Of a stretch of 64,000 nt of DNA, positions 1 through 64,000 are shown piece by piece. The notes under the pieces are model-generated. The model worked only from the letters and a program-made list of their open reading frames with translations. It was not told where the DNA came from and did no database searches. Where the stretch lies: positions 3,162 through 67,161 of IMG/VR virus record IMGVR_UViG_3300014205_000184. One strand, written 5' to 3'. Each line of letters starts with the position of its first letter. Positions within the stretch are counted from its first letter, which is position 1. A program made the translations under genes and the position numbers. The DNA is from a virus. Taxonomy: Duplodnaviria; Heunggongvirae; Uroviricota; Caudoviricetes.

Positions 1-1
1 A

Positions 2-328
2 AGAGAGTTTTTAAATGGTGATGCTCCGTACTGGAAGTATAATCAAGATGATGACCGTAAAAAGTATGATAGTCCTGATGGTCAAGTCTTAACGAAAGCG
101 TTGCTTGAAGAATTGTATTGGAATAGACAGATGTCAACAGTAGAGATATCCCGTGATTATTTCGGTAATATGATAAGCCCTTCAACAGTCTATACATGGA
201 TGAAGAAATACGGAATACGCAGAAGAACCCCATTCAATCAAATGCTCAGTCCTGATGAGTATGATGAATACCCCACAAGACAGACTCCTCTCCGTAATGT
301 TAAGAATGACAAAAACAGCGATTTTTGA
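2..328 (+). CDS. Homing-endonuclease-like protein, C-terminal fragment (5' end lies outside the window)
   Basis: The frame is open from nt 2 to TGA at 326-328. The tail LYWNRQMSTVEISRDYFGNMISPSTVYTWMKKYGI resembles the C-terminal HTH DNA-binding module of phage HNH/GIY-YIG homing endonucleases. Confidence 0.5.
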   Translation, partial: REFLNGDAPYWKYNQDDDRKKYDSPDGQVLTKALLEELYWNRQMSTVEISRDYFGNMISPSTVYTWMKKYGIRRRTPFNQMLSPDEYDEYPTRQTPLRNVKNDKNSDF

Positions 329-1142
329 TAACTACACAAACTGCATTTTTTATAAGCCATTAAGAAAAGATTTAGTTCTCATACAGTACCCGTGTAACTA
401 ATGGGTGAAAAAAAAGAGCTTTCCCAGGAATACACTTTTTTTTGGGGGTTGCTAGTTATGATATAAGGATGAGAACTAAATTATATCCTAATGGTTTATA
501 AATTTTAAAGTTTATCTAGTTAAAAACGGTCGGAATTGTTAACACTTTAAATATCTTACTTTTTATTCTTCCTTTCCAAAAGTGCGTTTTTTCGTTCTAC
601 AGTCGGAGAGCGTTTTTCTTTAAATGCAACTTAGCCCAAATCTAACTTTTTGACGCTCTCCACACAGGATGGAACCTTACTACTTTACTGTAAATTGAGC
701 AAGCGGTTATACCCTCCCAAACTCCTATACTATATACCTTATCCTATTATATATATATTACTATACCCATCTACCTTAATCTTTCACCGCTAACGCCCGA
801 GACACGAGTATCAAGTATCAAGTATCAAGTACTAAGCACCGCACCTCAACTGTCTACCCTCAAGCACCCTTTATCTTTTACCGATACACTACCACTTTAC
901 TAGTCTTTCACTCTCTAACTAGAGAGTAATCCGTTACTGTCTACTTAGACAGCAACACGGCGTGTCATTCTACACTCGCGCCTCGTGCGTAGGAATATGA
1001 AGCGTTTCCGAGAGACACGAGTATCGAGGCTCGCCTGTTCATTTTCGACTTTTACCCTCAAATTTCAATCCTTGTGTGGCCCAGCTCTAAAATTACTTTT
1101 GTTTGAGCTAAAAAAGAAGGTGAAGATAGTTCACCTAGACGC

Positions 1143-1170
1143 TTGCTTTTTAAAGTATATATGATATACT
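1143..1170 (+). promoter_or_regulatory. Sigma-A-type promoter (TTGCTT-N16-TGaTATACT) upstream of the first gene of the + array
   Basis: -35 TTGCTT at 1143-1148, extended -10 TG at 1162-1163, and -10 TATACT at 1165-1170. Confidence 0.5.
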
Positions 1171-1227
1171 TCTAGTGTAGTAGAAGTATGTAAACGAAAG
1201 TGCAAGCATGAGTTAAAGGAGAATAAA

Positions 1228-1593
1228 ATGCTTACCACCAAAGAGTCAAAGTATGTAAAGATGATGAAAGTTATACAGGAGAAGAATAGCAGAAGAGGAG
1301 CGGATAACCGTGCACGAGGGGAAGCCTTTGAGTTTAGAGTAATGCGTAAGTTCAAGTGTCGGAGTGATGTGATGTGGGTAGTAAGGAGTGCTGGTAGTCA
1401 TAGTATTATAGATATAATTGTGCAGATGAAGAATAAGAAGCAGGTGTGGATAACGTGCAAAACAAATTCTTATACAGAGCCGGGTGAGAGAAGAAAAATC
1501 AGGGAAGCGGTCGAGTGTAAGCCTGATAATGTAGAGGTTAGAGAGTATTATTATAGTTCGCCGAAAGTGATGAGGTATAGGACGATAGGGTAA
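1228..1593 (+). CDS. Hjc/PD-(D/E)xK-like nuclease (archaeal Holliday-junction-resolvase-like fold)
   Basis: RBS GGAGAA. The pattern GEAFEFRV...VVRSAGSHSIIDIIV...WITCK resembles the Hjc core G.fEr...vRsgGS...DiiA...EvK. The active-site E is not strictly conserved. Confidence 0.45.
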   Translation: MLTTKESKYVKMMKVIQEKNSRRGADNRARGEAFEFRVMRKFKCRSDVMWVVRSAGSHSIIDIIVQMKNKKQVWITCKTNSYTEPGERRKIREAVECKPDNVEVREYYYSSPKVMRYRTIG

Positions 1594-1605
1594 AGGAGGT
1601 CATTG

Positions 1606-1771
1606 TGAAAGTAAGAGTTGAGTATAGCAGTATATTTGCGGATAGAGCGTATGTGAGTGAAGTTATAGTAGGAGATTTCAAGTGTCGAGGCAAGAGTAAT
1701 GCGGTTAAGAACGATAGATTTCTAGGTAAGTTAAGTAAGTTAGTTGATGAGTATAATAAGCGAGGTGAGTA
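1606..1771 (+). CDS. Hypothetical small protein (GTG start)
   Basis: RBS AAAGGAGG lies 6 nt upstream of GTG. The ORF fills the gap between flanking genes and ends TAATG-coupled to the next gene. Confidence 0.4.
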
Positions 1772-2284
1772 ATGAGTATAACGCATTTGTTGCCTAGTGA
1801 AGAGATATGGTTGAAGAGCAGTAAAGAGTATAGGCATGATATTAAGGAGAGGTTGACGGAGATAAGTAAGGATATAGGCTCGAGTCCTGATGATAGAAAA
1901 CAGGCGAGTAAGATGTTAATGCAGTATTTCTCTGGGAGTGAGAAGAAGGTCGAGTCGTTGAATGTAAAGCAGTATGAGGCGAGGCCGAGGGGAAGGCAGA
2001 GGGAGTTTATCCCTGTGTTAGTGTGTAAGACGTGTGGGAAGGTTAGTGATAAGGTTATGGAGTATGAAGATGCGGCGCTTGTTAGTGAGAAGAGGAAGAC
2101 GTGGAAGAGGACGATACGGCCTAATTTAAACTTTTATATAAAGGTTAGCGGTAAGAAGCGTAGGAGTCGAAGAATATTCTTTGCGTATAAGATGGTTGAG
2201 TGTATACGGAAGAAGCATAAGTTGACGTTGAGGTATGAAGATAAGAGTATAGCTGATATGGGGTTTGCGTACCGCGGGAAGTGA
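1772..2284 (+). CDS. Hypothetical protein (contains a CxxC)
   Basis: 170-aa ORF, translationally coupled (TAATG) to the upstream gene. No recognisable domain. Confidence 0.55.
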   Translation: MSITHLLPSEEIWLKSSKEYRHDIKERLTEISKDIGSSPDDRKQASKMLMQYFSGSEKKVESLNVKQYEARPRGRQREFIPVLVCKTCGKVSDKVMEYEDAALVSEKRKTWKRTIRPNLNFYIKVSGKKRRSRRIFFAYKMVECIRKKHKLTLRYEDKSIADMGFAYRGK

Positions 2285-2309
2285 TGGGAACGGTGAAAGG
2301 AGATGATGT

Positions 2310-2612
2310 ATGGAGAAGAGTAAAAAGATTACACTTGCTACGCTTAAGAGTTTTATAAGGAAGAATAACGGGAATTTATATATAAATGTTACTTCTGATT
2401 TTAATGGTATGACTGACTGTGTTGAGCAGGTAAGTAATGGTGTAAGTAAGTGCGTATATGAGAATGAGTATGAGAGGTATACTTTAGGAATAAAAGGTGT
2501 TTGGGTGGTGGGTGGTACGAGAAACTATTTTACATCATTTGAGGATGATAAGTTTAAAGGTATAAAAGTATCAAATTGTTGCGGAAGTTTTGTTGTTATG
2601 GTGGTTAAATAA
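2310..2612 (+). CDS. Hypothetical protein
   Basis: RBS AAAGGAGATG. 100-aa ORF. Confidence 0.5.
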   Translation: MEKSKKITLATLKSFIRKNNGNLYINVTSDFNGMTDCVEQVSNGVSKCVYENEYERYTLGIKGVWVVGGTRNYFTSFEDDKFKGIKVSNCCGSFVVMVVK

Positions 2613-2818
2613 GAGGAAGAAGGTGTTAAATGATTAGATACACAAAACATTACCGTATAAAACTTGCGATTGCTCATTTGAAAGATTTCTTTTGTATATT
2701 ATTCTTTAATAAAGAATTCGGGTTTTCTGCCGATTTTTATGAAAAAGAAATTCTATTAGGTATAGATGTTCGTTCAAAACAAAGAACGATAAAATGAGGT
2801 GTGATGTGAAAGGAGAGA

Positions 2819-2980
2819 TATGAAGATGAGCGATAAAAAGAAGTATGAAGTTATTATATGGTGCGATGATAAACAGTGGCTTGTTGAAGCTACTGATAAA
2901 GGATATATACCCGTGGGTATGGTGGATAGGATAGTTGAGATAATGGCGAAACGTGAAATAAAGATAACCAAAACTATATG
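2819..2980 (+). CDS. Hypothetical small protein
   Basis: RBS AAAGGAGAG precedes the ATG. 53 aa. Confidence 0.4.
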
Positions 2981-2993
2981 AAATGAGGAGTGT

Positions 2994-3302
2994 ATGTACG
3001 AACTAATGAGGATTAGTGAAGATGAGTTTCATGTAATTAAGTTTGACCATGGTATGTTCCCCGAGCAGGATTATAGTGTAGTAAAGAAGGGTGTGATAAT
3101 ATCGTGCAATTGCATAGCGGGAAAGATACATAAGGTGTGTAAACACGGAGAATGGGTAAAGAGCGTGTTAAAAGGAAAAGTGAATGAGTTACCTGAGGGG
3201 GTGAAGTTAGTCAGGCAAGTGGATGGGGTTAAGATACGGGATAATTTCTTAAAGAATTTATTAAAAGTAAAAGAAATGAAAAAGAGGAAGGTGAAGGTAT
3301 GA
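2994..3302 (+). CDS. Hypothetical protein
   Basis: RBS GAGGAG. 102 aa. Lys-rich C-terminus. Confidence 0.5.
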   Translation: MYELMRISEDEFHVIKFDHGMFPEQDYSVVKKGVIISCNCIAGKIHKVCKHGEWVKSVLKGKVNELPEGVKLVRQVDGVKIRDNFLKNLLKVKEMKKRKVKV

Positions 3303-3367
3303 AACAAAAAACAAAGTATGTGAATGAGATAAGCGGTCGAATGAAGTTGATATAAAGGAGATGTGAT

Positions 3368-3637
3368 ATGACGGAGATAAAGTATGTATATTGCGAAACA
3401 ATGGAAAATATGGATGCGAGTCTAAAAGATAAGATGAAGATACATAGGTACGTTAAAACATTACAGAAAAGTAACATACAACTTATTGGGGCTTTAAAGA
3501 TGTTTTTAGATAACCCAGTAATCTATAAAGTTTCAGATAAGCAAGACTTAACGGACGAAATGCAGTTTGCAAAGAGGATGATTAGTAAAGCTGAGGACTT
3601 ATTAACAATAATGTTAAAAAAGGACCGTGAAGCATGA
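3368..3637 (+). CDS. Hypothetical protein
   Basis: RBS AAAGGAGATG. 89 aa. Confidence 0.5.
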   Translation: MTEIKYVYCETMENMDASLKDKMKIHRYVKTLQKSNIQLIGALKMFLDNPVIYKVSDKQDLTDEMQFAKRMISKAEDLLTIMLKKDREA

Positions 3638-3757
3638 AAAAGAAACGGTGTAAAAGTTATATAAAAGATATAGGGTGTGTTGCGGGTCAAGGATATCCAT
3701 TAGATGAGGAGTGTAGAGGTCATAAGAATAACGAGTGTCACGAAACAAGGAGTGAAG

Positions 3758-4129
3758 ATGAAGAACCCGGTAGCGTTGTTTATAGAGAGAAGATTAAAAA
3801 ATCAAGAGCGTAAGAATAGGACAGCGGCAGAGTTGATTTCGTGGTATTATTTAGATAAGTATGCGATTGAGTCAAGAGATTTACAGTATAAAAACGCACA
3901 GGAAGAAGTTAGAGCGTTAGGCTTGACGCAGATAAGTGTAAAAGGTAATGAGTTGTGTATTACGTTATCACGACCGGGGATTTTGATAGGCAGAAAAGGT
4001 GAGAATATCGATAAGTTTGAAAGGTATATGAATGATAAAGGCGGGTTTACGAAGATAAAAATTGTAGAAGATAGAGTTATCGGGTGTTCAATACCGTATG
4101 ATTATTCTGATATAGATGAGTTCATGTAA
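3758..4129 (+). CDS. KH-domain RNA-binding protein
   Basis: Internal start with AGGAG 6 nt upstream. The motif GILIGRKGENI is a KH GXXG loop. Confidence 0.5.
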   Translation: MKNPVALFIERRLKNQERKNRTAAELISWYYLDKYAIESRDLQYKNAQEEVRALGLTQISVKGNELCITLSRPGILIGRKGENIDKFERYMNDKGGFTKIKIVEDRVIGCSIPYDYSDIDEFM

Positions 4130-4295
4130 GAAAGGATGTTTCGATGGAATGTATAAAATGGTATTTCACGAGATATTTCAAGACACATTGGTTTAGATAT
4201 ATAATTCATCCAGTGCATAAGAGTGAAGATAATAAGTTTTTTAGGGTGTTGTGGTGGTATAGATATAACTATGACAGTGTAAAAGGAGTTTCAGT

Positions 4296-4538
4296 ATGAA
4301 CAAGTACGAAAAAGAGTTACAGAAATTAAAATCGGATGATGAAGTGTGCGGAGTAATAGAGTACTCTAAAGGGTATAGTAAAATTATTACAGCTGGGCAT
4401 GGGTATCTTGTAGTTCCGAGAGGAGATAAGAATTTCGAGAAAGCGGCTCAGATTTGTGCGTTTGGGTATATAGGTAAACACGCTGTATATCTTGAAGAAG
4501 ATTGTGAATTAGGTGAGTTCTTGAGAGGTGTGAAGTGA
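4296..4538 (+). CDS. Hypothetical protein
   Basis: RBS AAAGGAG. 80 aa. Confidence 0.5.
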   Translation: MNKYEKELQKLKSDDEVCGVIEYSKGYSKIITAGHGYLVVPRGDKNFEKAAQICAFGYIGKHAVYLEEDCELGEFLRGVK

Positions 4539-4717
4539 AAATAAACAAAATATTTTTAAGATATATTTTACAACGTTTACCTATGTATCATGATGAGGTA
4601 TTATCTTTAGAGCAGATTATAAAACATTTTGGGTTAGATGATGATAAAGATTATAACCCAGAAGCGACACAAGAAGAGTTGGTTGAGTATATAATGAATA
4701 AAATAAGTGAGGAGTAA
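4535..4717 (+). CDS. Hypothetical protein (GTG start overlapping the upstream stop)
   Basis: GTGA overlap coupling. 60 aa. Confidence 0.4.
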   Translation: MKINKIFLRYILQRLPMYHDEVLSLEQIIKHFGLDDDKDYNPEATQEELVEYIMNKISEE

Positions 4718-4718
4718 A

Positions 4719-5102
4719 ATGAAATGCGATAAATGCGGATGTGAAGGAGAAATATACATGGTCACGTGCAATAAGTGTAATAGGAGTACACATACTCAGT
4801 TGCCGTGGCATGTGCAGAAAGAAACATTGCCTGAGTTGTATATCGGCTCAAAAAAGGGATTGTGGAGCAATATGATAAAAGTGTTTGCAAGCCCAAGTAG
4901 AAAAGAAGAGGCAAAAGCAAATGCTGAGTTTATAGAACGTGCTTGTAATAACCATTATAAACTTGTAGAAACATTGAATGATATGGTTGAACGATGGGAA
5001 GCTGTAACCTCATTATTTAATGGGAAGGAATATAATAATGTTAGACCTGATACATCAATCATGCTTTGTAAACAAGTAATCGAAGAAGCGGAAAAGAAAT
5101 AA
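4719..5102 (+). CDS. Hypothetical zinc-ribbon protein
   Basis: RBS GAGGAG. N-terminal CDKCGC...CNKC Cys pairs. Confidence 0.5.
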   Translation: MKCDKCGCEGEIYMVTCNKCNRSTHTQLPWHVQKETLPELYIGSKKGLWSNMIKVFASPSRKEEAKANAEFIERACNNHYKLVETLNDMVERWEAVTSLFNGKEYNNVRPDTSIMLCKQVIEEAEKK

Positions 5103-5109
5103 CAAAGCA

Positions 5110-5359
5110 ATAACTGATGGCGTTCACGTAGAAAACGCAAACTATAATGCAAAGGGCAAGCGTTTTACTGATAGATTGAAATTACCGGAGAATTCGGAAG
5201 CTACGAGATAACAAAGTTGCTTAGCAATACGGAGTTATCTTGCCGAACGTGAAATGTGTGATATGACGTAACCGTAGAATTAGATACAAGACCCTACGGA
5301 AAACAATCACACCGTTCTATCGAGAAGCCCTGTTGAGAGTTCGATTCTCTCCAGTTGTT
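5110..5359 (+). ncRNA. tRNA-like / tmRNA-like structured RNA (paralog of the element at 32590-32825)
   Basis: Canonical T-arm GAGAG-TTCGATT-CTCTC at 5335-5351. A 7-bp acceptor pairing joins ATAACTG (5110-5116) to CAGTTGT (5352-5358). A D-arm-like hairpin GCGTT-N9-AACGC follows the 5' strand. The roughly 190-nt internal region is rich in stems. Both strands are non-coding. Confidence 0.5.
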
Positions 5360-5382
5360 GTTCATATAACAAGGAGTTTATA

Positions 5383-5715
5383 ATGAGAAAAGTACAATGT
5401 AATTGGTGTGAAAGTATATTTTACGAAGAAAAGATTACGCTTGATGGTGAAACTGAACATTGCCCAATTTGCAAGATAAGCGGGTATTTAATGGATATAC
5501 GAGATAATAAAAAAATATATCTTGAACCGAGTATGTTACCGCCTAAAAGAGGCTTTGTTTTAACAGGCGAGAAACGAGAACCGAAGAAAGATGAGTGGTA
5601 TTTGAGTGGAGCGATACCCGAGGCGTATCAAGCGTTTAATGATTTAAGTGAAAAGTATTTAATATTAAGAATGGTGAATATAAAGTATGTACCAGGGCAT
5701 TATGAATTAGCTTAA
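5383..5715 (+). CDS. Hypothetical zinc-ribbon protein
   Basis: RBS AAGGAG. Carries CNWC...CPIC. Confidence 0.55.
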   Translation: MRKVQCNWCESIFYEEKITLDGETEHCPICKISGYLMDIRDNKKIYLEPSMLPPKRGFVLTGEKREPKKDEWYLSGAIPEAYQAFNDLSEKYLILRMVNIKYVPGHYELA

Positions 5716-5730
5716 GAAAGGAGAGTTGTA

Positions 5731-6012
5731 ATGGCAAATGAGAAGAAAGGTCAGTTGCGTGTGTGGCATATACCCCAAGTTCCGGGTAAGGCGTTTAAAG
5801 TAAATGTCAAAGATGTAGTTGAGGCGATTAAGATACTGGACATACTTGCGAAGTATGATGATTTTGAGTTTCGAGAGAGAGTAAAACCTGATTATAGTAA
5901 TGTGCAAGGGTTAGAAGAGTTTGACGGTAAAGAGTGGTGTGAGTATTATAATGAAGATGGTCAGAGTATAACAGAAATAGCGGACGAGATGAGTGAAGTA
6001 GAGATAAAATAA
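5731..6012 (+). CDS. Hypothetical protein
   Basis: RBS AAAGGAGAG. 93 aa. Confidence 0.55.
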   Translation: MANEKKGQLRVWHIPQVPGKAFKVNVKDVVEAIKILDILAKYDDFEFRERVKPDYSNVQGLEEFDGKEWCEYYNEDGQSITEIADEMSEVEIK

Positions 6013-6260
6013 TGCTAAATAATAAAAGAGGATTTTTTGAAGAAGACTTATTTAAAATTATATGGGTAATATTGTTATTATCAATAATGTTGACACCCGT
6101 TATAAGTTTATTCAAAGCATCAGTAGAAGTTAAGGTGTATAATTCTAAATATAATACGCATTATACTCCATTTGAGTTTTTATTTGCGAGAGATACGATA
6201 TTAGATTATACAGGTGAAGGTAAACAACAGAAAATCAATTTAAAAGTGGAGAATAAATAA
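6012..6260 (+). CDS. Hypothetical membrane protein
   Basis: ATGA-coupled start. One hydrophobic segment IIWVILLLSIMLTPVISLF. Confidence 0.5.
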   Translation: MLNNKRGFFEEDLFKIIWVILLLSIMLTPVISLFKASVEVKVYNSKYNTHYTPFEFLFARDTILDYTGEGKQQKINLKVENK

Positions 6261-6261
6261 G

Positions 6262-6672
6262 ATGTGTGTCCACAAAGTATTAAGGAATAAACAGTATTAT
6301 GAAAAAGATAAGGTTTATGTTGGGTATAAAATATTGACGTATGAAAAATCAGCGTGTGAAAGAACTGGAAAATATATTACATTGTGTGCGAATAGAGTAT
6401 TGGAACCCAATAAATGGTTAAAAGCAAAACCAGCATCGAGTGATTTAGTATCACGGACATATTTGTATAGTAAAGGGTTTCATGCTTATATGACAAGAAG
6501 ACAAGCGGAGATTGAGTTTGTTAGAAGGGGGTATTGTCGTGATGTTGTTATAAAGAAGGTGTACTTAAGAGATATTGTATGCTCCGGTGAAAATATAGTA
6601 GGTGAAAAGATAATAGTAGCGAATAATATGATGGTGAAAGGTAGAATAAAAATAACAAAAAGGAGATGGTAA
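6262..6672 (+). CDS. Hypothetical protein
   Basis: 136-aa ORF coupled to the upstream stop. Confidence 0.55.
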   Translation: MCVHKVLRNKQYYEKDKVYVGYKILTYEKSACERTGKYITLCANRVLEPNKWLKAKPASSDLVSRTYLYSKGFHAYMTRRQAEIEFVRRGYCRDVVIKKVYLRDIVCSGENIVGEKIIVANNMMVKGRIKITKRRW

Positions 6673-6806
6673 TGACAAAAGAAGAAAGAAAAAAGCATCT
6701 GTATACAATAGCCAATTATCTGATAATGGAGCAGATGAAAGGTATTAAAATTGATGTAGAGGTTAGTGTAGCCATGAGTGCGTTATTGAAAGATGTAGAG
6801 AAATAA
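6672..6806 (+). CDS. Hypothetical small protein
   Basis: TAATG-coupled start. 44 aa. Confidence 0.35.
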   Translation: MTKEERKKHLYTIANYLIMEQMKGIKIDVEVSVAMSALLKDVEK

Positions 6807-6820
6807 CAAAGGAGGATGTC

Positions 6821-7000
6821 GTGTTAGTATCAAAACTGATTAAACAGTTACAGAAGTTACCAGTGGGGAGTAAGATTTCGATGTCAAGTGATGAGGAGTT
6901 AAATAACGTGTTTAAGAATTTTTCTATAGACCAATTAGAAGACAATCTTAAAGAATACATTATTGTGCCTGACGAGTCTTCGTCACAAGAGTGGGATTGA
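6821..7000 (+). CDS. Hypothetical small protein (GTG start)
   Basis: RBS AAAGGAGG 6 nt upstream of GTG. 59 aa. Confidence 0.35.
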   Translation: MLVSKLIKQLQKLPVGSKISMSSDEELNNVFKNFSIDQLEDNLKEYIIVPDESSSQEWD

Positions 7001-7189
7001 TTATGAGTAATATGAAATTCTTTTTTCTATGTGCCGTTATATGTGGCGCACATGGTAATGTGCAATTTTGTATGTTGTTTGCATCGCTTTGGCTGCTTGA
7101 GGTATATGCTTTTTTAGAGGCGAACAAATGAAACAAATTAAAATAAATGAGATGGATAAAATGATGAAATAGAGGAGAGGGGAGTTATA

Positions 7190-7408
7190 ATGTTTAAAAT
7201 AAATAGTGTAGAAGTGTTCGTTACGGCAAAAAAAGACATAAGTGAGAATAGTTTAAGAGATTTGGTTTTAAATCATAAAATCATAAAGTATCTTACAAGT
7301 AACGGTTGTCTTATAGATAATATAGACTTTGATGATTATTTAGGTGGTGGTGAAGCACAGTTTATAGTTACACTTTCATCAGGAGAACAGAATGAAAATA
7401 AAAAATAA
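7190..7408 (+). CDS. Hypothetical protein
   Basis: RBS GGAGAGGGGAG. 72 aa. Confidence 0.5.
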   Translation: MFKINSVEVFVTAKKDISENSLRDLVLNHKIIKYLTSNGCLIDNIDFDDYLGGGEAQFIVTLSSGEQNENKK

Positions 7409-7742
7409 GAAATATCGATTATTGTGGAGCGAACATCATAGTGAAAAGAATTGGGGTGGTAAAGGTGAAATGTCAAGACTGCTATATGATAGTTTAAAAC
7501 ATAAAAAAAGGTTTGTTAGAGTTGACGTTCATAACTCACCGTATGATACTGATAGCGACTGGTTGGAATGTGATATAGAGGTAATGTTTGAAGCTAGAAG
7601 TCTAGCTAAAGCGGTAGAAGTAGTTAAGAAACTCCCACATAATGGGATATATGCGTTGCAAGAAAAGCTCAAACAAGGATGGGCAACTGTATATACAGAA
7701 GAGGATGAACAGATAGATATGCAATTAGAGGAGAAGAAATGA
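7392..7742 (+). CDS. Hypothetical protein
   Basis: 116 aa. The start overlaps the upstream gene. Confidence 0.5.
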   Translation: MKIKNKKYRLLWSEHHSEKNWGGKGEMSRLLYDSLKHKKRFVRVDVHNSPYDTDSDWLECDIEVMFEARSLAKAVEVVKKLPHNGIYALQEKLKQGWATVYTEEDEQIDMQLEEKK

Positions 7743-7960
7743 AACTAAAAGCTCATTGTAAGGAGTGTATCAAAAATGATACATTTAATCATGATATATG
7801 CGTAGGATGTGTGCATAATGATAGGGAGGTGGTTGTGTTTCAAAAGCCGTGTAAAGATTGTCCTGATAAGGGTAGTGGCGTGTGTCAAGAATGTTATTGC
7901 GAACAGTGTCAGCGTGGAACGTGTAGAGGGTGCAATAAAAATCAGGAGTATAAAAAATGA
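7739..7960 (+). CDS. Cys-rich small protein (multiple CxxC zinc-finger-like pairs)
   Basis: ATGA coupling. Carries CKEC...CVGC...CKDC...CQEC.CEQC...CRGC. Confidence 0.5.
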   Translation: MKLKAHCKECIKNDTFNHDICVGCVHNDREVVVFQKPCKDCPDKGSGVCQECYCEQCQRGTCRGCNKNQEYKK

Positions 7961-8175
7961 AACAGTACGAAGGTTCAGTTATAGTTATTATAGGTGGTGT
8001 TGTATCAGAGAATATCCCGTTTGATGACGCTAAGGAAGGAGAGCGTATATTCATTGATAAATGCGAAGAACACGTTAGTAATTGGGATGAGTATAATGGG
8101 AGCGATATAGAGAGTGTGTTAGACGCCGGGCTTGCTGAATTTGGGAGAGGGAGTATATGTTTATCATGGTTTTAA
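7957..8175 (+). CDS. Hypothetical protein
   Basis: ATGA coupling. 72 aa. Confidence 0.5.
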   Translation: MKQYEGSVIVIIGGVVSENIPFDDAKEGERIFIDKCEEHVSNWDEYNGSDIESVLDAGLAEFGRGSICLSWF

Positions 8176-8192
8176 ATAAGAAAGGAGATTAA

Positions 8193-8564
8193 GTGAATAT
8201 TTTATTAGGCTTCGGTAAGGCTCATTTTGATTTAACTAAGAGTAAAGCGAGAGAGTTAGTTGACGCGGTTAAGATGTGTAAAGATGAGCAAACGGTTAAA
8301 GAGTATGCTGAAAAATACGCTGAAAGTTTAGGAACTTATAAGACAGATAAGTATGAGTGGGCGATTTTTAAAATAAGAGAAGTAGCAGTGTTTAGTGGTT
8401 ATTCGCAACAGCACGGGATTATGATTGAAGGTGTTCATTCGCATTATAGAGGTGACCACCCGTTATCATCTGACGGTTTTGCGATGTTAGATGTACACTT
8501 TGCAATGGTGTATATAAATGATGATATTTGGGGTGAAAGAATTTACATATCAACAGGAGAATAA
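8193..8564 (+). CDS. Hypothetical protein (GTG start)
   Basis: RBS AAAGGAGAT precedes the GTG. 123 aa. Confidence 0.5.
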   Translation: MNILLGFGKAHFDLTKSKARELVDAVKMCKDEQTVKEYAEKYAESLGTYKTDKYEWAIFKIREVAVFSGYSQQHGIMIEGVHSHYRGDHPLSSDGFAMLDVHFAMVYINDDIWGERIYISTGE

Positions 8565-8565
8565 A

Positions 8566-8781
8566 ATGACAAGTAAGGACTATGATGTTGTGGCTAATTG
8601 CGTAGCGGCATCATGTGTTGAATTAGAGTTGTATGATAACCAATGCGTAGCTTTAATAAATTGTTTTACCGGGATGTTATCGTTAGATAATTATAGATTT
8701 AGCCCAGAAACATTTCGCACGGTTACAGCGGTTAAAATAAAACAGTATAAAGAAAAACAAAAACAGGAGAGAGTGTCATGA
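8566..8781 (+). CDS. Hypothetical protein
   Basis: RBS CAGGAGAA with TAAAATG. 71 aa. Confidence 0.45.
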   Translation: MTSKDYDVVANCVAASCVELELYDNQCVALINCFTGMLSLDNYRFSPETFRTVTAVKIKQYKEKQKQERVS

Positions 8782-9038
8782 CAAAAAAAGAGTTACTTGG
8801 TGAGCTTAAACTACCTCGAAAAAATTTAAGATTATTGTTAATTCAAGATGCGTTAAAAGCGGTTAATAGTGAACTTAAAGCTAAGGAGTTATATCAGGCT
8901 GTTATGGATAATGATAAGAAATACCTAAAAAATATAGGTATGATTTTAAAAGATTATGTATGGTACATAATACATTGTAGCGACCAAGAATTGTTAATGT
9001 CGGCGCTTGTAACAATAAGAGGAAGGAGTCAGAAGTAA
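8778..9038 (+). CDS. Hypothetical protein
   Basis: ATGA coupling. 86 aa. Confidence 0.5.
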   Translation: MTKKELLGELKLPRKNLRLLLIQDALKAVNSELKAKELYQAVMDNDKKYLKNIGMILKDYVWYIIHCSDQELLMSALVTIRGRSQK

Positions 9039-9427
9039 TGAAAAAATTAGGGATATTTTTATATTTCAAAGCGTTAGAGTTATTAGTTATATGTGGAATT
9101 CTGTCATGGATTTACTTGATTGTAAAATATTTTAAAGAAATTTTTAAGTTTTTATTCTGGGCGAGTTTAACATGGATAGTAATATCTTTAGCGATTGAAG
9201 CTGTGTATCTAGTATTTAGAGGTATACGCTATATAGTTGTAGTTAATATGGCAAGAACGAATTTTTATATTGATTATAAACTAAACCCATTTTCATTTAA
9301 GGGGTTGAATTTAATATCGGAACATAGAGAAGCATATTATGATGATTATAAATACCCTCTAATTAAAGAGCATTGCGGTAAAGGTCATAATATTCTTATT
9401 GTAATAGGGGAAATAATCACATTATAA
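9038..9427 (+). CDS. Hypothetical membrane protein (2-3 TM segments)
   Basis: TAATG coupling. Hydrophobic N-terminal half. Confidence 0.5.
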   Translation: MKKLGIFLYFKALELLVICGILSWIYLIVKYFKEIFKFLFWASLTWIVISLAIEAVYLVFRGIRYIVVVNMARTNFYIDYKLNPFSFKGLNLISEHREAYYDDYKYPLIKEHCGKGHNILIVIGEIITL

Positions 9428-9439
9428 GAAAGGAGACAT

Positions 9440-9610
9440 ATGAAAAAGAAAAAAGCAGTAAGACGCATAGGTATTGTGAATGTGAATTTGCAGTATGTAA
9501 TACCAGAAGAAGAAAAAGACGCTCAAGAGTTTCTTGAGAATATAGAACTACCGAGTGAGTATGTTGAGGACAGTTTTGAAATAGTAAAAATAATAGAGGA
9601 GAAAATCTAA
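9440..9610 (+). CDS. Hypothetical small protein
   Basis: RBS AAAGGAGA. 56 aa. Confidence 0.4.
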   Translation: MKKKKAVRRIGIVNVNLQYVIPEEEKDAQEFLENIELPSEYVEDSFEIVKIIEEKI

Positions 9611-9612
9611 GT

Positions 9613-9795
9613 ATGAACTCTGATTTAGTTAGTATGGGCGGTTTTGCGTTTGCGTTAGATTTAATAAACGAAGGGAAATGCCCAGTGTGTGGAGAAGAAG
9701 TTGAGCGAGAGGATTTTAAAGATGAGTTGAGTAGAAAAGAATTTGATATAAGCGGTCTATGTCAAGGATGCCAAGATAAAACATTTGAGGGATAA
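9613..9795 (+). CDS. Hypothetical zinc-ribbon protein
   Basis: Carries CPVCGEE...CQGC. Confidence 0.45.
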   Translation: MNSDLVSMGGFAFALDLINEGKCPVCGEEVEREDFKDELSRKEFDISGLCQGCQDKTFEG

Positions 9796-9796
9796 T

Positions 9797-10201
9797 ATGA
9801 TACATATTGCAATGACTAAAAGCAAAACATCGTGGGGTAAAAAAATAGAAAAACAAATACCCAAAAAAGATTTAATAGCGGCTGTTAAGCTGTTTATTGA
9901 ATCTTATACCGGGGATAGTGTTGCTATTAAATATGATACCATTGACGATGTAATTTTTGATGAAATAGATACAGATGTTGGTGATTTAATGACGTTTAAA
10001 AGGTTTAAGAGTTCAGTTGATGACGGCTCTTTAATTGATTATGATGGGTATGGTGTATTAGCTACAAAAGATAAGGTGTCTAACGTGTTAGTTTGTCCAT
10101 CGTTATTTAAACGTGACAAAGTAAAGTTAAGTCACGATGGCGAAGAGTTTGATATAGATGAGTTCGATTGGGCGACACACGTTATGTGGTTTAATAAATA
10201 A
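9797..10201 (+). CDS. Hypothetical protein
   Basis: TAATATG coupling. 134 aa. Confidence 0.5.
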   Translation: MIHIAMTKSKTSWGKKIEKQIPKKDLIAAVKLFIESYTGDSVAIKYDTIDDVIFDEIDTDVGDLMTFKRFKSSVDDGSLIDYDGYGVLATKDKVSNVLVCPSLFKRDKVKLSHDGEEFDIDEFDWATHVMWFNK

Positions 10202-10210
10202 AGGAGAAGT

Positions 10211-10429
10211 ATGAATAATGAACCCAAGTTTCATTTTAAAGACAAAGTTGAAGTTGTTAAAGGTTTTTATGCAGGTTTTTCAGGAGAGGTTAGAAATGTA
10301 ATTGATGTATGGCCTAGAAGACGCCGTTATTTAATAGATTTTAAAATTTCAGGTGAGTCATTACCATTGATTGAGTGGATAGATGAAGAAGATATTTCAA
10401 ATAACGTGGTTAAGAAAGGAGTATCATGA
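10211..10429 (+). CDS. Hypothetical protein (possible KOW-like fold)
   Basis: RBS AAGGAGAAG. 72 aa. Confidence 0.45.
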   Translation: MNNEPKFHFKDKVEVVKGFYAGFSGEVRNVIDVWPRRRRYLIDFKISGESLPLIEWIDEEDISNNVVKKGVS

Positions 10430-11145
10430 GTAGAGAACCAGAATGGAATGCGGAGAATATGAATAAGAAGAAAGGTGATACCACTTTAAAAACTTGTGGG
10501 TGGTGCCAATATCAAGGTTGCGGGAGCTATCGGCACAGTTGCATGTTGTCCGGGGATTGTGAGTTAATGAAAAGCTATGGAAATGAGCGAGAGGTTGAGT
10601 TTGATACGGTTTGTAAAATAATTCAGTTATCTCCGGATGATGTTTCAGCCATAATAAAGAGCAAGGAATATGATATAAAAGAATCCGAAAATTCAATTAA
10701 AGAGAGTAAAAAAGAAATAGAGGCTTTACGTAAAATAAAGAAGACGTTAAAGTATAAACCAATGTTAGCAGATAGCAGACCATATAACTATTATAATGTT
10801 AATGATGTGGTGTATACGTATTGTTATGATGGTAACGTATGGAAGAAAGCTAAAGTTGTAGAGGGGTATAGACACCACGATGGTTGTGTGTCGTTTATTT
10901 ATGAGGGCACAATAGTTGAACCGGGACATGCACCCGGGGCTGGATGTGGGAGACCTGAGTTACTAAAAGAAAAAGAGTTTCAATACTTTTCAGAACAGAT
11001 GTCCGGTAAGAAGTTAGATGAATGGTTATCAAAAATTGATTTGAGAACATGGCTGAAGAGTCAAGACCGTATATATAACGGTAAAAAGTTGGAGATTGAT
11101 AGTATCGTAAAAGCGTTTTGCGATTTCATAAATAAGGAGAAATGA
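10426..11145 (+). CDS. Hypothetical protein (Cys-rich N-terminus)
   Basis: ATGA coupling. 239 aa. No recognisable domain. Confidence 0.55.
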   Translation: MSREPEWNAENMNKKKGDTTLKTCGWCQYQGCGSYRHSCMLSGDCELMKSYGNEREVEFDTVCKIIQLSPDDVSAIIKSKEYDIKESENSIKESKKEIEALRKIKKTLKYKPMLADSRPYNYYNVNDVVYTYCYDGNVWKKAKVVEGYRHHDGCVSFIYEGTIVEPGHAPGAGCGRPELLKEKEFQYFSEQMSGKKLDEWLSKIDLRTWLKSQDRIYNGKKLEIDSIVKAFCDFINKEK

Positions 11146-11149
11146 TATA

Positions 11150-11479
11150 ATGATAGTAAAAACGGGTTCTGATATGGGGAATATCAAGATATTCAACGAA
11201 GGCCTGTCTTGCTTTTTTCATAATGGGTATGGAGATGGAATAAATAAAGTCGAGATACGAGAAAAGCCTAGTGCAAGAAATAATGGAGATTTTAAAGAAA
11301 CGAATAAATATGAATTTCTTGGGCATTTTACAGTAAAGAATAAACCAGTGTATTTAGGTGCGTATGATTGTGACGATAGAGTGGCGTATGAGTTTAAGAA
11401 GACGGGTAGATATTGGGTGTATCTTAAAAAAGAGCAATCGTTTTTAATAGAGTATATGGACGAAGAAACGCATTGTTGA
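11150..11479 (+). CDS. Hypothetical protein
   Basis: 109 aa. Confidence 0.5.
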   Translation: MIVKTGSDMGNIKIFNEGLSCFFHNGYGDGINKVEIREKPSARNNGDFKETNKYEFLGHFTVKNKPVYLGAYDCDDRVAYEFKKTGRYWVYLKKEQSFLIEYMDEETHC

Positions 11480-11488
11480 GAGGGTGAT

Positions 11489-11740
11489 ATGATTTTTAAT
11501 TTAAACGATGCTGTGGAGTATATGTTTGCTAATATAAAAACTAAAAGTGAATATGATAAACGTTATTTAAAAAGAAATATAGAAATCGTAAGGCATAGAT
11601 ATGGATTTTACGATGGGTATGCAAAGCCTTTAAAAAAAATTGCCAAACAATTTAGAGTATCTCCGGCAAGAGTTAGACAAGTTGAATCTGACATTTTTAA
11701 AAGGTGTAGAAGTTTTAAAGAAATTAAGGAGTTTTTATGA
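11489..11740 (+). CDS. Sigma-70 region-4-like HTH protein
   Basis: C-terminal IAKQFRVSPARVRQVESDIFKRCR matches the sigma-factor region 4.2 HTH pattern. The protein is only 83 aa. Confidence 0.4.
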   Translation: MIFNLNDAVEYMFANIKTKSEYDKRYLKRNIEIVRHRYGFYDGYAKPLKKIAKQFRVSPARVRQVESDIFKRCRSFKEIKEFL

Positions 11741-11922
11741 GCGGGATGTGTAATGTTTGCGGGTTACATATTGACACTAAAAGAAAAAAGATGTATCATC
11801 CTGAATGCAATGTTAAGCGTTTTAATTATATGTCTTATAGGTACAATAAATGGTATTATAAAAGATACCGTAAAAAACTTCTCTTAAAGAAAAGGTTAAA
11901 ATATGCAAGATGCAAGGAATGA
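11737..11922 (+). CDS. Hypothetical zinc-ribbon protein
   Basis: ATGA coupling. Carries CNVCG...HPECN. Confidence 0.4.
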   Translation: MSGMCNVCGLHIDTKRKKMYHPECNVKRFNYMSYRYNKWYYKRYRKKLLLKKRLKYARCKE

Positions 11923-12076
11923 AAGTGAAGAAATAGCAAATGATTATATCCAAACAAGAAAAAAATATGGTAAGAATAGTATCGAATTAAAAAGATGGAT
12001 TAAGAATAATATTAAGTATGCGTGTATGACAGAAAAAGAAATGTGGAATTTCTTTAAATCTTCTAGTAATAACTAA
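11903..12076 (+). CDS. Hypothetical small protein
   Basis: 57-aa ORF that overlaps the upstream gene's end. Confidence 0.3.
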   Translation: MQDARNESEEIANDYIQTRKKYGKNSIELKRWIKNNIKYACMTEKEMWNFFKSSSNN

Positions 12077-12089
12077 AAAGGAGGGCATT

Positions 12090-12233
12090 ATGCCAAAGAA
12101 TATCAAAGTTAAGAGAGAAGAAGCGGCGAAGAGGCAAGAGGCGTATGATAAGTTAAGTTTAGATGAAAAATTGAAACATGCTGGTAAGAAAGAAACAAAA
12201 AAGATTTTGGCGAAGAAAGAAAATGTTAAATAG
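12090..12233 (+). CDS. Hypothetical small basic protein
   Basis: RBS AAAGGAGGG. 47 aa. Confidence 0.4.
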   Translation: MPKNIKVKREEAAKRQEAYDKLSLDEKLKHAGKKETKKILAKKENVK

Positions 12234-12251
12234 TTAAAAGAGAGGTGAATA

Positions 12252-12527
12252 ATGGAGAGAGATTCAAATATGGTTTATGAGTATGTTAGAGAAAATGTTA
12301 AAAAACACCGAGATATTATATTAAAAGCTATATCAGATGGGTTGCAGGAGGAGAACCGTAACCTTAGAGAACAGAAATGTCAGATTGAAACTGGTCTTAT
12401 AGTATTAGCAGATGAGATAAATGTAAAGAGATTACCTTTAAATTTAAAAGAAGTTGTGTTAGGAAGTCTAGAGAGTTGCACGTCCTTTAAGACAGATATA
12501 CTTTTAAATAAATTAAGAGGAAATTAA
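12252..12527 (+). CDS. Hypothetical protein
   Basis: RBS AGAGGTGAA. 91 aa. Confidence 0.5.
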   Translation: MERDSNMVYEYVRENVKKHRDIILKAISDGLQEENRNLREQKCQIETGLIVLADEINVKRLPLNLKEVVLGSLESCTSFKTDILLNKLRGN

Positions 12528-12824
12528 ATGATTATTCCCGTAAAGAAGTTTAAAGCTATAATGAAGACATTACCGATTAAGCATGAGTATGGGATGAAAG
12601 CGTTTGATGAAGTTGAAAAGAGATTAAAAGGAGTTTGTACTGGTAAGATTATAAGTGTTAACATCCCAGAAGATTACGCTAATTTTTTAGAAGCCGCCCA
12701 TAAACTAGGGCAGTTGTATAGAGTAGCGCAGTTAATATTGTCAAGTAGGAAGACGTTATTGTTTCATTGTGTAGAGTATACACACTCAAAACCAAATAGA
12801 AAGGTCGAGTATGCCAAAGTTTAG
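12528..12824 (+). CDS. Hypothetical protein
   Basis: TAAATG coupling. 98 aa. Confidence 0.5.
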   Translation: MIIPVKKFKAIMKTLPIKHEYGMKAFDEVEKRLKGVCTGKIISVNIPEDYANFLEAAHKLGQLYRVAQLILSSRKTLLFHCVEYTHSKPNRKVEYAKV

Positions 12825-12975
12825 TGTCAAGTTTGTTGTTGTAGATACAACAGATTTCGGGGTAGTTGAAGCGGATAATAAGAAACAAGCTGAAGAAAAG
12901 GTTAGAGATTTCTTTTGTTCAGATATAGCGAAAACTGAAACAGTGGCGAAGTATGTCACGGAGAGGGTAGTATGA
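12811..12975 (+). CDS. Hypothetical small protein
   Basis: 54 aa. Ends ATGA-coupled to the next gene. Confidence 0.35.
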   Translation: MPKFSVKFVVVDTTDFGVVEADNKKQAEEKVRDFFCSDIAKTETVAKYVTERVV

Positions 12976-13241
12976 AAAAAGAAATTTTAGTAAAGTGTCC
13001 ACATTGTGGTGTAAGTTTACTTTTAAAAGGAGCTATTAGAGCTAATGAAAACAGAGACCACATAAGTGACGTGCGAATATCTAAAATTAAGAATAGCGAA
13101 TATTACAAGTTGGATTTTACTGAAGACCACGCTGTAGCTGGGGATTCATATTTTTATTGTATTGACTGTAACGAAGAACTACCTATAACAAATGATGATG
13201 TGATTGAAATGCTAAAACTTTCGAAGAAAAGGAGTAAATAA
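12972..13241 (+). CDS. Hypothetical zinc-ribbon protein
   Basis: Carries CPHCG...CIDCN. Confidence 0.5.
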   Translation: MKKEILVKCPHCGVSLLLKGAIRANENRDHISDVRISKIKNSEYYKLDFTEDHAVAGDSYFYCIDCNEELPITNDDVIEMLKLSKKRSK

Positions 13242-13540
13242 TGTTTTGGTTTAAAAAGAAAGAAGATAAGAATGAAAAGTTGGTATTAGAATTGTTGAGT
13301 AGCTTACAGAAATCACATAATGATTATATGGAGTTAGCGAGGATGCATAGGAGCTTACAAGATAAGTATATTGAGATGTCAGAAAACACCATGATAGCTC
13401 TAAAGCAACTTGAGAAATTCTTAACATTTTTTAGAGAATATATGAAACTTGAACCATCGAATAAGTTCATGTTATTAGCGAAAGAGTATGGGCTTGATAG
13501 TTTACCCAATGCGCATGATGATGAAATGCCTAAAATGTGA
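13241..13540 (+). CDS. Hypothetical protein
   Basis: TAATG coupling. 99 aa. Confidence 0.5.
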   Translation: MFWFKKKEDKNEKLVLELLSSLQKSHNDYMELARMHRSLQDKYIEMSENTMIALKQLEKFLTFFREYMKLEPSNKFMLLAKEYGLDSLPNAHDDEMPKM

Positions 13541-13548
13541 GGTAACTT

Positions 13549-13890
13549 ATGTGGCCATTTAAACAGAAAATTAAAAAGATGAAGATATGGAGAGTTCAAA
13601 ATGACATGGGTGAATGTCCGTATAACTTAATTGATGAAATACTTTGCGATGGGTTTCTTTATAAACATAATATAGATAAAGAGTTTCACCCAAACCCTAT
13701 GAATGATAAAGGTATACAGAGGAATATAGAACCAAATGAAATATGTGGATTCATCAATAGGAAACAAATGTGTAAATGGTTTACACTTGAGGAGTTACAA
13801 AAGTTAAGAAAAGCTGGGTATTACCCAAAGCGTGTTGAAGTTAAGAAGATAACCGCTATTGGTGAATATCAAGTATTAGCGGAGGTATAG
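13549..13890 (+). CDS. Hypothetical protein
   Basis: 113 aa. Confidence 0.5.
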   Translation: MWPFKQKIKKMKIWRVQNDMGECPYNLIDEILCDGFLYKHNIDKEFHPNPMNDKGIQRNIEPNEICGFINRKQMCKWFTLEELQKLRKAGYYPKRVEVKKITAIGEYQVLAEV

Positions 13891-13891
13891 T

Positions 13892-14149
13892 ATGCAGAAT
13901 ATTGTAGGGTTAAAAGTTACAGCGGTGAGAGGAATAATGTCTTCAGACGACAAGAGAGGACACATATATCCACGGTTCATTCTTTTTGGTGATATGGAGA
14001 CATACATAGAACTTGAAGAACAGGACTATTATGATTTTCATGATTGTAGCTCATCTGCTAGGGATATAATAATAAAGAAAAATAAAAAGATGTGGTGGAC
14101 TATATTTAAAGATACTAAACTATACCCCGATTCAAATGTGGATATATAA
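13892..14149 (+). CDS. Hypothetical protein
   Basis: 85 aa. Confidence 0.5.
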   Translation: MQNIVGLKVTAVRGIMSSDDKRGHIYPRFILFGDMETYIELEEQDYYDFHDCSSSARDIIIKKNKKMWWTIFKDTKLYPDSNVDI

Positions 14150-14150
14150 A

Positions 14151-14342
14151 ATGAAAATACAATACGAGGCGTATTATGATTATGTTGATGGGTTACATTT
14201 TAGTGTGGGGAATGTACACTGTTGGGAAGTAGTTAGAGGTTATCGAACGGCACATCTTATAGATGGTATGTATTGTAAACATAAGACACATACTAATCTT
14301 GAAGAGGCGTTATATAGATTAAGAAATGGAGATAATAAATGA
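14151..14342 (+). CDS. Hypothetical protein
   Basis: TAAAATG coupling. 63 aa. Confidence 0.4.
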
Positions 14343-14887
14343 TAGTAACGAGCTTAGAAGTTTTAAAAATAAAGTCAAGAGATACCTCTGTTGAAGAGTG
14401 CCATAGAGAAATGATATTTGAGAGAATGGATGATGAGATAAAGAAAACTCAAGGTCGAGGTATAGGTTTATCCGCAGTACAGATTGGAGTACATAGACGA
14501 GCTTGTGCGATACGCATACCAGAGCAGAAGCGTCAAGACGGTTCTATACTACGTTCAGAGTTGATATTAGATATGATAAACCCAGTGATTTTAGAAGCGT
14601 ATGACCCTATAATATTTCAAAATGAAGGGTGTCTTAGTATGCCCGGAGTTAGTGTTGACACGGATAGATATAATCATATAGTAGCTAAGTGGTTAGATTA
14701 TAATTTAGGTGAAGAACGCACCGCTACGTTTAGTGGTATTGAGGCTGTGTGTATACAGCAGGAAATAGCTCATTGCGAAGGTAAGCTCATCACCGATTTT
14801 CGTCATAAAAAAGTTGAAAGTGTGGGGAGAAACGATGCTTGCCCGTGCGGCAGCGGGCGCAAGTATAAAAAATGTTGCCTAAAATAG
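14339..14887 (+). CDS. Peptide-deformylase-like protein with a variant metal site and a C-terminal SEC-C zinc motif
   Basis: PDF motifs [10 protein letters not shown] and EGCLSMPG are present. The third motif reads QQEIAHCEG in place of QHEIDHL. A C-terminal [13 protein letters not shown] tail resembles the SecA C-terminal SEC-C motif. Confidence 0.6.
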
Positions 14888-14902
14888 TGGCGATAAAACA
14901 AG

Positions 14903-14931
14903 TTGACATTTTAATATATACATGATATTAT
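14903..14931 (+). promoter_or_regulatory. Consensus sigma-A promoter (TTGACA-N17-TATTAT with extended TG)
   Basis: TTGACA at 14903-14908, TG at 14923-14924, and TATTAT at 14926-14931. Confidence 0.55.
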
Positions 14932-14963
14932 GTTTACATAATCGTAAAGAAGAAGTATGTCTA

Positions 14964-14995
14964 ACCGCAGAAAACATCTGCGGTTATTTTGTTTT
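14964..14995 (+). terminator. Intrinsic terminator-like hairpin plus U-tract sitting between the promoter and the downstream gene
   Basis: AACCGCAG-aaaacat-CTGCGGTT is followed by ATTTTGTTTT. It is preceded by a conserved AAGAAGAAGTATGTCTAACCGCAG motif that recurs at 17581-17602. Confidence 0.5.
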
Positions 14996-15017
14996 ATAAT
15001 ACAGAAAGAGAGGAGAG

Positions 15018-15473
15018 ATGCAAGAATTATCCAGGTTTAGTGCGTATACTCATTCAGTTAAGTATAAAGTAATGAGGACCAAAGAAGATGAGTTCAAGAT
15101 TATAAAATATGAGTATGATTATGACAATGGCTATAAACCTAAGTCAGTTTATACTCTACAAAGTATAAAAAATAAATGGGGATGTAGCTGTACCGGGTAT
15201 GCGATGAGAAGTTATTGTAAGCATGAAATGTGGGTTAGAAAAATAATAGCTTCAATATCCGAAAAGACTTTATTAAGTTTACCAGGTGAAGTGTTTTATC
15301 TTAAACAAGATTGTGGAATAGAGCTGATAGATGATTTTTTAAATACGTTACTGTTAAAACATTTACGCAAAAGTGAGGTCAAAAATGAAGGTGCAGAAAC
15401 AGGACAGGTTCAAATTAGAGTACGACACAATGCCGAAGATAACACATCCACGATTTCATATAACCCCTTCTGA
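15018..15473 (+). CDS. Hypothetical protein
   Basis: RBS AGAGGAGAG. 151 aa. Confidence 0.55.
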   Translation: MQELSRFSAYTHSVKYKVMRTKEDEFKIIKYEYDYDNGYKPKSVYTLQSIKNKWGCSCTGYAMRSYCKHEMWVRKIIASISEKTLLSLPGEVFYLKQDCGIELIDDFLNTLLLKHLRKSEVKNEGAETGQVQIRVRHNAEDNTSTISYNPF

Positions 15474-15586
15474 TTTTGAGATATCATCAACGGAGCAATG
15501 TTTAATAGCGTCTGGAGTTATAGTATTCGCTATTGAAAACGTTAAACTTTCGGTAAGAAGTGTGTTTACAAAGAAAGAGGAGAATG

Positions 15587-15898
15587 ATGTTGTATAATAT
15601 ATTATGTGAGATAAACGACAAAAAATGTAATTATTGCAATGCGGTTGATGATAAGAAACGTGTTTTAAAGGTTATGAAGAAGATAAAAAAGATATTCTAC
15701 AACATGATTATACCTGACAGGAAGCCGACAAATTACGATAATGGAAAGAATATCAAAATTATGGCGTATAGAGGTGGTTATAATAACTGCCGAGATTTGG
15801 CGATAAGAAGATTCCGTAAATTTACAAAAATATCGGAAGAACAATTCACAGAACTATCGGGCAATGTCGCTAGAGTTCCAGAAAAGGTAAAGTCATGA
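15587..15898 (+). CDS. Hypothetical protein
   Basis: RBS AAAGAGGAG 5 nt upstream. 103 aa. Confidence 0.5.
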   Translation: MLYNILCEINDKKCNYCNAVDDKKRVLKVMKKIKKIFYNMIIPDRKPTNYDNGKNIKIMAYRGGYNNCRDLAIRRFRKFTKISEEQFTELSGNVARVPEKVKS

Positions 15899-16059
15899 AA
15901 AAAGAAACAATTATACTGATACTTATCATGGAACTTATAATAATATATTTTATATGGAGAGGTGTAGAGAAATACTATAATTGGTATTTTGGGTATAGAA
16001 ATCATTTTAACTATCACAAATCATTAGGTGAATGGGAGAAAAATCATGCAAGAAATTAA
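15895..16059 (+). CDS. Hypothetical small membrane protein
   Basis: ATGA coupling. Hydrophobic core TIILILIMELIIIYFIW. Confidence 0.4.
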   Translation: MKKETIILILIMELIIIYFIWRGVEKYYNWYFGYRNHFNYHKSLGEWEKNHARN

Positions 16060-16198
16060 AGCAGTAGCTATGGTGTTTGTTTTAGGAGTAGTTTTAGGAA
16101 TGTGGGTTCAACATATATTTGAGAGATATATTTTACCTGAAATAAAAAGGATAGAAGAACTGCGTAATGAAAATAAATGTAAATGTTGTGGTAAATAA
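16046..16198 (+). CDS. Hypothetical small membrane protein
   Basis: Hydrophobic core AVAMVFVLGVVLGMW. C-terminal CKCCGK. Confidence 0.4.
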   Translation: MQEIKAVAMVFVLGVVLGMWVQHIFERYILPEIKRIEELRNENKCKCCGK

Positions 16199-16201
16199 AC
16201 A

Positions 16202-16327
16202 TTACACCTCGTAGCGTTTTATCTGGTATGCAGAAAGGGCGCAAGTATACACGCTCAACTCTGACCGTAGGAGCAGTAACCAAGGAAGATAAGACAAGAG
16301 TAAAGCTCGCTAACTGCCGAGGTGTAT
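16202..16327 (+). other. Structured intergenic element closed by a 9-10 bp long-range stem
   Basis: TTACACCTCG (16202-16211) pairs with CGAGGTGTAT (16318-16327). There are internal AGCGT/ACGCT and further stems. The 150-nt gap is non-coding on both strands. Confidence 0.35.
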
Positions 16328-16350
16328 TCAAATTTAAAAGGAGAGTTAAT

Positions 16351-16557
16351 ATGAGCGATATGATAAAGATACCCAAGAAAGAGTATGTTGCGTTACGTAT
16401 GGCGCAGATAATGATTTCAAGACTTGATGCGGGCGGTGTAGATAATTGGGAATGGTACGGTGAGAGTTTAAACCCAGATGGTTACCCCGATTTAGACGCA
16501 ATGCAGGTTGAGATTGAGAAAGAAATAGAAAATTTGGATGAATTATCTCTTAATTAA
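16351..16557 (+). CDS. Hypothetical protein
   Basis: RBS AAAGGAGAG. 68 aa. Confidence 0.5.
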   Translation: MSDMIKIPKKEYVALRMAQIMISRLDAGGVDNWEWYGESLNPDGYPDLDAMQVEIEKEIENLDELSLN

Positions 16558-16568
16558 AGGAGAGCATC

Positions 16569-16850
16569 ATGCGAATAAGTAAAAAATTATATCATCACGC
16601 AAAGACTAGGCTTATTGAACGATATGGGGAGCATAGATTACCAGAAGGTAAAAAAGAGTTTGTATTTAGTTTAAGTAATAATAGGAAGATACATAAAATC
16701 AATGAAGTATACTTTATATGGAGAAAAAGCGATAAGAAAATTATTACATTCTTAACCAAAGAAAATGTTGATAATATATTAAATCACCATAGTAAAAAGG
16801 TCAACGTTAAGGAGATTTCTAATAATGAAAATGAAACTGTGCAAGCATAG
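16569..16850 (+). CDS. Hypothetical protein
   Basis: RBS AAAGGAGAG. 93 aa. Confidence 0.5.
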   Translation: MRISKKLYHHAKTRLIERYGEHRLPEGKKEFVFSLSNNRKIHKINEVYFIWRKSDKKIITFLTKENVDNILNHHSKKVNVKEISNNENETVQA

Positions 16851-16937
16851 AATAACATATTTAAATTTTTGTTTTCTTTGGGGTTGCGAGTGTAGTGGCG
16901 AAGATGATTTGTGTGGAGATAATACAGAGGTGAAGGT

Positions 16938-17159
16938 ATGAATTCAGTTTTAATACGTAACATAACCTATGAACAGTTCACAAGATGGGATAGAGAGAAT
17001 AATCCTCAGTATGATAATGAAGAATATCTTGATTATAAAGAGGTGCACTCTGGTTTAAGCTCAGCGATATGCAGTTATGGGTATAAAGAAACTATTAACG
17101 GTAGAACTTTTTGGTTAAAAAAATGTGATGTTCCAACAATTTATAGGAGGCGTATATGA
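16938..17159 (+). CDS. Hypothetical protein
   Basis: RBS GAGGTGAAGG. 73 aa. Confidence 0.5.
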   Translation: MNSVLIRNITYEQFTRWDRENNPQYDNEEYLDYKEVHSGLSSAICSYGYKETINGRTFWLKKCDVPTIYRRRI

Positions 17160-17350
17160 AAAAACAATCTAATAAACCCATGATATGTAATCTTGAAGTA
17201 TTGTTAATGCCAAATGGAGAGATTATATGTTTAGGGAAGACGTTGGGGTGGTTTAAAGAATTTAAAGAGTTTATTACAAAGAAAACAGATATATCTGGAG
17301 ACAATTCGGGTGAATCTTTTGCAGAAGAAAGTCTGCGAGGTGAGTGGTGA
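17156..17350 (+). CDS. Hypothetical protein
   Basis: ATGA coupling. 64 aa. Confidence 0.45.
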   Translation: MKKQSNKPMICNLEVLLMPNGEIICLGKTLGWFKEFKEFITKKTDISGDNSGESFAEESLRGEW

Positions 17351-17526
17351 CAGAAGCACAAAAAAAGAAGATTGATAGTATGAACCAATTTGAATTATGC
17401 TGTGCGTGGAGATTTGCAGAGTCTGGAGACCCATTATTTCAAGGTGATACAGGTGAATACTTTACTAAAGTCTTAAAAGAAAAAGGCGGGTTCACCCCTG
17501 AAATATCGAAGAGTTTGAAGTGGTGA
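17344..17526 (+). CDS. Hypothetical protein (GTG start)
   Basis: The start overlaps the upstream stop. 60 aa. Confidence 0.4.
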   Translation: MVTEAQKKKIDSMNQFELCCAWRFAESGDPLFQGDTGEYFTKVLKEKGGFTPEISKSLKW

Positions 17527-17535
17527 TTAAAGTTC

Positions 17536-17564
17536 TTTACAAAATAACATTTTCGTGATATAAT
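17536..17564 (+). promoter_or_regulatory. Sigma-A-type promoter (TTTACA-N17-TATAAT with extended TG)
   Basis: TTTACA at 17536-17541, TG at 17556-17557, and TATAAT at 17559-17564. Confidence 0.5.
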
Positions 17565-17594
17565 GTATCTATAAGTGAAAGAAGAAATATGTCT

Positions 17595-25439: not shown

Positions 25440-25654
25440 TACTTGATACATCGGAATATTTTACAACAAAGGAGTTACAGAAATACTTAAAAGAAAATAT
25501 AGGTAAATCATTTAATAGGTTCTATATCTATAAACTTAAAGCGTTAGGGGTGCTAACATCTAAAAAAGTTGGTCATCAGAACTTTTACCCCAGAAGTACT
25601 GTAATAGACTTTATTAGAAACAGAGAAGCAAAAAAAGCGGGATGCAATGCATAG
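25436..25654 (+). CDS. Excisionase/MerR-like HTH DNA-binding protein
   Basis: ATGA coupling. 72 aa. The sequence TTKELQKYLKENIGKSFNRFYIYKLKALGVL matches an Xis-type HTH pattern. Confidence 0.4.
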   Translation: MILDTSEYFTTKELQKYLKENIGKSFNRFYIYKLKALGVLTSKKVGHQNFYPRSTVIDFIRNREAKKAGCNA

Positions 25655-26624
25655 GAATGTATATAAGAGGTCAAGGCTGTGTGAGTTAGACTTTCCGTAT
25701 GACCCATTAACACTTGAATTTTATGAGTTTCAAAAAATATGTTTTGGTGATGTAACTTATACAAAAACATTTTTATGGGATACCCATAACTTTCACAGAA
25801 TTTGTGGGGGGAAGAAGTTTCTAGATATTACCAAAGATGATGTGATTAAGTATAAAAACTTTCTAGAATCGTCAAATCCAAATGGACGAGTATCTAATAG
25901 ATTGCGTAATTACTATAAGGTAAGAGCATTTTTTATATGGTTGAGAAACGAGAAGCAATACCCAATATCAGATGAGGTTGTAGATGAGTTCGTGAAAAGA
26001 GAAGAGTATACTAGACCACCAACTAATAAGTATTATAAAGACATAAGAAGACAAAAGAAGATTGTTGATTTAGGGCAAGTAAACGAAAAAGCTAGTGCGT
26101 TATGGTATTTAATCTTTTCTACAGGGTTACATTTTAAAGAGATTGTTCAGATTAAAAGAGAACATTTACAGTTGGAGCATTGTAGAATACTCACATTTTC
26201 AAGTAAAGGCGAAAAGAAACTCAGATTTATATTACCTGAATGTCGGGATGCGATAAGATTGTATTTACTTAAAGAAACAGTGAATAGTGAGTATCTTTTC
26301 CATGACGCTAACGGTAACAAATCACCATATCATATACTTAAAGATGCGTTTGATACCGTGGTGAGAAAATCAGATAGTAAGTTTTGTATTACAAGCCAAA
26401 AATTCAGAGAAATAGTCACGGTATTATTTTTAAAGAGTGGTATGGATTTAATGTGGGCTAAATATCTTCTGGGGGTTAGTCTAAAGAAAATTCTTCAACT
26501 AAGAAATGCATCGGATTTTAAGATAAGCCCGAGTAGAGAGTATACAAAGTATATAGGAATGCTGTATCAAACGCAACTTTATAAAAAGGTAAAACATGAC
26601 AGACCAGAGACCAAAAACATTTGA
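25647..26624 (+). CDS. Tyrosine-recombinase (phage integrase family)-like protein with degenerate catalytic motifs
   Basis: N-terminal SAM-like domain. The core LWYLIFSTGLHFKEIVQIKREHL...KLRFILPE and the C-terminal LLGVSL...SREYTKY follow the integrase boxes. The catalytic R/H positions are substituted (GLH, QKFRE). Confidence 0.45.
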   Translation: MHRNVYKRSRLCELDFPYDPLTLEFYEFQKICFGDVTYTKTFLWDTHNFHRICGGKKFLDITKDDVIKYKNFLESSNPNGRVSNRLRNYYKVRAFFIWLRNEKQYPISDEVVDEFVKREEYTRPPTNKYYKDIRRQKKIVDLGQVNEKASALWYLIFSTGLHFKEIVQIKREHLQLEHCRILTFSSKGEKKLRFILPECRDAIRLYLLKETVNSEYLFHDANGNKSPYHILKDAFDTVVRKSDSKFCITSQKFREIVTVLFLKSGMDLMWAKYLLGVSLKKILQLRNASDFKISPSREYTKYIGMLYQTQLYKKVKHDRPETKNI

Positions 26625-27573
26625 TGATTTTATAACAAAATCAAATGAGCAGGCTGTTAAAATTTTACGGGATACCGTGAATGCGTGTAAGATAAAACAA
26701 GTTCCATTACCACATATTTTAATATTTGGACCAGCGGGAACAGGGAAGACAACGTTAGCGAATATATGCGCTAATGAAATAGGGAATGTAAGTTTCATAG
26801 ACACGATAGGTTCAGAGTTTAGAAACCAAAAAGATATTATAAAATATTTAATAAAGGTTGCTTCTGAGCAAGACCATGATAAGCGAGTAATATTTTTTAT
26901 AGATGAGGTGCACGATTTAGGTAAAGGGAATATTCAAGAAACGCTGTGGTATCCTGTACTTGAAGATTTTAAGTTTCATCATAATCTAAAAGGTGAGCTT
27001 ATAGATGATTGGTTGATACAAAGTAATATTTTAAAGCTTGAACCATTTACGATAATAGGTGCTACAACAGACCCAGCTTTATTAAAACCTTCTATGCGTG
27101 ACAGATTTCTTGTTCAATGCACATTAAGGGCGTATAGTACTGATGACCTATTTAAAGTTATTAGATTTACGGTAAGTCAACGAGGGTTTAATATTACAGA
27201 TAAAGCCGCTATAACAATAGCGCAGTGTTGCAGAGGTAACCCTAGAATAGGTGTTAACTTGGTGTTAGCTTGTGATAATAAAAGAGTTGTGCAGAGCGGG
27301 AAGATTATCACTAAGGAGATAGTTGAGTGTGTGTTGCATGACTTAAAGATAGATAAGAATGGTCTTAATCAAAATGATTTAGTTATACTTAGAACACTTA
27401 AAAACTCTCCAAAAGGTGTAGGTATAAGCACATTAGCTGGGATTGTGAATTTAGATAGAATAACACTTAGCGATATGCACTTAGACTATTTAGGAAGGAT
27501 GGGGTTACTTATAACTACGCATAGAAGATTTATAACAGATAAAGGAATAAAGTATTTAAGGAGTAAGAGATGA
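26596..27573 (+). CDS. ruvB: RuvB-like AAA+ Holliday-junction branch-migration ATPase
   Basis: Carries RPKTFDDFI, Walker A LIFGPAGTGKTTLANICANE, Walker B IFFIDEVHDL, sensor TIIGATTDPALLKPSMRDRF, and a winged-helix tail GNPRIGVNLV. Confidence 0.7.
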   Translation: MTDQRPKTFDDFITKSNEQAVKILRDTVNACKIKQVPLPHILIFGPAGTGKTTLANICANEIGNVSFIDTIGSEFRNQKDIIKYLIKVASEQDHDKRVIFFIDEVHDLGKGNIQETLWYPVLEDFKFHHNLKGELIDDWLIQSNILKLEPFTIIGATTDPALLKPSMRDRFLVQCTLRAYSTDDLFKVIRFTVSQRGFNITDKAAITIAQCCRGNPRIGVNLVLACDNKRVVQSGKIITKEIVECVLHDLKIDKNGLNQNDLVILRTLKNSPKGVGISTLAGIVNLDRITLSDMHLDYLGRMGLLITTHRRFITDKGIKYLRSKR

Positions 27574-27737
27574 ACATTAAGATTAGAGGTATGTGGTTAC
27601 CTTTGCTAGTAACGCTGTTAATTTGGGTGTTAGGGTTTATTCTAACAGTAAAGTTAATTGGTGGAGTTAAAATATATAAACCGATAAAACACTTTTGTAT
27701 GGAAGAAGTTAATTGCAATATTAAAACTGTTCAGTGA
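27570..27737 (+). CDS. Hypothetical small membrane protein
   Basis: ATGA coupling. Hydrophobic core MWLPLLVTLLIWVLGFILTV. Confidence 0.4.
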   Translation: MNIKIRGMWLPLLVTLLIWVLGFILTVKLIGGVKIYKPIKHFCMEEVNCNIKTVQ

Positions 27738-27750
27738 AAGGATAAACATA

Positions 27751-28323
27751 ATGGCTGTGCTTTCTTTTGGGAATAGAAAATTACCTAAAGATATAGCGAT
27801 ATTCAATTTACCTAGGTTAATTACATGTACGGACTCAACTGAATTATGCAGGAAAGTGTGCTACGCCAAAAAAGCCGAAAGAGAATGTTTTCCGGCATGT
27901 AAACCACAAAGAATGAGGAACTTATTTCTTAGCTATCGGCATGACTTCGTAGAGTCCATGATAAAAGAAATAAGTGGTAGTGGAAGAAAAAAAGTCAGAA
28001 TACATGAAAGTGGGGATTTTTATAATCAAGAGTATTTAGAAAAGTGGTTTAAGATTATAAGAGCGTTACCAGATGTAATATTCGTAGCGTATACAAAATC
28101 AGTTTTAGAATATAAAAATAAACCCAATAATATGATTTTATTCTTTAGTGCAGATAATTCAACGATGTTATGGAACATGATGTGGTATAAAGAGAATAAA
28201 TATAAGAACGCTATGGCGTATATTGACATGGAAATGGGTGAACATTGCCCCGGTAGTTGTAAAACATGTGATAGATGTTATCATAAAGAAACAGCGGTTG
28301 ACACAGTATTTAAACAGCATTAA
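27751..28323 (+). CDS. DUF5131 (phage Gp37/Gp68 family)-like protein
   Basis: Carries CTDSTELCRKVCYA (the C...C...CYA motif) plus KVRIHESGDFYNQEYLEKWFKIIRALPDVIFVAYTKS, which matches the family core. Confidence 0.5.
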   Translation: MAVLSFGNRKLPKDIAIFNLPRLITCTDSTELCRKVCYAKKAERECFPACKPQRMRNLFLSYRHDFVESMIKEISGSGRKKVRIHESGDFYNQEYLEKWFKIIRALPDVIFVAYTKSVLEYKNKPNNMILFFSADNSTMLWNMMWYKENKYKNAMAYIDMEMGEHCPGSCKTCDRCYHKETAVDTVFKQH

Positions 28324-28337
28324 ACTAAAGGAGATTT

Positions 28338-29042
28338 ATGTTTAAGAAGTTAATACAAAAGTTACGCAATAGAAGTAAGTATGCTTTTAAGTCTGGGTGG
28401 GGGAATGTAGCTACCCCATTATCGCAATTAGCAGTAGATATTTCCAGTCCAGGCCCTAATCAAATAATACAATGGAGTAATGGAACTGTTGGATTTTCAC
28501 CCGATATGCCATTAGATAATCGTATAGATAAAAAACCCGTTGAAGTTTATCGTGAGATTGTATCTGAAATACCAAAGATAAATCTATCCGATTTAGATGG
28601 ACAGATTAAACTAGTTCGTAAACGGCTTAACATGTTCAGTGAATTGGGATTAAGTGCTGGTGATGAAAAGGAGGCGTTAATATATCTTAATGCTAGAAAA
28701 AAATTAAGTAAAGTTGTCACTAAGTTTGCGTGGGCGACAACTAACCAAAAATTAATTGAGAGATTATGTTCAATATATAAACTTCGCATTGTGATTTTTG
28801 ATAGTTATTACAAGAATGTTCCAATGGAAGCTGTTGATGAACTTGAGAAATTTCTAGATGCATGGGTTTTAGTGCGAAAAGATAAACCACAATTTAAGCT
28901 CATTATAGATGAAGGTGGAAAAGAAACAAAGAAAGACCCGATATTATTAGCTCCATCACCATTTGGAAAATGGTATTATATATTAGGGGCGTGGGATAAG
29001 GAAGTTGAAATAGTCGATGATTTAATATATAACGGTAAATAA
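28338..29042 (+). CDS. Hypothetical protein
   Basis: RBS AAAGGAGAT. 234 aa. Confidence 0.55.
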   Translation: MFKKLIQKLRNRSKYAFKSGWGNVATPLSQLAVDISSPGPNQIIQWSNGTVGFSPDMPLDNRIDKKPVEVYREIVSEIPKINLSDLDGQIKLVRKRLNMFSELGLSAGDEKEALIYLNARKKLSKVVTKFAWATTNQKLIERLCSIYKLRIVIFDSYYKNVPMEAVDELEKFLDAWVLVRKDKPQFKLIIDEGGKETKKDPILLAPSPFGKWYYILGAWDKEVEIVDDLIYNGK

Positions 29043-29100
29043 GGAGTCTACATTATGAATCGCATATTAGGAGGGAAATTTGTGATGACCAGAGGTGAAA

Positions 29101-29670
29101 AATGAATTATTTTTTCACATCTGACCATCACCTCTGATTGGGCACTACAATATAATCCGGTACTGTAATCGTCCATTTAAAGATTTAGAGCATATGAACT
29201 CGGAGATTATACGTAGACACAATGAACGTGTAAAACCAGAAGATATCGTATACTTCTTAGGTGATTTTTGTTTTCGTTCTAAATCGGAACGAGGCGAAGG
29301 TGACCAGTATAAAGCTGATTACTATTTAAAACATCTTAACGGTAAATTTATCTTTATACAAGGTAACCACGATAGAAACAATACTGTTAAGACTAATATA
29401 ATGAAACTGGTTATACATCATGCAGGATACGATATCTGTCTTTTACATAACCCAGAATATGCAGATATGAGATATAATATTAACTTTGTTGGGCATGTAC
29501 ATGAAAAATGGATGTGTAAAAGAGTAAGAAGCGGAGAAACGTTTACTGATTTAATTAATGTAGGATGTGATGTGCATAACTTTTATCCTCAAACATTTGA
29601 AGATTTAATGGGGAAGTATCATCAATGGAGGAGAAATGAAGACAAGAAAATACTCAATAAAACCAACTAA
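29101..29670 (+). CDS. Calcineurin-like metallophosphoesterase interrupted by an in-frame TGA at 29134-29136 (possible pseudogene, recoding, or a sequencing error)
   Basis: MNYFFTSDHHL-[TGA]-IGHYNIIRYCNRPFKDLEHMNSEIIRRHNERVKPEDIVYFLGDF...GNHD...GHVHE. The conserved N-terminal DxH motif lies upstream of the stop in the same frame. Confidence 0.5.
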
Positions 29671-29887
29671 GAAGCAACTTGCTATAATTAAAGCATATTG
29701 GGAAGCGTTGAAAACATATGAAGATATGTTTATGATAAAAGTTAATCATTTATCAGATGAAATGTCGAAAGATGCTAGGATTAAAGGATTGATTTTTTTT
29801 AAAACAGATGGGTGTTTTGCAGGAGTTGGCAATGAAAAAAGAACAATGAAACTTATAAATTCTTGGGAATTATCGGAGAGGGGATAA
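29636..29887 (+). CDS. Hypothetical protein
   Basis: 83 aa. Overlaps the upstream gene's end. Confidence 0.45.
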   Translation: MKTRKYSIKPTKKQLAIIKAYWEALKTYEDMFMIKVNHLSDEMSKDARIKGLIFFKTDGCFAGVGNEKRTMKLINSWELSERG

Positions 29888-29888
29888 T

Positions 29889-30161
29889 ATGAAATGGAAA
29901 GCAACGATAGAGAAGACGGGTAATGGCTATATTTTAACAACTAGCGAAGGTAAAGAGTCTAATATACTGGTGTTTAATGAACCTGACGCTAATGATGAAA
30001 CTAATCGTGACCACTTTATAAGTGTATTGTATGAGCTTATAGATTATTTCAGTGAGGGCGGTCAAAAATATGACAAGCGAAGAGTTAAGGTGTGCTATAC
30101 TGTAGGCGATGGGCACGAGTTAAAAGATGCTTCAAAAGATGTAAAGTTTGATGTAATATAA
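29889..30161 (+). CDS. Hypothetical protein
   Basis: TAATATG coupling. 90 aa. Confidence 0.5.
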   Translation: MKWKATIEKTGNGYILTTSEGKESNILVFNEPDANDETNRDHFISVLYELIDYFSEGGQKYDKRRVKVCYTVGDGHELKDASKDVKFDVI

Positions 30162-30171
30162 AGGAGGAATT

Positions 30172-30552
30172 ATGTATCATAGAGAGTTTATTAAAGCTAG
30201 AAATATTAACGGTAAACAGTATAGAGATGAGAAAAGCGGTAATTTAGTTGAGTATTGTTCTCATAGTTATATGCTAAAACCACAATGGGTTGATATTACA
30301 GAAATGCATGAAGAATTTATTCCGCAAAATAAGAAAGCATTTGATGGTTTTGTGGGGATATGTGTATTTTGTGGAGATATAACTCATATTCAACCAGAAA
30401 ATGTTTTATCAGAAGAGAGATATGAGAAAGAACTTAATAGATTAGTTTTGGAGATTAGTACAGAAGAGCAAAAATTTAAAGAGGATAAAAATGCGAGACC
30501 AAAAAAGAATAAAAAGAATATTAAGTCTAGTAAAAATAGTGTGGGAGCGTAA
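30172..30552 (+). CDS. Hypothetical protein
   Basis: RBS AAGGAGGAA. 126 aa. Confidence 0.55.
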   Translation: MYHREFIKARNINGKQYRDEKSGNLVEYCSHSYMLKPQWVDITEMHEEFIPQNKKAFDGFVGICVFCGDITHIQPENVLSEERYEKELNRLVLEISTEEQKFKEDKNARPKKNKKNIKSSKNSVGA

Positions 30553-30691
30553 CCCCGATTTAAGACTTATGCAAATACTGGGTAATTTATTCGGGCCCAA
30601 TTCACCTGATAATTACTATAAAGAAGATGAAGAATTGGAGTTCTTACTTAGAAGTGTATATATAAAAGAGATAAACGAAGAAAAGAGGTAA
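30491..30691 (+). CDS. Hypothetical small protein (start uncertain; possibly GTG at 30539)
   Basis: The ORF overlaps the 3' end of the upstream gene. Its real start is probably internal. Confidence 0.3.
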   Translation: MRDQKRIKRILSLVKIVWERNPDLRLMQILGNLFGPNSPDNYYKEDEELEFLLRSVYIKEINEEKR

Positions 30692-30693
30692 AT

Positions 30694-30861
30694 ATGTGGC
30701 AAAAAGTACCAGGAGAACCAAGATGTTTTCTTACTGAAAGGTTATCAGTTCCAGGTGGTTGGATTGTGCGTTCTTCATTTGTTGACCCGAGAGATTCATT
30801 TGCGGATAGCTGTGTACATCAAATATTTATAGAAGATAAAGAGCATGATTGGGTTATTTAA
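30694..30861 (+). CDS. Hypothetical small protein
   Basis: TAAATATG coupling. 55 aa. Confidence 0.4.
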   Translation: MWQKVPGEPRCFLTERLSVPGGWIVRSSFVDPRDSFADSCVHQIFIEDKEHDWVI

Positions 30862-30876
30862 AAAATAATAGTAGAG

Positions 30877-31326
30877 GTGATTATGTGTTTCAGCAAAGGA
30901 AGAATAAATAATAAAGAGAAACAAGCTGTAGCGGGTAATTGGGGACATCCTGGAAAATTTACTAAACAACATACTAAAATAAGTGACCCTCTTATACCAG
31001 AAAAAGATATGAGTGGTCGTGCGATTAAGAAGAAAAAGAAACAGAGAAGAGTATATAAATCTCCATATGAACACTGCCCATTTTGTGAAACAGAATTACC
31101 AATAGATGAAAAGAAACTTGAAGAAGATAGAATAAAATTTGGGAAAATGTATTATAGAATGTATATACCATCTTTTGGGTACCGAGCAAAAGAATGCCCA
31201 AATTGTAAAGCGAAAGAAGTAATTGAATGCCCGGCATGTAAACGACATACATGGATGAATTTAGAAGGAACATATAAACACATGGGGTTAGGTTGTGGGT
31301 TTAACGGCAAAAGAAAATATAATTGA
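30877..31326 (+). CDS. Hypothetical zinc-ribbon protein
   Basis: Carries CPFCE...CPNC...CPACK. Confidence 0.5.
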   Translation: MIMCFSKGRINNKEKQAVAGNWGHPGKFTKQHTKISDPLIPEKDMSGRAIKKKKKQRRVYKSPYEHCPFCETELPIDEKKLEEDRIKFGKMYYRMYIPSFGYRAKECPNCKAKEVIECPACKRHTWMNLEGTYKHMGLGCGFNGKRKYN

Positions 31327-31442
31327 GAGGGGGGGAGTTGTGGTAAGACTAGTGATTCTAGGGGACTTGATTATCGTAGTGTTTATTTTATGGCTAGCGG
31401 TTTGTGCGTATAAATGGTTAATAAAACGAAAGGGAAAGTAAA

Positions 31443-32579
31443 ATGAGAGATGAAGATTCAAGCGTAAAAGGTATTGTGATTCTAGTAGGTATTGTTTGTG
31501 CGATTGTGCTTTGTTGTGTATTGTTATTTGGTGGATTTTTTGCTTTTGTTTCATTAAAAGGTAATGAAGTCGCAGTTGTTCAGAATTGGCAAGGTGTTAA
31601 AAATGAAATTCTCGTTTCCGGAATGCACTTCTATAATAACTTTATAGATGATGTATTTGTGTATGACATAGGAACGCAGAAAATTACATTTGATGAAATG
31701 AACACAAAATCAGTAGACTATAATCCTGATGCAGAATACCCACGTATACTTATGGATATAGGTGAAAATGGTGGTCAGAAAGTTACTGTTGGGATGTCTG
31801 TAAATTATCATCTTAACCCTGCTAAAATAGTTACGTTGCATAAGCAGGGTATTGGCAAGACGTATGAATCAGTTGTTCTTAAGAGAGAAATAATAGATGT
31901 GGTTAACGAAATTGCACGTCCTCGTAATGCATTAGAGATATACTCTGGGTCTGGATTTGTGAAATTTAAAATGGATGTTGAAAAAGCTCTTGAAAGCAAC
32001 CCTGTTCTTAAAGACAGAGGACTTGAAATAGAGAATACGATTATCTACAAAATTCATTTAGACCCACAGTATGAAAATGAAATAGCGCAGAAACAGATAG
32101 CACAGCAACAGGCTTTGAGAAAACAGGAAGAAACAAAAGCGGCGCAAGAAGAAGCTAAGAAGATATTTGCGCAAGGACAGTCAGTTGTTGAGAAAGCTAG
32201 ACAGGAAGCAGAAGCGTCTAAGGTATCACAAATAACTAACGCTGAGGCTAATGCAAGACAAGAAGTTCTTAAAGCGGAAGCTGAAAAAGCAAAGCGAGTG
32301 CTTGAAGCTGAAGGTAATAGAGATGCTAATTTAGCAAATGCTTCAGGTGTTCTTGCTTTAGGAAAAGCGGAAGCAGAAGTAGCTACATTAAAACGTGATG
32401 CTTTATACGCCGGTGAATCTGGGTCACGTAAAGCATCAGTTGAAATAGCTGGGTTGCAAGCTGAGAAGTTAAAAGGTATGTTGAATGGGTGTAGCGTAAT
32501 TTCAGAAAAAGCGTTGTATAATATGGGTAAAGCTACGGGTATGTATACCGTAAGTGTTGATGATAAGAAAACAGAATAA
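31443..32579 (+). CDS. SPFH/band-7 (stomatin/prohibitin/HflKC-like) membrane protein with a long C-terminal coiled coil
   Basis: N-terminal TM IVILVGIVCAIVLCCVLLFGGFFAF. The SPFH core is GNEVAVVQNWQGVKNEILVSGMHFYNNFIDDVFVYD. An Ala/Glu/Lys-rich coiled coil follows. Confidence 0.6.
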   Translation: MRDEDSSVKGIVILVGIVCAIVLCCVLLFGGFFAFVSLKGNEVAVVQNWQGVKNEILVSGMHFYNNFIDDVFVYDIGTQKITFDEMNTKSVDYNPDAEYPRILMDIGENGGQKVTVGMSVNYHLNPAKIVTLHKQGIGKTYESVVLKREIIDVVNEIARPRNALEIYSGSGFVKFKMDVEKALESNPVLKDRGLEIENTIIYKIHLDPQYENEIAQKQIAQQQALRKQEETKAAQEEAKKIFAQGQSVVEKARQEAEASKVSQITNAEANARQEVLKAEAEKAKRVLEAEGNRDANLANASGVLALGKAEAEVATLKRDALYAGESGSRKASVEIAGLQAEKLKGMLNGCSVISEKALYNMGKATGMYTVSVDDKKTE

Positions 32580-32589
32580 ATAATTTATA

Positions 32590-32825
32590 GTAGTTGTGGC
32601 GTTGCATGGTGAAAACGCTGAGTTTTCGTATTTTCAATTGTATAGACAGCGTGTGTGTAGGCTGACAATCACCGATAACACAAGCAGGGCGAGGGTCTTA
32701 AACATTGTGACCATTAAAACACTGCCCATATAAATCATCATATGGGGATTCATCTCAAAGATGAGCGAGAGGGTTGGGTAGCTCAAAAAACTCTATACTA
32801 AAGCAGGTTCAAATCCTGCCAACTA
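32590..32825 (+). ncRNA. tRNA-like / tmRNA-like structured RNA (paralog of the element at 5110-5359)
   Basis: T-arm GCAGG-TTCAAAT-CCTGC at 32801-32817. A perfect 7-bp acceptor joins GTAGTTG (32590-32596) to CAACTAC (32818-32824). The D-like hairpin GCGTT-gcatggtga-AACGC lies at 32599-32618. An anticodon-stem-like helix joins GAGTTTT (32620-32626) to AAAACTC (32785-32791), enclosing about 160 nt. Confidence 0.5.
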
Positions 32826-32847
32826 CTATTTTTATAAAAGGAAAAAC

Positions 32848-33540
32848 ATGAGTTTAAAAAAATCACATGGGAACATGTATGACTGGGTGACACATATGCA
32901 TAGTCATTTAGGTGGTAAATGCCCACATGAATGTTCATATTGCTATGTACAAAAGAATAGATTTGGTGTTAGTGAACGCTATCAAGGTGATGTTCGTTTT
33001 TTAGATAACGAACTTAAAGTTAATTATGGTGTTGGTAATACCATATTTATTGAACACATGAATGATATGTTCGCTAAAGAAATTAAAGATGAATGGATAA
33101 TGAAGATATTAGAGCATTGTAATAAGTATAGAAACCAATATGTGTTTCAAACAAAAAATCCAATGAGAGCGAATAAGTTTATAGACTTATTCCCTAAGAA
33201 GTATCTTTTTGGTACAACAATTGAAACTAACAGAGATGTTGATGTTAGTAAAGCCCCAAAACCAATTGATAGATATAATGGTATGATGTCTTATAAACAT
33301 AAAACAGATACGTTTATAACACTAGAGCCTATATTGGACTTTGATGTAGATATTTTGTCAAAGTGGATTATAGATATAAAACCATTATTTATCAATATTG
33401 GAGCTGACAGCAAGAAATGTGGGTTAAAAGAACCTTCTGCGGATAAGATAAAAGAATTAGTTAATATCTTGCAGAAGAATGATATAGTAATAAAGAAAAA
33501 GGTTAATTTAGAAAGGATATATGAAAATACTTCAGACTAG
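32848..33540 (+). CDS. DUF5131 (phage Gp37/Gp68 family)-like protein, second paralog, with a CxxxCxxC cluster
   Basis: Carries GGKCPHECSYCYV plus TIFIEHMNDMFAKEIKDEWIMKILEHCNKYRNQYVFQTKNP, which is collinear with the 27751 paralog. Confidence 0.5.
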   Translation: MSLKKSHGNMYDWVTHMHSHLGGKCPHECSYCYVQKNRFGVSERYQGDVRFLDNELKVNYGVGNTIFIEHMNDMFAKEIKDEWIMKILEHCNKYRNQYVFQTKNPMRANKFIDLFPKKYLFGTTIETNRDVDVSKAPKPIDRYNGMMSYKHKTDTFITLEPILDFDVDILSKWIIDIKPLFINIGADSKKCGLKEPSADKIKELVNILQKNDIVIKKKVNLERIYENTSD

Positions 33541-34204
33541 ACGTGGGATAACAGAGATTAGAAATCTATTAAATTATCTTTCAGATAAAGACGCATTTAT
33601 CTGTGGTGGGTACGTGAGATATTGCGCATCACCATTAAAGAATCCAGTTGAAGCTACTGATGTTGATGTATATTGTAAAGATGAGGAAACGTTTGAGGTT
33701 CTTAAAAAGCATTTTGCTAATGTTGGTCTTGAGATAAGATATGAGAATCACATGGCTTTAACATATAAAGCTATGAAAGATGATGGGATATATTCGTATC
33801 ATCCACCTATACAGCTTATAAAACCCGTTAAAGAGGGCGCAATAGTAGCTAACGGCGATATGGGGAGTATACTTGAGAACTTCGATTTTACAGTAATACG
33901 ATGTGGACTGATTAATGCAGATAATGCTATGGTAGATGATGATTTTGAAGAAGATGAAAAGAATAAATTCTTAAGGATTAAGAATATACATTGTCCAATA
34001 TCGTCTACGTTACGTTTCATGAAGTATGCGAGAAAAGGGTATTTCACAAGACCAATGCAAGTTGTTAAATTGTTTTTAGATTGGGATGGTAGAACACCCG
34101 AGTATCGAGCGAAATTAATTGAAGGGTTGAACACTTCGGCGAGTGGTAAAGAAATGACACGGGAAGAGATTGATGAGCTAGAAGCATTATTGAGAATAGA
34201 TTAA
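33521..34204 (+). CDS. Minimal nucleotidyltransferase (pol-beta superfamily)
   Basis: Carries FICGGYVRY...ATDVDVYC, the G[GS]-x(9-13)-D-x-[DE] motif. Confidence 0.5.
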   Translation: MKILQTRRGITEIRNLLNYLSDKDAFICGGYVRYCASPLKNPVEATDVDVYCKDEETFEVLKKHFANVGLEIRYENHMALTYKAMKDDGIYSYHPPIQLIKPVKEGAIVANGDMGSILENFDFTVIRCGLINADNAMVDDDFEEDEKNKFLRIKNIHCPISSTLRFMKYARKGYFTRPMQVVKLFLDWDGRTPEYRAKLIEGLNTSASGKEMTREEIDELEALLRID

Positions 34205-34414
34205 AGTTTCGCCGTGGGTGACCCCCTGAGAATACGTTAAAGCGTAAAAGCTGGTGAAGTTTAATTTCGAGTTAAACTTAAGCTAGCCGTTACTCTTGCA
34301 TGTCAATGCCGGCGTTCGATAAGGTCTTTGCAACACTCATCAAAGACATAAAAGAAAAGGATGAGGACGGGTTAGCGGGAACGTATAAAAACCGCACCAT
34401 TAAGAAAGGTAATT

Positions 34415-35386
34415 ATGATAGAAAAACAAATGGCTGAAGAACGTAGAATATTAGAGATAATATCCGGTTCATATTTATATGGAACGCAGACTGAAACCTC
34501 TGACAAAGATTTTGTCGGAATTTTTATTCCAGACGTAGAGCATATTTTAGGATTTCAAAAATGTGAAGAAGTTGACCTATCGGTGATTGAGAAAGATTCA
34601 AGCGGTAAGAATACAGTTAATGCAGTAGACAGAAAATTTTATGAATTCAGGAAATTTATTAAACTAGCAATGGAGAACAACCCTAATATTCTTGAAATAT
34701 TGTTTGTGAATAAAGAGGACACGTTGTTTGTGAATGATTTCGGAAAAGAACTGTTAGAAATGCGTCATATGTTTCCGTATAGAGGTCTAAAAGCTAAGTT
34801 TTTAGGGTATGCGTTCAGTCAAAAGCATAAAATGGTTATTAAAAAAGATAACTATTTTAATCTTATGCTTGCATATGACTTCCTAAAGAAACAAGATAGT
34901 AGGAAGTTTCTATTAGAAGTAGTATTATCATCAATGCGACCTAATTTTATAACATTTGGGCATGATGAAGCGCATAATATAAAGAACGTTATTATAGGTG
35001 ATTTACAATTACCACCATCAAAAACAGTTCAAGAAACATTGAAAGTGTTAGAGTATCGAATGTCGAGTATCGGTAATCGTGAAGAGTTATTATTAAAATA
35101 CGGTTATGATGTGAAGTTCGGTTCCCACCTTGTGCGTCTTATGTTAGAAGGAATCGAGTTACTTAAAACTGGTGAATTAGTGTTTCCATTAAAAGAGCGT
35201 CAGATGATACTTGATATAAAGAATGGTAAGTGGGCGATGAGTAAAATATTAGATTTTAGTAATGAGTTAGAGAAAGAAATTGAAGATTTGGCAATAAGTT
35301 CTAAATTACCGAGTAGACCAAGAACTGATGAGTTAGAAGAGTTTGTTATAAATAAGTTATCTCAAATAGTAAAGGAGCGAGAATGA
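34415..35386 (+). CDS. Nucleotidyltransferase, RlaP-like (PF10127-type; RtcB-associated family)
   Basis: Carries ISGSYLYGTQTETSDKDFVGIF, the GS-x9-SDxD NTase motif. A roughly 300-aa helical remainder follows. Confidence 0.5.
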   Translation: MIEKQMAEERRILEIISGSYLYGTQTETSDKDFVGIFIPDVEHILGFQKCEEVDLSVIEKDSSGKNTVNAVDRKFYEFRKFIKLAMENNPNILEILFVNKEDTLFVNDFGKELLEMRHMFPYRGLKAKFLGYAFSQKHKMVIKKDNYFNLMLAYDFLKKQDSRKFLLEVVLSSMRPNFITFGHDEAHNIKNVIIGDLQLPPSKTVQETLKVLEYRMSSIGNREELLLKYGYDVKFGSHLVRLMLEGIELLKTGELVFPLKERQMILDIKNGKWAMSKILDFSNELEKEIEDLAISSKLPSRPRTDELEEFVINKLSQIVKERE

Positions 35387-35625
35387 TATCTTTAAAAATA
35401 ACCAAAAATGTTATGCACATAATAGCCGCAAGAATCTTAGGCGTTATATATATAACAGCATTATTTATATACTTAGCATGTTCAATAATATTAATATTGG
35501 ATAAAGAATGTTTTATTAAAGTCTTATTAGGGGTTTTAGTTTTTATACCAGTCATGAGAATGTTGTGTCATGACTTACCATTGTTTAAACAGTTTTGGAA
35601 AAACTGTTATAAGGAGATTTTATGA
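35383..35625 (+). CDS. Hypothetical membrane protein
   Basis: ATGA coupling. Two hydrophobic segments. Confidence 0.45.
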   Translation: MISLKITKNVMHIIAARILGVIYITALFIYLACSIILILDKECFIKVLLGVLVFIPVMRMLCHDLPLFKQFWKNCYKEIL

Positions 35626-35843
35626 GAATAAGAGTTGAAGAAGTGGTGAAATTTATTGTAGCTCTGATAATAGCTTTATCTGTATGTAAATTAGCTCATG
35701 CTGGTCTTGTAGATATGATGCAGAGAGAAGGGCAGACTAATCAATTAGAGTTAGATAATAAGCTTATGATTGAAAACAATAAATTATTGGAAGAGATACT
35801 GAGTGAATTAATAAAAATAAATAAAAATAGTAATAATATATGA
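35622..35843 (+). CDS. Hypothetical protein (N-terminal TM or signal anchor)
   Basis: ATGA coupling. 73 aa. Confidence 0.45.
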   Translation: MRIRVEEVVKFIVALIIALSVCKLAHAGLVDMMQREGQTNQLELDNKLMIENNKLLEEILSELIKINKNSNNI

Positions 35844-36517
35844 ACAAACGTCAGATACTTAGACAAGTTTTAAAAAAAAGATGTAAAAAGTGTCATTGTA
35901 TAATTGATGATAGAAATAAACGTGGTTTCTGTGTCAAACATACAAATTTTTCAAGAGAGAGAAATTCTTTTTGGGGGATGAAGCATAGTAAGAAAACAAA
36001 AAATATAATGAAGCAACATCATCAAGATTTTCACGGAGAAAACAATCCTTTTTTTGGTAAAAAGCATACTAGAAAATCTATTAATAAAATGCGAAAATCA
36101 CATAAGAGTAACTGGTTAAAGTATGATACTAAAAAAAGAAATAAAATATTATATAATCTTATTACATCTAGTAGAAAAACAAGAGGAACTAAAATAGAAA
36201 AAATTATATCAAATTTTTTAAATATTTTGAATATAAAACATAGAAGACATGTACAAATGGGATTATATAACGTTGATTTTTTAGTAGATAAAAAATTTAT
36301 TATAGAATGTTTTGGTGATTATTGGCATTTTAATCCAAAATTTTTCAATTCAAATAATAAAATTAAAAATAAGCATAAGAAAGATAAGATTAAAAAAGAA
36401 ATACTAATAAAGAAAGGGTATAAATATCTTGTGTTATGGGAATATGATATTAATAATCAATTTGATGTCGTAAGAAATAAAATAAGGAGTTTTTTAAATG
36501 TTAAAAATACTATCTGA
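35840..36517 (+). CDS. Free-standing homing-endonuclease-like protein (NUMOD3 DNA-binding repeats plus a Vsr/DUF559-like PD-(D/E)xK nuclease)
   Basis: Carries FWGMKHSKKTKNIMKQ and FFGKKHTRKSINKMRKS (NUMOD3). C-terminal LYNVDFLVDKKFIIECFGDYWH is the DUF559/Vsr-type D...E.K core. Confidence 0.55.
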   Translation: MNKRQILRQVLKKRCKKCHCIIDDRNKRGFCVKHTNFSRERNSFWGMKHSKKTKNIMKQHHQDFHGENNPFFGKKHTRKSINKMRKSHKSNWLKYDTKKRNKILYNLITSSRKTRGTKIEKIISNFLNILNIKHRRHVQMGLYNVDFLVDKKFIIECFGDYWHFNPKFFNSNNKIKNKHKKDKIKKEILIKKGYKYLVLWEYDINNQFDVVRNKIRSFLNVKNTI

Positions 36518-37805
36518 GAATCTAAGAATCCCGATAAAATTATGGATAAGCAATATAGAAAACGGAGCCTTGGAACAAGCATGTAACTCTGCAAATCTAC
36601 CTTTTGCATTTCATCATATTTCAATAATGCCCGACGCTCATCAGGGTTATGGCGTTCCAATTGGGTCAGTTTTAGCGACAGATAGAGTAGTAATTCCAAA
36701 CGCAGTGGGTGTGGATATAGGTTGTGGAATGTGTGCAGTAAAGACTTCACTAAAAGCTGAACAACTAGATAAAGAAACTTTAAAGACAATAATGGGCAAG
36801 ATACGAGAAGCGATACCCGTAGGTAACGATAAAGATGGTAGACACGCTAAGAAACAAGATGAAAGTTTAATGCCTGTTCCTAAAAATTTAGGAGAATATA
36901 TTACAACAGAAAATCTCTTAATAAGAGATTATCCGATAGTATCTCAACAGTACGAATCAGCATTAACACAAATTGGCACTCTGGGCGGCGGCAATCATTT
37001 CATCGAAATACAAAAAGATAAAGAAGATAATGTTTGGATAATGATACATTCAGGGAGTAGAAATTTAGGGCATAAAGTAGCAACGCATTATAATGAGTTA
37101 GCAATTAAATTAAATCGTATGTGGTGTTCATGTGTTCCTACGGAATGGGAATTAGCATTTCTTCCAATAGAAACAGAAGAAGCTAAAAGTTATATGCGTG
37201 AAATGCAATATTGTGTGGATTTTGCGTTAGCTAATAGAAGTTTAATGATGGATAGAATAATAGATGTATTTGAACAAATTTTAATAGGTTTTGGACAAAA
37301 TCAAGTCCAAAATATTATATTTTCTAAAGCTATAAACATAGCTCATAACTACGCATCTTGGGAAAATCATTTTGGGAAGAATGTAATTGTTCATCGTAAG
37401 GGTGCTACATTAGCAAGAAAAGATACTATAGGTATTATACCGGGCTCACAAGGCACGAAGAGCTATATCGTTAAAGGTCTAGGTAATGTCGATAGTTTTA
37501 TGTCGTGTAGTCATGGTGCAGGACGTCTTATGAGCAGAACAAAAGCATGTAATGAATTAAATTTAGAAGATGAGATAAAGAAGCTTGACGACCAAGGAAT
37601 TGTTCATGGTATAAGAACTAAGAATGATTTAGATGAGGCGAGTGGTGCGTATAAAGATATAGGCGAAGTAATGAATAACCAAGTTGATTTAGTGGAAATA
37701 ATAACTGAGCTTCAACCATTAGCTGTTATTAAAGCTACAACTAATAAGGTTACCACGAAGGATGTTTTAGAATATTCAAAATCTATAAGTAATTTTTTAA
37801 AATAA
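36498..37805 (+). CDS. rtcB: RtcB RNA 3'-phosphate/2',3'-cyclic phosphate ligase
   Basis: RBS AAGGAG. Carries MPDAHQGYGVPIGSV, VGVDIGCGMCAV, and GTLGGGNHFIEIQ...IHSGSRNLGHKVATHY. Confidence 0.75.
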   Translation: MLKILSENLRIPIKLWISNIENGALEQACNSANLPFAFHHISIMPDAHQGYGVPIGSVLATDRVVIPNAVGVDIGCGMCAVKTSLKAEQLDKETLKTIMGKIREAIPVGNDKDGRHAKKQDESLMPVPKNLGEYITTENLLIRDYPIVSQQYESALTQIGTLGGGNHFIEIQKDKEDNVWIMIHSGSRNLGHKVATHYNELAIKLNRMWCSCVPTEWELAFLPIETEEAKSYMREMQYCVDFALANRSLMMDRIIDVFEQILIGFGQNQVQNIIFSKAINIAHNYASWENHFGKNVIVHRKGATLARKDTIGIIPGSQGTKSYIVKGLGNVDSFMSCSHGAGRLMSRTKACNELNLEDEIKKLDDQGIVHGIRTKNDLDEASGAYKDIGEVMNNQVDLVEIITELQPLAVIKATTNKVTTKDVLEYSKSISNFLK

Positions 37806-37806
37806 T

Positions 37807-37930
37807 TTAACTCTCTGTCTCGCTAGGAGTGTTTCTTAGTAGAGATATAAACTTAGGCGAGAATCGCCTCTCGATGGGCATACTGATACAATCCTGCCAC
37901 CTAAGTGCTGAAGGGATTGCAGAGAGTTAA
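37807..37930 (+). other. Structured intergenic element immediately downstream of rtcB, closed by an 11-bp long-range stem (candidate ncRNA)
   Basis: TTAACTCTCTG (37807-37817) pairs with CAGAGAGTTAA (37920-37930). Internal hairpins include GGCGA-gaa-TCGCC. Further stems (GTGAG...CTCAC, CCGA...TCGG) continue to 38030. The 250-nt gap has no ORF. Confidence 0.4.
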
Positions 37931-38055
37931 AGTTTCCAGTAGCACCGCAAGGGAAGGCTCTTGTCTAGACTACTAGTGTGTTGACCGAGCATGAATGGGA
38001 AGTGAGAGCACCTCACATCGGTCCCGTATTTAAAACAAGAAAGATGAGGTGAATT

Positions 38056-38532
38056 ATGGAGATTAAGATTGAACTTAACAAAGATGAAATGTTGAAGTTA
38101 TGTGAGAAAGATAAAAACTTTCAAGTCTATATTCAACAAGCGGCGCTTAATTATTTAAGAAACTGTAAGTTAAAACCGTTAATGAGAGATGAGATTGTGA
38201 GAGAGGTTGAGCAATATAAAAATGATTTAAAGAGGCATGTTAAAGAAATTCTTCCTCAAATGGGTATAACTCGCGGAAGTGGATGGAATAATAATTCGAT
38301 ATATCTAAGTGAAGAACTTGGGAGAGATATACGTGCAAAAATTATTCAAGAGATGGAATTTATAATAACTGATATTGTTAGTAAAGAATTATCTAAAGTA
38401 TCAAAAAAAATGGACGAAGATATAAAAATGTGGAATTCTCATATAGAACGTAAATGTAAGGATAGTATAACATCTAAAACCATAGAAAACATAGCAAAGT
38501 CGGTTATAGAGGAAAAATTTAAAGGAAAATAA
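38056..38532 (+). CDS. Hypothetical protein
   Basis: RBS AAGATGAGGTG. 158 aa. Confidence 0.55.
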   Translation: MEIKIELNKDEMLKLCEKDKNFQVYIQQAALNYLRNCKLKPLMRDEIVREVEQYKNDLKRHVKEILPQMGITRGSGWNNNSIYLSEELGRDIRAKIIQEMEFIITDIVSKELSKVSKKMDEDIKMWNSHIERKCKDSITSKTIENIAKSVIEEKFKGK

Positions 38533-38533
38533 T

Positions 38534-39547
38534 ATGAATTGTGCTGAAATATGTTTTGAAGTTGCAAAGATAATACCCGAATCTTTTTTGGTAGGTGGAG
38601 CTGTACGAGATACACTGCTCAATAAAGAACCAAAAGATTTTGATTTTGCGACGCCTCTATCCCCAGATGAAATAGAAACCGCTATACAGAATTCTGGTAG
38701 ACATGCGTACTCAATCGGAAAACGTTTCGGGACTGTGGGAGTTAAAATAAACGGAATTATGGTTGAAATAACAACGTTTCGTTCTGAGAAATATGAAGAA
38801 GGAAATCGTAAACCACAAGTTGAGTTTGTGAAAGATATAAACTCTGACTTATCTAGACGGGACTTTACCATAAACGCTATGGCTAGAACAGTCCTACCCG
38901 AAAGAGAGTTCATAGACTTGTTTAATGGGCAAGAGGATATGAAGAATAAGGTTATACGATGCGTTGGGAAGCCCAAGGACAGATTTAAAGAAGACCCGTT
39001 ACGTATGCTTCGAGTAGCACGTTTCATGTCCCAATTAGAGTTTGAGGTACATCCAGACACAGAGGAAACAGCGTTTGAGATGAGTTATAAGATATTAGAA
39101 GTAAGTAAAGAGAGATGGTGTCTTGAGTTAGATAAGCTACTTATGACATTAAAACCTAGTTTAGGGCTTGATTTTATGATGAGAACAAGACTTATGAACT
39201 TTATGATACCAGAACTATCTTTACAGTATAGCTATAATCAAAACTCCCCGTATCATAGCCGTGATTTGTGGGAGCATACGAAATATGTTGTAGATAATGT
39301 AGGATGTGATATAATGTTACGTTGGGCGGCACTCTTGCATGATATAGCGAAACCTTTTGTTAGATATGATAACAACAAGGGGTATAGCAATTACCTCAAA
39401 CATGACATGTTAGGTAAAGAAATGGTTATACGTCTTGCGTATTATCTTAAATGGTCAAATGAACGGCGTGAAGTAGTGAGTAATTTGGTGTTAAATCATA
39501 TGCTAGACACATCGCCGCTTAAAGAAGCTGATGAGAAAGGGAAATAA
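38534..39547 (+). CDS. cca: CCA-adding tRNA nucleotidyltransferase (class II) with a C-terminal HD domain
   Basis: Carries LVGGAVRDTLLNKEPKDFDFAT, RRDFTINAMA, and the HD motif AALLHDIAKPF. Confidence 0.7.
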   Translation: MNCAEICFEVAKIIPESFLVGGAVRDTLLNKEPKDFDFATPLSPDEIETAIQNSGRHAYSIGKRFGTVGVKINGIMVEITTFRSEKYEEGNRKPQVEFVKDINSDLSRRDFTINAMARTVLPEREFIDLFNGQEDMKNKVIRCVGKPKDRFKEDPLRMLRVARFMSQLEFEVHPDTEETAFEMSYKILEVSKERWCLELDKLLMTLKPSLGLDFMMRTRLMNFMIPELSLQYSYNQNSPYHSRDLWEHTKYVVDNVGCDIMLRWAALLHDIAKPFVRYDNNKGYSNYLKHDMLGKEMVIRLAYYLKWSNERREVVSNLVLNHMLDTSPLKEADEKGK

Positions 39548-39915
39548 TGAAAGTAAAAATAAAGCACGAAAATATTCTTAGAGCGATTGATTATCTTGAG
39601 AGGATAGGGTGGTTAATAAAAGGAGAAGATGCTCTAGAAGATAAAAAAGCTGTTAAAGAATTTGCGAAAGCTGTGGCTATAGCGTCTATAGACATAGAAG
39701 TAGATATAGATATGATAGGTATTATTAAAAAGGAGATTGACATGAGACCCAAAAAGAAACGGTCAGACCACACTTGTGGGGAATGTTCGTATAGAGATTT
39801 GGGGACAGATACGCATTACGTGTGTCACAATAATCTAATTAAGAAGTTGGCGGGTAGAAATGTTGTGAGAGTAAACAAAAATAGAAATCATTGCGTAGCG
39901 TTTAAGAGTAAGTAA
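39547..39915 (+). CDS. Hypothetical protein (C-terminal CGEC...C.H zinc-binding-like)
   Basis: TAATG coupling. 122 aa. Confidence 0.5.
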   Translation: MKVKIKHENILRAIDYLERIGWLIKGEDALEDKKAVKEFAKAVAIASIDIEVDIDMIGIIKKEIDMRPKKKRSDHTCGECSYRDLGTDTHYVCHNNLIKKLAGRNVVRVNKNRNHCVAFKSK

Positions 39916-39925
39916 AGGAGAGAGA

Positions 39926-40543
39926 ATGAAGATAATAAAACCAAGCGTTGAGTTACTTTGGGCAACACCCAATGCTATTGAAGCAATTGAAAGAGCCGGG
40001 AGAACGTGCTATAAGTCAGAAGATAAAATTACTGAGGATAGCGCAAATAAGTTTGTGGAGATGTTAATAAAGCGTGGTCATGAAGCTATGATAGAACATG
40101 CTTCGGCTTCATTGTTGTTTGTTTGTGATAGAGGTGTAACACATGAAATAGTACGACACAGGATGGCAAGTTACGCACAAGAAAGCACCAGATACTGTTC
40201 TTACGCTAGTGCAAAATTTGGAAGTGAAATAACGGTGATTGAACCACCAGATTTAACAATGCCTCAGTATGAAGTTTGGGAAGCTAGTATGAATGAGAGC
40301 GAACAATCATATTTAGATTTAATTAAATTAGGAGTTACTCCGCAAATAGCAAGAGGTGTTTTACCTAATAGTCTTAAAACAGAGATTGTTGTTACAGCTA
40401 ACTTTAGAGAGTGGAGACATATATTTAAGTTACGAACAGCGAAAACAGCTCATCCTCAAATGAGGGAAGTAATGAATATAGCGTTTGATATGTTAGTTAA
40501 AGAATTCCCGATTGTATTCGCTGATTTAAAACAGGAGATATAA
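39926..40543 (+). CDS. thyX: Flavin-dependent thymidylate synthase (ThyX-like)
   Basis: Carries the ThyX signature VRHRMASYAQESTRY (RHR-x7-S). Confidence 0.65.
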   Translation: MKIIKPSVELLWATPNAIEAIERAGRTCYKSEDKITEDSANKFVEMLIKRGHEAMIEHASASLLFVCDRGVTHEIVRHRMASYAQESTRYCSYASAKFGSEITVIEPPDLTMPQYEVWEASMNESEQSYLDLIKLGVTPQIARGVLPNSLKTEIVVTANFREWRHIFKLRTAKTAHPQMREVMNIAFDMLVKEFPIVFADLKQEI

Positions 40544-40709
40544 TGGAAATTATAATTGATGAACCGCAAATAAAAGAAGCGATACTTTGTTATTTAATAA
40601 CAAAAGGATACCCATTTGGTGATGGGGTTTATTCTCCCAATGATATAAAAATGGTTGTGAGTCAAGTTGATTATAGGGTTTCAGCAGAAATTGAGGTGAA
40701 AGATAAATG
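40544..40709 (+). CDS. Hypothetical small protein
   Basis: TAATG coupling. 54 aa. Confidence 0.4.
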
Positions 40710-41408
40710 AAACATTTCGTGATAGGCGATATACACGGCGGTTATAAATCTATGATGCAGTGTTTTGAACGAGCAAAGTTTAACTATGAAGAAGACGAAC
40801 TTATCGTTCTAGGAGACGTTGTAGATGGATGGCCTGATACGTATAAATGCGTAGAAGAACTTCTTAAAGTTAAAAACCTAATATTAATATTAGGTAACCA
40901 CGACGCTTGGGCATTAGAGTGGTTTTTATATTCTGATGCTCCTTCACTTTGGACTGGGCAAGGCGGTTGGGCGACGATACATTCATATAACAATGCGGAG
41001 AATATATGTGTTCCACAATCGCATATAGACTTTTTCAGAAACGCTGTTTACGCTTATGTAGATGATAAGACAAATACACTGTTCGTTCATGGCGGTATCG
41101 ATTGCGATAAAGATATAACAGAACAGTCAACGGAACGAATGATGTGGGATAGAGAGTTACTTGAATGCGCATATTGGAGACATAAAGAAAATCCTAAATA
41201 TAAGTTCTCTAAGTATAATGAAATATATGTTGGGCACACAACAACGTTCTATTTTCAAACAGATAAACCTATGTTCGTGTGTAATGTCATAGGCGCCGAC
41301 ACGGGCGGGGGCTACGAGGGATATCTTACGATAATAGACCGAGACACGAAACAATACTGGCAATCGGACAAGTTAGATTCACTATACCCAGGTGTAAAAG
41401 GGAGATAA
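40707..41408 (+). CDS. PPP-family Ser/Thr phosphatase / ApaH-like metallophosphoesterase
   Basis: Carries GDIHGGY, GDVVDGWPD, and GNHDAW, the GDxHG...GDxVDRG...GNHE motifs. Confidence 0.65.
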   Translation: MKHFVIGDIHGGYKSMMQCFERAKFNYEEDELIVLGDVVDGWPDTYKCVEELLKVKNLILILGNHDAWALEWFLYSDAPSLWTGQGGWATIHSYNNAENICVPQSHIDFFRNAVYAYVDDKTNTLFVHGGIDCDKDITEQSTERMMWDRELLECAYWRHKENPKYKFSKYNEIYVGHTTTFYFQTDKPMFVCNVIGADTGGGYEGYLTIIDRDTKQYWQSDKLDSLYPGVKGR

Positions 41409-41409
41409 T

Positions 41410-41619
41410 ATGAATTGTTTGCTGATTAAAAAATGGATATTATGTAATATATATGATAGACATGCATGGATGCATCTTGGAGCGAGGACTTTATACGGAG
41501 AACGTATAGAAGAGTGCCCATGGTGTAAACGTATGAGATATGATGTTGATGATAAAAAGCGTGAAAAGTTTAGAGAAGAACTATATAGTAAATTAAAAGA
41601 AATGTGGAGTAAGAAATGA
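41410..41619 (+). CDS. Hypothetical protein
   Basis: TAATATG coupling. 69 aa. Carries CPWCK. Confidence 0.45.
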   Translation: MNCLLIKKWILCNIYDRHAWMHLGARTLYGERIEECPWCKRMRYDVDDKKREKFREELYSKLKEMWSKK

Positions 41620-41759
41620 AACATAATTTTACATCTTTATATGATATGCGCCATTTCGCAGAGGATAAGTTGGACCATCCTGGAGACCGACTTAAGTTTT
41701 TTGGATGGACGGAGACATTCGGCTCTACATCTGGTCCGTGTGGTGGTTATGGTGGCTAA
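41616..41759 (+). CDS. Hypothetical small protein
   Basis: ATGA coupling. 47 aa. Confidence 0.35.
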   Translation: MKHNFTSLYDMRHFAEDKLDHPGDRLKFFGWTETFGSTSGPCGGYGG

Positions 41760-41762
41760 ACT

Positions 41763-41888
41763 ATGACAGAGTTTGACGTAATTGCGTTTCTTGACCCGTT
41801 CACTCACAATGTCGTTATGTTTTGTTCTGATGAATGGAAGATTGTAAGAGGTGTGAAACCATCTAAAATACTAAGGTGGAATTTATGA
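41763..41888 (+). CDS. Hypothetical small protein
   Basis: 41 aa. ATGA-coupled to the next gene. Confidence 0.3.
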   Translation: MTEFDVIAFLDPFTHNVVMFCSDEWKIVRGVKPSKILRWNL

Positions 41889-42046
41889 AACACTTCTCTA
41901 AAAAAGATATGAAAGCAATAAAAAAGATGTTAGACAAACGACTAAAGTGTAAACATGGAGAATACTACGGGGATTTTAATGGAGTTAGATGTAAGAAATG
42001 CGGAGTTAGAATTTCAGATAATACAATAAAATTTGAGGGGTTTTAA
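41885..42046 (+). CDS. Hypothetical small zinc-ribbon protein
   Basis: Carries CKHGEY...CKKCG. 53 aa. Confidence 0.4.
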   Translation: MKHFSKKDMKAIKKMLDKRLKCKHGEYYGDFNGVRCKKCGVRISDNTIKFEGF

Positions 42047-42337
42047 ATGGAAAATACAAACAAAAGTATTTATTTATTAAAAGAACTAGAAAATGTTGTA
42101 AGAAAATCAATGAAAAGTCAATCTTCAATGTTCCTTAGCGATGAAACAGCTATGGATTATGTTCGAGTAGATGGGTTGCTTGATTTTGAAGTGATTGCAC
42201 GGACAATATATGACTTTTATATCGCTAGAGGCGTGAGATTAATGAAAGATATGTCCGTAAAAAGTATTTATTTTGATGTTGATAAAAATGATATATATAC
42301 AAGTGGTTATAATCAAGCTATGGTAGATATAAATTAA
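42047..42337 (+). CDS. Hypothetical protein
   Basis: TAAATG coupling. 96 aa. Confidence 0.5.
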   Translation: MENTNKSIYLLKELENVVRKSMKSQSSMFLSDETAMDYVRVDGLLDFEVIARTIYDFYIARGVRLMKDMSVKSIYFDVDKNDIYTSGYNQAMVDIN

Positions 42338-42352
42338 AACTATAAGGTAATT

Positions 42353-42673
42353 ATGAAAAAAGATAAAATTAGAAAAAGAACTCTAGATGAAGCGGAAAAT
42401 ATTATTAAAGACTTACAACAAAAACTTTGGGCAAGAGATAAGGTATTAAGTAATATGCGAATGGCTTTATATTATGCAAAAAAGTTTTTGAAAGAAGTTG
42501 AATGCGAGTTAGATGGTATGTGGTATCACGGTATAGATGGTTCTGATTTACTTGTTTCTAAAGACGAATTATTTGACACTGTGCAGAATAAAATAATAAC
42601 GGCAAAATTAGTCCGAGGGATGAATGTAATAGATAAACCATTATTAGAACTTAAACAGTTTATAGGATGGTGA
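42353..42673 (+). CDS. Hypothetical protein
   Basis: 106 aa. Confidence 0.5.
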   Translation: MKKDKIRKRTLDEAENIIKDLQQKLWARDKVLSNMRMALYYAKKFLKEVECELDGMWYHGIDGSDLLVSKDELFDTVQNKIITAKLVRGMNVIDKPLLELKQFIGW

Positions 42674-42677
42674 TAAA

Positions 42678-43055
42678 ATGATACCTACGCAGTATGAGAC
42701 AAATGAGTGCATAGAAGAAGTAGAGATACGTTGTCCTACTTGTCATAGCAATAATACGCAATTAGATGATAAAGCTGATTCTAATGATATTAGAGAATGG
42801 TATTTATGTTTAGAGTGTGGAACGGTTTTCATAAATAACCATGATGACAATATTAAATGTTGTAAAATGAGCAATAGAATAGATTACGCTATTAACCAAC
42901 TAGAAATAAAGGGCAATGGTTCAAACACGGCTATACAGTTAGCTATCGCCGCATTAATGGTAATGAAAGATATGGAAAATAACCCAGACATAAGTACGAT
43001 TGATGGAAAGTTTTGGATTGATAAGTTCAATTCATATATAAAAGGGGATAAATGA
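42678..43055 (+). CDS. Zinc-ribbon protein whose C-terminal domain is paralogous to the 43462 gene
   Basis: Carries CPTCHS...CLECG. The C-terminus ends ...DKFNSYIKGDK. Confidence 0.5.
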   Translation: MIPTQYETNECIEEVEIRCPTCHSNNTQLDDKADSNDIREWYLCLECGTVFINNHDDNIKCCKMSNRIDYAINQLEIKGNGSNTAIQLAIAALMVMKDMENNPDISTIDGKFWIDKFNSYIKGDK

Positions 43056-43270
43056 AAATATCAGATGCTAGAAAATTATGTAAAAAAATGTTAGATGATA
43101 GAGAATTGTCTAAAGATGGATTAGCAAAACAGGAAAGACGAGATAAAGTTGGACTACACTTTTATGTAATACAAGAAATACGTCATGCAGGGTATGCAAA
43201 GTTTACTAGTTATGATGGAGATACAGTAGCTTGCCCTAAACATACTAGCGTAAGAAGAATAGTGGTGTAA
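43052..43270 (+). CDS. Hypothetical protein
   Basis: ATGA coupling. 72 aa. Confidence 0.5.
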   Translation: MKISDARKLCKKMLDDRELSKDGLAKQERRDKVGLHFYVIQEIRHAGYAKFTSYDGDTVACPKHTSVRRIVV

Positions 43271-43298
43271 TAACCACAGATTGTAATTATGATAAAAA

Positions 43299-43436
43299 AT
43301 GGAATATTATATTGTGATTTTTGTGAACAAGAGATGGGCAAAGCACTTGAGATAAAAGAATATCCCGATGGTATATTCTGTTCAGATGAATGTCGTTATG
43401 AATTTGAAACGGGCCATCCCGGAGAAGAATACTAAC
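43299..43436 (+). CDS. Hypothetical small zinc-ribbon protein
   Basis: Carries CDFCEQ...CSDECR. 45 aa. Confidence 0.35.
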
Positions 43437-43461
43437 TGAAATCAGAGAGGAAAGAGCGAGT

Positions 43462-43668
43462 ATGAATAAAATTGAAAGCGCAGTAAAGTTTTTCTCAACA
43501 TATCCATTTTTTATTGGTAATGATGATGTTGGTGGAACTGCTCTTGCGGCGTTGATGATTATAGAAGATATAGAAAAGCAAAAAGATAATATAAGTGGAG
43601 GACATTTCGATTTAAATAGTAAAGAGATTCTTGATAAATTCAATTCATATATGAAAGGAGATAAGTAA
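43462..43668 (+). CDS. Hypothetical protein (paralog of the C-terminal domain of the 42678 gene)
   Basis: Shares TALAALMIIEDIE... and ends ...DKFNSYMKGDK. Confidence 0.45.
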   Translation: MNKIESAVKFFSTYPFFIGNDDVGGTALAALMIIEDIEKQKDNISGGHFDLNSKEILDKFNSYMKGDK

Positions 43669-43925
43669 TGAGTACCGAGTATCGAGTTCCAGATGAAATA
43701 AAGCGTGTCCCGAAGTTATGTATGGACTGTGTGTGGTCAGAAGTTGATTCTTTAGGAAATTGGAGTCAAAAATGTTTTAACCCCAAAGTTGTTATGAAAG
43801 ACCATTGGGCTTTAGCGCATAATCGTGGTGGTCAACCTTATGGCTCTGATTGTAGTGAAGAACGAAGCAAGTTACTTTTTGCTCCGTGTGGACAAAAAGG
43901 CAAACTTTGGGAGAAACGACCATAA
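43668..43925 (+). CDS. Hypothetical protein
   Basis: TAATG coupling. 85 aa. Confidence 0.5.
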   Translation: MSTEYRVPDEIKRVPKLCMDCVWSEVDSLGNWSQKCFNPKVVMKDHWALAHNRGGQPYGSDCSEERSKLLFAPCGQKGKLWEKRP

Positions 43926-43936
43926 GGAGTTATAAC

Positions 43937-44185
43937 ATGGGCATGTTCGATAGTATATATTTTAACTGTACTTGCGGTGAAGAGTTAGAAGCTCAAAGTA
44001 AGAGTGGAGATTGTTGCCTTAACTGTTATCCTAATACATCAGTACCAATAAGTGTTGCTATAGACGCTAATAGACATTCTCCGTATAAGTGCAAGTGTGG
44101 TAAAGAGTGGGAGTTTGATGAAAGTGTAATTCCTAAACAAAATATGCATATTAATCTACCAATTAAAGAGGTTGTATGCGAATAA
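43937..44185 (+). CDS. Hypothetical zinc-ribbon protein
   Basis: RBS AAGGAG. Carries CTCGEE...CLNC...CKCGKE. Confidence 0.5.
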   Translation: MGMFDSIYFNCTCGEELEAQSKSGDCCLNCYPNTSVPISVAIDANRHSPYKCKCGKEWEFDESVIPKQNMHINLPIKEVVCE

Positions 44186-44335
44186 AAATATGGGGGACTG
44201 AAGGGATATTATATAGAAGTCTTGCTGTTGTCGTGTACTTCTTAGCTCCATTGCTTATTTGGATATATTTAATTGCAGAATGGTTATATAAAAAATCTAA
44301 AATAAGATACTTATTAAAGAAATTCAAAGGAAAAC

Positions 44336-44476
44336 ATGTTAGGTAAAAGTTTAATGTATCTTTTATTAGCGCAGTATGTTATAATAACGATTGTGTTCAT
44401 ATGTGAAAGACAATGGAATAAAGTATTATATTGGGTAGGTGCGGGAATGATACAATGGTCAGTAATTAAAATGTAG
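44336..44476 (+). CDS. Hypothetical small membrane peptide
   Basis: 46 aa with a hydrophobic core. Confidence 0.3.
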   Translation: MLGKSLMYLLLAQYVIITIVFICERQWNKVLYWVGAGMIQWSVIKM

Positions 44477-44485
44477 AAAGGAGTT

Positions 44486-44914
44486 ATGCAAACATTTCTT
44501 CCATATAAAAATTTCAATAAAACAGCTCGTTGCTTAGATTATCGTAGACTAGGAAAACAGCGTGTTGAGGCATGGCAAATATATCAAGCTATTAACGGTC
44601 AATCCGGGTGGCGTAATCATCCAATAGTTAAAATGTGGAGCAAATATAAAAATGCGTTATTGATTTATGGTATGACAATGTGCATTGAGTGGAGTAACCG
44701 TGGTTATGAAGACAACATGTATAGTAGATTTCACCACGAACTAATGCGAAATCTTGAAATTTGTAAAGAACGAGTTGAATTTCCTAAATGGATGTATAAA
44801 AATAAGTTCATAAGAAGTCACAGAAGTAATCTTTTGAGAAAAAATAAAGAGTATTATAGTAAGTTTAAGTGGGTCGTACCCGATAACTTACCATATTACT
44901 GGGAAAGGAGTTAA
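44486..44914 (+). CDS. Conserved hypothetical protein
   Basis: RBS AAAGGAG. 142 aa. The N-terminus is MQTFLPYKNFNKTARCLDYRRLGKQRVEAWQI. Confidence 0.55.
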   Translation: MQTFLPYKNFNKTARCLDYRRLGKQRVEAWQIYQAINGQSGWRNHPIVKMWSKYKNALLIYGMTMCIEWSNRGYEDNMYSRFHHELMRNLEICKERVEFPKWMYKNKFIRSHRSNLLRKNKEYYSKFKWVVPDNLPYYWERS

Positions 44915-44916
44915 TC

Positions 44917-45789
44917 ATGGCCTATATGCACATAGATAACCTCTACAAGAATCAAACGATACTAATGTTTAAAAGGTGTTACGCAATGGAGAAGATACAC
45001 GGAACAAGCGCACACATATCATGGCGTAATGGTGAAACTGTTCAGCTTAGATTCTTTTCTGGTGGGTGTAATTACGAAAATTTTGTAAAGCTATTTAACC
45101 AAGAGTTCTTAACTGAAAAGTTTAAAGAAATAGGTGTAGAGGATATTATAGTTTTCGGTGAAGCTTATGGCGGTAAACTTCAAGGCATGTCACATACATA
45201 TGGTAAAGACTTGAAATTTGTTGCTTTTGATGTTAAAATCGGCGATTGTTGGTTAAACGTTCCAAAAGCAGAAGCGATAGCAAAGCAATTGGGGCTTGAG
45301 TTTGTTCACTATGTAGAATCAAGTACGGATATCGAAGAGTTAGATAAACTTAGAGATAGTACATCTATACAAGGCGTTCGTAATGGTGTTAATACCTCAG
45401 AGCCAGCTGAGGGCATTGTATTACGCCCTCTTGAAGAATTCAGAACGAATAACGGTGAGCGTGTCATAGCGAAGCATAAGAATGATTTGTTCAAAGAGCG
45501 TGAACATCAACCTAAAGTTACTGGTGAAAAGCTTGAAATATTAACTGAAACAAATAAAGTAGCTGATGAATGGGTTACAGAAATGCGGCTATCGCATATT
45601 CTCGGTAAAATGCAAAGCTATAGCATAAACGATACGCCAGAGATAATTAAAACTATGATTGAAGACGTGAGTAGAGAGGCTAAAGGAGAGATAATTGAGA
45701 ATAAAGATGTGAGAAAAGCTATTGGTAAGAAGACGGCTATTATGTTTAAGCAAAGATTACAAGATGCGTTACATGCAAACACGAACTAA
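44917..45789 (+). CDS. ATP-dependent RNA ligase, Rnl2-like (covalent nucleotidyltransferase superfamily)
   Basis: Motif I MEKIHGTSAH (KxHGT), motif III IIVFGEAYGG, motif IV FVAFDV, and motif V EGIVLRP...VIAKHKN. Confidence 0.65.
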   Translation: MAYMHIDNLYKNQTILMFKRCYAMEKIHGTSAHISWRNGETVQLRFFSGGCNYENFVKLFNQEFLTEKFKEIGVEDIIVFGEAYGGKLQGMSHTYGKDLKFVAFDVKIGDCWLNVPKAEAIAKQLGLEFVHYVESSTDIEELDKLRDSTSIQGVRNGVNTSEPAEGIVLRPLEEFRTNNGERVIAKHKNDLFKEREHQPKVTGEKLEILTETNKVADEWVTEMRLSHILGKMQSYSINDTPEIIKTMIEDVSREAKGEIIENKDVRKAIGKKTAIMFKQRLQDALHANTN

Positions 45790-45800
45790 AAAGGAGAGTT

Positions 45801-45983
45801 ATGAGCGAGAAAGTTAATGAGTTAAAAAGATACGAATTAGTTGGCGGTGGGTGGGTTAAGTTTACAGAAGCAGAAGTAAAGTCTATTTTTCCGTGTCAAT
45901 GTGGGAGATGTGGCAATACAATAGTTATACTTGAAAATGGTAAAGAGTTTCATTTGAAAGGTGAGGTGATTTTAAATGGATGA
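45801..45983 (+). CDS. Hypothetical protein (CQCGRCG)
   Basis: RBS AAAGGAGAG. 60 aa. Confidence 0.45.
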   Translation: MSEKVNELKRYELVGGGWVKFTEAEVKSIFPCQCGRCGNTIVILENGKEFHLKGEVILNG

Positions 45984-46365
45984 AAAACTGCAACAAAAAC
46001 TATATGATGATTTCCCTAAGATATTTAGACAACATACATTGCCTATGTCGGAGACTTGTATGTGTTGGGGTGTGGATTGTAGCGACGGTTGGGAATGGTT
46101 GATACGTAATCTCTGTTCCCAGTTACAATGGGATATAGATAACAATGGGTATCCACAATTAGAAGCATCACAGATAAAGGAGAAGTTTGGTACACTTCGC
46201 TTTTACGCTGACCATTCAAATGAGAAACAACAGGCGATGATAAGTTTTGCTGAATCATTAAGTGCTGGTATATGTGAAACATGTGGGACTACAAAAAATG
46301 TTAAAACAAATGGTAAAGGATGGGTAAGAACACTATGCGAAAACTGCCGAAAAGAAGAAAAATAA
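45976..46365 (+). CDS. Hypothetical zinc-ribbon protein
   Basis: Carries CETCG...CENC. 129 aa. Confidence 0.5.
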   Translation: MDEKLQQKLYDDFPKIFRQHTLPMSETCMCWGVDCSDGWEWLIRNLCSQLQWDIDNNGYPQLEASQIKEKFGTLRFYADHSNEKQQAMISFAESLSAGICETCGTTKNVKTNGKGWVRTLCENCRKEEK

Positions 46366-46367
46366 GC

Positions 46368-46505
46368 ATGAAGAAGTACAACGAGATAATGGCTGAAATA
46401 ATAGCTAAAGGTGGACCCGTTAATGAAACTCTTATAGAGTTGCTTGAGGAAGCGGGGAAATACGACATATCGGGGAATATATGCAAGAAAAAACAACACA
46501 AATAA
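46368..46505 (+). CDS. Hypothetical small protein
   Basis: 45 aa. Confidence 0.35.
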   Translation: MKKYNEIMAEIIAKGGPVNETLIELLEEAGKYDISGNICKKKQHK

Positions 46506-46912
46506 AATTGTGGGGGTTAGTCTTAATATCACTGTTGTTCATAATAAATGTTAGTTTATGGGGGGAGGGCCGAAACTCAATAAATAAGTATGATGATATA
46601 ATAGCCGATATAAGAAATTCACTTGGAATAAATAAACAATCGCATGTTAATGTGAATGTTGTATATCTAGAAAACACGCTTGAGATTTCTAAAAGAATAG
46701 GGAAACAAAGTTTGGCGTATTACTCGCCTATAGAGAAGACTATTTATATGTCAAAACATAATAAGTCAACTGGAGTTTTGATACATGAGCTTACACATGC
46801 GGTTATATATGATACTTTTACCGAAAAAATACCATCTGAAATGCAAGAAATTATTTGCTGTAAAATGGAGGATAGATTAAAAAGTAAGTATTATTTTAGA
46901 AAGGAACAATAA
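46481..46912 (+). CDS. Small HExxH zinc-metallopeptidase-like protein with an N-terminal TM or signal sequence
   Basis: Hydrophobic WGLVLISLLFIINVSLW, then LIHELTHAVIYD (HExxH). Confidence 0.5.
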   Translation: MQEKTTQIKLWGLVLISLLFIINVSLWGEGRNSINKYDDIIADIRNSLGINKQSHVNVNVVYLENTLEISKRIGKQSLAYYSPIEKTIYMSKHNKSTGVLIHELTHAVIYDTFTEKIPSEMQEIICCKMEDRLKSKYYFRKEQ

Positions 46913-47118
46913 TGACGCAAAAATATGGGTATCAAAATCTATTAAATCCTTCATATGACTTAAGCAAGTTTAGAGGGATAAAAAGATTATCAGATGGTTC
47001 TGATAAAATTAAGAAAAAATCTAAGACATGTAAATGTGGAACAAAACTCAATCAGTATAACAAAGGTAAAAAATGTCATAAATGCATTAAAAATGATTTA
47101 ATGAGCGTTTATCCTTGA
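46912..47118 (+). CDS. Hypothetical protein (CKCG...CHKC)
   Basis: TAATG coupling. 68 aa. Confidence 0.45.
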   Translation: MTQKYGYQNLLNPSYDLSKFRGIKRLSDGSDKIKKKSKTCKCGTKLNQYNKGKKCHKCIKNDLMSVYP

Positions 47119-47143
47119 CAAATAGGTCGCAATATGATATAAT
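47115..47143 (+). promoter_or_regulatory. Consensus sigma-A promoter (TTGACA-N17-TATAAT with extended TG)
   Basis: TTGACA at 47115-47120, TG at 47135-47136, and TATAAT at 47138-47143. Confidence 0.55.
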
Positions 47144-47180
47144 GTATTTACAATAATCGCAGAAAGGATAAATATTATTT

Positions 47181-47441
47181 ATGAGTAAGAAATATGTATT
47201 TGAAACAGCAGTAACCCCTCTAGCGGCATTCATTAAAGCAAAATACCAAGCAGAAATAGAATTTAGCTCTAAAGTAAAAATTGAAGAGAACGGACAAAAG
47301 AGGGTAATCTTCATTTTTGAGAGCGATACTCTTGATTTTACTAATATAGAGAGCGTATTCTTGTCTTCATTTGCGAATACGTTCCACAATGAGCTTATGA
47401 CATTAAAGAATATAGTAAGAACTTTAACATATAATAAATAA
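47181..47441 (+). CDS. Hypothetical protein
   Basis: RBS AGAAAGGAT. 86 aa. Confidence 0.5.
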   Translation: MSKKYVFETAVTPLAAFIKAKYQAEIEFSSKVKIEENGQKRVIFIFESDTLDFTNIESVFLSSFANTFHNELMTLKNIVRTLTYNK

Positions 47442-47448
47442 GGAATAT

Positions 47449-49149
47449 ATGATATCTCTAGAATTAGATGAACGAGATAATAACTACCTTCTACTAAGAT
47501 GTAAATTTCAAGATAAAGAAAAAGCAAAATCAGTTAACGATGCAACGTGGGATAAGGAACGTAAAGCATGGCGGTTCCCAGCCACATTTGCTAAGGTGAA
47601 AGCATTAAAACAAGTATTTCCGGAGATACTTGTAAGTAAACAAGCCAATGATGTTGTTGAGAAAAATAGACTAACTAATGAAACAGCCATTAAAATAAAA
47701 CAGTTATCGGACTGTGACATTGTACTTCCAAAACTTAAAACAAAGCTGTTCAATTATCAAAAAGTCGGTGTAATGTTCATGCTTTGCAGAAATGAGGCGG
47801 GGAATTTTAGTGAACTTGGGACTGGAAAAACACTTCAGACATTAGCTACCATAATCTCTCGAAAAGAGAATGTTGAGATTAAAAAATGTTTAGTTGTAAC
47901 TCCGGCTTCTCTTAAGTATAACTGGCGCAATGAGATAGAAAAACATACTTATGAAAAAAGTGTTATAGTAGATGGCTCAAAAAAGAAACGTATGGAGCAA
48001 TATCAAGAGTTCAAAGATGCTAATGATATATTATTTCTTGTTATAAACTATGAACTACTTAGAGCTGATATTGATTTAGTTAGTAAGTATCTTATCTTAG
48101 ATGCGATTGTACTTGACGAATCAATAAAAATAAAGAATTCGGAAGCCTTGCAGACAAAGGCTGTTAAGAAGCTCTCAAAATTAAAATATAAATATATCCT
48201 TTCAGGGTATCCAATAGCTAATAACTTAGAAGACATACATAGCCAGATAGATTTTTTAAAGCCGGGGCACATGGGAAGTTGGTGGTCGTTTGAAGACAAT
48301 TACATAATACGTGGGTATTTTAAAAATATAGAAGGCTACAGAAATATAGAGCATTTAAAGAAGAGGTTAGACCCTCTCTATATAAGATTTCTCAAGAAAG
48401 ACGTGCTCGATTTACCTGAAAAGATTTACGAGAAACGAGAAGTGACACTTGAAAAAGACCAAATGATGGCATATAATCAGATGCGTGATGAAATGATTGT
48501 ATATGTAGAAAAATTAAATGAAAAAGAAATCATATCACAGACCAGAGATATTCTTGTTAAGTTAATACGCTTGTCTCAAATAACATCAGGGTTTATTTCG
48601 GATGAAAAATTTGAGAGTATGCACAACTTTGAGAGCAATGCTAAACTCCCAGTATTAGAAGATATAGTAGATGAGGTTGTTAAAAATGATAAACCTATAG
48701 TAATATGGTGTAGGTTTCTTAACACGGTTAAACTTATAGCGGACAAGCTTTCAAAGAAGTATAATGTTGCGGTTATTACTGGCAGTACTCCAACTAAAGA
48801 AAGACAAGAGATAGTAGATAATTTTCAAGATGGTAAGATACAAGTGTTTATCGGGCAGATACTTGCGTGTGGTATGGGGTTAAACCTGTTCAAAGCTGAC
48901 TGTGAAGTTTTCTTTGAAAAAGCGTTTCTGTCGCCATCAAGTGTTATTCAAGCGGAGGAACGTATTCACCGGATAGGCCAGAAAAATAATGTCACTATCA
49001 TATCTTTATTAGCAAAGAACACACTTGATGAAAGATGGGAAAAAATGTTACTCAAGAAACGAGAAATATCAGAGCAAATTTTAGACGATAAAAAAGTCGT
49101 ACTCGATAAACAAATAATTATGGATTTTTTGAAAGGCGAAGATGATTAA
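47449..49149 (+). CDS. SNF2/Rad54-family superfamily-2 helicase
   Basis: Carries LFNYQKVGVMFM, motif I ELGTGKT, motif II VLDESIKIKN (DExx), and the HELICc motif GGMGLNL...QAEERIHRIGQ. Confidence 0.7.
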   Translation: MISLELDERDNNYLLLRCKFQDKEKAKSVNDATWDKERKAWRFPATFAKVKALKQVFPEILVSKQANDVVEKNRLTNETAIKIKQLSDCDIVLPKLKTKLFNYQKVGVMFMLCRNEAGNFSELGTGKTLQTLATIISRKENVEIKKCLVVTPASLKYNWRNEIEKHTYEKSVIVDGSKKKRMEQYQEFKDANDILFLVINYELLRADIDLVSKYLILDAIVLDESIKIKNSEALQTKAVKKLSKLKYKYILSGYPIANNLEDIHSQIDFLKPGHMGSWWSFEDNYIIRGYFKNIEGYRNIEHLKKRLDPLYIRFLKKDVLDLPEKIYEKREVTLEKDQMMAYNQMRDEMIVYVEKLNEKEIISQTRDILVKLIRLSQITSGFISDEKFESMHNFESNAKLPVLEDIVDEVVKNDKPIVIWCRFLNTVKLIADKLSKKYNVAVITGSTPTKERQEIVDNFQDGKIQVFIGQILACGMGLNLFKADCEVFFEKAFLSPSSVIQAEERIHRIGQKNNVTIISLLAKNTLDERWEKMLLKKREISEQILDDKKVVLDKQIIMDFLKGEDD

Positions 49150-49564
49150 TAAAAAAATCACAAAAGTAAAAGTTGATGTAACGCTTGAAGATTTAAATGC
49201 CGAACTTTTAGAGTTTCTATTTAATTTTTATGAAAAAGATTATAAGAAACCAAGTGAACTTATTGAGTTTATATTTAAAGCGGGTATATCATACGTACAT
49301 GGGCAATGTGTAGGTAAGTCTATAGCTGAAAAAATGGCTGATATTTTCGGGGTAATACCCGTAGTTGTAGGAAGTAAGACTGATAATGAAGTAGTTATAG
49401 ATAAAATATTTTTCAATGGTCAACTTACTGATTTTATGACTAGTAAAGAAGGCTTTAAATTACTGATAAGAGTAGCAAGCGTTCCTAATAAGCAACAAGT
49501 TAAACCGCATACATTATGTGTAATGTTGAAAAATAAACCTATCAAATGGAGAAAAGGAGAGTAG
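49142..49564 (+). CDS. Hypothetical protein
   Basis: ATGA coupling. 140 aa. Confidence 0.55.
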   Translation: MINKKITKVKVDVTLEDLNAELLEFLFNFYEKDYKKPSELIEFIFKAGISYVHGQCVGKSIAEKMADIFGVIPVVVGSKTDNEVVIDKIFFNGQLTDFMTSKEGFKLLIRVASVPNKQQVKPHTLCVMLKNKPIKWRKGE

Positions 49565-49565
49565 A

Positions 49566-50027
49566 ATGGACGAGACAATACTAAAGCTAACAGAAGAGCT
49601 TATGTCTATTAAAGACGAACTATCAAAAGTATCTCTTTTAAAGACTGAGCTAGAGGAGAAAAAGAAGAAGGCAGAGTATGCTTTATTTAATGAAATGGAG
49701 ACATGTGATATACACTCATTTAAGCATGATGTTTATGGAACAGTTTATAAATCTCATAGAATATTCTGTAAGATAATCGATATTGATAAAGCTTGTAATT
49801 TCTTTAAAGAAAAAGGTGTGTATGATGATATCATGAAGTTAAAACCTACTTTAGCAAGATTGAATAAGTTAATGCAGACAGAGTATATAGATAAAATAGA
49901 ACCTGTTCCTGAACTTGAAATAGGAGTTCAAGCCACTCTTGTTCCAATGATAGGGAATAGAGGTAACAAAAAATTAGGGGGAGGTGATGCTGACAACAGT
50001 ATGAGTAGCGAAGAAGTAGCTTATTAA
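49566..50027 (+). CDS. Hypothetical protein
   Basis: TAGAATG coupling. 153 aa. Confidence 0.55.
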   Translation: MDETILKLTEELMSIKDELSKVSLLKTELEEKKKKAEYALFNEMETCDIHSFKHDVYGTVYKSHRIFCKIIDIDKACNFFKEKGVYDDIMKLKPTLARLNKLMQTEYIDKIEPVPELEIGVQATLVPMIGNRGNKKLGGGDADNSMSSEEVAY

Positions 50028-50064
50028 CTCGATAAAGGTGAAAACAGTGAAAACGGAGGAAAAG

Positions 50065-50820
50065 ATGAGTGCAAAAAAAGAAGAAGGTATGTTTAGTGAT
50101 GAAAAAGGAATTGTTAAAAAAGAAGAGACAGCAGTAGCAACAGTAGAAACTAGGGCTACTGGAACAGAGAGCGTTCATGCAGAAGATGTTCAAATCCCAA
50201 GGTATAGACTTATACAAGCAACATCGAAAGAAGCTGAAGATGGTACAACAAGACCTGGGACGATAAAACATTCAACGAGTGGGGAAGAGTTTCAAGCAGT
50301 GCAAGTCATACTAATATCTATGGTTAAAAATAGAGTTATGTTTGACCCAGAGAATCGTAGAGGCGGTCCGATATGCAGAAGTTTTGATTTAGTTAAAGGT
50401 TCAGGATGCGAGTGCGGTTGCGATGATAATTGTCGTAAGTGTGAATACGCAAAGGGTTTCCCATCACAGTGTAACATAATGTATAACTATCCTTCATTTA
50501 CAACAGATGCTATTGGGAAAGATTTAATGCCTACGATATTGACATTTATGAAGAGTTCAGTTCCTTGTGCGCAAAAGATAAATGCTAGTGTTATAGGTAA
50601 AGTTCCAGCTAAACCGTTCTGGTGTTATGTGTGGGAGATAAGTTCTGTGAAGAAAGAGTATAAAAAGGGACGAAGTGCTTTCACATACAATGCTAAACAG
50701 GTTAGAGAGACAACAGAAGAAGAAGCTAAGTGGGCTAAGACAATCTATGATACGTTCTTCAAAGATGAAGCGTTAGCGAGACAGCGTGTAGCGGAAGAGA
50801 TACAGGAAGAAGAAGTCTAA
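50065..50820 (+). CDS. Hypothetical protein (Cys cluster CECGCDDNCRKCE)
   Basis: RBS ACGGAGGA precedes the ATG at 50065. A GTG at 50038 is an alternative start. Confidence 0.5.
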   Translation: MSAKKEEGMFSDEKGIVKKEETAVATVETRATGTESVHAEDVQIPRYRLIQATSKEAEDGTTRPGTIKHSTSGEEFQAVQVILISMVKNRVMFDPENRRGGPICRSFDLVKGSGCECGCDDNCRKCEYAKGFPSQCNIMYNYPSFTTDAIGKDLMPTILTFMKSSVPCAQKINASVIGKVPAKPFWCYVWEISSVKKEYKKGRSAFTYNAKQVRETTEEEAKWAKTIYDTFFKDEALARQRVAEEIQEEEV

Positions 50821-50829
50821 ACTAAACAT

Positions 50830-50875
50830 AACGGTAGGCGAATGTGCGAGCGTTCGTCTACCGTTATTATATTAT
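50830..50875 (+). terminator. Terminator-like hairpin downstream of the 50065 gene
   Basis: AACGGTAGGCGAA-N9-TTCGTCTACCGTT is followed by an A/T-rich tract without a clean U-run. Confidence 0.35.
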
Positions 50876-50889
50876 AAAAATAGGAACGC

Positions 50890-53800
50890 ATGGAAAATTC
50901 ATTAGAAAATACAAAAAATGAAATTATATCTAAGATAAACCTTGAGGAATTTTTCAGAAAGAGTGTAACAAAAGTAACGAATGTATCTTCCGGTAATAAA
51001 ATGTTGTGCTGTTGCCCATTCCACGATGATAGTACTGCGTCAATGAGTGTAGACTTAAAAAGTGGGTTGTGGAACTGTTTTGGATGTAGCGAAAAAGGAA
51101 GTGCGTTTGACTTTTATTCAAAGATAAATAAATGTGATTTTAATACAGCTCTAGAAGCAATGGCTAAAGAAACAAACACTTCGCTCAATAGAAAACCACC
51201 AAAAAAAGAAGAGACGCTTGATAAGAAAATAGCTGAAGACTTCCATAATTTTTTACTAAGTTCACAAACTCATTTAGATGCTTTTGTAGCTAAGAGAGGT
51301 ATCAACCTTGATACTATAAAAAAGTTTATGATTGGTTACGATATCAAAATGAATAGATATACTATACCAATTTTTAATGAAAAAGATGAGTTAATGAATA
51401 TTAGGAAGTATGATATGAATTCTCAGAATAGAGGATTCAAGATGTTAAACTACTCAAGACCACTTTTAGACGAAAATGGTGTTGTGCAAAAAGATAAAAA
51501 TGGTAAAGTCATACAAGAGTGCAAATGGGGAACTGTAAGGCTGTTTAATATTAAGAAACTTCTTGATAGAAAAGATATTATAATTTCTGAAGGCGAAACT
51601 GATTGCATGATAGCTGAACAGAATGGGTTTGATGTTGTCACCGTGACATGTGGCGCAGGGACGTTCAAGCAAGATTGGGCTAAACTCTTCAAAGATAAAA
51701 ATGTATACATCTGTTATGACTTAGACATGGCTGGTAAGAAAGGAGCGATGCGTGTTGCTTCTTTTTTAAGAAATCATTCCGCATCTGTTAAAATTGTGAC
51801 ATTACCTAGTGAGCTAGGTCAGGGCGGAGATATAACTGATTTTTTCGTTAAGTTCAAACATACTGCTCAAGAGTTTTTTGAATATGTCAAAAACGCAAAA
51901 GATTATGAAAAGATAGTTGAAGAAGAGGAAGAGATTTTTGATATACGTTTACCTGAAACAACACACGCTAAGTATAAAGGCAAGAAGATAAGAACTGAAG
52001 TGTTAGTTAACGGTAAAAGCGAACCTGCTTATATGATACCTTCACGCATTGTATTTTATTGTCATGGTTCAAAGAAGAAGTGCGATAAGTGCGTTATGTT
52101 AGACCATAACTGTGAATATGAATATCTTGTTGACCCTAAAAAACCAGAAGTGCTAGACTTAATAAACATTTCAAAGGAACGACAAGAATTTGCGATGCGT
52201 AGAATTATTGGTGTAACATGTGAAGAGTGTAAGATAGAACTTCCAGAAGATGAGTTTATAAATGTTGAAGAAATACGAGTTGTTCCAAAAGTAGATATGA
52301 ACGTTACTAGTACCGATTATGTTGAAAAAACAGTATATTATATCGGTGAGGGTATAAAAACAAATCAACACCACATCATAGAAGGGTACGTTTTCCCAGA
52401 ACCTAGAAAACAATTATCTACGATTATAGTAGAAAAAGCAACACCGTCAATGGATAGTATTGAATCATTTGAGATTACCGATGATATAAAACAAAGATTA
52501 AAAATATTTCAAGTACAACCGGGGCAGAAAATATCAGATAAGATAAAAGAAGAATATACTGACTATGAGCGTAACGTACATCATATTTGGGGAAGACATG
52601 ATATGATGTTAGCTTTTGATTTAGTTATGCACTCACCTTTATATATGAAATATGATAATGAGATTATAAAAGGTTGGGTAAACGCATTTATAATAGGTGA
52701 TACAGCTACTGGGAAAACAGAACTGATATCTAAAATGCGTGAGCATTACGGTGTTGGAGAGCGTATCGGCGGTCAAGGTTTAACAATACCCGGGTTACTT
52801 GGAACTGTCATACAAATGGACAGCGGGCGTTGGGCATTACGCTGGGGCTTGCTCCCCATGAACGATAAAAGGGCTCTCATTATCGAAGAAGTTACAGATA
52901 TGCCACAAGATATAATGGAAAAATTAACAGATGTTATGTCAAGCGGTATAGTATCTGTAAACAAAGCTAATGGTAATGAAAAGACAAATGCTAGAACTAG
53001 ACTGTTATTCGTTAGTAATACGAAGCGAGGCGCGAAGCTCGAATCATACGGAGACGGTCCTTCTGCGATACGAGAAATTATAACTAAAGATGAAGATATA
53101 AGAAGAATGGATTTTATACTTACGATAGCGAAGCATGAAGTTGGTGCAGAGCTTATAAATAGGTCAATAGATAATGTTCCACAAGTTCCTCATGTTTACA
53201 CATCACCGGCATGTAGGGATAGAATTATGTGGAGATGGTCAAGACGCCCAGAACAAGAGGTGTTTAATAAAGATGCAGAGTTAGAAATCTTTAAAGTATC
53301 AGAAAGAATGTTAAGTAAATATCACGATAAATTCCCACTTATAGAGACTGGTGATACTAAAAATAAGATACGCAGACTTTCACTTTCATTAGCTGGGTTC
53401 TTAGTATCAACGGATGAAAACTTTGAGAATGTAATAGTTACAAAAGAGCATGTATTGTTTATAGAGTGGTGGTTAAATAGTATATATTGCAAAGCCTCGA
53501 TGGGGTATGACTTATACTCAGAAGACGCTAAAAGAAAGTATAATTTAACAGAAAAAAGAAGACAGTCCCTTATTGAAGGGTTTAAGATGCTTCCAGAGTG
53601 GGAGACTTTACTGAAAGTACTTTGGGAGTCACAAACATTCAGAAAACTTGATGTTTATGACAGAGTAGGATATAAAGATAAAGATTCAGTGAGAATAGTA
53701 TTTAAATGGATGTCGCAAAATTGGTTGATACGTGCTTTAGGAAGTTATGGGTATAGAAAAGAAAATAACTTTACAACCATATTAAGAGATTTAGTTCAAG

Positions 53801-53982
53801 AAACAGCTACTGTTTCTTCAGAAGATGATGTATATTTACCAGATGCGGCAACTGAAAAAACAACAGATAACAAAAAAAGACATGCTGATACTAAAACAGC
53901 TAAAGAAACACCCGTTGATTTTAATGAGAATGTTAGAGTTGGAGTGGAAAAGAATTCAGATGGATTGTTTGAAGGGGAATGA
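50890..53982 (+). CDS. DNA primase (CHC2 zinc finger plus TOPRIM) fused to a P-loop NTPase (helicase-like) domain
   Basis: Carries CCCPFHDDSTASMSVDLKSGLWNCFGC (the DnaG-type zinc-binding domain), the TOPRIM segment IISEGETDCMIA...ICYDLDMAGKKG, Walker A IIGDTATGKTE, and Walker B ALIIEEV. Confidence 0.7.
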   Translation: MENSLENTKNEIISKINLEEFFRKSVTKVTNVSSGNKMLCCCPFHDDSTASMSVDLKSGLWNCFGCSEKGSAFDFYSKINKCDFNTALEAMAKETNTSLNRKPPKKEETLDKKIAEDFHNFLLSSQTHLDAFVAKRGINLDTIKKFMIGYDIKMNRYTIPIFNEKDELMNIRKYDMNSQNRGFKMLNYSRPLLDENGVVQKDKNGKVIQECKWGTVRLFNIKKLLDRKDIIISEGETDCMIAEQNGFDVVTVTCGAGTFKQDWAKLFKDKNVYICYDLDMAGKKGAMRVASFLRNHSASVKIVTLPSELGQGGDITDFFVKFKHTAQEFFEYVKNAKDYEKIVEEEEEIFDIRLPETTHAKYKGKKIRTEVLVNGKSEPAYMIPSRIVFYCHGSKKKCDKCVMLDHNCEYEYLVDPKKPEVLDLINISKERQEFAMRRIIGVTCEECKIELPEDEFINVEEIRVVPKVDMNVTSTDYVEKTVYYIGEGIKTNQHHIIEGYVFPEPRKQLSTIIVEKATPSMDSIESFEITDDIKQRLKIFQVQPGQKISDKIKEEYTDYERNVHHIWGRHDMMLAFDLVMHSPLYMKYDNEIIKGWVNAFIIGDTATGKTELISKMREHYGVGERIGGQGLTIPGLLGTVIQMDSGRWALRWGLLPMNDKRALIIEEVTDMPQDIMEKLTDVMSSGIVSVNKANGNEKTNARTRLLFVSNTKRGAKLESYGDGPSAIREIITKDEDIRRMDFILTIAKHEVGAELINRSIDNVPQVPHVYTSPACRDRIMWRWSRRPEQEVFNKDAELEIFKVSERMLSKYHDKFPLIETGDTKNKIRRLSLSLAGFLVSTDENFENVIVTKEHVLFIEWWLNSIYCKASMGYDLYSEDAKRKYNLTEKRRQSLIEGFKMLPEWETLLKVLWESQTFRKLDVYDRVGYKDKDSVRIVFKWMSQNWLIRALGSYGYRKENNFTTILRDLVQETATVSSEDDVYLPDAATEKTTDNKKRHADTKTAKETPVDFNENVRVGVEKNSDGLFEGE

Positions 53983-54350
53983 TTATGCACACATTTGATA
54001 AAATGTCAGTTTCAGAATTGATAAGGTATCATAAGTTATATTTGAAAAAAATACAAGAGTTCGAGCGTGATACACCAGATTATAATATAGTTGTTATAAA
54101 ACTAGAAGCGATAGAATCGTTGTTGCGTAAAAAAAGACCTTCTTATTTTATTCAAAAAGAAGAAGAAATATTTGAGAGTATATATGATAAGAATTACACA
54201 CTACAGCAAGCTGGTTCAATACTTAACGTATCAAGACAAACTTTAGTAAATTGGGGTAAGAAAAATTTAATTAAAGTTATAAAAGTAGGTAGTAAATCAT
54301 ATATCCCCAAAATAGAACTAGATAAGGTTACTAGCAGTGGCACTATTTAA
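53979..54350 (+). CDS. Hypothetical protein (possible HTH QAGSILNVSRQTLVNW)
   Basis: ATGA coupling. 123 aa. Confidence 0.5.
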   Translation: MIMHTFDKMSVSELIRYHKLYLKKIQEFERDTPDYNIVVIKLEAIESLLRKKRPSYFIQKEEEIFESIYDKNYTLQQAGSILNVSRQTLVNWGKKNLIKVIKVGSKSYIPKIELDKVTSSGTI

Positions 54351-54807
54351 TTGTTTAAGTTGTAATATAAAACAAGAAGTTTCTGATTTTGTATTTGAAA
54401 AATTCCCAAATTCAGAAGTATGTTGTCAGAAGTGTAACAAACCTATGAAAGGTAAGAAACCTATGAGTAAGCAAGTAGAGGCTATTATTAAAGAGGGTAA
54501 ACACCCTGAGGACCCTAGACCAGACTTAAAAGAAGATGCTTTTATATGGAAAGAACTTTTGAAAAGATTTTGGAGTTTAAATAAAGAATTATATTACGCT
54601 TTTCATGCTTTACGTATAGGTGAAAGTAAATTAACACTTCTAGCTGATGATGTAAGATTTACATTTTCAAAAGAATATACAGAAGAGTTCGTTAATAAAG
54701 TAAGGAATGAATATCTTAATCCTAATAAAGATATAATAATAATAACACTAAAGCGTTTGGCTAATGATTTGAATAAAGAAAAGACGCTCGAAGATTGTCC
54801 ATTTTAA
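54337..54807 (+). CDS. Hypothetical protein (N-terminal CLSC...CCQKC zinc ribbon)
   Basis: 156 aa. Confidence 0.5.
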   Translation: MALFNCLSCNIKQEVSDFVFEKFPNSEVCCQKCNKPMKGKKPMSKQVEAIIKEGKHPEDPRPDLKEDAFIWKELLKRFWSLNKELYYAFHALRIGESKLTLLADDVRFTFSKEYTEEFVNKVRNEYLNPNKDIIIITLKRLANDLNKEKTLEDCPF

Positions 54808-54816
54808 GAGGAGAGT

Positions 54817-54960
54817 ATGAATATACAATGGGATGTAGTTGAAAGATTAGTACATTTTATGGGGTGGATTGTACTTTATATTTGGACTGTTAAATTATTA
54901 ATGTTAATGATTTCAACAGTATTCGTTAAGTTTTGTCATCACTGCAAAAGAAAGGTGTAA
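54817..54960 (+). CDS. Hypothetical small membrane protein
   Basis: RBS GAGGAGAG. 47 aa. Hydrophobic. Confidence 0.35.
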   Translation: MNIQWDVVERLVHFMGWIVLYIWTVKLLMLMISTVFVKFCHHCKRKV

Positions 54961-54962
54961 CC

Positions 54963-55466
54963 ATGATTTTAGGACTTAGTGGAAAAATGCAATCAGGTAA
55001 GGATACGGTAGCATTATATTTAATGAAGAAGTACGGATTTCATAGAATAGCATTCGCAGATAGATTGAAAGAGTTAGCCACAAATTATTTTAATTGGGAT
55101 GGCGAGAAAGATGACCATGGACGCAAACTCTTACAAGATATTGGGATGAAATTAAGAGAGATTCGAGATGATATTTGGGTAGATTGCGTGTTACGTAAAG
55201 TGAACGACAAAAAAAATATAGGAAAGAATTATGTAGTGACTGATGTTCGCTTCGCTAATGAATTTAAATTATTAATATTAAGCGGTGCTAAAATATTCAG
55301 AATCGAACGTAAACTTGACAGAGATAAAGAGTGTGATAAGCACCCATCGGAAACAGACTTAGATAATGAACAGTTTAGCGATATCATATATAACGATGGA
55401 ACTATAAGTGAATTATATATATCAGTAGACATGATTCTGTCGAAATATAACAATGAACTATCATAA
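54963..55466 (+). CDS. Deoxynucleoside monophosphate kinase (T4 gp1-like P-loop kinase)
   Basis: RBS AAAGGTG. Carries ILGLSGKMQSGKDT, close to the T4 dNMP kinase P-loop FLSGVKRSGKDT. Confidence 0.55.
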   Translation: MILGLSGKMQSGKDTVALYLMKKYGFHRIAFADRLKELATNYFNWDGEKDDHGRKLLQDIGMKLREIRDDIWVDCVLRKVNDKKNIGKNYVVTDVRFANEFKLLILSGAKIFRIERKLDRDKECDKHPSETDLDNEQFSDIIYNDGTISELYISVDMILSKYNNELS

Positions 55467-55480
55467 ACTTTAAAATTAAA

Positions 55481-56308
55481 ATGAATAAAATAATAAAAAA
55501 TAACATAACTTTTCATTATGCGAAAATAAAAATGAAATGTGATTTTTGTAAAAAAATTATTCATGTTATGAGGTGTCATTATTTAAAGAATAAATATCAT
55601 TTTTGCAATAGAAAATGTTGCGATAATTGGCGTTCCAAAAATATCAATGGTCCAAAACACCCTAATTATAAAGAAAAAATTGAAGTTCATTGTAATAATT
55701 GTAATATAAAAATTAACATTTACCCCTATAAAGTAAAAAGAGACGAACATCATTTTTGTAATATTAAGTGTTATGCGATGTGGAAATCAAAAAATATTAT
55801 AGGGGATGAGCACCCAAATTATGTAAAAAGAATTAGAATAAAATGTACAGGATGTGGTAAATATTTATTTCTGACTAAGAAGAGTGTTAATGTAAGTAAG
55901 CTCCGTTTTTGTTGCAATGAATGTAAATATAATTTTCAAGCATCTAAGAAAAGCTGGACGTATATTCATGGGCAAGGAAACAAACCTTATCCACTTACGT
56001 TTAATGGAAACTATAAAGACTATATTAGAAAACGAGATAAATATCATTGTCAACGTCTAGGATGTAAAATGACACAAAAAAAACATTTAAAACTATACGG
56101 ACAAAAACTGCCAATTCATCACATAGATTATAATAAAAATCAAGTAGAAGAAAGAAGATTGATTACATTATGCAGAAAATGTAACGGCGAAGTTAATGCA
56201 AACACTGATTATTGGTTTGCGTATTTTAGTTATATATTAAAACGTCTTTATGAAAAGAAAGGAGAAAAAAATGGTTATTTATTTAGCAGGTATGATAATC
56301 GGGGATAA
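55481..56308 (+). CDS. HNH homing endonuclease with three tandem N-terminal zinc-finger repeats
   Basis: Three repeats of C..C...HFCN.KC...W.SKNI.G..HPNY. C-terminal HNH HCQRLGC...HHIDYNKNQ...LITLCRKCN. Confidence 0.6.
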   Translation: MNKIIKNNITFHYAKIKMKCDFCKKIIHVMRCHYLKNKYHFCNRKCCDNWRSKNINGPKHPNYKEKIEVHCNNCNIKINIYPYKVKRDEHHFCNIKCYAMWKSKNIIGDEHPNYVKRIRIKCTGCGKYLFLTKKSVNVSKLRFCCNECKYNFQASKKSWTYIHGQGNKPYPLTFNGNYKDYIRKRDKYHCQRLGCKMTQKKHLKLYGQKLPIHHIDYNKNQVEERRLITLCRKCNGEVNANTDYWFAYFSYILKRLYEKKGEKNGYLFSRYDNRG

Positions 56309-56762
56309 GATTAAAGAATGTCTAGAATGGAGATTACACATACGCAAACACTATCTTCTTAAGGGGTGGAATTTGGTTTTTTTAGACCCGCTTAATACTA
56401 AAGTGGAGTACAAAACTATAACAGCAGATGGATTAAAATCTGAAATTCCAGCTAAATCATTATTCGCTCGTGATTATATGGGGATAAAAAATGCTGATAT
56501 AGTTATAGCTAATTTAGATGAATTTAATCAAAAACGTCCACCAGTTGGTACTCTATCAGAGATAGCTTTAGCTTGGACAATGAACAAGCCAGTGATAGTT
56601 ATATCTGATAAAGAGCATTACGTGGAACATCCATTTATAAAGGAATTTGCATCACAAATAGTTTCAAGCGTCGATGAACTTCTTAAACAAAAAATAATAG
56701 ATTATTACTTTGGCGGAATCAATAATGCAGTGTATAATGAAGATGTTATAAAGGAGATATGA
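56271..56762 (+). CDS. Nucleoside 2-deoxyribosyltransferase-like protein
   Basis: RBS AAAGGAG. Carries VIYLAGMIIG...ADIVIANLDEFNQKRPPVGTLSEIALAWTMNKPVIVI, the NDT-family pattern. Confidence 0.5.
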   Translation: MVIYLAGMIIGDKIKECLEWRLHIRKHYLLKGWNLVFLDPLNTKVEYKTITADGLKSEIPAKSLFARDYMGIKNADIVIANLDEFNQKRPPVGTLSEIALAWTMNKPVIVISDKEHYVEHPFIKEFASQIVSSVDELLKQKIIDYYFGGINNAVYNEDVIKEI

Positions 56763-57025
56763 TGCCCTATATAAAACCAGAAGATAGGTCCAAATTCACG
56801 GAATTAGTACATGCTTTATATGATGTATATAAACCAGAAACACCAGGAGAATTGAACTACGCTCTTACGTTAGTAATACAATCTTATCTATCGGGTAAGA
56901 AAGAAAGTTACGGGGTATATAGCGAAGTTGTAAGTGCTTTAGAATGTTGTAAGTTAGAGTTTTACCGTAGAAAAGTTAGCCAACTCGAAGCAACTAAAAT
57001 CAAAGAAAATGGCGATGTCTATTAA
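56759..57025 (+). CDS. Hypothetical protein
   Basis: ATGA coupling. 88 aa. Confidence 0.5.
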   Translation: MMPYIKPEDRSKFTELVHALYDVYKPETPGELNYALTLVIQSYLSGKKESYGVYSEVVSALECCKLEFYRRKVSQLEATKIKENGDVY

Positions 57026-57045
57026 CTTTGGAGGAGAATTATGAA

Positions 57046-57246
57046 ATGATACTTAGATTTACTAATGTTGTAGAAACTGTAAAAAAACTAGAGGGTAGAA
57101 AGAATAGAATAACGATTAACAAGACTGAAAAAACAAGGCTTGAGCGTATGTATGAAAAGCTTGATAGATTTAAGAATGTATTAAGTCATTGGCAATCAAG
57201 AATAGAAAGACTACTTTATAGGTATCAAGACGACAAAAAGGATTAA
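57046..57246 (+). CDS. Hypothetical protein
   Basis: RBS GGAGGAG 8 nt upstream. 66 aa. Confidence 0.45.
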   Translation: MILRFTNVVETVKKLEGRKNRITINKTEKTRLERMYEKLDRFKNVLSHWQSRIERLLYRYQDDKKD

Positions 57247-57247
57247 T

Positions 57248-57391
57248 ATGAAGAGTAAAAGCATGATGAAACGCATACGAGTACAGCGTAGAGCTAAAGA
57301 AGAAGAGAAAAATAAACTTAAAAAAAACATTGAGACATTTCACTATGAGGTGAAAGACGAAAATTTAATTAAAGTAAAAGGAGGAATTTAA
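57248..57391 (+). CDS. Hypothetical small basic protein
   Basis: 47 aa. TAAATG-coupled to groES-like. Confidence 0.35.
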   Translation: MKSKSMMKRIRVQRRAKEEEKNKLKKNIETFHYEVKDENLIKVKGGI

Positions 57392-57715
57392 ATGAGAGAA
57401 AAGATTCAAATTATCCCACAAAACGAGAGAGTTCTGGTTGAACCTATAGAAGTAAAGAATACTACAGAAAGTGGGTTGGTGATAGTTTCAGGAGGGGAAG
57501 ATAAAATACCAACAACGTTCGGGACGATACTTGAAGTATCTGAAACGATGAAAGAGTTTTATAGTATTGGAGAGACGATTTACTATAACGCAAAAGCTGG
57601 GGTACAGTTTAGATTTGGAGGTAAAAATTTAGTGCTTTTAACAAAAGGCGAGATTCTCGCTAAAATTAAAGTTGATAACTTAGCACAACAGATAGACGCA
57701 AGAGACTTAGCGTAA
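57392..57715 (+). CDS. groES: GroES-like co-chaperonin (Cpn10)
   Basis: The segment RVLVEPIEV..ESGLVIVSGGE...GTILEVSE...GETIYYNAKAGVQFRFGGKNLVLLTKGEILAKI is collinear with bacterial GroES. Confidence 0.55.
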   Translation: MREKIQIIPQNERVLVEPIEVKNTTESGLVIVSGGEDKIPTTFGTILEVSETMKEFYSIGETIYYNAKAGVQFRFGGKNLVLLTKGEILAKIKVDNLAQQIDARDLA

Positions 57716-57734
57716 TCTTTTAATAAGGAGAAAT

Positions 57735-58172
57735 ATGTTTGATAAGGTTATAAAGTTTACTGTTTTTGGAGAACCTCAGTCTAAGTTACGGGCTAAAGCT
57801 AGAATTAATAGAAAATCTGGGACTGTGTATATGTACACTCCAGAAACAACTCGAAACTATGAAGAAGGCTTCGCAGGGCAATCATTAAAAAGTAAACCTG
57901 ATAGTTTAATACTGGGCCCAATAAAGATTATGGTTAGTATTTATAGAAGCCCCCCAAAATCTCTATCTAGAAAAGATAGAGAACTTTTAGAGAGTGGGTT
58001 GTTATTCTGCATTAAGAAGCCTGACTTGGACAATTATATAAAGATTTGTCTAGATGCGATGAGGGGGATATACTTTTTAGATGATAATCAGATTATCGAG
58101 TTTCTTCCTAAAACTGGAAAATATTATAATTCAAATCCTAGAGTTGAAATTGAGTTACATTTTGACAAATAA
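57735..58172 (+). CDS. rusA: RusA-like Holliday-junction resolvase
   Basis: Carries FTVFGEPQSKLRAK...PDLDNYIKICLDAMRGIYFLDDNQII, the RusA D..DN..K..lDal pattern. Confidence 0.5.
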   Translation: MFDKVIKFTVFGEPQSKLRAKARINRKSGTVYMYTPETTRNYEEGFAGQSLKSKPDSLILGPIKIMVSIYRSPPKSLSRKDRELLESGLLFCIKKPDLDNYIKICLDAMRGIYFLDDNQIIEFLPKTGKYYNSNPRVEIELHFDK

Positions 58173-58187
58173 AATAAGGAGAATAAA

Positions 58188-58421
58188 GTGTTTGAGAAAA
58201 TTCTAGCAGGGATATTTTCAATAATATTAATCGCTATTGTTTTAGTGTTTATTATCGCATTGATATTACCGTCTATATTTTTAATATTTTTAACCCCAAT
58301 ACTTTTCTGGGTTTTATTTAATTATATAGCGCCAATATTTCATCTATTACCAATATCTTTCGTTCAAGCATTGGTTATAGTTGTCTTATTAAGTTTGGCC
58401 GCATCAATATTTAAGAGGTAG
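58188..58421 (+). CDS. Hypothetical small membrane protein (two TM segments; GTG start)
   Basis: RBS AAGGAGAAT precedes the GTG. Strongly hydrophobic. Confidence 0.45.
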   Translation: MFEKILAGIFSIILIAIVLVFIIALILPSIFLIFLTPILFWVLFNYIAPIFHLLPISFVQALVIVVLLSLAASIFKR

Positions 58422-58424
58422 TGA

Positions 58425-58847
58425 ATGAATAAAGTTAAACCAATAGAAAGAGACGCTGTTGAAAGAGGTTGCACGATAAAACATAAAACCGCATGTACAA
58501 AATTATTTATAACTGTAAATCATAATTCAAATAACGAAATTTTTGAGTGCTTCATCACCCCAGGGAAAGAGGGTGGATGTCATGCTTGTTTATCTGCAAT
58601 AGGTGCGCTAATATCATTGGCACTAAGATATAATGTACCAATTAACGATATTATAAAACAATTAAAAGGAATTAGATGCAAGGCATGCACTATGAGTTTA
58701 CATAATGAATTGGAACAAATAAAGCAAAAAAATAATGGTGTATTGCAAAAAGATTTTAAATCAGAGATACATTTTAGTTGTCCGGACGCAATTTCAAAAG
58801 CACTGTTATTTTCACATAACAAGATGAAAGATAATGAAAAAAAGTAA
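58425..58847 (+). CDS. Hypothetical protein
   Basis: 140 aa. Confidence 0.5.
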   Translation: MNKVKPIERDAVERGCTIKHKTACTKLFITVNHNSNNEIFECFITPGKEGGCHACLSAIGALISLALRYNVPINDIIKQLKGIRCKACTMSLHNELEQIKQKNNGVLQKDFKSEIHFSCPDAISKALLFSHNKMKDNEKK

Positions 58848-59547
58848 GATAAACAGATGCTTGGATTGTAGATGTAAAATTACTAAAAATGCAAAAAGAT
58901 GCATTGGCTGTGCAAGAAAAATACTTGGCGTAAAATTATCATTAAAATTTAAAGGTGAGAATGGTCCAAACTATAAAGATGGAAGAAGTCTAAAAAAATA
59001 TTATTACTATTGTGTCGATTGTGGTAAAAAATTAAACAGTCACTCTTTCTGGAGTAAATCTAAAAGATGTGCACATTGCTGTAAGGTTGGGGAAAATAAC
59101 CCCGCATACAAACATGGTAGAACATTAGTGAAATCTTATTGTAGCGATTGCGATAAACTATTAAACAGTCAGGCTTTTCTATATGGCCACAAAAAATGTT
59201 TACAGTGTTCTTTGTTAGATAAAAATATGAAGCAAAAAGTATTTGACACCGACATAGAATTAAAATTTAAAGATGAGCTGATAAAAAGGGGCATATCTTT
59301 TAAGCATCCATATAGGATTAAGAGTCACCCCGTAGATTTTTATATTCCAAGATATAACTTAGTAGTTGAATGCGATGGTTATTACTGGCATCATAAGCCT
59401 GGCGCTGAAGAGAAAGATGCAAGACATAATACAATGATGCGCAATAAAGGTTATTTCGTCAAAAGATTAAAAGGTGAAAATATATTAAAAGAAAAAATTA
59501 ATTACGATAAAATGTTTGAACGATATAAACAACTAATAGGAGGATAA
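58834..59547 (+). CDS. Free-standing homing-endonuclease-like protein (zinc-finger repeats plus a Vsr/DUF559-like nuclease)
   Basis: Repeats C.DC...LNS..F....C..C. C-terminal HPVDFYIPRYNLVVECDGYYWH. Confidence 0.55.
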   Translation: MKKSKINRCLDCRCKITKNAKRCIGCARKILGVKLSLKFKGENGPNYKDGRSLKKYYYYCVDCGKKLNSHSFWSKSKRCAHCCKVGENNPAYKHGRTLVKSYCSDCDKLLNSQAFLYGHKKCLQCSLLDKNMKQKVFDTDIELKFKDELIKRGISFKHPYRIKSHPVDFYIPRYNLVVECDGYYWHHKPGAEEKDARHNTMMRNKGYFVKRLKGENILKEKINYDKMFERYKQLIGG

Positions 59548-59551
59548 AATT

Positions 59552-60649
59552 GTGAGTAAAATTTACAAAAACAACAAGTGTTTAAACTGCGGGGAAATCT
59601 ACACTGGGGCTGGCGGTAAATACTGTTCTCAAAAATGTTCAATTTTAGCTCGACAAAACAACAAAACATCATCTAATTCTAATTCTCCAATATTAAGAAT
59701 GGAGATTATTAAACAAATACGAGATGAGGGGAGATATTTATCGGATATAGCAAAAAGCATTAATATAAACGAATCAATTGTTGCTGATGTCGTAAAATCT
59801 TTAAAGAATTCAGGTTACACGATTGAAACACAAGGTAGTTTCGTTAAGTTATTAGACGGAATACCAGTCGAAAAAAATTCTAAAATAAAACATAAATTTG
59901 ACGTTGGAATAGAGCATGAATTTGGGGTTGTATCTGATACACATTTAGGGAGTTATAATGAACGTCTCGACGTTTTGGAACATGCTTATGATGATTTTAA
60001 AAATAGAAAAATAGAAACAGTCTTTCATGCGGGGAACATTGTTGAGGGTGAAGCAAATTTTAATAAATATGACATAAGAGTGCATGGTATAACAGACCAA
60101 ACACTCTATTGTATAGACCACTATCCACAAAGAGAAGGAATAACTACCAATTTTATAACTGCGGATGACCACGAGGGATGGTGGTTTCAAAGAGAAGGTA
60201 TAGACTTTGGTAGATACTTACAACTCGAAGCCTCTGAGCATGGAAGAAAAGATTTAATACACTTAGGATATCAGGAAGTTGATGTGGAATTAAAGTCCGA
60301 AAAAGGTAGTAGCATTATGAGATTAGTGCACCCTGGTGGAGGAAGTTCATATGCTATTAGTTATGCTCTTCAGAAACTTGCCGAATCCTACCAAGGGGGA
60401 GAGAAGCCAAATGTTATTTTGTCGGGGCATTGGCATAAATCCGGAGTATTTTACCCTAGAGAAATACATAGTGTGCTATGTGGTTGTGTCTGTGACCAAA
60501 GTAGATTTATGAGAAAACTAAAATTACAAGCTCATGTAGGTTATTATATTATTAAAATAAAACAGTCAGATATCGGTATAATCACAGAGTTCACCGCGAC
60601 ATTTAAACCTTTCTTTGATAGAAACTTCTATATAAAGAAAAGCATATAA
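59552..60649 (+). CDS. Calcineurin-like metallophosphoesterase with an N-terminal zinc ribbon and HTH
   Basis: Carries CLNCG...CSQKC, an HTH LSDIAKSININESIVADVV, and then FGVVSDTHLGS...VFHAGNIVEG. Confidence 0.55.
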   Translation: MSKIYKNNKCLNCGEIYTGAGGKYCSQKCSILARQNNKTSSNSNSPILRMEIIKQIRDEGRYLSDIAKSININESIVADVVKSLKNSGYTIETQGSFVKLLDGIPVEKNSKIKHKFDVGIEHEFGVVSDTHLGSYNERLDVLEHAYDDFKNRKIETVFHAGNIVEGEANFNKYDIRVHGITDQTLYCIDHYPQREGITTNFITADDHEGWWFQREGIDFGRYLQLEASEHGRKDLIHLGYQEVDVELKSEKGSSIMRLVHPGGGSSYAISYALQKLAESYQGGEKPNVILSGHWHKSGVFYPREIHSVLCGCVCDQSRFMRKLKLQAHVGYYIIKIKQSDIGIITEFTATFKPFFDRNFYIKKSI

Positions 60650-60657
60650 TAATTAAG

Positions 60658-61104
60658 ATGAACTATTATAATCTTATGCGTTATTATATAGGTGTAATAA
60701 AACATAAATATTTTGTTATGTTGTATATGTTACAAGTATGTAATAAACTTATAATACGAAGTTTAAGACACGACCTTAGCAAGTTTTCGTACATTGAGGC
60801 TAATGGTTTTCACAATAAACTCGGTACTTTAAGTAAAACGCAATATGGTACTAAGGAGTATAATGAATTATTAGATAGTGAAAAGCCTACATTACAGCAC
60901 CACTATTCTAGAAATTCGCATCATCCTGAATTCTATGGTGGAGATATAGGCAAAATGAGTATGCTGGACTTAATCGAAATGCAAATGGATTGGCGAGCAT
61001 CCTTAAAAAAGAATATTAACGGTAATATTGAAAGAAGCTTTAAGATAAACAAAGAGAGATTTAATATTTCAGATGAGATGATACGTTTATTAAAAACATT
61101 GTGA
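60658..61104 (+). CDS. Hypothetical protein
   Basis: 148 aa. Confidence 0.45.
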   Translation: MNYYNLMRYYIGVIKHKYFVMLYMLQVCNKLIIRSLRHDLSKFSYIEANGFHNKLGTLSKTQYGTKEYNELLDSEKPTLQHHYSRNSHHPEFYGGDIGKMSMLDLIEMQMDWRASLKKNINGNIERSFKINKERFNISDEMIRLLKTL

Positions 61105-61119
61105 GGTTTAGGTGATGTC

Positions 61120-61308
61120 ATGGCGAAATCAAAAGAAGTGAGAATAAAGTGTAGAAGAACGTGGAGTATGAGCCCGGTGACAAGAATATGCCACTCTAGA
61201 AAACCGTATGATAGAAACAGAAAGAAGCAAGAGGATATAAAATTATTAGAAAGTGAGTTAATAGATGAAGAAGAGCAAGAAGAAGATTGGGATTATACAG
61301 AAGAGTAA
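61120..61308 (+). CDS. Hypothetical protein with an acidic C-terminus
   Basis: 62 aa. Confidence 0.4.
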   Translation: MAKSKEVRIKCRRTWSMSPVTRICHSRKPYDRNRKKQEDIKLLESELIDEEEQEEDWDYTEE

Positions 61309-61468
61309 AGATTGTGAAAATTATTTAAGCGGTTTTTGTTTAAAAGATATTGATGGGGGGAGAGTGTGGAATTGTACCGCAAGTAAACAGATAAGAGTAA
61401 AGTTATGTCTTAAGGGTAGACCAGATGTTGATTTTAGTTGCCCATACCCCAAGCTAGAGGAAGATTAG
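61265..61468 (+). CDS. Hypothetical protein
   Basis: 67 aa. Overlaps the upstream gene. Confidence 0.35.
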   Translation: MKKSKKKIGIIQKSKDCENYLSGFCLKDIDGGRVWNCTASKQIRVKLCLKGRPDVDFSCPYPKLEED

Positions 61469-61469
61469 T

Positions 61470-61647
61470 ATGGATGATAATTGTAAAAAAGTCACAACCC
61501 CTTTTAGTGCAATAAGTTATATAGAATTAAAAGGTAATAATTATGAGCATCATTTCGTAATTACTTGTCATACAAACAATATGGAATCAGCTAAAAAGAC
61601 CATTGATTTTTTAATAGATAAAGAAATCGAGAAACAAAAGGTATGAT
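61470..61647 (+). CDS. Hypothetical small protein
   Basis: 58 aa. Confidence 0.35.
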
Positions 61648-61649
61648 TT

Positions 61650-61826
61650 ATGACCTCACCACATATCGTATGCAGAGCTTGCGGAGCAACAGCAATATGT
61701 TGTTGTCTTATTATAGAAGATGAAGTGTGCGGATATATCTGTCCATATACATGCTTACAGTGTGGCTATGTTGAGTTGAGAGAAGAAGCTCTTGAGCGTA
61801 AAAAAAATAGATTAAAAACAACTTGA
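61650..61826 (+). CDS. Hypothetical small Cys-rich protein
   Basis: Carries CRACG...CCC...CGYICPYTCLQCGY. It is the last gene of the + strand array. Confidence 0.4.
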   Translation: MTSPHIVCRACGATAICCCLIIEDEVCGYICPYTCLQCGYVELREEALERKKNRLKTT

Positions 61827-61851
61827 CAAAGCATCAATTATGTGATATACT
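61823..61851 (+). promoter_or_regulatory. Consensus sigma-A promoter (TTGACA-N17-TATACT with extended TG) directly upstream of a terminator
   Basis: TTGACA at 61823-61828, TG at 61843-61844, and TATACT at 61846-61851. Confidence 0.5.
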
Positions 61852-61902
61852 ATATGTGAGTAAGAAAATCACAAGTCTTACTTTAGTCTCCTTTCTGTGT
61901 GA

Positions 61903-61941
61903 GCGGGCGCCGTACTCCTTTCCGGCGTCCGCTATTTTTTT
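61903..61941 (+). terminator. Rho-independent terminator at the convergence point of the + and - gene blocks
   Basis: GC-rich hairpin GCGGGCGCCG-tactcctttc-CGGCGTCCGC followed by TATTTTTTT. Confidence 0.6.
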
Positions 61942-62686
61942 AATCGTTTTTTAAAGTCGCTACTAAGAGCTTAGTTGTTGAGTCCTGTTTTCTAGACATA
62001 GCTGTTAAAAAACTAGCCTTGAGACCACTTACAGCATTATAAACATCGGTTGCTCTAGCTAACATTGCTTTTGAACTAGCTATTGTCGCAGATTTTGTAG
62101 TATCAGAATCAGATAGTGACTCGGCAGTACTTACCACTGCTTGAGCTGTTTTCATTGTAGCCTCAGCAGAGGCAATTGATATATTAATAGCTCCTAACCC
62201 CTCATCAATACTTTTGACAATTAAAGCCGCATCATCATGCAACCCATCATACTCTTCTGTCTTAGCCTCTAAGTCAGCCTTAGCTTTTTCAATCTTAGGT
62301 TTAATTACCTTATTCCACCATACCGTGATTATAGGCCATAGACCAAGATACGCTAACACAACTATAATTACAATAGCTATAGCGCCTAACTTCCAAAACT
62401 TCTCCCATAACGTCTCGGGTGGTTCAGTAGCCACTGATTGATATGACGTGTCGCTATATTTATCTTTAACAGGTATAAGCTTATCAGGATGTTGTGGGTC
62501 AACTTGATACAACGTCCTTTCACTTTGTATTACACGGCTTGCTTTAGTTTGATTTTTATCTCCGCTAACGATACTATTAATCCCCTTACCTATATTTGGG
62601 ACAGCAAAATAGCTTATCAGCCCTATAACTCCTATAATCGCTACTAGTTCAAAACCTGTAAAACCTTTTTTATTCTTCATTCGCAT
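61940..62686 (-). CDS. Membrane protein with a type IV pilin-like N-terminal signal
   Basis: RBS GGGGGTAGAGAG precedes the ATG. The N-terminus MRMKNKKGFTGFELVAIIGVIGLI matches the class III prepilin motif G|FTxxE. A second TM segment and an Ala/Ser-rich C-terminal half follow. Confidence 0.5.
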   Translation of the reverse strand: MRMKNKKGFTGFELVAIIGVIGLISYFAVPNIGKGINSIVSGDKNQTKASRVIQSERTLYQVDPQHPDKLIPVKDKYSDTSYQSVATEPPETLWEKFWKLGAIAIVIIVVLAYLGLWPIITVWWNKVIKPKIEKAKADLEAKTEEYDGLHDDAALIVKSIDEGLGAINISIASAEATMKTAQAVVSTAESLSDSDTTKSATIASSKAMLARATDVYNAVSGLKASFLTAMSRKQDSTTKLLVATLKND

Positions 62687-62702
62687 CTCTCTACCCCCCA
62701 TT

Positions 62703-62966
62703 TTATTTTCTTGAAAATAACTTAACAAAAAACTCTTTAATCTTTAACAGAAACTTCTTTATTTTATCCATTACACTCTCCTGTTTATCGTCATTCTCGA
62801 TATCGTCAAGCTCTTCTTTTGTCACCAATATAGCATGAGCTTGACATTTTCTATTTGTACATTTTATTATCCAACATATCCTTGTTCTTTTTTTTACTAA
62901 CTGACTGTGGCATACCCAGCATTCTATATTTTTAACTATATTACTGCATAGTCTCTCCATACGCAC
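62703..62966 (-). CDS. Hypothetical Cys-rich protein
   Basis: 87 aa. Carries CWVCH...C...C.NRKC. Confidence 0.45.
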   Translation of the reverse strand: MRMERLCSNIVKNIECWVCHSQLVKKRTRICWIIKCTNRKCQAHAILVTKEELDDIENDDKQESVMDKIKKFLLKIKEFFVKLFSRK

Positions 62967-62972
62967 CTCAAT

Positions 62973-64000
62973 TTAGTTTGCATAAAGCGGTATTTTATAA
63001 TTAGTTCCGTCAACGTCAATAGTTAAATATTTCTTTATCTGCGTAGGCGGTACACCTCCAGTACCAGTTGACGCTCCTGTTACTAAATCATTTAATCCTC
63101 CATTAACTCTTAACCAAACCCCAGCACTAGTCGTATTTGTTATCTTAAAAGGGGTACTCGCTGACCAATTTATTATTTCAATAGAGCTCCCAGTATTGTA
63201 CATCTTAAACCCATACGAAGGGGCGAAAGCGGCTCCAGTCATATATGATGTCTGCTCATAATTGACTTTATATGCGTTATTATAAACAAAGAAGTTCTGT
63301 TTATTAGTAACACTAGATGAAGAAGTTACATATGTGCTACCTTCGTAATAATTAGCTCCCGCATTACGGATAGTGACATACACATTATTATTAAAGTAAC
63401 ACCACGACCACTGTTCATTTAAAGCATTTGTTGTTGATAACTGTAACAATGAATAAACACTGCCGCCAGGGAATATAGATAAAGCTGTTGCTGTATTTAC
63501 AGGAGTTGTTGTAGTAGATATCCTTACCCAATATTTAGTAACGCTATTAACAGCTACTGTACCCCAATTAGTAGGAAGTGTAAATTCTATTCTACCATTT
63601 GATTTAAAATTACCTGTATTATCAACAAGTGCATTCGTTGTAGCTACTAACTGCACCCAAGAAGCACCATTATAGTATTCAACTTTTAAACTATAATTAT
63701 CACCCTTACCTGATAAGTTTAAATCTATAGCATTAAACGTTGATGATAAACCAAGATATAGATAACTAGACGTAGTTCCCATTAAACTAAACGCTATACC
63801 TTCTTCAGAAGATGCTTCCGTTGTGTTATCAGTATACGTATAACCATCATATAAATATACTTTATCAAATGTTGTATACAGTATTTGCCCCGCTGAACCT
63901 TTATACGTCATCTTTCTATCATTATAGTACATCTCATTAACAGTATTATGTCTATAATTAGTAAAAGGTATACTCCATATAGAATATCCCGTCTCAGCTT
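62973..64000 (-). CDS. Structural protein, tail-fibre/receptor-binding-like (Ser/Thr/Asn/Tyr-rich); the N-terminus may lie beyond the window
   Basis: Long - strand ORF of compositionally biased beta-rich sequence (NTTSAGVWLRVNGG..., GTGGVPP). It starts at or beyond the right edge. Confidence 0.45.
   Translation of the reverse strand, partial: AETGYSIWSIPFTNYRHNTVNEMYYNDRKMTYKGSAGQILYTTFDKVYLYDGYTYTDNTTEASSEEGIAFSLMGTTSSYLYLGLSSTFNAIDLNLSGKGDNYSLKVEYYNGASWVQLVATTNALVDNTGNFKSNGRIEFTLPTNWGTVAVNSVTKYWVRISTTTTPVNTATALSIFPGGSVYSLLQLSTTNALNEQWSWCYFNNNVYVTIRNAGANYYEGSTYVTSSSSVTNKQNFFVYNNAYKVNYEQTSYMTGAAFAPSYGFKMYNTGSSIEIINWSASTPFKITNTTSAGVWLRVNGGLNDLVTGASTGTGGVPPTQIKKYLTIDVDGTNYKIPLYAN

Follow-up and report, generated by a model that had tools for sequence, protein, structure and literature searches.

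At the left end of phage T7, the promoters A1-A3 are preceded by 7-bp repeat arrays that lie beside the terminal repeat. The heptads of the omega repressor follow the consensus WATCACW, and NAG triplets spaced 7 nt apart are bound by proteins such as HutP. For full activity, the omega (ParB) repressor of pSM19035 requires at least four contiguous heptads (PMC9499535). In phage phi29, whose divergent early/late promoter control region comprises A2c/A2b/A3 with proteins p4 and p6, bound proteins together with hairpinning of the DNA determine when transcription takes place (PMC3100819).

The region described here covers positions 329-1227 of a 64,000-nt stretch of phage DNA (the window) and looks, judged by its sequence, like an early-transcription control and insulator region. 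It is real and conserved, while its detailed function is a proposal. By a narrow preference, we regard it as the right-hand part of a 2.2-kb non-coding early-control zone that divides the leftward and rightward gene arms of an uncultured phage of ~130 kb.

As in the T7 early region, a gene-free stretch of ~0.9 kb with 7-bp repeat arrays precedes the first early gene, accompanied by strong host-polymerase promoters, which in the present case are predicted. However, the T7 region is located at a defined DNA end and serves one direction, whereas ours lies between divergent arms with arrays that reverse their polarity, and the two share no sequence similarity. With the omega arrays, the locus has in common contiguous 7-bp units in direct and inverted orientation near promoters (six contiguous units at 799-840 and three at 1012-1032), but the units read GAGTATC/AAGTATC instead of WATCACW, the arrays in the window are placed 110 and 300 nt upstream of the promoter and not over it, and a scan of nine proteins encoded beside the zone, five of which were also compared with PHROGs, gave no match to a ribbon-helix-helix family. 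A divergent promoter region with Gram-positive-style promoters is likewise known from phi29; there, however, it measures a few hundred bp and contains defined p4 boxes, in contrast to the 0.9-2.2 kb found here, where both arms appear to be early. The composition of the + strand at 700-905 resembles that of the leftward arm and also that of a Rho rut site, and, as at a Rho-dependent terminator, where a C-rich, G-poor tract of at least 80 nt precedes pause hairpins, the corresponding RNA would be weakly structured and followed by hairpins (910-952). The rut match is not specific, since any gene of this phage shows such a composition on its antisense strand. Finally, the neighboring ORF is related to the DNA-binding modules of endonucleases, which recalls a group I intron with a free-standing homing endonuclease, but an RNA core, a nuclease domain and an interrupted host gene are all missing.

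Layout of the zone between the two gene arms

The zone extends from 7813 to 10000 of the source contig L001, and the window, to which this contig is identical in sequence from 8774 onward, starts inside it. Small early genes flank the zone on both sides, on the - strand left of L001 7812 and on the + strand right of window position 1228, and a helix-turn-helix (HTH) gene forms a small + strand island in its middle. Consensus promoters of the form TTGACA-17-TGnTATAMT cluster in and around the zone, and the promoter plus start-site region of one arm recurs in inverted form at the other. Skew, arrays and motif counts were examined over 72.7 kb, and all promoters and terminators named in the following are consensus matches. 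The features, including the three subdivisions of the region, are:

1-328, + strand: 3' part of the HTH ORF, a complete 116-aa ORF (L001 8751-9101) starting 23 nt left of the window
329-525, first subdivision: ~200-nt hairpin, probably closing the HTH gene; an imperfect palindrome of ~200 nt without strand, centered near 425 (blastn against its own reverse complement, RNA folds)
526-1117, second subdivision: spacer with strand-polar GAG-N4 arrays of 7-nt period, the conserved CCCGAGACACGAG block and short hairpins
593-612, + strand: terminator-like hairpin followed by a T-run (terminator scan)
605-613 and 653-661, + strand: 9-bp inverted repeat GGAGAGCGT/ACGCTCTCC
667-676, + strand: GGATGGAACC motif, with flanking similarity of ~35 nt
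700-905, + strand: C-rich, G-poor core (C 31.6%, G 8.7%) with an AT-only run at ~745-765
790-808, + strand: conserved block CTAACGC-CCCGAGACACGAG, running into the 7-nt-period array
799-840, + strand: six NAG-N4 units (GAGACAC, GAGTATC, AAGTATC, AAGTATC, AAGTACT, AAGCACC)
910-952, no strand: a pair of neighboring perfect hairpins (ACTCTCTAACTAGAGAGT, 910-927; CTGTCTACTTAGACAG, 937-952)
1007-1033, + strand: second block copy CCGAGAGACACGAG with three GAG-N4 units (GAGACAC, GAGTATC, GAGGCTC)
1096-1104, no strand: global minimum of the cumulative skew over 72.7 kb (G-C skew at 1096, purine skew at 1104)
1118-1227, third subdivision: predicted regulated sigma-70-type promoter and leader of the first rightward gene
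1118-1136, no strand: palindrome AGGTGAAGATAGTTCACCT; within it, at 1122-1130 and 12 nt before the -35 element, the conserved 9-mer GAAGATAGT
1143-1188, + strand: predicted early promoter of the rightward arm (TTGCTT at 1143-1148, 16-nt spacer, extended -10 element TGaTATACT at 1162-1170)
1189-1227, + strand: mRNA leader of the first rightward gene; ribosome-binding site AAAGGAG at 1215-1221
1228-1593, + strand: first rightward gene, 121 aa, no Pfam family; the positional anchor

Within 329-1227, there were neither ORFs of at least 60 aa nor a start codon led by a Shine-Dalgarno sequence before the gene at 1228, and six-frame Pfam scans gave no match. The 3-nt periodicity was absent (z -0.1), compared with z values of 3-17 for most neighboring genes, and ARAGORN found no tRNA in the window. 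Together with the repeat analysis, these results bear out the first-pass annotation in its view of a special, repeat-rich non-coding region. The region contains no credible gene, but the statement that no ORF of any size occurs goes too far: ORFs of 25-59 aa are present at 650-793 and 985-1164 on the + strand and at 945-1061 and 965-1042 on the - strand. The upstream gene had been described as a truncated homing-endonuclease gene; however, the truncation is caused by the window edge only, which removes 23 nt, and the 116-aa protein is complete and has no nuclease domain. It consists of a single HTH unit of the type that is repeated in multi-HTH homing endonucleases, and its homologues contain several HTH units and in some cases an HNH or LAGLIDADG domain at the C-terminus. 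HNH-endonuclease families of PHROG match only the HTH part of the ORF (E 4e-7). The gene has a consensus promoter of its own (TTGACA-17-TGaTATAAT, window positions -77 to -49) and is absent from L011, the nearest relative.

In four lineages, the same first gene is immediately preceded by a non-coding zone of 0.9-2.2 kb, and the homologues of this gene share 50%, 37.5% and 34.6% amino-acid identity. The zone measures 1.07 kb in L011, 0.9 kb in L033 and 1.05-1.8 kb in L034; as the homologue is the first gene after it in all three, the 121-aa gene serves as a positional anchor. The heptad arrays and the block recur in L011, as does the GAAGATAGT-N12-(-35) element, which is found at two L011 promoters as well as in our phage. 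The block, in the form CCCGAGA(C/A)ACGAG, occurs in our phage, in L011 (3361-3388) and in L034 (6849-6863). Conservation of these motifs with a relative at 45-50% protein identity (two neighboring genes) argues for selection. The skew switches inside the zone 209 nt before the first rightward ATG in L011 and 1040 nt before it in L034. A C-rich patch upstream of the right-arm promoter is also present in L011 (3377-3526, skew -0.23), but is absent from L034 and L033 and hence not universal. Furthermore, L005 has a methylase gene and a spacer of only 130 nt upstream of the same first gene, so that the long zone is dispensable at this position.

Among the relatives, some are 99.5% identical to one another and the others have diverged too far to be aligned for covariation, and a global alignment of the right half of our zone with that of L011 was not meaningful, leaving motifs only in common. 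A first JGI scan found no relatives, and a second one with a 7-sequence alignment yielded L026-L034. In the public collections, window 1-3000 had no megablast match among 50,697 phage records, blastn of 329-1300 against phage records returned only 30-nt chance matches to Staphylococcus phages, and tblastn with the conserved 170-aa neighbor gave nothing in phage collections. IMG/VR was scanned with two DNA motifs, the 170-aa alignment and three genes (the 121-aa gene, the DPBB gene and a sigma-like gene of L011); these scans yielded either no relatives or matches in coding DNA attributable to chance. Among about 50,000 deposited phage genomes, the lineage has no relative.

Repeats, strand composition and the predicted rightward promoter

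All repeats and stems listed in the first-pass annotation exist, but several of its coordinates were off by 1-19 nt. The 13-bp inverted repeat, which is part of the ~200-nt imperfect palindrome, has its arms at 370-382/469-481 and not at 351-363; the 9-bp stem is found at 605-613/653-661 rather than 604-612/651-659; the tandem heptamer AGTATCA, with 3.6 copies inside the NAG-N4 array, spans 807-831 instead of 814-836; and the 14-mer GAGACACGAGTATC, which occurs exactly twice in 64 kb, sits at 799-812 and 1012-1025, the copies being 213 nt apart (previously 803-816 and about 208 nt). Of the two short palindromes, CTGTCTACTTAGACAG was displaced by one position (937-952, not 938-953), and the one at 910-927 is present as stated. 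Such elements were more frequent than expected. Distinct perfect short hairpins, among them the pair at 910-952, numbered 5 (0.7 expected, P about 0.003), and perfect inverted repeats of at least 9 nt numbered 8 (1.1 expected, P about 0.007), most of the latter being overlapping pieces of the 370-382/469-481 repeat.

The palindrome at 329-525 matched its own reverse complement in blastn with 60.6% over 226 nt (E 3e-17). In addition to the arms at 370-382/469-481, it comprises an inner stem flanked by A8/T8 (408-424/427-443) and outer arms at ~349-363/487-501, and its RNA folds with -64 kcal/mol (z -5.3) on the + strand and -56 kcal/mol (z -5.1) on the - strand. The stem is AT-rich, and the hairpin was not flagged by the canonical terminator scan. 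It probably serves to close the HTH gene, as a terminator or insulator. In L011, the orthologous zone lacks a palindrome of this kind (fold z 0.21), and a six-frame tblastn against the 72.7 kb picked up only the palindrome itself. A MITE-like element was considered and rejected, as there is no other copy of the 200-nt palindrome in 72.7 kb and it is not conserved in L011.

Within the spacer, the GAG-N4 arrays stand out. Arrays of at least three units were found 9 times in 72.7 kb, where 0.64 were expected, and seven of these nine are located in promoter zones; in L011, the count was 6 compared with an expected 0.17, and four of these lie within or next to its zone. The two phages agree in polarity, with arrays on the - strand in the left part of the zone and on the + strand just upstream of the right-arm promoter. 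The second block copy overlaps a weak hairpin with a T-rich tail at 1018-1033, and GGATGGAACC occurs three times in 72.7 kb, each time in a promoter zone (667-676, L001 7347 and L001 8491). We take the arrays to be putative binding sites for a factor regulating early transcription. The HTH protein was ruled out as the common array-binding factor because L011 keeps the arrays while missing the HTH gene. Readings of the heptads as Spo0A boxes, Chi sites or HutP-type sites were also considered; the heptad departs from the Spo0A box at two conserved positions.

With regard to composition, the GC skew is -0.30 over 561-1110, -0.575 over 701-900 and -0.44 over L001 7813-8640, confirming that the + strand is C-rich and G-poor. 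This is indeed opposite to the genes of the window, because the window begins at the point where the two gene arms diverge. The skew is a property of the strand and not only of coding sequence, with values of +0.36 at third codon positions of the right arm and +0.26 in its intergenic DNA. Cumulated over 72.7 kb, GC and purine skew pass through their minimum ~40 nt before the -35 element, at the switch point between left-arm and right-arm composition, and through their maximum at the convergence point (61864-61875). The GC content is 0.295 at 401-600 and 0.40-0.45 in most of 700-1100, compared with 0.33 for the genome. Negative skew also occurs where there is no strong - strand promoter, for which transcription alone is no explanation; this observation counts against the best reading.

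The predicted rightward promoter combines a -10 element (TATACT with TG extension) matching the consensus at 5/6 positions with a -35 element (TTGCTT) matching at 3/6, a register that a simple promoter scan did not list; its spacer of 16 nt compares with 16-18 nt in promoters of the sigma-70/sigma-A type. Its AAGTATATATGATATACT core is common to two other + strand promoters (L001 4668 and 4955) and the TGATATACT promoter class, and the orthologous genes of L005, L011, L033 and L034 have promoters at the same position. The -10 element and the start-site region are each overlapped by a palindrome (1153-1171 and 1167-1188, respectively). The 72.7 kb contain three palindromes of the form GGTGnA..TnCACC, all of them 7 nt ahead of a -35 element. 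On the - strand, AGGTGAAGATAGTTCACCT is followed by a T-run, matched by the terminator scan, and thus resembles a terminator for antisense transcripts; the sequence at 1118-1136 is likely a protein-binding site.

Weighing of alternative explanations

The candidates named in the first-pass annotation did not include a control and insulator zone of early promoters conserved in related phages, which is the best explanation. They did include a replication origin. Bidirectional replication starting near 1100 and running outward would give each arm a purine-rich leading strand, with transcription from the flanking promoters, AT-rich runs and palindromes helping to open the DNA. The global minimum of cumulative GC and purine skew at 1096-1104, with its maximum at the convergence point, fits this reading, as does the switch inside the non-coding zone in L011 and L034; moreover, the zone and the gap at L001 4143-5183 are the largest gene-free stretches seen, and the zone contains AT-only runs, palindromes and repeats. 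However, the skew goes with the orientation of the genes throughout, even at the + strand island formed by the HTH gene, and since it follows the direction of transcription, a minimum at the divergence point is expected without any origin. DnaA boxes (TTWTNCACA) number 10 in the window compared with 11.9 expected, with none in 329-1227, and the repeats are contiguous 7-mers or two-copy motifs, not helically phased iterons of 17-22 bp. Replication genes are about 46-53 kb away, and the GC content of most of the region (0.41-0.45) is above the genome mean (0.33). An origin at this site is possible, but unlikely. To the idea of a genome end, packaging site or terminal-repeat boundary, which would have the two ends of a linear genome meet in the zone and would liken its outward-pointing arrays to the 7-bp repeats around the T7 terminal repeat, we give very little credence. 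Early genes do start on both sides of the zone, as at many linear phage genome ends, the polarity of the arrays reverses across its center, and three shorter contigs from this phage stop 560-470 nt before the window begins (L001 8208, 8314). Yet these contig ends fall into a 30-nt tandem repeat whose copy number varies between samples, an ordinary cause of assembly breaks, the breaks in contigs of the L011 group fall into another tandem repeat 2 kb away, and four assemblies are identical and continuous through 329-1227.

A - strand RNA, also proposed in the first-pass annotation, was not supported. Such a purine-rich ncRNA of ~500-700 nt would start from a - strand promoter at 1068-1041, run through 1033-561 and end at the 329-525 hairpin, and purine loading linked to its transcription would explain the C-rich + strand. 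The composition does match leftward-transcribed DNA, the hairpin folds equally well on the - strand, and TTGAAA-16-GAAAAT at 1068-1041 stands back-to-back with the promoter at 1143. This match is weak, though, with 9/12 positions and a poor -10 element; no strong - strand promoter faces the region, and no equivalent was seen in L011. The fold of 560-1140 is barely better than that of shuffled sequences (z -2.2 on the + strand and -1.75 on the - strand), no Rfam family matches, and the GAG-N4 arrays here point rightward, while those of the left zone point along with the nearby leftward promoters. Folds of possible leader RNAs from the left zone and from L011 were unconvincing as well (z -1.0 to -3.1), and we consider the ncRNA improbable. 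The group I intron remnant was rejected, as there is neither an intron RNA core nor a split host gene, the neighboring ORF is HTH-only, and the flanks are promoters and not exons. Rfam gave no match in the region, the window or the upstream flank: in window 1-3000, only preQ1-II appeared at E 1.4, over the whole window every family stayed below the gathering threshold, and nothing was found in the zones of L001, L011 and L013. In appearance, 329-1227 is closer to a regulatory spacer than to the remains of an intron. A broader version, in which the region is a scar without present function, left by decayed leftward genes, by the nuclease half of the endonuclease or possibly by a former intron, is very improbable in our view. 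Its composition does resemble left-arm coding DNA, the HTH ORF has its relatives in the DNA-binding repeats found in HNH/LAGLIDADG endonucleases but lacks a nuclease domain, the HTH cassette and the palindrome are absent from L011 and look like an insertion, and a decayed copy of a promoter and gene start exists elsewhere in the zone. Nevertheless, the region has no 3-nt periodicity, no six-frame Pfam match and no intron model match, and tblastn with 149 HTH homologues found nothing significant past the stop codon, the best read-through having an E of 0.01 before multiple-test correction. Similarity to the left zone is limited to a 39-nt motif (local alignment, z 3.9), and a duplication of the left zone into 329-1227 was discarded as well, given that only this motif aligns.

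Proposed working and meaning for the phage lineage

Under the preferred reading as an early-control zone, the HTH gene in its middle would be transcribed rightward from its own consensus promoter and closed by the 329-525 hairpin. The ~590-nt spacer at 526-1117, which keeps the C-rich, G-poor composition of the leftward arm, would insulate the next promoter and may act as a Rho-type rut tract on read-through RNA. The rightward early operon would then start from the sigma-70-type promoter with extended -10 element within 1118-1227, which three operator-like palindromes and the conserved upstream 9-mer surround. Tentatively, and with considerable doubt, we suggest that the heptad arrays, the CCCGAGACACGAG block and the GAAGATAGT-N12-(-35) element may constitute a previously undescribed cis-regulatory system common to a family of uncultured large phages. 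In that case, a candidate factor would read the system either as DNA, similar to the omega repressor on contiguous heptads, or as RNA, similar to HutP, and would switch off or anti-terminate the early transcription of both arms from one central hub.

For scans that work on windows, the locus illustrates that a strand composition that seems "opposite" at the edge of a window may have a simple cause, namely a window start at the point from which two gene arms diverge. The motifs shared with relatives are concrete DNA candidates for protein-binding tests, and the zone before the same first gene in four lineages offers an annotation anchor that would mark the start of early transcription and the flip in strand composition. 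If the proposed reading is true, the region would be the switchboard from which both early gene blocks of an uncultured phage lineage of ~130 kb are launched.

Genomic setting and coding status

Exact-protein look-up identified the source of the window as a 130,247-bp ENA metagenome contig (L001) and also recovered three shorter contigs of other samples. The four are identical over window 1-1600, and the window begins at L001 position 8774. The genes to its left lie on the - strand and end at L001 7812, and + strand genes run from window 1228 onward for approximately 60 kb, which places 329-1227 inside a 2.19-kb zone (L001 7813-10000) where two arms diverge. The leftward arm also carries two - strand tRNA genes (L001 582-737; Rfam 65 and 59 bits).

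The sole ORF in this zone is a complete helix-turn-helix (HTH) gene of 116 aa (L001 8751-9101, 23 nt outside the window) with its own promoter (12/12 consensus with a TG extension). Its product consists of one HTH unit, the only part matched by PHROG families that carry an HNH endonuclease annotation. An exhaustive HMMER search identified this unit as the module repeated in multi-HTH proteins, some with a terminal HNH or LAGLIDADG domain. The ORF had been taken for a truncated homing endonuclease in the first-pass annotation. Its 116-aa product has no nuclease domain, and nothing significant was found downstream of the gene in a search for nuclease traces. A group I intron remnant, suggested in the same context, was not borne out by the Rfam search, which returned no intron model match.

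The claim that no ORF of any size is present holds for ORFs of at least 60 aa, none of which was listed from the 326-328 stop codon to the ATG at 1228, but four ORFs of 25-59 aa exist in 329-1227. These were judged not to be credible genes, since no Shine-Dalgarno motif was found ahead of them, a six-frame Pfam scan of 329-1227 was empty, and 561-1110 lacked 3-nt periodicity (z -0.1, vs 3-17 in most neighbouring genes).

Strand composition, repeats and promoters

The + strand is C-rich and G-poor, with a GC skew of -0.30 over 561-1110 and -0.575 over 701-900 (C 31.6% and G 8.7% in 700-905), in agreement with the C/T-rich, G-poor character noted at first reading. In the right arm, the skew is positive both at third codon positions (+0.36) and between genes (+0.26), from which we infer that the asymmetry is strand-wide and tracks arm direction. 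On the left side of the HTH gene, the non-coding tract L001 7813-8640 has a skew of -0.44. Both this tract and window 561-1110 have left-arm composition, so the latter is indeed opposite to the genes of the window; the HTH gene stands out as a short stretch with neutral to positive skew. Over the 72.7 kb analysed, cumulative skew is lowest at window 1096 for G-C and at 1104 for purines, approximately 40 nt ahead of where the first rightward promoter has its -35 element; both curves peak at 61864-61875, where the arms converge.

Exactly at this convergence and skew peak lies what looks like an sRNA of approximately 90 nt (61823-61945), with a consensus promoter TTGACA-17-TGTGATATACT at 61823-61851 and, about 50 nt after it, a GC-rich hairpin with a T-run (61903-61945). 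Hairpins resembling tRNA T-arms (GAGAG-TTCGATT-CTCTC and GCAGG-TTCAAAT-CCTGC) occur in the intergenic gaps 5103-5382 and 32734-32847, in which neither ARAGORN nor Rfam called a tRNA. An RtcB RNA ligase gene is located at 36498-37805.

Every repeat and stem reported in the first-pass annotation exists, although several had been placed at slightly wrong coordinates. Corrected positions are given below for the heptamer, the 14-mer, the second hairpin, the 9-bp stem and the 13-bp inverted repeat. The features are as follows:

329-525, imperfect palindrome of approximately 200 nt (self-reverse-complement blastn E 3e-17)
370-382 and 469-481, 13-bp inverted repeat
605-613 and 653-661, arms of a 9-bp stem
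within spacer 526-1117, GGATGGAACC motif (found three times in 72.7 kb, always within a promoter zone)
799-812 and 1012-1025, 14-mer direct repeat
799-840, + strand, array of six contiguous NAG-N4 units, into which the block CTAACGC-CCCGAGACACGAG continues
807-831, heptamer repeat
910-952, two perfect hairpins, the second at 937-952
1007-1032, second block with three GAG-N4 units
1118-1227, rightward promoter and leader, with palindrome AGGTGAAGATAGTTCACCT 6 nt upstream of the putative promoter TTGCTT-16-TGaTATACT

Short perfect hairpins are over-represented (five distinct vs 0.7 expected, P about 0.003), as are perfect inverted repeats of at least 9 nt (8 matches vs 1.1 expected, P about 0.007), the latter being mostly overlapping pieces of one repeat. 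The RNA fold of 329-525 reached z-scores of -5.3 and -5.1 for the two strands, and that of the spacer 526-1117 was only marginally better than shuffles (-2.2 and -1.75). The 329-525 palindrome has no further copy in 72.7 kb and no counterpart in the corresponding zone of L011, an uncultured relative; most simply, it would close the HTH transcription unit.

The heptad arrays are non-random and polar. Arrays of at least three CTYG-N3 units occur four times vs 0.03 expected, and those of at least three GAG-N4 units nine times vs 0.64, with 7 of the 9 within two promoter-rich zones. In the zone's left part, GAG reads on the - strand; in the window (799-840, 1012-1032), it is on the + strand, each time in the direction of nearby outward promoters. 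CGAG is 3.5-fold enriched in 329-1227 and CTCGA eight-fold in the left non-coding zone, and TCGA is depleted genome-wide (observed/expected 0.18-0.5). Several DNA methyltransferase genes are present in the phage, and a DNA methylase gene at window 23604-25439 is split by an intein with HNH and HTH domains (Pfam Intein_splicing, N6_N4_Mtase, HNH_3).

Further palindromes overlap the -10 element and start region of the putative rightward promoter, and the leader ends in a ribosome-binding site (AAAGGAG). The promoter core AAGTATATATGATATACT is repeated at two + strand promoters upstream of the window, in the L001 4143-5183 zone, and the 72.7 kb contain just three GGTGnA...TnCACC palindromes, all of them 7 nt ahead of a -35 element. 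This other zone (window -4630 to -3590) is likewise gene-free and divergent, and contains a degenerate heptad array of 110 nt (CTTGAGT x3 and onward, L001 4537-4648) and one stretch with only 19.5% GC. The first leftward gene's promoter, ribosome-binding site and start codon are present as a second, decayed copy at L001 8161-8241 (window -612 to -532). This copy has become a 4-codon ORF (MRKY-stop) and lies 360-370 nt from the functional one, evidence that promoter cassettes were duplicated within the zone.

Equivalent zones in uncultured relatives

Deposited phages showed neither DNA-level similarity nor a tblastn match to the conserved 170-aa neighbour (window 1772-2284), and the primase-helicase shares approximately 30% identity with its best matches. 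Uncultured relatives were recovered with the 170-aa protein. The first rightward gene of our phage encodes 121 aa. In three further lineages, its homologue likewise opens the rightward arm and is preceded by a large gene-free zone.

Gene-free zones ahead of the first rightward gene (identity of that gene to ours)
L011 group, 50%, zone 2627-3694, 1.07 kb
L033, 37.5%, zone 3885-4779, 0.9 kb
L034 (175-kb contig), 34.6%, zone 6253-7307, 1.05 kb (5510-7307, 1.8 kb, counting a 9-nt tandem array)

L011 lacks the HTH gene and has much of the architecture in common, with four tandem consensus promoters on the - strand and one on the + strand, six GAG-N4 arrays (vs 0.17 expected) of the same polarity as in our phage, the block CTAACGC..CCCGAGAAACGAGACACG, and a C-rich patch directly upstream of the right-arm promoter. 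GAAGATAGT stands exactly 12 nt ahead of the -35 element at two L011 promoters and likewise at window 1122-1130. In L034, CCGAGACAACGAG is a related block and GAAGATAGT occurs upstream of its promoter; its arrays are built from a different 7-nt unit (GAAGCGn), and its skew switches 1 kb before the first gene. L033 is T-rich with repeats of its own kind, and a further relative, L005 (67% identity), has a methylase gene and a spacer of just 130 nt at that position. The long zone recurs across lineages, as does the position of the composition switch inside it; the C-rich patch and the sequences in detail are specific to each lineage.

Long short-unit tandem arrays flank the zones of relatives (L034 5690-6270; L011 550-610); in L034, approximately 64 copies of CCAATC(A/G)TA stop exactly at the skew switch. 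In our phage, a 30-nt tandem repeat lies at L001 8288-8347 (window -485 to -426), with 30 extra nt in L002, a contig of the same phage from another sample. Two independent Logan contigs begin within it, at L001 8314, and a CAGACG-type array is the break point of 4 of the 5 assemblies recovered for the L011 group.

A candidate control hub for early transcription

The best-supported reading, which we hold to be reasonably probable, is that 329-1227 forms part of a control hub for early transcription. This part would comprise the terminator-like hairpin, an insulating spacer whose conserved arrays are probably protein-bound, and the regulated promoter with its leader. The array layout resembles the contiguous heptad operators of omega/pSM19035 (PMC9499535), although sequence and position relative to the promoter differ. 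A Rho rut site would look alike as well, with a C-rich, G-poor tract followed by hairpins on read-through + strand RNA; however, this likeness is non-specific, since the antisense of every gene of the phage has the same composition.

A bidirectional replication origin near 1100 would fit the skew minimum, but is unlikely, because the skew follows transcription, DnaA-box clusters and phased iterons are absent, the replication genes lie far away, and GC is relatively high. Less probable still is a leftward ncRNA, which would account for the composition, yet its only promoter match (1068-1041) is weak, its fold is weak, and L011 has no analogue. The empty six-frame Pfam scan, the absent periodicity, the lack of a significant nuclease trace beyond the HTH ORF and the missing Rfam intron match make a decayed gene or intron remnant improbable to a somewhat greater degree. 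A genome terminus or packaging site is the most doubtful, as the nearby contig ends fall inside the 30-nt repeat, whose copy number varies between samples, and those of the L011 group likewise fall in another tandem repeat.

The region 329-1227 is real and conserved, an unusually long, repeat-rich intergenic stretch between divergent arms that probably has a control function, in a lineage without cultured relatives. It would be a variant of a familiar feature, the early-promoter region of phages, with a possible link to an origin. One of its elements may be new, namely the polar arrays of GAG-N4 units and the conserved blocks that accompany them.

Follow-up and report, generated by a model that had tools for sequence, protein, structure and literature searches.

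Two tRNA-like elements of a tailed phage belong to a virus-restricted family of putative non-coding RNAs with variable inserts in place of the anticodon arm

What kind of RNA, if any, is encoded by an intergenic stretch whose two ends resemble a tRNA and whose middle does not? Here we address this question for two such elements, el1 and el2, of a tailed phage (Caudoviricetes; IMG/VR record IMGVR_UViG_3300014205_000184, positions 3,162 to 67,161); this whole stretch of 64,000 nt is referred to as the window. An initial annotation had described el1 as a paralogue of el2 and had argued that two copies with conserved ends and divergent interiors represent a genuine RNA gene family. This claim was borne out by more than 100 instances, by covariation in the acceptor and T stems, and by the calls that ARAGORN makes on chimeric sequences. 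The elements are best explained as putative genes of a phage-specific family of tRNA-derived non-coding RNAs (ncRNAs). Mimicry of tRNA by ncRNAs is known from a handful of systems, namely tmRNA, Y RNAs, viral 3' tRNA-like structures and mascRNA, and the family described here is, in our reading, a new variant among them.

The coordinates of both elements and of the genes around el2 are listed in Table 1. The 7-bp end stem with one G·U pair, the GGCGTT hairpin and the perfect T arm reported earlier for el1 are all present. The seven canonical pairs are formed by ATAACTG (5110-5116) and CAGTTGT (5352-5358), with a U-G pair at position 2, but the true closing helix is longer and comprises 11 bp in el1 (5106-5116 with 5352-5362, including U-G and G-U pairs) and 10 bp in el2. 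The hairpin had been said to follow the 5' strand immediately; in el1, a 2-nt linker (AT, 5117-5118) lies between them. In el2, whose core element spans positions 32590-32826 of the + strand, all seven canonical acceptor pairs are Watson-Crick pairs and U8 is located at 32597, directly before the D arm. The D stem of el1 has the same sequence as that of el2 and of all family members. The GG doublet in the D loop of el2 and most relatives is missing from that of el1 (CACGUAGAA), so that the elbow of el1 may be weaker.

The interior of el1 contains local hairpins (AGATAAC/GTTATCT, CCGTAG/CTACGG and CCGGA/TTCGG) and no anticodon stem-loop. The minimum free energy (MFE) fold recovers the first two of these stems, which the initial annotation had pointed out, together with the closing stem, the D-like hairpin and the T arm; the MFE fold of el2 recovers the closing stem and the T arm. 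Taken alone, the folding energies of the whole elements are unexceptional (z -1.5 and -1.7 for el1 and el2). Each element is followed by a ribosome-binding site (RBS) and a start codon, which belong to the ORF at 5383-5715 in the case of el1 (RBS AAGGAG) and to the DUF5131 gene (ATG at 32848) in the case of el2.

Table 1. Positions of the parts of el1 and el2 and of the genes in and beyond the el2 island (numbering of the window).
Feature	Position	Strand	Details
el1, 5' strand of closing (acceptor-like) helix	5106-5116	+	7 canonical positions (5110-5116) and 4 paired leader bases
el1, D arm	5119-5138	+	GGCGTT / loop CACGTAGAA / AACGC; stem formed in MFE fold
el1, variable interior	5139-5334	+	196 nt, in place of anticodon arm and variable loop
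el1, T arm	5335-5351	+	GAGAG-TTCGATT-CTCTC; abuts 3' strand
el1, 3' strand of closing helix	5352-5362	+	CAGTTGT and TGTT; no CCA after
el2, 5' strand of closing helix	32587-32596	+	ATA and GTAGTTG; 10 bp with 32820-32829
el2, D arm	32598-32619	+	GGCGTT / GCATGGTGAA / AACGC(T); GG doublet in loop
el2, variable interior	32620-32802	+	starts with GAG, ends with CTAAA (family consensus); several hairpins
el2, T arm	32803-32819	+	GCAGG-TTCAAAT-CCTGC, the family consensus T arm
el2, 3' strand of closing helix	32820-32829	+	CAACTAC and TAT; no CCA after
Band_7	31443-32579		el2 island
DUF5131	32848-33540		el2 island, directly downstream of el2
Gad2-family nucleotidyltransferase	33521-34204		el2 island
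RlaP	34415-35386		el2 island
Homing endonuclease			el2 island; between RlaP and RtcB in the order listed
RtcB	36498-37805		el2 island
CCA-adding enzyme	38534-39547		further downstream of el2 island
RNA ligase	44917-45789		further downstream of el2 island

The two elements are the only ones of their kind in the window. The D-arm pattern GGCGTT-N7-11-AACGC occurs exactly twice (0.01 expected), and when both strands were searched for T arms with 7-bp closure within 600 nt, el1 and el2 were the only loci returned; the shared layout that had been ascribed to el2 was confirmed at 32590-32826, the sole other locus in the 64 kb. The copies agree in their D stems but differ in their closing stems and T arms, and their interiors are unrelated. 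The consensus structure with covariation that had been anticipated for them holds for the tRNA-like core, but the interiors of el1 and el2 have no structure in common, a property found throughout the family. ARAGORN predicted neither a tRNA nor a tmRNA when run on the window and on four member loci, and Rfam 15 reported nothing in the window at gathering thresholds. When the window and 20 member loci were searched at gathering and permissive thresholds, the elements were matched by T-arm fragments at most; in the window, a weak, fragmentary tRNA match at permissive thresholds was confined to the T hairpin of el2.

The IMG/VR database was scanned with the shared D-arm sequence, and the matches were filtered for a T arm and closure. 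The initial scan yielded four further elements of 106-157 nt, and more specific patterns added others. Pattern scans of viral and metagenomic contigs gave a family of 104 instances of 85-249 nt, which represent 80 distinct sequences. The exact 20-mer GGCGTTCTGGYGAAAACGCT has 116 occurrences in the metagenome contigs of JGI and only four in 185,579 bacterial and archaeal species genomes (one genome each), of which three are in G+C-rich sequence without an adjoining element and one is cut at the edge of a short contig. Among 50,697 isolated phage genomes, the matches listed included none to the D arm, the family core matched only the T arms of real tRNAs, and blastn searches with the el1 and el2 regions gave no match. 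The family is widespread in viral and metagenomic contigs and restricted to viral sequences. No description of it was found in the searchable literature and no match in Rfam 15, and it is apparently undescribed so far; among the 10,006 candidate viral structured RNAs of one survey, tRNA-like ones are mentioned solely at overlaps with ARAGORN predictions (PMC10690425).

Strict closure (7 of 7 pairs) directly after a T arm with 5 of 5 pairs was found for 50 of the 94 distinct D-arm hits with enough flanking sequence, compared with 1.9% when the 5' strands were swapped between loci; most of the apparent failures do belong to the family but have a stem of 8 bp or are shifted by 1 nt. A generic scanner that did not use the D-arm sequence returned 74 matches in 2.4 Mb versus a single one in reversed sequence, and its matches outside the family are ordinary tRNAs. 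Some relatives have degenerate T loops (L127 and L271).

The family was defined by a closing helix of about 9-11 bp, U8, the D arm GGCGUU-loop-AACGC(U), a variable insert, an A-rich tetranucleotide that remains of the variable loop, and a T arm that abuts the 3' strand. According to position-wise counts, the consensus has a G7-C66 pair, U8, the D arm followed by U, and the tetranucleotide (C)AAA before a T arm close to GCAGG-UUCRAAU-CCUGC; the base after the stem is variable across the family, and CCA is not encoded. All features of the definition are present in el2. The anatomy of el1 departs from that of the family at three points: it has AU in place of U8, A in place of the junction U that follows the D arm, and CUGUU in place of the A-rich tetranucleotide.

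In the core alignment of 59 members, 98% of the cells are paired, compared with 76% after shuffling and 41-48% when the partners were slid; this percentage is partly a matter of construction because members were selected for pairing, and the fair test of closure is the swap of 5' strands. Changes on both sides were found in 13 of the 18 pairs, including all seven acceptor pairs and all five T-stem pairs. The G-U pairs are confined to the + strand reading and would be C-A mismatches on the opposite strand, which suggests that the RNA is read from the + strand, also the strand of all flanking genes.

The D stem, by comparison, is near-invariant across the family. Its apparent invariance is inflated by the retrieval of members via the D-arm sequence but is not due to ascertainment alone: in a scan with three free positions per side (six in total), the true members had GCG/CGC, with one compensatory GUG/CAC and one mismatched variant. 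Most matches of this degenerate scan represented a conserved protein-coding motif (GTGGGGATCTGGTGAAAATCC) and were discarded. Such a D stem suggests, as has been argued for YrlA, a sequence-specific partner.

The conserved core amounts to the body of a tRNA that lacks the anticodon arm. When the interior was replaced by the 17-nt anticodon arm of Escherichia coli tRNA-Phe, ARAGORN called 79 of 79 sequences tRNAs, el1 and el2 among them; in native form, only the three shortest of the 79 were called, as poor class-II-like tRNAs. The elbow features of canonical tRNAs (G18 G19 and a UUCRANY T loop) are present in el2 and in the consensus, and partly in el1. Pairing in the canonical register of an anticodon arm, with its 5-bp stem and 7-nt loop at positions 27-43, is at chance level among the members, hairpins resembling an anticodon stem-loop are not enriched (6 of 79 members; 5.1 expected), and there is neither a fixed helix that closes the interior nor a pair of flanking anticodon-stem halves. 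Since they have no anticodon arm, the family RNAs cannot decode codons.

A further departure from tRNA concerns the closing stem, which in most members is extended by 2-4 bp (mode 3) beyond position 1/72. Only 7 of 78 members have no such leader-trailer extension, versus 59% expected, and the real tRNAs in the same loci have 0-1 extra pairs and in many cases encode CCA. As the helix runs past 1/72, the nucleotide at the discriminator position, which varies among members, is paired. With an extended helix and no encoded CCA, the standard maturation by RNase P, RNase Z and CCA addition and a subsequent aminoacylation are not assured, and the elements may stay embedded in mRNA. The tRNA-like aminoacylation and processing implied by the initial annotation are weakened by the same two features, the paired discriminator position and the lack of CCA, and by the lack of consistent identity elements. 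Characteristic of tRNA-Sec are an 8/5 acceptor/T geometry, a 6-bp D stem, a UCA anticodon and a long variable arm. In the family, a D stem of 6 bp (G-U, G-C, C-G, G-C, U-A, U-A) is possible and a few members have 8-bp acceptors; the anticodon arm is absent, and the tRNA-Sec match of one member is weak (24.5 bits versus a gathering score of 47). These Sec-like features may reflect a class-II or Sec-like ancestor but are not enough to assign the family to that class.

The inserts that occupy the place of the anticodon arm are 32-196 nt long and are structured (mean folding z -1.21; 87% of the values negative). For an interior type with four members, an explicit cloverleaf-compatible structure is 96.5% paired and has one internal helix with two compensatory pairs; this explicit count replaced an RNAalifold prediction for four related members that broke the D arm. 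Enrichment of pseudoknots in the interiors is weak, and no reading frame or motif is conserved across them. The 80 interiors fall into 68 sequence clusters, and their distribution over the scaffolds is not fixed. The closing-stem sequence UGCCCUG carries eight interior types, four interior types are found with differing stems, and the loci L291 and L143 have two copies each with identical scaffolds and flanks and unrelated interiors. The inserts are exchanged modularly between scaffolds, and it is plausible that the D arm, which is invariant, and the T arm, which is nearly so, act with their length of about 20 nt each as homology handles for this exchange. The interior of el1 has no sequence relative among the 80 family interiors. 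Both elements are 100% identical in the four public samples that carry the phage of the window (exact-protein look-ups), so these samples hold no covariation information on the interiors; as neither of the two interiors has relatives, the folds given above for them are not backed by covariation.

The elements are wedged between ORFs of the same strand, about 5-20 nt past a stop codon and about 20 nt ahead of a start codon. The proteins encoded on either side of family members do not cluster, and no conserved neighbour or partner protein was found; the idea of a cis-regulatory leader linked to a conserved neighbouring gene was dropped for this reason. With about three real tRNAs in 480 kb of member flanks, membership in tRNA arrays was likewise rejected. 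Convincing promoters or terminators specific to el1 or el2 are lacking.

The genes next to el2 form an island of RNA-repair and anti-defence genes (Table 1), and in jumbo phages, such islands have been interpreted as serving tRNA repair and counter-defence (PMC7824862); the biochemistry of RlaP has been described (PMC12776372). In an unrelated 175-kb phage contig, a DUF5131 gene with 61% identity is preceded by a related element (L127, 3598-3753) whose D stem is identical and whose T loop is degenerate, and two further tRNA-like elements are found nearby. This contig is an exception, and relatives of DUF5131 mostly lack an element. Most family members are not near repair genes. No useful relatives were found for the neighbour gene of el1 and for Band_7, and the phage of the window has no close cultured relative.

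Five readings of the family were ranked. We hold with moderate confidence that the RNAs act in trans, as tRNA-scaffolded ncRNAs used in host takeover or counter-defence; a cis-acting element, a Y-RNA-like scaffold, a working adaptor and sequence without function follow in this order of decreasing probability. Under the trans-acting reading, el1 and el2 would be transcribed from the + strand within a polycistronic message, given that no promoter or terminator of their own is evident. The D and T loops would lock into a tRNA elbow, and the resulting L-shaped body could be recognised by tRNA-handling proteins. The outcome would be a nuclease-resistant, stable and possibly excised RNA, in effect a natural version of the laboratory 'tRNA scaffold', with the variable insert as its effector part. 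In takeover or counter-defence, the RNA would most likely serve, by virtue of its tRNA shape, to decoy or tether proteins of the host or of the phage. We infer the trans action, the excision and the stability of the family RNAs from sequence features. A more elaborate proposal, which we consider quite doubtful, is that of a natural tRNA-scaffold expression system whose body would provide a chassis for folding, processing and stability and, in its invariant arms of roughly 20 nt, recombination handles by which a large repertoire of structured cargos is exchanged; these cargos would be RNA effectors of counter-defence or takeover, such as decoys, antitoxin mimics or sponges.

Second in rank, and possible though unlikely, is a role in cis, as a punctuation or stability element of the mRNA. 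The element would be a signal cut by RNase P, RNase Z or both, or a protective end; the interior would be largely a passenger, and the element would mark where the upstream message ends (3') and the downstream one begins (5'), for which the t-elements of plant mitochondria provide a documented precedent (PMC1920247). This would agree with the constant position of the elements on the coding strand in the narrow gaps between stop codon and RBS plus start codon, with the lack of evident promoters and terminators, of an encoded CCA and of a conserved partner gene, and with a conserved leader-trailer pairing that matters only in the precursor. The intergenic placement does not discriminate between the readings because ordinary phage tRNA genes are placed alike. 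A processing signal, however, needs neither a near-invariant D-stem sequence nor, given the compactness of phage genomes, an additional 30-190 nt of RNA; moreover, the interiors are structured beyond chance, show compensatory changes and are shuffled as modules among scaffolds. Still less probable is an RNP scaffold of the Y-RNA kind that operates with RNA-repair genes, its elbow bound by one protein and its variable module by another (compare YrlA or Yrn1 with Ro60 and PNPase). In its favour, the D- and T-stem sequences are conserved beyond the needs of tRNA folding, as in YrlA, the succession of closing stem, D, middle arm and T is the one described for Yrn1 of Deinococcus radiodurans, and el2 is located among RlaP and RtcB, typical neighbours in Ro60 operons; moreover, GCCGAACG in the el1 interior (5242-5249) fits the motif GNCGAAN0-1G, and CCGA-type words are mildly enriched in the interiors. 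Against it, Pfam scans of the 135 ORFs of the 64-kb window revealed no TROVE domain and hence no Ro60 gene, the Rfam Y-RNA models did not match the elements (none with YrlA, and a sub-threshold YrlB match elsewhere in one locus), most members are away from repair genes, and most, including el2, lack the motif.

A working adaptor RNA would be either a tmRNA-like rescue RNA or an intron-split tRNA that the RtcB ligase joins into a decoding tRNA. The tmRNA-like order of acceptor, D region, large middle and T arm, the RtcB and CCA-adding enzyme encoded nearby, GGGGCUG-type stems or a G3-U70 pair in a few members, and the class-II-like calls and the weak tRNA-Sec match mentioned above speak for such an RNA, which we nonetheless regard as very improbable. 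The ARAGORN searches of the window and the four member loci were negative, no more than 5 of the 59 members have G3-U70, and the discriminator varies among members and takes part in a base pair. A tmRNA with GGCGA... as resume codon was rejected on the negative ARAGORN tmRNA search, the lack of a conserved tag frame, and interiors too short to offer room for one. A tRNA split by a group I intron was rejected because interiors of 32-196 nt fall short of the at least about 200 nt needed for an intron with a P1-P9 core in an otherwise complete anticodon loop, Rfam gave no intron match, and anticodon-stem halves are missing; removal of the interior would yield a tRNA without an anticodon arm, since both exon parts have no anticodon stem-loop. 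The least probable reading of all is that of decaying tRNA pseudogenes or a chance likeness without function, with which the modest folding z of el1 and el2 and the degenerate T loops of L127 and L271 would agree. It is contradicted by the covariation: more than 100 instances in unrelated contigs keep every helix via compensatory changes. In addition, chance accounts for closure in about 2% of cases and for one match in the reversed control as opposed to 74 in the real 2.4 Mb, and the element is identical in four independent samples.

The elements define a large, virus-restricted family that has the body of a tRNA without the anticodon arm, an extended helix, a near-invariant D stem, and hypervariable inserts that are exchanged. 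Its members are rejected by tRNA finders, and as neither Rfam 15 nor isolated phage genomes contain the family, current annotation pipelines miss them. Should the inserts be effectors, as the trans-acting reading would have it, the family would represent a new layer in the conflict between phage and host and a precedent in nature for the expression of RNAs on a tRNA scaffold, and a true cargo scaffold would add an RNA arm to the anti-defence arsenal of phages. If the elements are processing signals only, they would extend the organellar principle of 'tRNA punctuation' to phages.

Among the known systems, tmRNA resembles the family in that its unpermuted ends form the acceptor helix, the T arm abuts the 3' strand, and a large structured domain, including pseudoknot-like folds, replaces the anticodon arm. 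The D loop of tmRNA, however, is reduced, whereas the family has a full D stem of 5-6 bp; the closing stem of the family comprises about 10 bp with a paired discriminator position, unlike that of tmRNA; and the middle domain is conserved in tmRNA but hypervariable in the family. At 3:70, where tmRNA has the alanine identity pair G3-U70, 5 of 59 members have a G-U pair, and el1 has U2-G71. The family has neither a tag ORF nor CCA, its interiors are as short as 32 nt, and the Rfam tmRNA model touches only the T arm of a single member.

YrlA and Yrn1 of D. radiodurans are likewise tRNA mimics in which the D and T arms form an elbow and the other module is variable. The D- and T-stem sequences of YrlA are conserved beyond structural need, and Y RNAs also occur in phages, next to RtcB-type repair genes (PMC4201824; bioRxiv 10.1101/312249). 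YrlA, however, is circularly permuted, with a loop-closed acceptor and ends in the Ro60-binding stem on the anticodon side, whereas the family RNAs end at the acceptor side; YrlA is also defined by its adjacency to Ro60, and no TROVE gene is present in the 64-kb window. The motif GNCGAAN0-1G, located near the 5' end in Y RNA, is found inside el1 and a few members and is absent from el2 and most others.

Species 1 RNA of phage T4 (rnaC), a phage ncRNA of about 140 nt, carries a canonical T arm (CCGGG-TTCGAAT-CCCGG) adjacent to its 3' end; its two ends form a weak stem, and its middle is structured. It differs from the family in that it has no D arm and an imperfect closing stem, is located at the end of the T4 tRNA cluster, and shows no sequence similarity. 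Species 1 and 2 RNAs of that cluster are annotated only as small, stable RNAs, and we know of no role assigned to either.

The t-elements of plant mitochondria and tRNA-like processing signals of the mascRNA type are tRNA-shaped, lie between genes in longer transcripts and are presumed substrates of RNase P or RNase Z (PMC1920247; for background, see bioRxiv 10.1101/312249). Both are roughly tRNA-sized and without a large insert, whereas the family has an invariant D stem, an extended helix and modular inserts; the plant t-elements match only the cis-acting reading. In the 'tRNA scaffold' of Ponchon and Dardel, the acceptor, D and T arms are reportedly kept and an RNA of interest replaces the anticodon arm, and the product is said to fold and to be stable in bacteria. 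This laboratory scaffold is the closest analogue in design, identical to that of the family; the one is an engineered construct, of which the other would be a natural counterpart.

RNA-repair and counter-defence genes are densely packed in an island of the window that includes genes for Band_7, DUF5131, a Gad2-family nucleotidyltransferase, RlaP, a NUMOD3/Vsr-type homing endonuclease, RtcB, a CCA-adding enzyme and an Rnl-type RNA ligase. Canonical tRNA genes are absent from the entire 64 kb. The intergenic gap immediately 3' of RtcB is predicted to form an unusually strong structure (MFE -76 kcal/mol, G + C content 45%), in which approximately 100 nt are enclosed by a closing stem of 12 bp or more (UUUAACUCUCUG...CAGAGAGUUAAA). 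The gap yielded no match in Rfam and may represent a further non-coding RNA of the repair island.

Two other structured gaps were observed. The ORF-free gap has the highest folding signal of the whole window. Within it, AGTATCA AGTATCA AGTATCA AGTACTA forms a short tandem repeat; the gap might serve as an origin or a regulatory region, or encode a large RNA. The shorter gap, which carries a GC-rich perfect 9-bp hairpin (UAGCCGCAG...CUGCGGCUA) and two more hairpins, probably serves as a terminator or a regulatory region. Separately, a single ORF joins a DNA methylase to an intein splicing domain and to a homing-endonuclease module of the HNH/HTH type, and looks like a methyltransferase interrupted by an intein.

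Coordinates of features in the window and in other viral or metagenomic contigs
Feature	Location	Size	Folding z
RNA-repair and counter-defence island	window 31443-45789		
Gap 3' of RtcB	window 37806-38055	250 nt	-3.1
ORF-free gap	window 329-984	656 nt	-5.4
Shorter structured gap	window 17527-17724	198 nt	-3.3
Intein-type ORF	window 23604-25439	611 aa	
GCCGAAYG in first tRNA-shaped element	window 5242-5249		
Additional tRNA-like elements	L127 5548-5625 and 7908-8034		
Family member with tRNA array	L235 529-942		

In a 175-kb phage contig (L127), two additional tRNA-like elements lie close to the gene for DUF5131. They share a common start (ATCAAGGCGGTGGTTG), and ARAGORN called neither. The closing stem of one is 11 bp long and is accompanied by a GGCGUA-UUGAA-UACGCC hairpin and a T-like loop of 6 nt; in the other, the D and T arms are normal and the closing stem is lacking. 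On the minus strand of locus L239, the 5' strand TCCATAG of a 102-nt element recurs, together with TGGCGG, 3 bases past that element, and this restart may represent a second copy in tandem with a divergent D arm. Approximately 330 nt beyond it lies a T arm closed by 7 bp (GTCTGGG...CCCAGAC).

The variable inserts that replace the anticodon arm in this family of tRNA-bodied phage RNAs are otherwise unrelated, with CCGA, ACCGA, AGCCGA, GAGUA and GCAAA among the words that are 2-4 times over-represented. GCCGAAYG, present in the first tRNA-shaped element of the window and in two other loci (L138 and L091), fits the Ro60-binding motif GNCGAAN0-1G. The sole clear instance of a family element within a tRNA array was found in L235 (identical in L247), where two genuine tRNAs (Rfam scores of 60.5 and 37.9 bits) lie downstream of a 242-nt member in the same orientation, separated by spacers approximately 10 nt long. 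This placement resembles that of phage T4 rnaC (species 1 RNA), located at the end of the T4 tRNA cluster.

Follow-up and report, generated by a model that had tools for sequence, protein, structure and literature searches.

A conserved box, hairpin and U-run in two leaders of a Firmicute-type phage: a candidate gate for transcription into the genes behind them

Introduction

Why would a phage place a hairpin with the look of a terminator directly behind a strong promoter and ahead of the genes that this promoter appears to serve? The question is raised by a locus in the 64,000-nt stretch of DNA analysed here (the window; positions 3,162 to 67,161 of IMG/VR record IMGVR_UViG_3300014205_000184), which belongs to an uncultured orphan phage that is large, Firmicute-type and virulent-looking. 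An earlier note on this DNA had described two near-identical elements, each a motif plus terminator hairpin between a perfect sigma-A promoter and its gene, and had proposed for them a small RNA, a switch controlled by antitermination or attenuation, or a site of processing or protein binding. Here we ask what the elements consist of, how they are conserved, which genes lie behind them, and which of several readings best fits their sequence.

Results

Two copies of one module in the window

Both elements are present on the + strand as had been claimed, the 15-mer singled out by the earlier note occurs only twice, and the order of promoter, conserved motif, hairpin, T-run and gene had been read correctly. 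In both copies a TG-extended sigma-A-type promoter is followed, from 15-16 nt past its -10, by a box, a 9-bp hairpin and TTGTTTT, and the module is made up of the following parts:

14903 to 14931, + strand: promoter P1, TTGACA (14903-14908), 17-nt spacer, TG, TATTAT (14926-14931)
14946 to 14963, + strand: box of copy 1, AAAGAAGAAGTATGTCTA, with its 16-nt core at 14948-14963 and an AUG at 14957-14959
14962 to 14986, + strand: hairpin 1 of copy 1, TAACCGCAG, loop AAAACAT (7 nt), CTGCGGTTA, with a possible 10th pair
14987 to 14995, + strand: U-tract of copy 1, TTTTGTTTT, which abuts the stem directly and contains TTATTT and TTGTTT
17536 to 17564, + strand: promoter P2, TTTACA (17536-17541), 17-nt spacer, TG, TATAAT (17559-17564)
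17578 to 17595, + strand: box of copy 2, AAAGAAGAAATATGTCTA, with its 16-nt core at 17580-17595 and an AUG at 17589-17591
17594 to 17617, + strand: hairpin 1 of copy 2, TAGCCGCAG, loop AATTTA (6 nt, 1 nt shorter than in copy 1), CTGCGGCTA
17620 to 17626, + strand: U-rich run of copy 2, TTGTTTT (TTNTTT motif), with AA between stem and run

The promoters are near-consensus but not perfect as had been stated, and their start sites are predicted at ~14936-14938 (P1) and ~17571 (P2). P1 is one of ~14 promoters of the TTGACA-17-TGATATAMT type in the window phage, and the box is carried by 2 of ~14 such similar promoters. Hexamers that resemble a -10 (CATAAT, TATAAG) lie 5 nt past the -10 in P1 and P2 and also in the hairpin-less P4, and an upstream AGTGGNNANTAAA element common to P1, P2 and P3 was set aside as not enriched. 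Two other promoter assignments were rejected, namely a SPO1-type phage sigma promoter (AGGAGA-N17-TTTNTTT), with which a spacing of ~33 nt does not agree, and an antisense promoter read from the reverse complement of the box (TAGACA; no conserved -10). Elsewhere in the window a stand-alone promoter-to-terminator unit, P5 (61823-61941), carries anti-SD-like C/U-rich motifs and has no gene downstream.

A 25-nt degenerate motif, AAAGAAGAARTATGTCTARCCGCAG, has exactly two matches in the window (14946-14970 and 17578-17602, + strand) and none in 100 dinucleotide shuffles; no third match appears in the window when up to 3 mismatches are allowed, and a search of 13 kb of extra flank for the box element added nothing to the two window copies. 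Their similarity extends over a promoter-plus-leader cassette of ~110 nt and is distributed in blocks, with identities of 15/16 in the box, 8/9 in each stem arm and 7/9 in the tail, as against 39-57% in the two flanks, the promoter spacer, the loop and the region at +1. The co-variation that had been reported for the stems holds, in the form of one compensatory change between the copies, from A-U to G-C.

Genes behind the two leaders

Behind the two copies lie these features:

15018 to 15473, + strand: 151-aa orphan gene, the first behind copy 1, with a weak zinc-finger-like match
17629 to 17713, + strand: rest of the leader of the ubiquitin-like (Ubl) gene, with hairpin 2 GAACGGAT...ATCCGTTC (17629-17659) and hairpin 3 AGTTATAAAGA...TCTTTATAATT (17663-17713)
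17755 to 17964, + strand: ThiS-like Ubl gene (Pfam), the first behind copy 2
17991 to 18029, + strand: strong terminator after the Ubl gene, 19-bp stem and TTTTT, -25.6 kcal/mol, d = +16.9

Gene 15018 heads a block of ~10 small genes that runs to 17526 and includes a T7 gp5.9-like RecBCD inhibitor (16228-16557). Only 22 nt separate the U-tract of copy 1 from the start codon of this first gene, and its expression should therefore need read-through of hairpin 1. Copy 2 had been placed in the same configuration upstream of the Ubl operon, and upstream of it the copy is, but not directly before the gene: 128 nt and two further hairpins lie between its end and the Ubl start codon (17755). The third hairpin of this leader encloses a 3-codon mini-ORF with a strong SD, and the predicted fold of 17571-17715 reaches -38.1 kcal/mol (z = -4.1). 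Between copy 2 and the Ubl gene there is no strong promoter, the best candidate matching 9/12 positions; the genes behind both copies are without a strong promoter of their own. The next genes of the Ubl operon encode a 465-aa protein, a JAB-like 344-aa protein and a ThiF-like 220-aa protein (Pfam). Since the strong terminator follows the Ubl gene, 23 nt before the next gene, the downstream enzyme genes would depend on read-through as well.

A third copy in a related phage

IMG/VR pattern scans returned one related contig, a metagenomic phage of 105.5 kb (L056), in which the same layout precedes an orthologous Ubl operon; all other matches lacked the promoter and hairpin context. Although the Ubl-operon proteins of the two phages are only 35-53% identical, the L056 box (13607-13622, AGAAGAAATATGTCTA) has a 16-nt core 100% identical to that of copy 2 and differs from the core of copy 1 only at the R position. 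No other identical run in the aligned Ubl leaders is as long, the -10, RBS and start-codon blocks included. Upstream lies the promoter TTGACT-17-TGATATACT, and downstream a perfect 9-bp stem (GCTACTCAT/ATGAGTAGC) that is unrelated in sequence to the window stems, encloses an 8-nt loop (UAUCGGUU) and is followed by GAATTTATTTGT. We read the stem covariation across the phages directly, as MAFFT could not bring the unrelated stems into register. The L056 leader also has a second hairpin at the place equivalent to hairpin 2 of the window Ubl leader, and a terminator (14036-14071) follows its Ubl gene as in the window phage. A diverged box in the L056 SpoVG leader (6509) was rejected, its short core AARTATGTC being not significantly enriched and its context different.

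The spacing from the -10 to the start of the box is 14-16 nt in each of the three copies, and that between box and hairpin varies by 5 nt. All three stems are perfect over 9 bp (-12.1 to -15.3 kcal/mol), and the chance rate of a perfect 9-bp hairpin after a given position is ~0.001. This pattern of conservation indicates that the box is selected for its sequence and the hairpin for its structure alone, and on that ground a neutral local duplication can be ruled out. The earlier note had allowed for a motif that occurs only twice and by local duplication; two is indeed the number in the window, but neutral descent is excluded by the blockwise and cross-phage conservation, and the structural role it had proposed gains strength from an orthologous copy with a different perfect 9-bp stem behind an identical 16-nt box. 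The statistics are thin, with three copies from two phages.

Further relatives were sought widely. A scan of metagenome contigs for the box element gave chance matches only, as did a search of 185,579 species genomes for motif plus hairpin (10 chance matches). The INPHARED phage collection contained no near-DNA match and nothing that matched either the 465-aa or the JAB-like protein encoded in the Ubl operon, and when homologs of the 151-aa and 465-aa proteins were sought, only the queries themselves came back. At 99.6-100% identity, the other assemblies of this phage add no variation, and two more distant Pdf-carrying contigs (L058 and L155) have no box. A covariance model built on the two window copies detected no extra copies in 140 kb; it is too sequence-bound, and gave the L056 copy only 14.5 bits, a score that real gene start regions reach as well.

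Predicted signals for termination and pausing

The hairpin of copy 1 (-14.2 to -15 kcal/mol, z = -3.5 against shuffles) is, together with its U-tract, by sequence a canonical intrinsic terminator. Its d'Aubenton-Carafa-type score (d = +19.7) surpasses that of every other hairpin scored in the two phages, it was also picked up by a terminator scan, and it is the first intrinsic-terminator-like site after a putative rightward early promoter at ~1143-1170. The earlier description of both elements as terminator hairpins therefore suits copy 1 by the classical score but neither copy 2 (-15.3 kcal/mol, z = -4.6 against shuffles; d = -34, or -18 with an extended stem) nor the L056 ortholog (d = -57, or -22 with an extended stem). 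These two fail the score because 2-3 purines precede the U-run, in L056 GAA followed by TTTATTTGT.

In B. subtilis, NusG/NusA-dependent terminators are marked by weak pairs at the stem base, an interrupted U-tract and TTNTTT, and 2 nt added between hairpin and 3' end turn termination into pausing (PMC8060035). By these B. subtilis rules, the sequence features of a NusG/NusA-dependent terminator or pause are present here: the stem base of both window copies consists of weak pairs (U-A and A-U), and TTNTTT occurs in all three copies (as TTATTT in L056). The hairpins of copy 2 and L056 accordingly look like weak factor-dependent terminators or pause hairpins. Termination appears well supported in one of the three copies, and pausing would follow from the B. 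subtilis rules. Terminators are scarce in this phage, with only 4 convincing + strand sites in the 64 kb, three of them at 14.9-18.0 kb, a clustering that suggests deliberate gating of this region. A bidirectional terminator was discarded as a candidate, the minus-strand U-rich stretch being separated from the stem by GACAUA.

Known RNA classes

Rfam 15 gave 0 matches at the gathering threshold over the whole window, and the sub-threshold chance matches in the two window leaders and the L056 leader had none in common. A riboswitch or other known RNA family was rejected on this ground and for the shortness of the leader. We likewise rejected a conserved leader peptide, the peptides differing between copies. 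The features of a leader-peptide attenuator are not seen: the SD is weak, the ORFs (27, 9 and 22 codons) are unlike, only ~25 nt precede the hairpin and no alternative pairing is predicted. Stems and loops differ between copies, which is not expected of a CRISPR-repeat mimic, and no arrays were seen among the matches in the 185,579 genomes. The AARTAT of the box fits the AANNAT pattern of the lambda pause element, which we take to be a resemblance only.

Discussion

Considered together, these observations indicate, as far as sequence can tell, that the box, hairpin and U-run form a genuine signal in the leader RNA, whose most likely effect is to stop transcription, or make it pause, ahead of the genes that follow. 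We place attenuation or pausing, combined with a recognition box, ahead of a trans-acting small RNA. In its specific form, to which we give a probability of roughly 0.45, the module would be a cis-acting leader gate (an attenuator or pause) with a recognition box, at which read-through is set in trans and from which a leader RNA of ~55 nt arises as a by-product. Such a gate would consist of a single-stranded box (AGAAGAARUAUGUCUA, occupying ~+9 to +25 in the transcript), a hairpin whose 9-bp stem may have any sequence and a U-rich TTNTTT tract, and would lie ~45-60 nt past the start site of strong sigma-A-like host-type promoters. RNA polymerase would terminate at the canonical intrinsic terminator of copy 1, and at copy 2 and the L056 ortholog it would pause, or terminate weakly in a factor-dependent manner; the 15018-17526 block and the Ubl operon would be made only by polymerases that read through. 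Read-through would probably be set by a trans-acting factor, whose existence we infer, that recognises the box and might be a protein, of phage or host origin, or possibly the ribosome. The hairpin of copy 1 would also terminate the long rightward early operon that arrives from upstream, and the by-product to be expected is a leader RNA of ~55-58 nt. Pfam and PHROG scans of the ~90 window proteins found no N-, Q-, NusG/LoaP-, RegA- or BglG-type protein, and among the scanned proteins there was neither a lambda Q homolog nor a NusG paralog or member of the KOW family. It is conceivable, if rather unlikely, that the module is the recruitment or pause site of an unrecognised antitermination or elongation-control system of Firmicute-type phages, whose factor would read the box and time the anti-defence block and the Ubl operon.

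Other readings of the same elements differ mainly in what they make of the box. As the seed of a trans-acting small RNA of ~55-60 nt, either derived from the 5' UTR or sharing an operon-end terminator, it would pair with an RNA of the host or a late RNA of the phage, hairpin and U tail would serve only as terminator and stabiliser, and any effect on the downstream genes would be secondary. We regard this as unlikely, even though a conserved seed with a covarying terminator stem is typical of small-RNA families, folding predicts the box to be single-stranded near the 5' end, and the same phage has the stand-alone unit P5. Precedents exist, in that short RNAs from premature termination right after the start site are documented in phage 201phi2-1 (PMC11512511) and the short terminated RNA of a lambdoid phage, a by-product of antitermination, can become a regulatory small RNA, StxS (PMC7547250). 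However, no complementary target of the box was found on any sense strand in ~77 kb (the window plus 13 kb flanks), where each near-match was a translation start region that resembles the box and lies on the same strand as it does; only one copy in three has a terminator good enough to fix a 3' end; and every copy sits in the leader of promoter-poor genes, which a free-standing small-RNA gene would not need. A weakened translation initiation region, at whose AUG a ribosome either melts hairpin 1 and thereby sets read-through, as in ribosome-mediated attenuation by way of a mini-ORF, or protects the 5' end against decay (STAB-SD/polypurine), is a poorer prospect. The conserved block covers ~-9 to +7 around the AUG as an initiation footprint does, the AUG lies 2-7 nt before the hairpin, and one base (GAAG versus GGAG) separates the box from real starts such as AAAGGAGAAGTATG at gene 10211 and TAAGGAGAAATATG at gene 57735, start regions of which type are also the next-best matches of the two-copy covariance model. 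Yet the predicted pairing with the 16S 3' end is only -2.2 kcal/mol in copy 1, no better than at a random AUG, and -5.8 kcal/mol in copy 2, compared with a median of -8.9 kcal/mol in 87 real genes, so that the strong 16S complementarity near the 5' end that marks a STAB-SD/polypurine stabiliser is missing. All three copies retain the GAAG 'defect', the peptides of the mini-ORFs (27, 9 and 22 aa) agree in Met-Ser only, the leader leaves no space in which an alternative antiterminator could fold, and hairpin folding far outpaces ribosome loading on ~40 nt of nascent RNA.

The box may also be read as double-stranded DNA, an operator at +9 to +25 through which a transcription factor of phage or host would repress or otherwise control these promoters, next to a hairpin that is an independent terminator or pause signal. 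We hold this to be improbable. Its near-fixed distance of 14-16 nt from the -10 in 3/3 copies, combined with a distance to the hairpin that varies by 5 nt, would suit an operator, as would the -35-like TAGACA in the reverse complement of the box and an isolated sigma region-4-like protein of 83 aa that the phage encodes (11489-11740). Against it, the box is neither a palindrome nor a clear direct repeat, it marks only 2 of the ~14 similar promoters, no DNA-binding regulator could be assigned to it, and its constant company of hairpin and U-run suggests one RNA unit; for the hairpin itself, a sequence-specific palindromic DNA operator is disfavoured because the loops measure 6, 7 and 8 nt and the stems are unrelated. 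RNase Y cleavage of the S. aureus sae mRNA requires a downstream hairpin. A comparable processing site or 5' protective hairpin, in which an RNase Y-type cut in the box, directed by the hairpin downstream of it, turns long early transcripts into a stable, hairpin-capped downstream mRNA, is the least probable of these readings. It would account for the fact that in every copy a stable hairpin comes directly after a box that is single-stranded and purine/AU-rich, and for the place of the copy 1 module at the border of two gene blocks within one long polycistronic unit, but a strong promoter 15 nt upstream of each box makes cleavage superfluous for the 5' end, the exact conservation of 16 nt exceeds what RNase Y or RNase E sites are known to require, and the conserved U-run would go unexplained.

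If the leader gate that we favour works, it would allow the phage to partition its host-type early promoters into units of different timing or dose without a recognisable N-, Q- or sigma-type switch, and it would be the control point of both the small-gene block with its RecBCD inhibitor and a phage ubiquitin-like conjugation operon. With its exact conservation, the 16-nt box would offer a handle on a new elongation or termination factor or on a new target of a small RNA, and a seed-conserved phage small RNA with a host-function target would be as novel as a new elongation-control system. Should the module be merely a leaky terminator, it would amount to ordinary transcription punctuation.

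Among known systems, the lambdoid PR'-tR'/Q and nut/N arrangements are alike in having a strong constitutive promoter, a close terminator and genes that need read-through, and boxA/boxB likewise pairs a linear box with a hairpin near the promoter, with a short leader RNA as by-product. The present box is unlike boxA, however, and the 9-bp stems with A/U-rich loops of 6-8 nt are unlike the 5-bp boxB stem with its GNRA-like loop, so the module does not qualify as a lambda N/nut antitermination site; it also differs in that two tandem sites lie in the early region and in that the hairpin itself would be the terminator or pause signal. The LoaP-dependent dfn leader of Bacillus velezensis shares the setting of a Gram-positive leader, with a small essential hairpin and important sequence just upstream (PMC12691694). 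It combines a pause with a NusA-dependent intrinsic terminator, and further terminators inside the operon have to be read through (PMC12691694), for which the terminator after the Ubl gene would be the counterpart here. In dfn, however, the terminator is separate from the recognition hairpin, and that hairpin is of the UNCG type, whereas the loops here are AAAACAU, AAUUUA and UAUCGGUU, so that the module is not a LoaP leader either. Short 5'UTR RNAs of 201phi2-1 and phiKZ, found by ONT-cappable-seq, resemble the element in a termination site predicted just past the start site, and sRNA005 before the phiKZ gp182 homologs resembles it in a position and fold conserved between related phages (PMC11512511). 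Such RNAs are defined there by a termination site <250 nt past the start site and an enriched short transcript; these cases are based on RNA data, come from Pseudomonas jumbo phages and have no sequence in common with the element described here, which is predicted from sequence. There is also a likeness in form to intrinsic terminators that serve as leader attenuators, among them the terminators of B. subtilis that depend on NusA/NusG and its TTNTTT pause sites that depend on NusG (PMC8060035); the shared features are a 5'-leader hairpin and an interrupted U-rich tract with TTNTTT. From intrinsic terminators two of the three copies differ by the 2-3 purines between stem and U-run, and from ordinary terminators the module differs by a 16-nt sequence-specific box before the hairpin, which those do not have. 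The kind of control proposed here is already known; the sequence form that it takes is new.

Anatomy of the duplicated leader

The window belongs to an uncultured large phage whose sequence also occurs on a 130,247-nt ENA contig, a 78-kb Logan contig and JGI fragments, and which has no near relatives among 50,697 deposited phage genomes. Its base composition is ~33% G+C with a purine-rich sense strand, the + strand carries almost all window genes, and ~14 strong promoters of the TTGACA-17-TGATATAMT type are spread over the window and 8.8 kb of its left flank. The earlier note had claimed, from sequence alone, a duplicated arrangement of promoter, motif, terminator hairpin and gene, and both sequences that it quoted lie on the + strand where it had placed them:

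14903-14908 (-35) and 14926-14931 (-10), +, promoter P1 read from sequence: TTGACA, 17-nt spacer, TG extension, TATTAT
14946-14963, +, box of copy 1: AAAGAAGAAGTATGTCTA
14962-14986, +, hairpin of copy 1: TAACCGCAG / loop AAAACAT / CTGCGGTTA
14987-14995, +, U-rich tract of copy 1: TTTTGTTTT
17536-17541 (-35) and 17559-17564 (-10), +, promoter P2: TTTACA, 17-nt spacer, TG, TATAAT
17578-17595, +, box of copy 2: AAAGAAGAAATATGTCTA
17594-17617, +, hairpin of copy 2: TAGCCGCAG / loop AATTTA / CTGCGGCTA
17620-17626, +, tail of copy 2: TTGTTTT, preceded by AA

A 25-nt degenerate motif has exactly 2 matches in the window, with no third there at ≤3 mismatches and 0 in shuffled sequences, and compared with shuffled sequence the hairpins fold with z = -3.5 (copy 1) and -4.6 (copy 2). 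Divergence between the copies is uneven across blocks: the box is 15/16 identical, each stem arm 8/9 (with one compensatory A-U to G-C change) and the U-rich tail 7/9, against 39-57% for the upstream flank, promoter spacer, +1 region, loop and downstream flank. By sequence comparison the two are paralogous promoter-plus-leader cassettes of ~110 nt. To the eye, the P1 leader resembles a P4- or P3-type leader, from other promoters of this phage (…TTTACATAATCG, then CAGAAAG…), plus a ~57-nt insert that holds box, hairpin and U-tract and has ATAATCG and ATAATAC at its edges (14932-14945 and 14996-15008 vs 47144-47165 and 23226-23245); this likeness suggests that the module may have moved as a unit.

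Behind copy 1 stand ~10 small orphan genes (15018-17526), among them a T7 gp5.9-like RecBCD inhibitor (16228-16557, +), and behind copy 2 the Ubl operon, encoding a ThiS-like Ubl, a 465-aa orphan protein, a JAB-like protein and a ThiF-like E1. No strong promoter was found between hairpin and downstream block in either copy; only 22 nt separate the copy 1 U-tract from the start codon of gene 15018, and the best promoter candidate at copy 2 is a 9/12 match.

A related phage separates sequence from structure

Because the adjoining genes are orphans and other assemblies of the phage are 99.6-100% identical, a distant relative was required for comparison. It was reached through the peptide deformylase: a homolog with 52% identity is encoded on a 105,537-nt contig of the same JGI sample, also present in IMG/VR (locus L056). 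This contig is syntenic with the window, its Ubl operon proteins are 35-53% identical, and its Ubl leader comprises:

13564-13592, Ubl promoter: TTGACT-17-TGATATACT, with 14 nt of unrelated sequence up to the box
13607-13622, box: AGAAGAAATATGTCTA, then TAT
13626-13651, hairpin: GCTACTCAT / TATCGGTT / ATGAGTAGC, then GAATTTATTTGT

The 16-nt box is identical to that of copy 2 and is the longest identical run in the Ubl-leader alignment, exceeding the -10, RBS and start-codon blocks. In sequence the L056 stem is essentially unrelated to the window stems but again forms a perfect 9-bp helix, and the chance rate of such a hairpin behind a given position is ~0.001 in these genomes. With an identical box and an unrelated yet perfect stem, the element is, judged on these alignments, conserved in its box for sequence, in its hairpin for structure only and in its loop for neither. 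The structural role first proposed from covariation of the two window stems is thus strongly reinforced, and a neutral local duplication is ruled out by the L056 copy with its identical box and rewritten stem. Searches of IMG/VR, JGI metagenome contigs, GTDB species genomes and the window flanks yielded no further family member. Both Ubl leaders contain a second hairpin, and both phages have a strong terminator directly 3' of the Ubl gene, as if setting the Ubl:enzyme ratio.

Elsewhere in L056 (6312-6400) a strong promoter is followed at ~+17 by a canonical terminator hairpin without a box (TCGAGA...TCTCGA then TTTTTGTTT, d = +7), ahead of the long structured leader of a SpoVG-like gene, so the promoter-then-terminator layout recurs within this group of phages. 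Some leaders also enclose tiny ORFs preceded by strong Shine-Dalgarno sequences: the 3-codon GGAGATGATGATATAG in that of the window Ubl gene (17677-17695) and the start-stop ORF AAGGAGGTTTATTATGTGA in that of the SpoVG gene (L056 6413-6432).

Terminator or pause

Only four convincing + strand intrinsic terminators were found in 64 kb, three of them within 3.1 kb; ~13.8 kb of small early genes come before any stop signal, and the copy 1 hairpin is the first. Ten hairpins were scored by a d'Aubenton-Carafa-type measure (d, hairpin energy per nucleotide plus weighted U-tract):

14962, +, scan site, copy 1 hairpin: d = +19.7, highest of the ten
17594, +, scan site, copy 2 hairpin: d = -34 (-18 with extended stem)
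17991, +, scan site, directly after the Ubl gene: d = +16.9
61902, +, fourth scan site
L056 leader hairpin: d = -57 (-22 with extended stem)

The low scores of copy 2 and L056 arise because 2-3 purines lie between stem and U-run. The label "terminator" in the earlier note is therefore justified for copy 1 only, where termination should occur by sequence rules alone. All three copies share TTNTTT at or shortly after the hairpin, a motif that in the non-template strand of Bacillus subtilis signals NusG-dependent pausing (PMC8060035). In NusG/NusA-dependent terminators of this species the U-tract is interrupted and the stem closes with weak A-U/G-U pairs, and setting the 3' end 2 nt farther from the hairpin turned one such terminator into a long-lived pause (PMC8060035). 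By these B. subtilis rules, which may not be those of the host, copy 2 and L056 have the look of hairpin pauses or of weak terminators that depend on a factor.

A proposed leader gate and its rivals

We tentatively favor, at a probability of roughly 45%, a leader gate that acts in cis. RNAs initiated at P1 and P2, and at copy 1 also a long early transcript from upstream, would reach the hairpin and TTNTTT tract 45-60 nt past the start site, where part of the polymerases would terminate (copy 1) or pause or terminate weakly (copy 2, L056), releasing a leader RNA of ~55-58 nt. Only read-through polymerases would then express the downstream block, and read-through would be set through recognition of the box, predicted to be single-stranded and adjoining the hairpin on its 5' side. 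Pfam and PHROG scans of ~90 proteins found no N, Q, NusG/LoaP, RegA or BglG-type protein, their only transcription-related match being an isolated sigma region-4-like 83-aa protein (11489-11740, +).

A trans-acting small RNA bearing a seed is unlikely, though the most probable of the rivals: it would leave the same conservation signature, and this phage has a clear stand-alone small-RNA-like unit (61823-61941). No antisense partner of the box was found on any sense strand in ~77 kb of the phage. We consider improbable a role for the ribosome or a mini-ORF, or a 5' stabiliser. Sequences that nearly match the box are genuine start regions of translation on its own strand (AAAGGAGAAGTATG, gene 10211; TAAGGAGAAATATG, gene 57735), and the box resembles an initiation region with GGAG changed to GAAG, kept in 3/3 copies. 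The ribosome-based models rate low, however, because 16S 3'-end pairing is only -2.2 and -5.8 kcal/mol, where 87 real genes have a median of -8.9, with copy 1 pairing no better than random AUGs, and the mini-ORFs from the box AUG (27, 9 and 22 codons) have only Met-Ser in common. Loops of 6, 7 and 8 nt, which shift half-site spacing, speak against the hairpin being a DNA palindrome read by sequence. As for the box, a DNA operator at +9 to +25 seems less probable again, and an RNA processing site the least probable.

Other features of the two phages

The stand-alone unit at 61823-61941 (+) begins with promoter P5 (TTGACA-17-TGATATACT) and has no + strand gene downstream. In its ~85-nt predicted RNA, a 5' hairpin (GUAAGA...UCUUAC) is accompanied by an unpaired UUUAGUCUCCUUUCUGUGUG stretch mimicking the anti-Shine-Dalgarno and by a strong terminator (61902-61933) whose loop also has CUCCUUUCC; a segment of 11 nt could pair without mismatch with CACACAGAAAG, where the P3 leader starts (~23229-23239). 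This RNA is a candidate for a small RNA of the phage that would target ribosome-binding regions in trans.

The 83-aa protein amounts essentially to an isolated sigma-70 region 4 helix-turn-helix (…IAKQFRVSPARVRQVESDIFKRCR…; PHROG 351, sigma factor, E = 2.6e-4; Pfam Sigma70_r4, weak) and might serve host takeover by competing for the -35 element or the beta-flap. The deformylase encoded just upstream of copy 1 (14339-14887, +) carries a C-terminal SEC-C zinc motif, a layout shared by >800 metagenome homologs, many on phage-like contigs. The ubiquitin-like conjugation set spans 17755-21182 (+) in the window and 13801-17313 and 19041-20400 in L056, which has an extra, second JAB-like/ThiF-like pair. 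RNA-repair genes (36498-37805 and neighbours: RtcB, RNA ligase, a CCA-adding/poly(A) polymerase-like enzyme, RlaP), together with the RecBCD inhibitor, suggest counter-defence against tRNA- or RNA-cleaving host systems.

A 900-nt divergent non-coding region (329-1230), followed by a putative rightward promoter (~1143-1170), separates the leftward from the rightward cluster of early promoters. Its + strand is unusually rich in C and contains tandem repeats of short units (gtatcaagtatcaagtatcaagtac) as well as a repeated gagacacgagtatc; a genome end, an origin or a regulatory region may lie here. In the left flank, 0.5-1.5 kb to the left of the window's first position (locus L041, 7313-8241, - strand), three early promoters that point leftward have a conserved GTTCACCA box in common, 6-7 nt upstream of -35, which may be an activator, repressor or UP-type element.

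Comparison with known systems

No Rfam family matched the element, and membership in nut, LoaP or any Rfam family was rejected on defining sequence and protein features. Membership in the qut family is doubtful, the same scans having found no Q protein. In function it is similar to Bacillus leader attenuators and NusA/NusG-dependent terminators, to 5'UTR-derived short RNAs of phage transcriptomes (PMC11512511), and to lambdoid promoter-then-terminator logic, whose short RNA can itself turn small RNA, as with StxS (PMC7547250). It is likewise similar to the LoaP-controlled dfn leader, which combines a small hairpin, important sequence just upstream, a pause and a NusA-dependent terminator (PMC12691694). 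Taken together, the three copies define a new leader motif in an orphan phage lineage, and the kind of regulation is one already known.

Follow-up and report, generated by a model that had tools for sequence, protein, structure and literature searches.

The metallophosphoesterase gene that ends at position 29670 of the window (the whole analysed stretch of 64,000 nucleotides, from a Caudoviricetes virus record) breaks off after 11 codons at a TGA, and the remainder of the enzyme is encoded directly behind that stop. This raises the question of whether the gene is dead, wrongly assembled, split in two or translated across the break. The analysis described below suggests that the break is probably one copy of a recurring recoding cassette, placed on the DNA that encodes the DxH-GH motif of such enzymes and carried by free-standing HNH homing endonucleases.

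Structure of the interrupted gene

By its sequence, the gene is a well-conserved calcineurin-like metallophosphoesterase (MPE) of phage, as an earlier sequence-only reading of this DNA had proposed. It matched the PHROG 547 phosphoesterase profile (E=1e-37); the Pfam Metallophos_2 score was 21 bits, under the 27-bit cut-off, and the closest solved structure was 1xm7 (E=4.5e-5). The gene consists of the following parts:

29102–29137, + strand: ORF1, MNYFFTSDHHL followed by TGA, with motif I (D8, H10); the true N-terminus of the enzyme
29132–29137, + strand: shifty stop, namely the take-off codon CTC (Leu11, 29132–29134) and then TGA (29135–29137)
29137–29670, + strand: ORF2, (I)GHYNIIRYCNRPF...GDF...GNHD...GHVHE..., 177 codons and TAA

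ORF1 opens with ATG (29102–29104) and agrees with the family consensus MxYFFTSDxHL at all conserved positions. Its stop is real, but lies at 29135–29137 and not at 29134–29136, where it had been placed before. The sequence IGHYNIIRYCNRPF...GDF...GNHD...GHVHE is coded directly 3′ of the TGA and ends at TAA (29668–29670). It had been described as lying in the same frame; in fact, ORF2 starts at ATT (29137–29139), which overlaps the A of the TGA, and runs in the −1/+2 frame relative to ORF1. Past the TGA, the ORF1 frame reads TTG GGC ACT ACA ATA TAA (LGTTI*) and the +1 frame reads DWALQYNPVL*. Since the frames of ORF1 and ORF2 differ, the interruption is of the frameshift type and not an in-frame stop; read-through and selenocysteine insertion, which the sequence-only reading had considered, are excluded because the downstream part is not in the UGA frame.

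The motif D-x-H-x-x-H contained no extra residue in 118 of the 118 full-length homologs examined, so the window carries five extra nucleotides between CTC (Leu11) and GGG (Gly). ORF2 stays open for 177 codons with 34% GC and retains 20 of the 20 family-invariant residues, including G54, D55, G88, N89, H90, H116, H132 and H134. The D-x-H of motif I (D8, H10) is present as well, but in a frame that differs from that of the rest of the protein. Met32 (ATG 29194) is nearly invariant across the family, and gene callers annotate a 158-aa ORF (P0001) from it. The protein P0118, which looked like an N-terminally truncated homolog, proved to be the product of an intact gene with a mis-called start, and no natural ortholog starting at the downstream methionine was found. 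Transcriptional slippage on the T6 run (29110–29115) was also considered and rejected, as the shifted frame meets a TGA at 29122–29124.

The sequence of the site was 100% identical in the Logan assembly of SRR6484325 and in a JGI contig of metagenome 3300037067, over 2–6 kb. A DNA search of 50,697 GenBank phages gave no match for the region, and in a search of 5.8 billion proteins nothing closer than 64% identity was found apart from the window's own ORF. No tRNA genes were found in the window.

Two elements read from the sequence precede ORF1:

29041–29046, + strand: Shine-Dalgarno-like AAGGAG for the uORF, with an 8-nt spacer to ATG 29055
29055–29105, + strand: uORF of 16 codons (MNRILGGKFVMTRGEK*), running through the hairpin 5′ arm

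The AAGGAG overlaps the TAA (29040–29042) of an upstream gene (28338–29042) for a 234-aa protein without Pfam or PHROG matches; its only relative is in L003, and no phosphoesterase lies beside that one. The uORF TGA (29103–29105) overlaps the ORF1 ATG as ATGA. The conserved Met-Lys/Asn start accounts in part for such an overlap, which was not used as evidence. No terminator or notable promoter was found in this region.

Recurrence of the interruption in related genes

Among about 126 non-redundant viral and metagenome relatives in the matches listed, 14 other interrupted genes were found, in at least 12 other metagenomes; none of the 76 relatives located on MAG or genome contigs was interrupted. 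Every interruption falls within the six codons for D-x-H-x-G-H (L or F at the fourth position), a positional enrichment that is somewhat inflated, since the relatives were taken from top-80 match lists in which mid-ORF breaks are under-sampled. The remaining ORF is open in each case. The interruptions comprise 1, 2, 6, 7, 8 or 31 nt, with these junctions (last good codon/interruption/landing codon):

+1: CUU/U AAC; UUU/C GGN (twice)
+2: UUU/UC
+6: CUU/UAA/CUU; CUU/UAA/CUA; CUA/UAA/CUA; CUU/UGA/CUU
+7: UUC/UGA A/UUU; CAU/UAG U/UAU
+8: ACC/UGA AA/ACU
31-nt insert: its own stem-loop, with CATGA repeats on both flanks

In 10 of 13 independent junctions the codon after the last good one is a stop, against 8% expected (binomial p=2.5e-9). 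In 12 of the 14 relatives the landing codon matches, outright or by wobble, and gives back the canonical spacing. In L106 this spacing is reached only via a mismatched landing codon (CUC to CGU), which makes L106 an exception to the matched-codon rule. The Leu-stop-Leu design is found in L015, L048, L088 and L094, the +2 design in L139, and L062 (CUU UAA C) needs +1. L044 first appeared to carry a double frameshift, which was rejected as a longer ORF1 starting upstream explains it. A degenerate scan of IMG/VR for Leu-stop-(0–8 nt)-Gly-His revealed no second case of the 5-nt form and re-found only L015 and L048.

The nearest relative of each interrupted gene is usually intact, which indicates many independent insertions. 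Two of the interrupted genes, L054 and L064, have a +1 site in common. Their ORF2 sequences differ with pS 0.79 and pN 0.14, and their ORF1 sequences by four synonymous and no non-synonymous changes; this pattern of substitutions shows that interrupted relatives are under purifying selection, in both ORFs for this pair. Interrupted relatives that separated long ago have kept the segment GHxNIIxYCNRPF, as has the window.

Hairpin between the 5′ UTR and ORF1

A hairpin surrounds the start codon of the window gene:

29070–29102, + strand: 5′ arm, with basal GGAGG (29070–29074) and main arm (29083–29102)
29111–29135, + strand: 3′ arm; 29111–29130 pairs with 29083–29102, and CCUCU (29131–29135) pairs with GGAGG
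29090–29098, + strand: inverted-repeat arm CAGAGGTGA, pairing with 29115–29123 (MFE register) or, perfectly, with 29128–29136

The 5′ arm contains the SD-like GAGGTGA (29092–29098). The 3′ arm spans ORF1 codons 4–11 and ends at the take-off codon and the first base of the stop; in 13 other interrupted genes it ends at the corresponding point. Folding of 29070–29135 gave −26.2 kcal/mol (z −3.85; 0 of 200 shuffles). The 9-bp inverted repeat pointed out in the sequence-only reading exists, with one arm at 29090–29098 as reported; the second arm, TCACCTCTG, lies at 29128–29136 and not at 29129–29137. Two pairing registers are available to CAGAGGTGA because ORF1 holds a near-direct repeat, TCACATCTGA (29115–29124) and TCACCTCTGA (29128–29137). 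The earlier suspicion that this repeat matters was well placed, as it is one register of a covarying hairpin that is specific to interrupted genes.

A hairpin of 17–22 bp between the 5′ UTR and ORF1 was found in every interrupted gene and in no intact gene. For segments of equal length, MFE was −25.9 kcal/mol in interrupted (n=14) versus −11.6 ± 4.4 kcal/mol in intact genes (n=112), and the 5′UTR:ORF1 duplex energy was −21.9 versus −8.4 ± 2.9 (p about 5e-9); the window gave −23.8 and −23.0 on the same measures. In a sequence-only alignment of six cassettes, the window included, 21 pairs were 92% paired versus 79% after shuffling (0 of 500), slid registers reached 40–53%, and compensatory changes were present at eight pairs. 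The hairpin is absent from intact genes with an HNH neighbour and is kept in interrupted genes without one. An Rfam search gave only sub-threshold matches to generic hairpins.

Association with homing endonucleases

ORFs with HNH_3/NUMOD3 domains abut ORF1 at 8 of 14 interrupted loci versus about 3 of 112 intact ones (Fisher p=3e-7). L106 and its intact relative L034 are 97% identical and differ by a block of 730 nt with the HNH gene, TGA CGT and an ORF1 that is recoded; the flanks are 100% identical upstream and 83% identical downstream. The ORF1 of this cassette is heavily recoded synonymously relative to the intact allele. A narrower scan with an HNH alignment returned mostly the known loci again.

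No HNH endonuclease gene lies next to the interrupted gene of the window, and only the 16-codon uORF stands upstream, at the place of the 3′ end of the endonuclease gene in related cassettes. DNA alignment with HNH-bearing cassettes hints at homology. In a search with an HNH C-terminus protein profile the uORF was not detected (rank 16th of 2,886 window segments, E=7), and given this value we do not claim that it is an HNH C-terminal remnant. The window copy is best read as a cassette remnant without its endonuclease.

Candidate take-off and landing codons in the window

Codon–anticodon rules give three landing candidates for a ribosome that leaves the CTC:

29134–29136, + strand: CTG, +2; good tRNA-Leu re-pairing, then ATT (Ile) and GGG...
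29137–29139, + strand: ATT, +5; canonical L-G-H, poor pairing
29138–29140, + strand: TTG, +6; vestigial Leu of Leu-stop-Leu, off register by 1 nt

The full-length enzyme would require either the +2 slip (...DHHL-I-GH..., 188 aa) or the +5 hop (...DHHL-GH..., 187 aa), and both would probably be of low efficiency. CUG matches, overlaps the take-off codon and adds Ile; AUU matches at two of three positions, with a mismatch to tRNA-Leu at position 1. Compared with the Leu-stop-Leu version (CTC TGA TTG GG-CAC), the window lacks one base, and this 1-nt gap in the alignment looks like a secondary deletion. Among the four explanations offered by the sequence-only reading, the programmed one came closest, not as read-through but as a putative forward slip or hop at a shifty stop.

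Alternative explanations

The pseudogene proposed in the sequence-only reading is a live rival for the window copy, though not the favoured reading: a working CTC TGA TTG GGN CAC cassette may have lost one base, leaving a very young pseudogene with the hairpin and the uORF as leftovers. We consider this possible, with a clear minority of the weight. It would fit the 1-nt gap relative to five Leu-stop-Leu cassettes, with Leu TTG right after the stop in the ORF1 frame, and the landing codons, as a matching or wobble codon restores the spacing in 12 of the 14 others but neither in L106 nor in the window; moreover, none of the 118 homologs tolerates an extra residue between DxH and H, and the endonuclease is already gone. 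Against such decay stand the open frame of ORF2 (177 codons, 34% GC) with every invariant residue present, a hairpin that is intact (z −3.85), near-perfect re-pairing from CUC to CUG with a +2 design known in L139, and the identical sequence in two samples. An error of base calling or assembly in the G run is improbable. One added G would give CTC TGA TTG GGG CAC, an ordinary Leu-stop-Leu cassette of the exact design of L015, L048, L088 and L094, but the SRR6484325 and JGI contigs agree with the window at the site, which speaks against the sequencing error suggested earlier, and a run of 3–4 G is not a typical site of short-read errors. If the error were real, the sub-type would alter and the cassette interpretation would stand.

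It is more improbable still that a quasi-palindrome provokes template-switch indels at the end of the 3′ arm, producing independent dead alleles and no recoding. The interruption does lie at the 3′ end of the hairpin in every case, and the extra bases of the window extend the complementarity with CAGAG of the 5′ arm. However, no intact gene carries the hairpin, which leaves no alleles that could represent the state before mutation, and template switching is not expected to place stops after the last good codon or to supply matched landing codons. In addition, the frameshift of L054 and L064 was kept through saturated synonymous divergence with dN << dS in both ORFs, and in L106 a single 730-nt block brought in the HNH gene together with the hairpin arm, the insert and a recoded ORF1. 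A split or truncated enzyme, made only as the 158-aa ORF from ATG 29194 (or ORF2 alone) with ORF1 irrelevant or a leader peptide, would be consistent with the gene calls, which give exactly this ORF (P0001), and with the near-invariance of Met32. It is very unlikely, as is the re-initiation at ATG 29194 raised by the sequence-only reading: motif I and its metal ligands (D8, H10) would be missing from the product, as would four invariant residues (H, I, I, R) of GHxNIIxYCNRPF, and this segment is conserved in the window and in diverged interrupted relatives although no start codon lies between the interruption and Met32. Furthermore, ORF1 is under purifying selection in L054 and L064, and no natural homolog starts at Met32. 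Hardly any weight is left for read-through, selenocysteine insertion or a reassigned code. A UGA does stand inside a conserved gene, and UGA is reassigned in some candidate-phylum hosts; nevertheless, read-through would yield LGTTI*, which refutes it by frame, equivalent cassettes have UAA, UAG, UGA or no stop at the same place, and the window holds no tRNA genes. The earlier view that no reassignment of the genetic code is involved thus agrees with ours.

Discussion

The organization of a complete cassette can be described from 5′ to 3′ as an HNH gene whose stop overlaps the ORF1 start; ORF1, a copy of the first ~11 MPE codons that belongs to the cassette and is synonymously recoded; a stop or rare codon; and a few extra bases, the last codon of which matches the final ORF1 codon. 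A hairpin of 17–22 bp between the endonuclease 3′ end or 5′ UTR and ORF1 ends at the take-off codon. By analogy with T4 MobA/gene 60, the extra bases may spoil the target site of the endonuclease and provide self-immunity, a reading in line with the heavy recoding of ORF1 in L106 relative to L034. The protein would be rescued when peptidyl-tRNA on the last ORF1 codon stalls at the stop, un-pairs and re-pairs 1–31 nt downstream, and the hairpin, refolding behind the ribosome, could pull the mRNA forward and aid the shift; the main action of the hairpin could instead be on initiation. Purifying selection on ORF1 and ORF2 in L054 and L064 lends indirect support to a joined polypeptide. In this reading the window copy has lost the endonuclease, with a 16-codon uORF and its ATGA overlap left over; it keeps the hairpin and the CUC-UGA take-off and may still be decoded.

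To our knowledge, programmed bypassing has essentially one well-studied natural example in bacteria and phages, T4 gene 60, besides the yeast mitochondrial byps. Shorter counterparts of the gene 60 bypass have long been expected, according to reviews. The 50-nt bypass of T4 gene 60 was reportedly described by Huang et al. in 1988 and the MobA HNH cassette by Bonocora et al. in 2011. As in the MPE cassettes, an HNH homing endonuclease lies immediately upstream there, the element brings a recoded copy of the adjacent conserved coding segment (homR of MobA), and a non-coding insert sits in a highly conserved stretch coding for a metal site. A stop or rare codon after take-off, matching take-off and landing codons (in most of the MPE cassettes), a 5′ stem-loop, repeated independent insertions at one site and frequent loss of the endonuclease with the interruption staying are likewise common to both. 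The MPE cassettes differ in that they target a metallophosphoesterase and not topoisomerase II, their inserts measure 1–31 nt (5 nt in the window) versus 50 nt, and the site at codon 11 leaves no room for a long nascent-peptide signal. Their hairpin encloses the SD and the start codon, with the whole of ORF1 as the 3′ arm; besides hops, the family contains frameshifts with overlapping codons (+1, +2), and no sequence similarity between the two systems was seen. The MobA/gene 60 cassette is built on the same principle, down to keeping the bypass when the endonuclease is lost, and MobA elements are stated to be found only in Topo2L (Manning & Atkins, bioRxiv 10.1101/2022.08.31.505936). According to one proposal, forward bypassing is driven by pairing within the mRNA that leaves the ribosome (bioRxiv 10.1101/2024.12.09.627546).

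Synthetic stop-hops work, and no natural (in-frame) stop-hops were known as of 2016 (PMC5009743). In E. coli, CUU UAG CUA, 9 nt, was decoded as one amino acid (Weiss, Dunn, Atkins, Gesteland 1987; cited in PMC5009743), and +2, +5 and +6 events at shifty stops are documented in engineered E. coli with ~1% efficiency and no dedicated stimulator (PMC5009743). Matched Leu codons flank the stop in both these constructs and the Leu-stop-Leu MPE cassettes; the synthetic hops are engineered, whereas those of the MPE genes would be natural and recurrent, with a covarying hairpin.

An RF2-type +1 frameshift was considered for the window and rejected. The programmed +1 frameshift of prfB (RF2) takes place at CUU UGA C with an SD located 3 nt before this site. 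It is similar in that tRNA-Leu occupies the P site at a shifty stop early in the ORF, and the relative L062 (CUU UAA C) also needs +1. The window, in contrast, needs +2/−1 or +5 and has no SD 3 nt or otherwise just upstream of the site; its take-off region has complementarity to the SD of the gene itself, and no autoregulatory logic is apparent.

The bypassed byps of Magnusiomyces mitochondria are said to be mobile inserts (Lang et al. in 2014). Short, non-coding 10-nt UUA inserts are known from the terminase of Streptomyces phage phiHau3 (PMC10732093). Both resemble the MPE cassettes as short non-coding inserts in essential genes for which bypass was proposed or shown; the A-site codon is slow, RNA structure lies close by and the landing codons are matched. 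They are unlike them in hosts, genes and triggers (rare UUA, unassigned codons) and have no linkage to homing endonucleases.

MPE genes are more likely than not the target of an undescribed family of mobile HNH and recoding cassettes, with breaks of 1–31 nt and hairpin-driven hops or frameshifts. Natural Leu-stop-Leu stop-hops would be seen here for the first time, and T4 gene 60/MobA would be joined by another natural system of its kind, independent of it and with many variants in the length of the hop. The window would be a +2/+5 variant without the endonuclease, in our reading a new variation on the theme of T4 gene 60/MobA. The alliance of a homing endonuclease with translational recoding would then not be unique to topoisomerase genes. 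For annotation, it serves as a warning that a phage phosphoesterase called "truncated", the 158-aa ORF for example, may stem from a full-length gene that is recoded. The MPE family would offer a natural series of hop lengths (+1, +2, +5, +6, +7, +8, +31) in one take-off context, with a simple 5′ hairpin and an 11-codon ORF, in which mRNA refolding as a forward driver, the weight of landing-codon pairing and the minimal nascent peptide may be addressed with small reporters.

Structure of the split gene

The metallophosphoesterase (MPE) gene of the window was found to be divided between two reading frames. Homologous loci in IMG/VR, metagenome or genome/MAG contigs are designated by L numbers. 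The features of the region are as follows (window positions):

26596–27573: RuvB-like AAA+ ATPase (RuvB_N, AAA_lid_4, RuvB_C), upstream of the MPE locus
27751–28323: GP88-family protein, upstream of the MPE locus
28338–29042: 234-aa protein with no family match; its sole relative, L003 (49% identity), is not beside a phosphoesterase gene
29055–29105: upstream ORF (uORF) of 16 codons, with SD AAGGAG at 29041–29046; it traverses the hairpin 5′ arm and its TGA overlaps the ORF1 ATG
29083–29102 with 29111–29130, and GGAGG 29070–29074 with CCUCU 29131–29135: hairpin pairs
29102–29137: ORF1, ATG 29102–29104, peptide MNYFFTSDHHL, TGA 29135–29137
29137–29670: ORF2, a typical phage MPE remainder (IGHYNIIRYCNRPF...GDF...GNHD...GHVHE), TAA 29668–29670

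The sequence-only reading had reported the same peptide and TGA with coordinates one base off, but its continuation "in the same frame" was wrong: the remainder lies in the -1/+2 frame relative to the TGA, and the ORF1 frame past the TGA encodes only LGTTI*. It had also proposed looking for the residue that aligns with the TGA in orthologs. D-x-H-[L/F]-[G/N/S]-H occurs without an extra residue in all sequences of a 39-homolog alignment and in the N-termini of all 118 full-length homologs; the window thus carries 5 extra bases between CTC (Leu11) and GGG (Gly). ORF2 keeps 20/20 invariant residues. The nearest protein is 64% identical, and no close DNA relative was found among GenBank phages.

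Interruptions in related genes

Among the best 80 relatives from IMG/VR and the best 80 from metagenomes, 14 genes from at least 12 metagenomes were interrupted, with at least 160 remaining codons open downstream. All interruptions lie inside the six codons D-x-H-x-G-H, a positional enrichment that is somewhat inflated because top-80 lists under-sample genes broken mid-ORF; the junction signatures are independent of that.

Table. Junctions of the interrupted relatives (the last good ORF1 codon, or take-off codon, precedes the first slash)
L015: CUU/UAA/CUU, +6
L048: CUU/UAA/CUA, +6
L088: CUA/UAA/CUA, +6
L094: CUU/UGA/CUU, +6
L106: CUC/UGA/CGU, +6
L077: UUC/UGA A/UUU, +7
L044: CAU/UAG U/UAU, +7
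L053: ACC/UGA AA/ACU, +8
L062: CUU/U AAC, +1
L054, L064: UUU/C GGN, +1
L139: UUU/UC GGA, +2
L074: 31-nt insert carrying an 8-bp stem-loop of its own, CATGA repeats on either side, +31

Of the 13 independent junctions, 10 have a stop codon immediately after the last good codon, versus a stop-triplet frequency of 8% (p = 2.5e-9). In 12/14 genes, re-pairing of the P-site tRNA on a matching or wobble-matching landing codon would give the exact canonical protein; in L106 the canonical spacing is regained only via the mismatched landing codon CGU.

The insert of L074 (IMGVR_UViG_3300033149_001657, 2985–3020), the most gene-60-like of these relatives, reads GGT CATGA[A AGTTAGCTACTATTTAGTAGCTAGC CATGA]G AAT and contains a perfect stem-loop (AGCTACTA/TAGTAGCT) beginning at an in-frame TAG between the direct repeats. 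In place of this insert, its sister genes L054 and L064 use a 1-nt +1 site lying a few bases further upstream. Metal-binding motif I varies naturally in L045 and L050 (IMG/VR; both genes start near 3001), two intact genes and the closest relatives of L044: they have FTGCEHYSH in place of FTSDxHxxH, with the aspartate replaced (G-C-E-H).

No interruption was found in 76 relatives from MAG/genome contigs. The closest relatives in that scan (L179–L258, contigs often short) carry mainly the labels Candidatus Omnitrophota and Planctomycetia; this could be a clue to the hosts that the phage group infects, or could reflect phage contigs binned into MAGs.

The sequences indicate that such split genes remain in use. 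L054 and L064, which share the same +1 site, differ in ORF2 with a saturated pS of 0.79 and a pN of 0.14, and in ORF1 by 4 synonymous and 0 non-synonymous changes; the endonuclease is already lost in L064. The segment from the interruption to the first internal Met is conserved without a start codon of its own and must therefore be reached from ORF1.

A hairpin accompanies the interruption

All interrupted genes have as their minimum-energy fold a 17–22 bp hairpin between the 5′ UTR (often including the SD) and the whole of ORF1, whose apical loop lies at the start codon and whose 3′ arm finishes at or within the take-off codon. Segments of equal length ending at the take-off codon were compared.

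Table. Folding energies (kcal/mol)
MFE: interrupted (n = 14) -25.9; intact (n = 112) -11.6 ± 4.4; window -23.8
5′ segment:ORF1 duplex: interrupted (n = 14) -21.9; intact (n = 112) -8.4 ± 2.9; window -23.0

Both differences between interrupted and intact genes are significant (p ~5e-9 each). The window fold reaches -26.2 kcal/mol (z -3.85; equally stable shuffles 0/200). RNAalifold, applied to six Leu-stop-type cassettes (the window among them) that MAFFT had aligned on sequence alone, gave 21 pairs, with compensatory double changes in 8; 92% of cells paired versus 79% in shuffled alignments (0/500) and 40–53% in slid registers, and the covariation score was 0.556 versus 0.245. The 9-bp inverted repeat noted earlier is an alternative register of this 5′ arm: ORF1 holds the near-direct repeat TCACATCTGA (29115–29124) and TCACCTCTGA (29128–29137), so that the arm CAGAGGTGA pairs in two registers 13 nt apart. 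Intact genes with an upstream HNH gene have no hairpin and interrupted genes without one keep it; it is thus the interruption, rather than the endonuclease, that the hairpin accompanies. The region is not explained by any Rfam family, terminator or tRNA gene.

Association with homing endonucleases

An HNH_3/NUMOD3 or related His-Me family ORF ends at the ORF1 start in 8/14 interrupted loci versus about 3/112 intact ones (Fisher p = 3e-7). The 97%-identical L034 is an intact relative of L106, and the two match at 100% over 809 nt upstream; L106 then carries a 730-nt block with an HNH gene, the hairpin 5′ arm, an ORF1 copy and TGA CGT, and identity downstream is 83%. The ORF1 copy encodes the same peptide with 9/10 codons synonymously changed. 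For almost every interrupted gene the nearest relative is intact, which implies many independent insertions.

Just upstream of the HNH gene in L106 (Ga0265297_10008878, 840–880), GACCTAAATGTAGGTC adjoins the extended -10-like TGGTATAAT and corresponds exactly, in reverse complement, to the uninterrupted target GACCTACATTTAGGTC (codons D-L-H-L-G) of the intact L034. It could be an operator for endonuclease autorepression, as is known for I-TevI, or an insertion scar.

No endonuclease gene adjoins the window MPE; a DNA alignment gives a hint, unsupported by a protein profile, that the uORF might be an HNH remnant. Elsewhere in this phage, another homing endonuclease may adjoin another phosphoesterase-fold gene:

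58834–59547: 237-aa ORF with NUMOD3-like repeats (GENGPNYKDGRS, GENNPAYKHGRT) and a Vsr/DUF559-like endonuclease C-terminus; PHROG matches endonuclease, HNH endonuclease and homing endonuclease
59552–60649: 365-aa gene, 5 nt further, with a second MPE-like motif VVSDTHLGS and a weak match to PHROG "DNA repair exonuclease"; apparently uninterrupted

Proposed mechanism and alternatives

Ribosomes ending the upstream ORF would unfold the hairpin, initiate ORF1 and stall after eleven codons, Leu-tRNA occupying the P site and UGA the A site. The released 5′ arm would re-pair with ORF1 RNA exiting the ribosome, drawing the mRNA forward and competing with codon–anticodon pairing; the tRNA would then re-pair downstream and decoding restart. 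In alignment with the Leu-stop-Leu cassettes, the window shows CTC TGA TTG GG-CAC and has one base fewer than they do, so productive decoding would need a +2 slip or a +5 hop. The slip, from CUC to the overlapping CUG, would re-pair well and add one Ile, an insertion that no homolog has at this spot; the hop to AUU would give the canonical product with pairing at 2/3 positions only. Relatives offer precedents in L139 (+2 design) and L106 (imperfectly matched landing codon). Low-efficiency recoding of the window copy has an even or slightly better chance of being correct; the copy is an atypical cassette member, perhaps decaying.

A very recent crippling deletion in this copy is a less likely explanation, and miscalling of one base in the G run is highly improbable; at the site the window is 100% identical to a Logan assembly (SRR6484325) and a JGI contig (metagenome 3300037067). 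Read-through and selenocysteine insertion, both suggested earlier, were excluded together with code reassignment, which the sequence-only reading had correctly dismissed, by the wrong frame past the TGA and the mixed stop codons of relatives at the equivalent site. Re-initiation at ATG 29194, another suggestion of that reading, would yield a product lacking both motif I and the conserved segment. Slippage of the transcript on the T6 run was rejected, as it runs into TGA 29122–29124. A quasi-palindromic mutational hotspot without recoding does not fit: the hairpin is present in no intact allele, the junction signatures would not be expected, purifying selection is strong and L106 gained its cassette as one block. 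Programmed recoding, among the options first listed, is the best supported, in the form of a putative homing-endonuclease-derived shifty-stop/hop cassette.

The MPE cassette architecture is that described for the T4 MobA/gene 60 element, which combines an HNH gene with a homologous region encoded by the element and a bypass insert protecting against self-cleavage, the endonuclease often being lost later (bioRxiv 10.1101/2022.08.31.505936). However, MobA was found only in topoisomerase genes in that study, whereas the targets here are phosphoesterase genes, for which our literature search found no paper on recoding. The proposed mechanism agrees with the part that mRNA pairing behind the ribosome has been suggested to play in gene 60 bypass (bioRxiv 10.1101/2024.12.09.627546) and with how synthetic stop-hops behave (Weiss et al. 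1987, as covered in PMC5009743); no natural in-frame stop-hop was known according to that 2016 review. The cassettes would represent a new variation on the gene 60/MobA theme, of high interest as a class.
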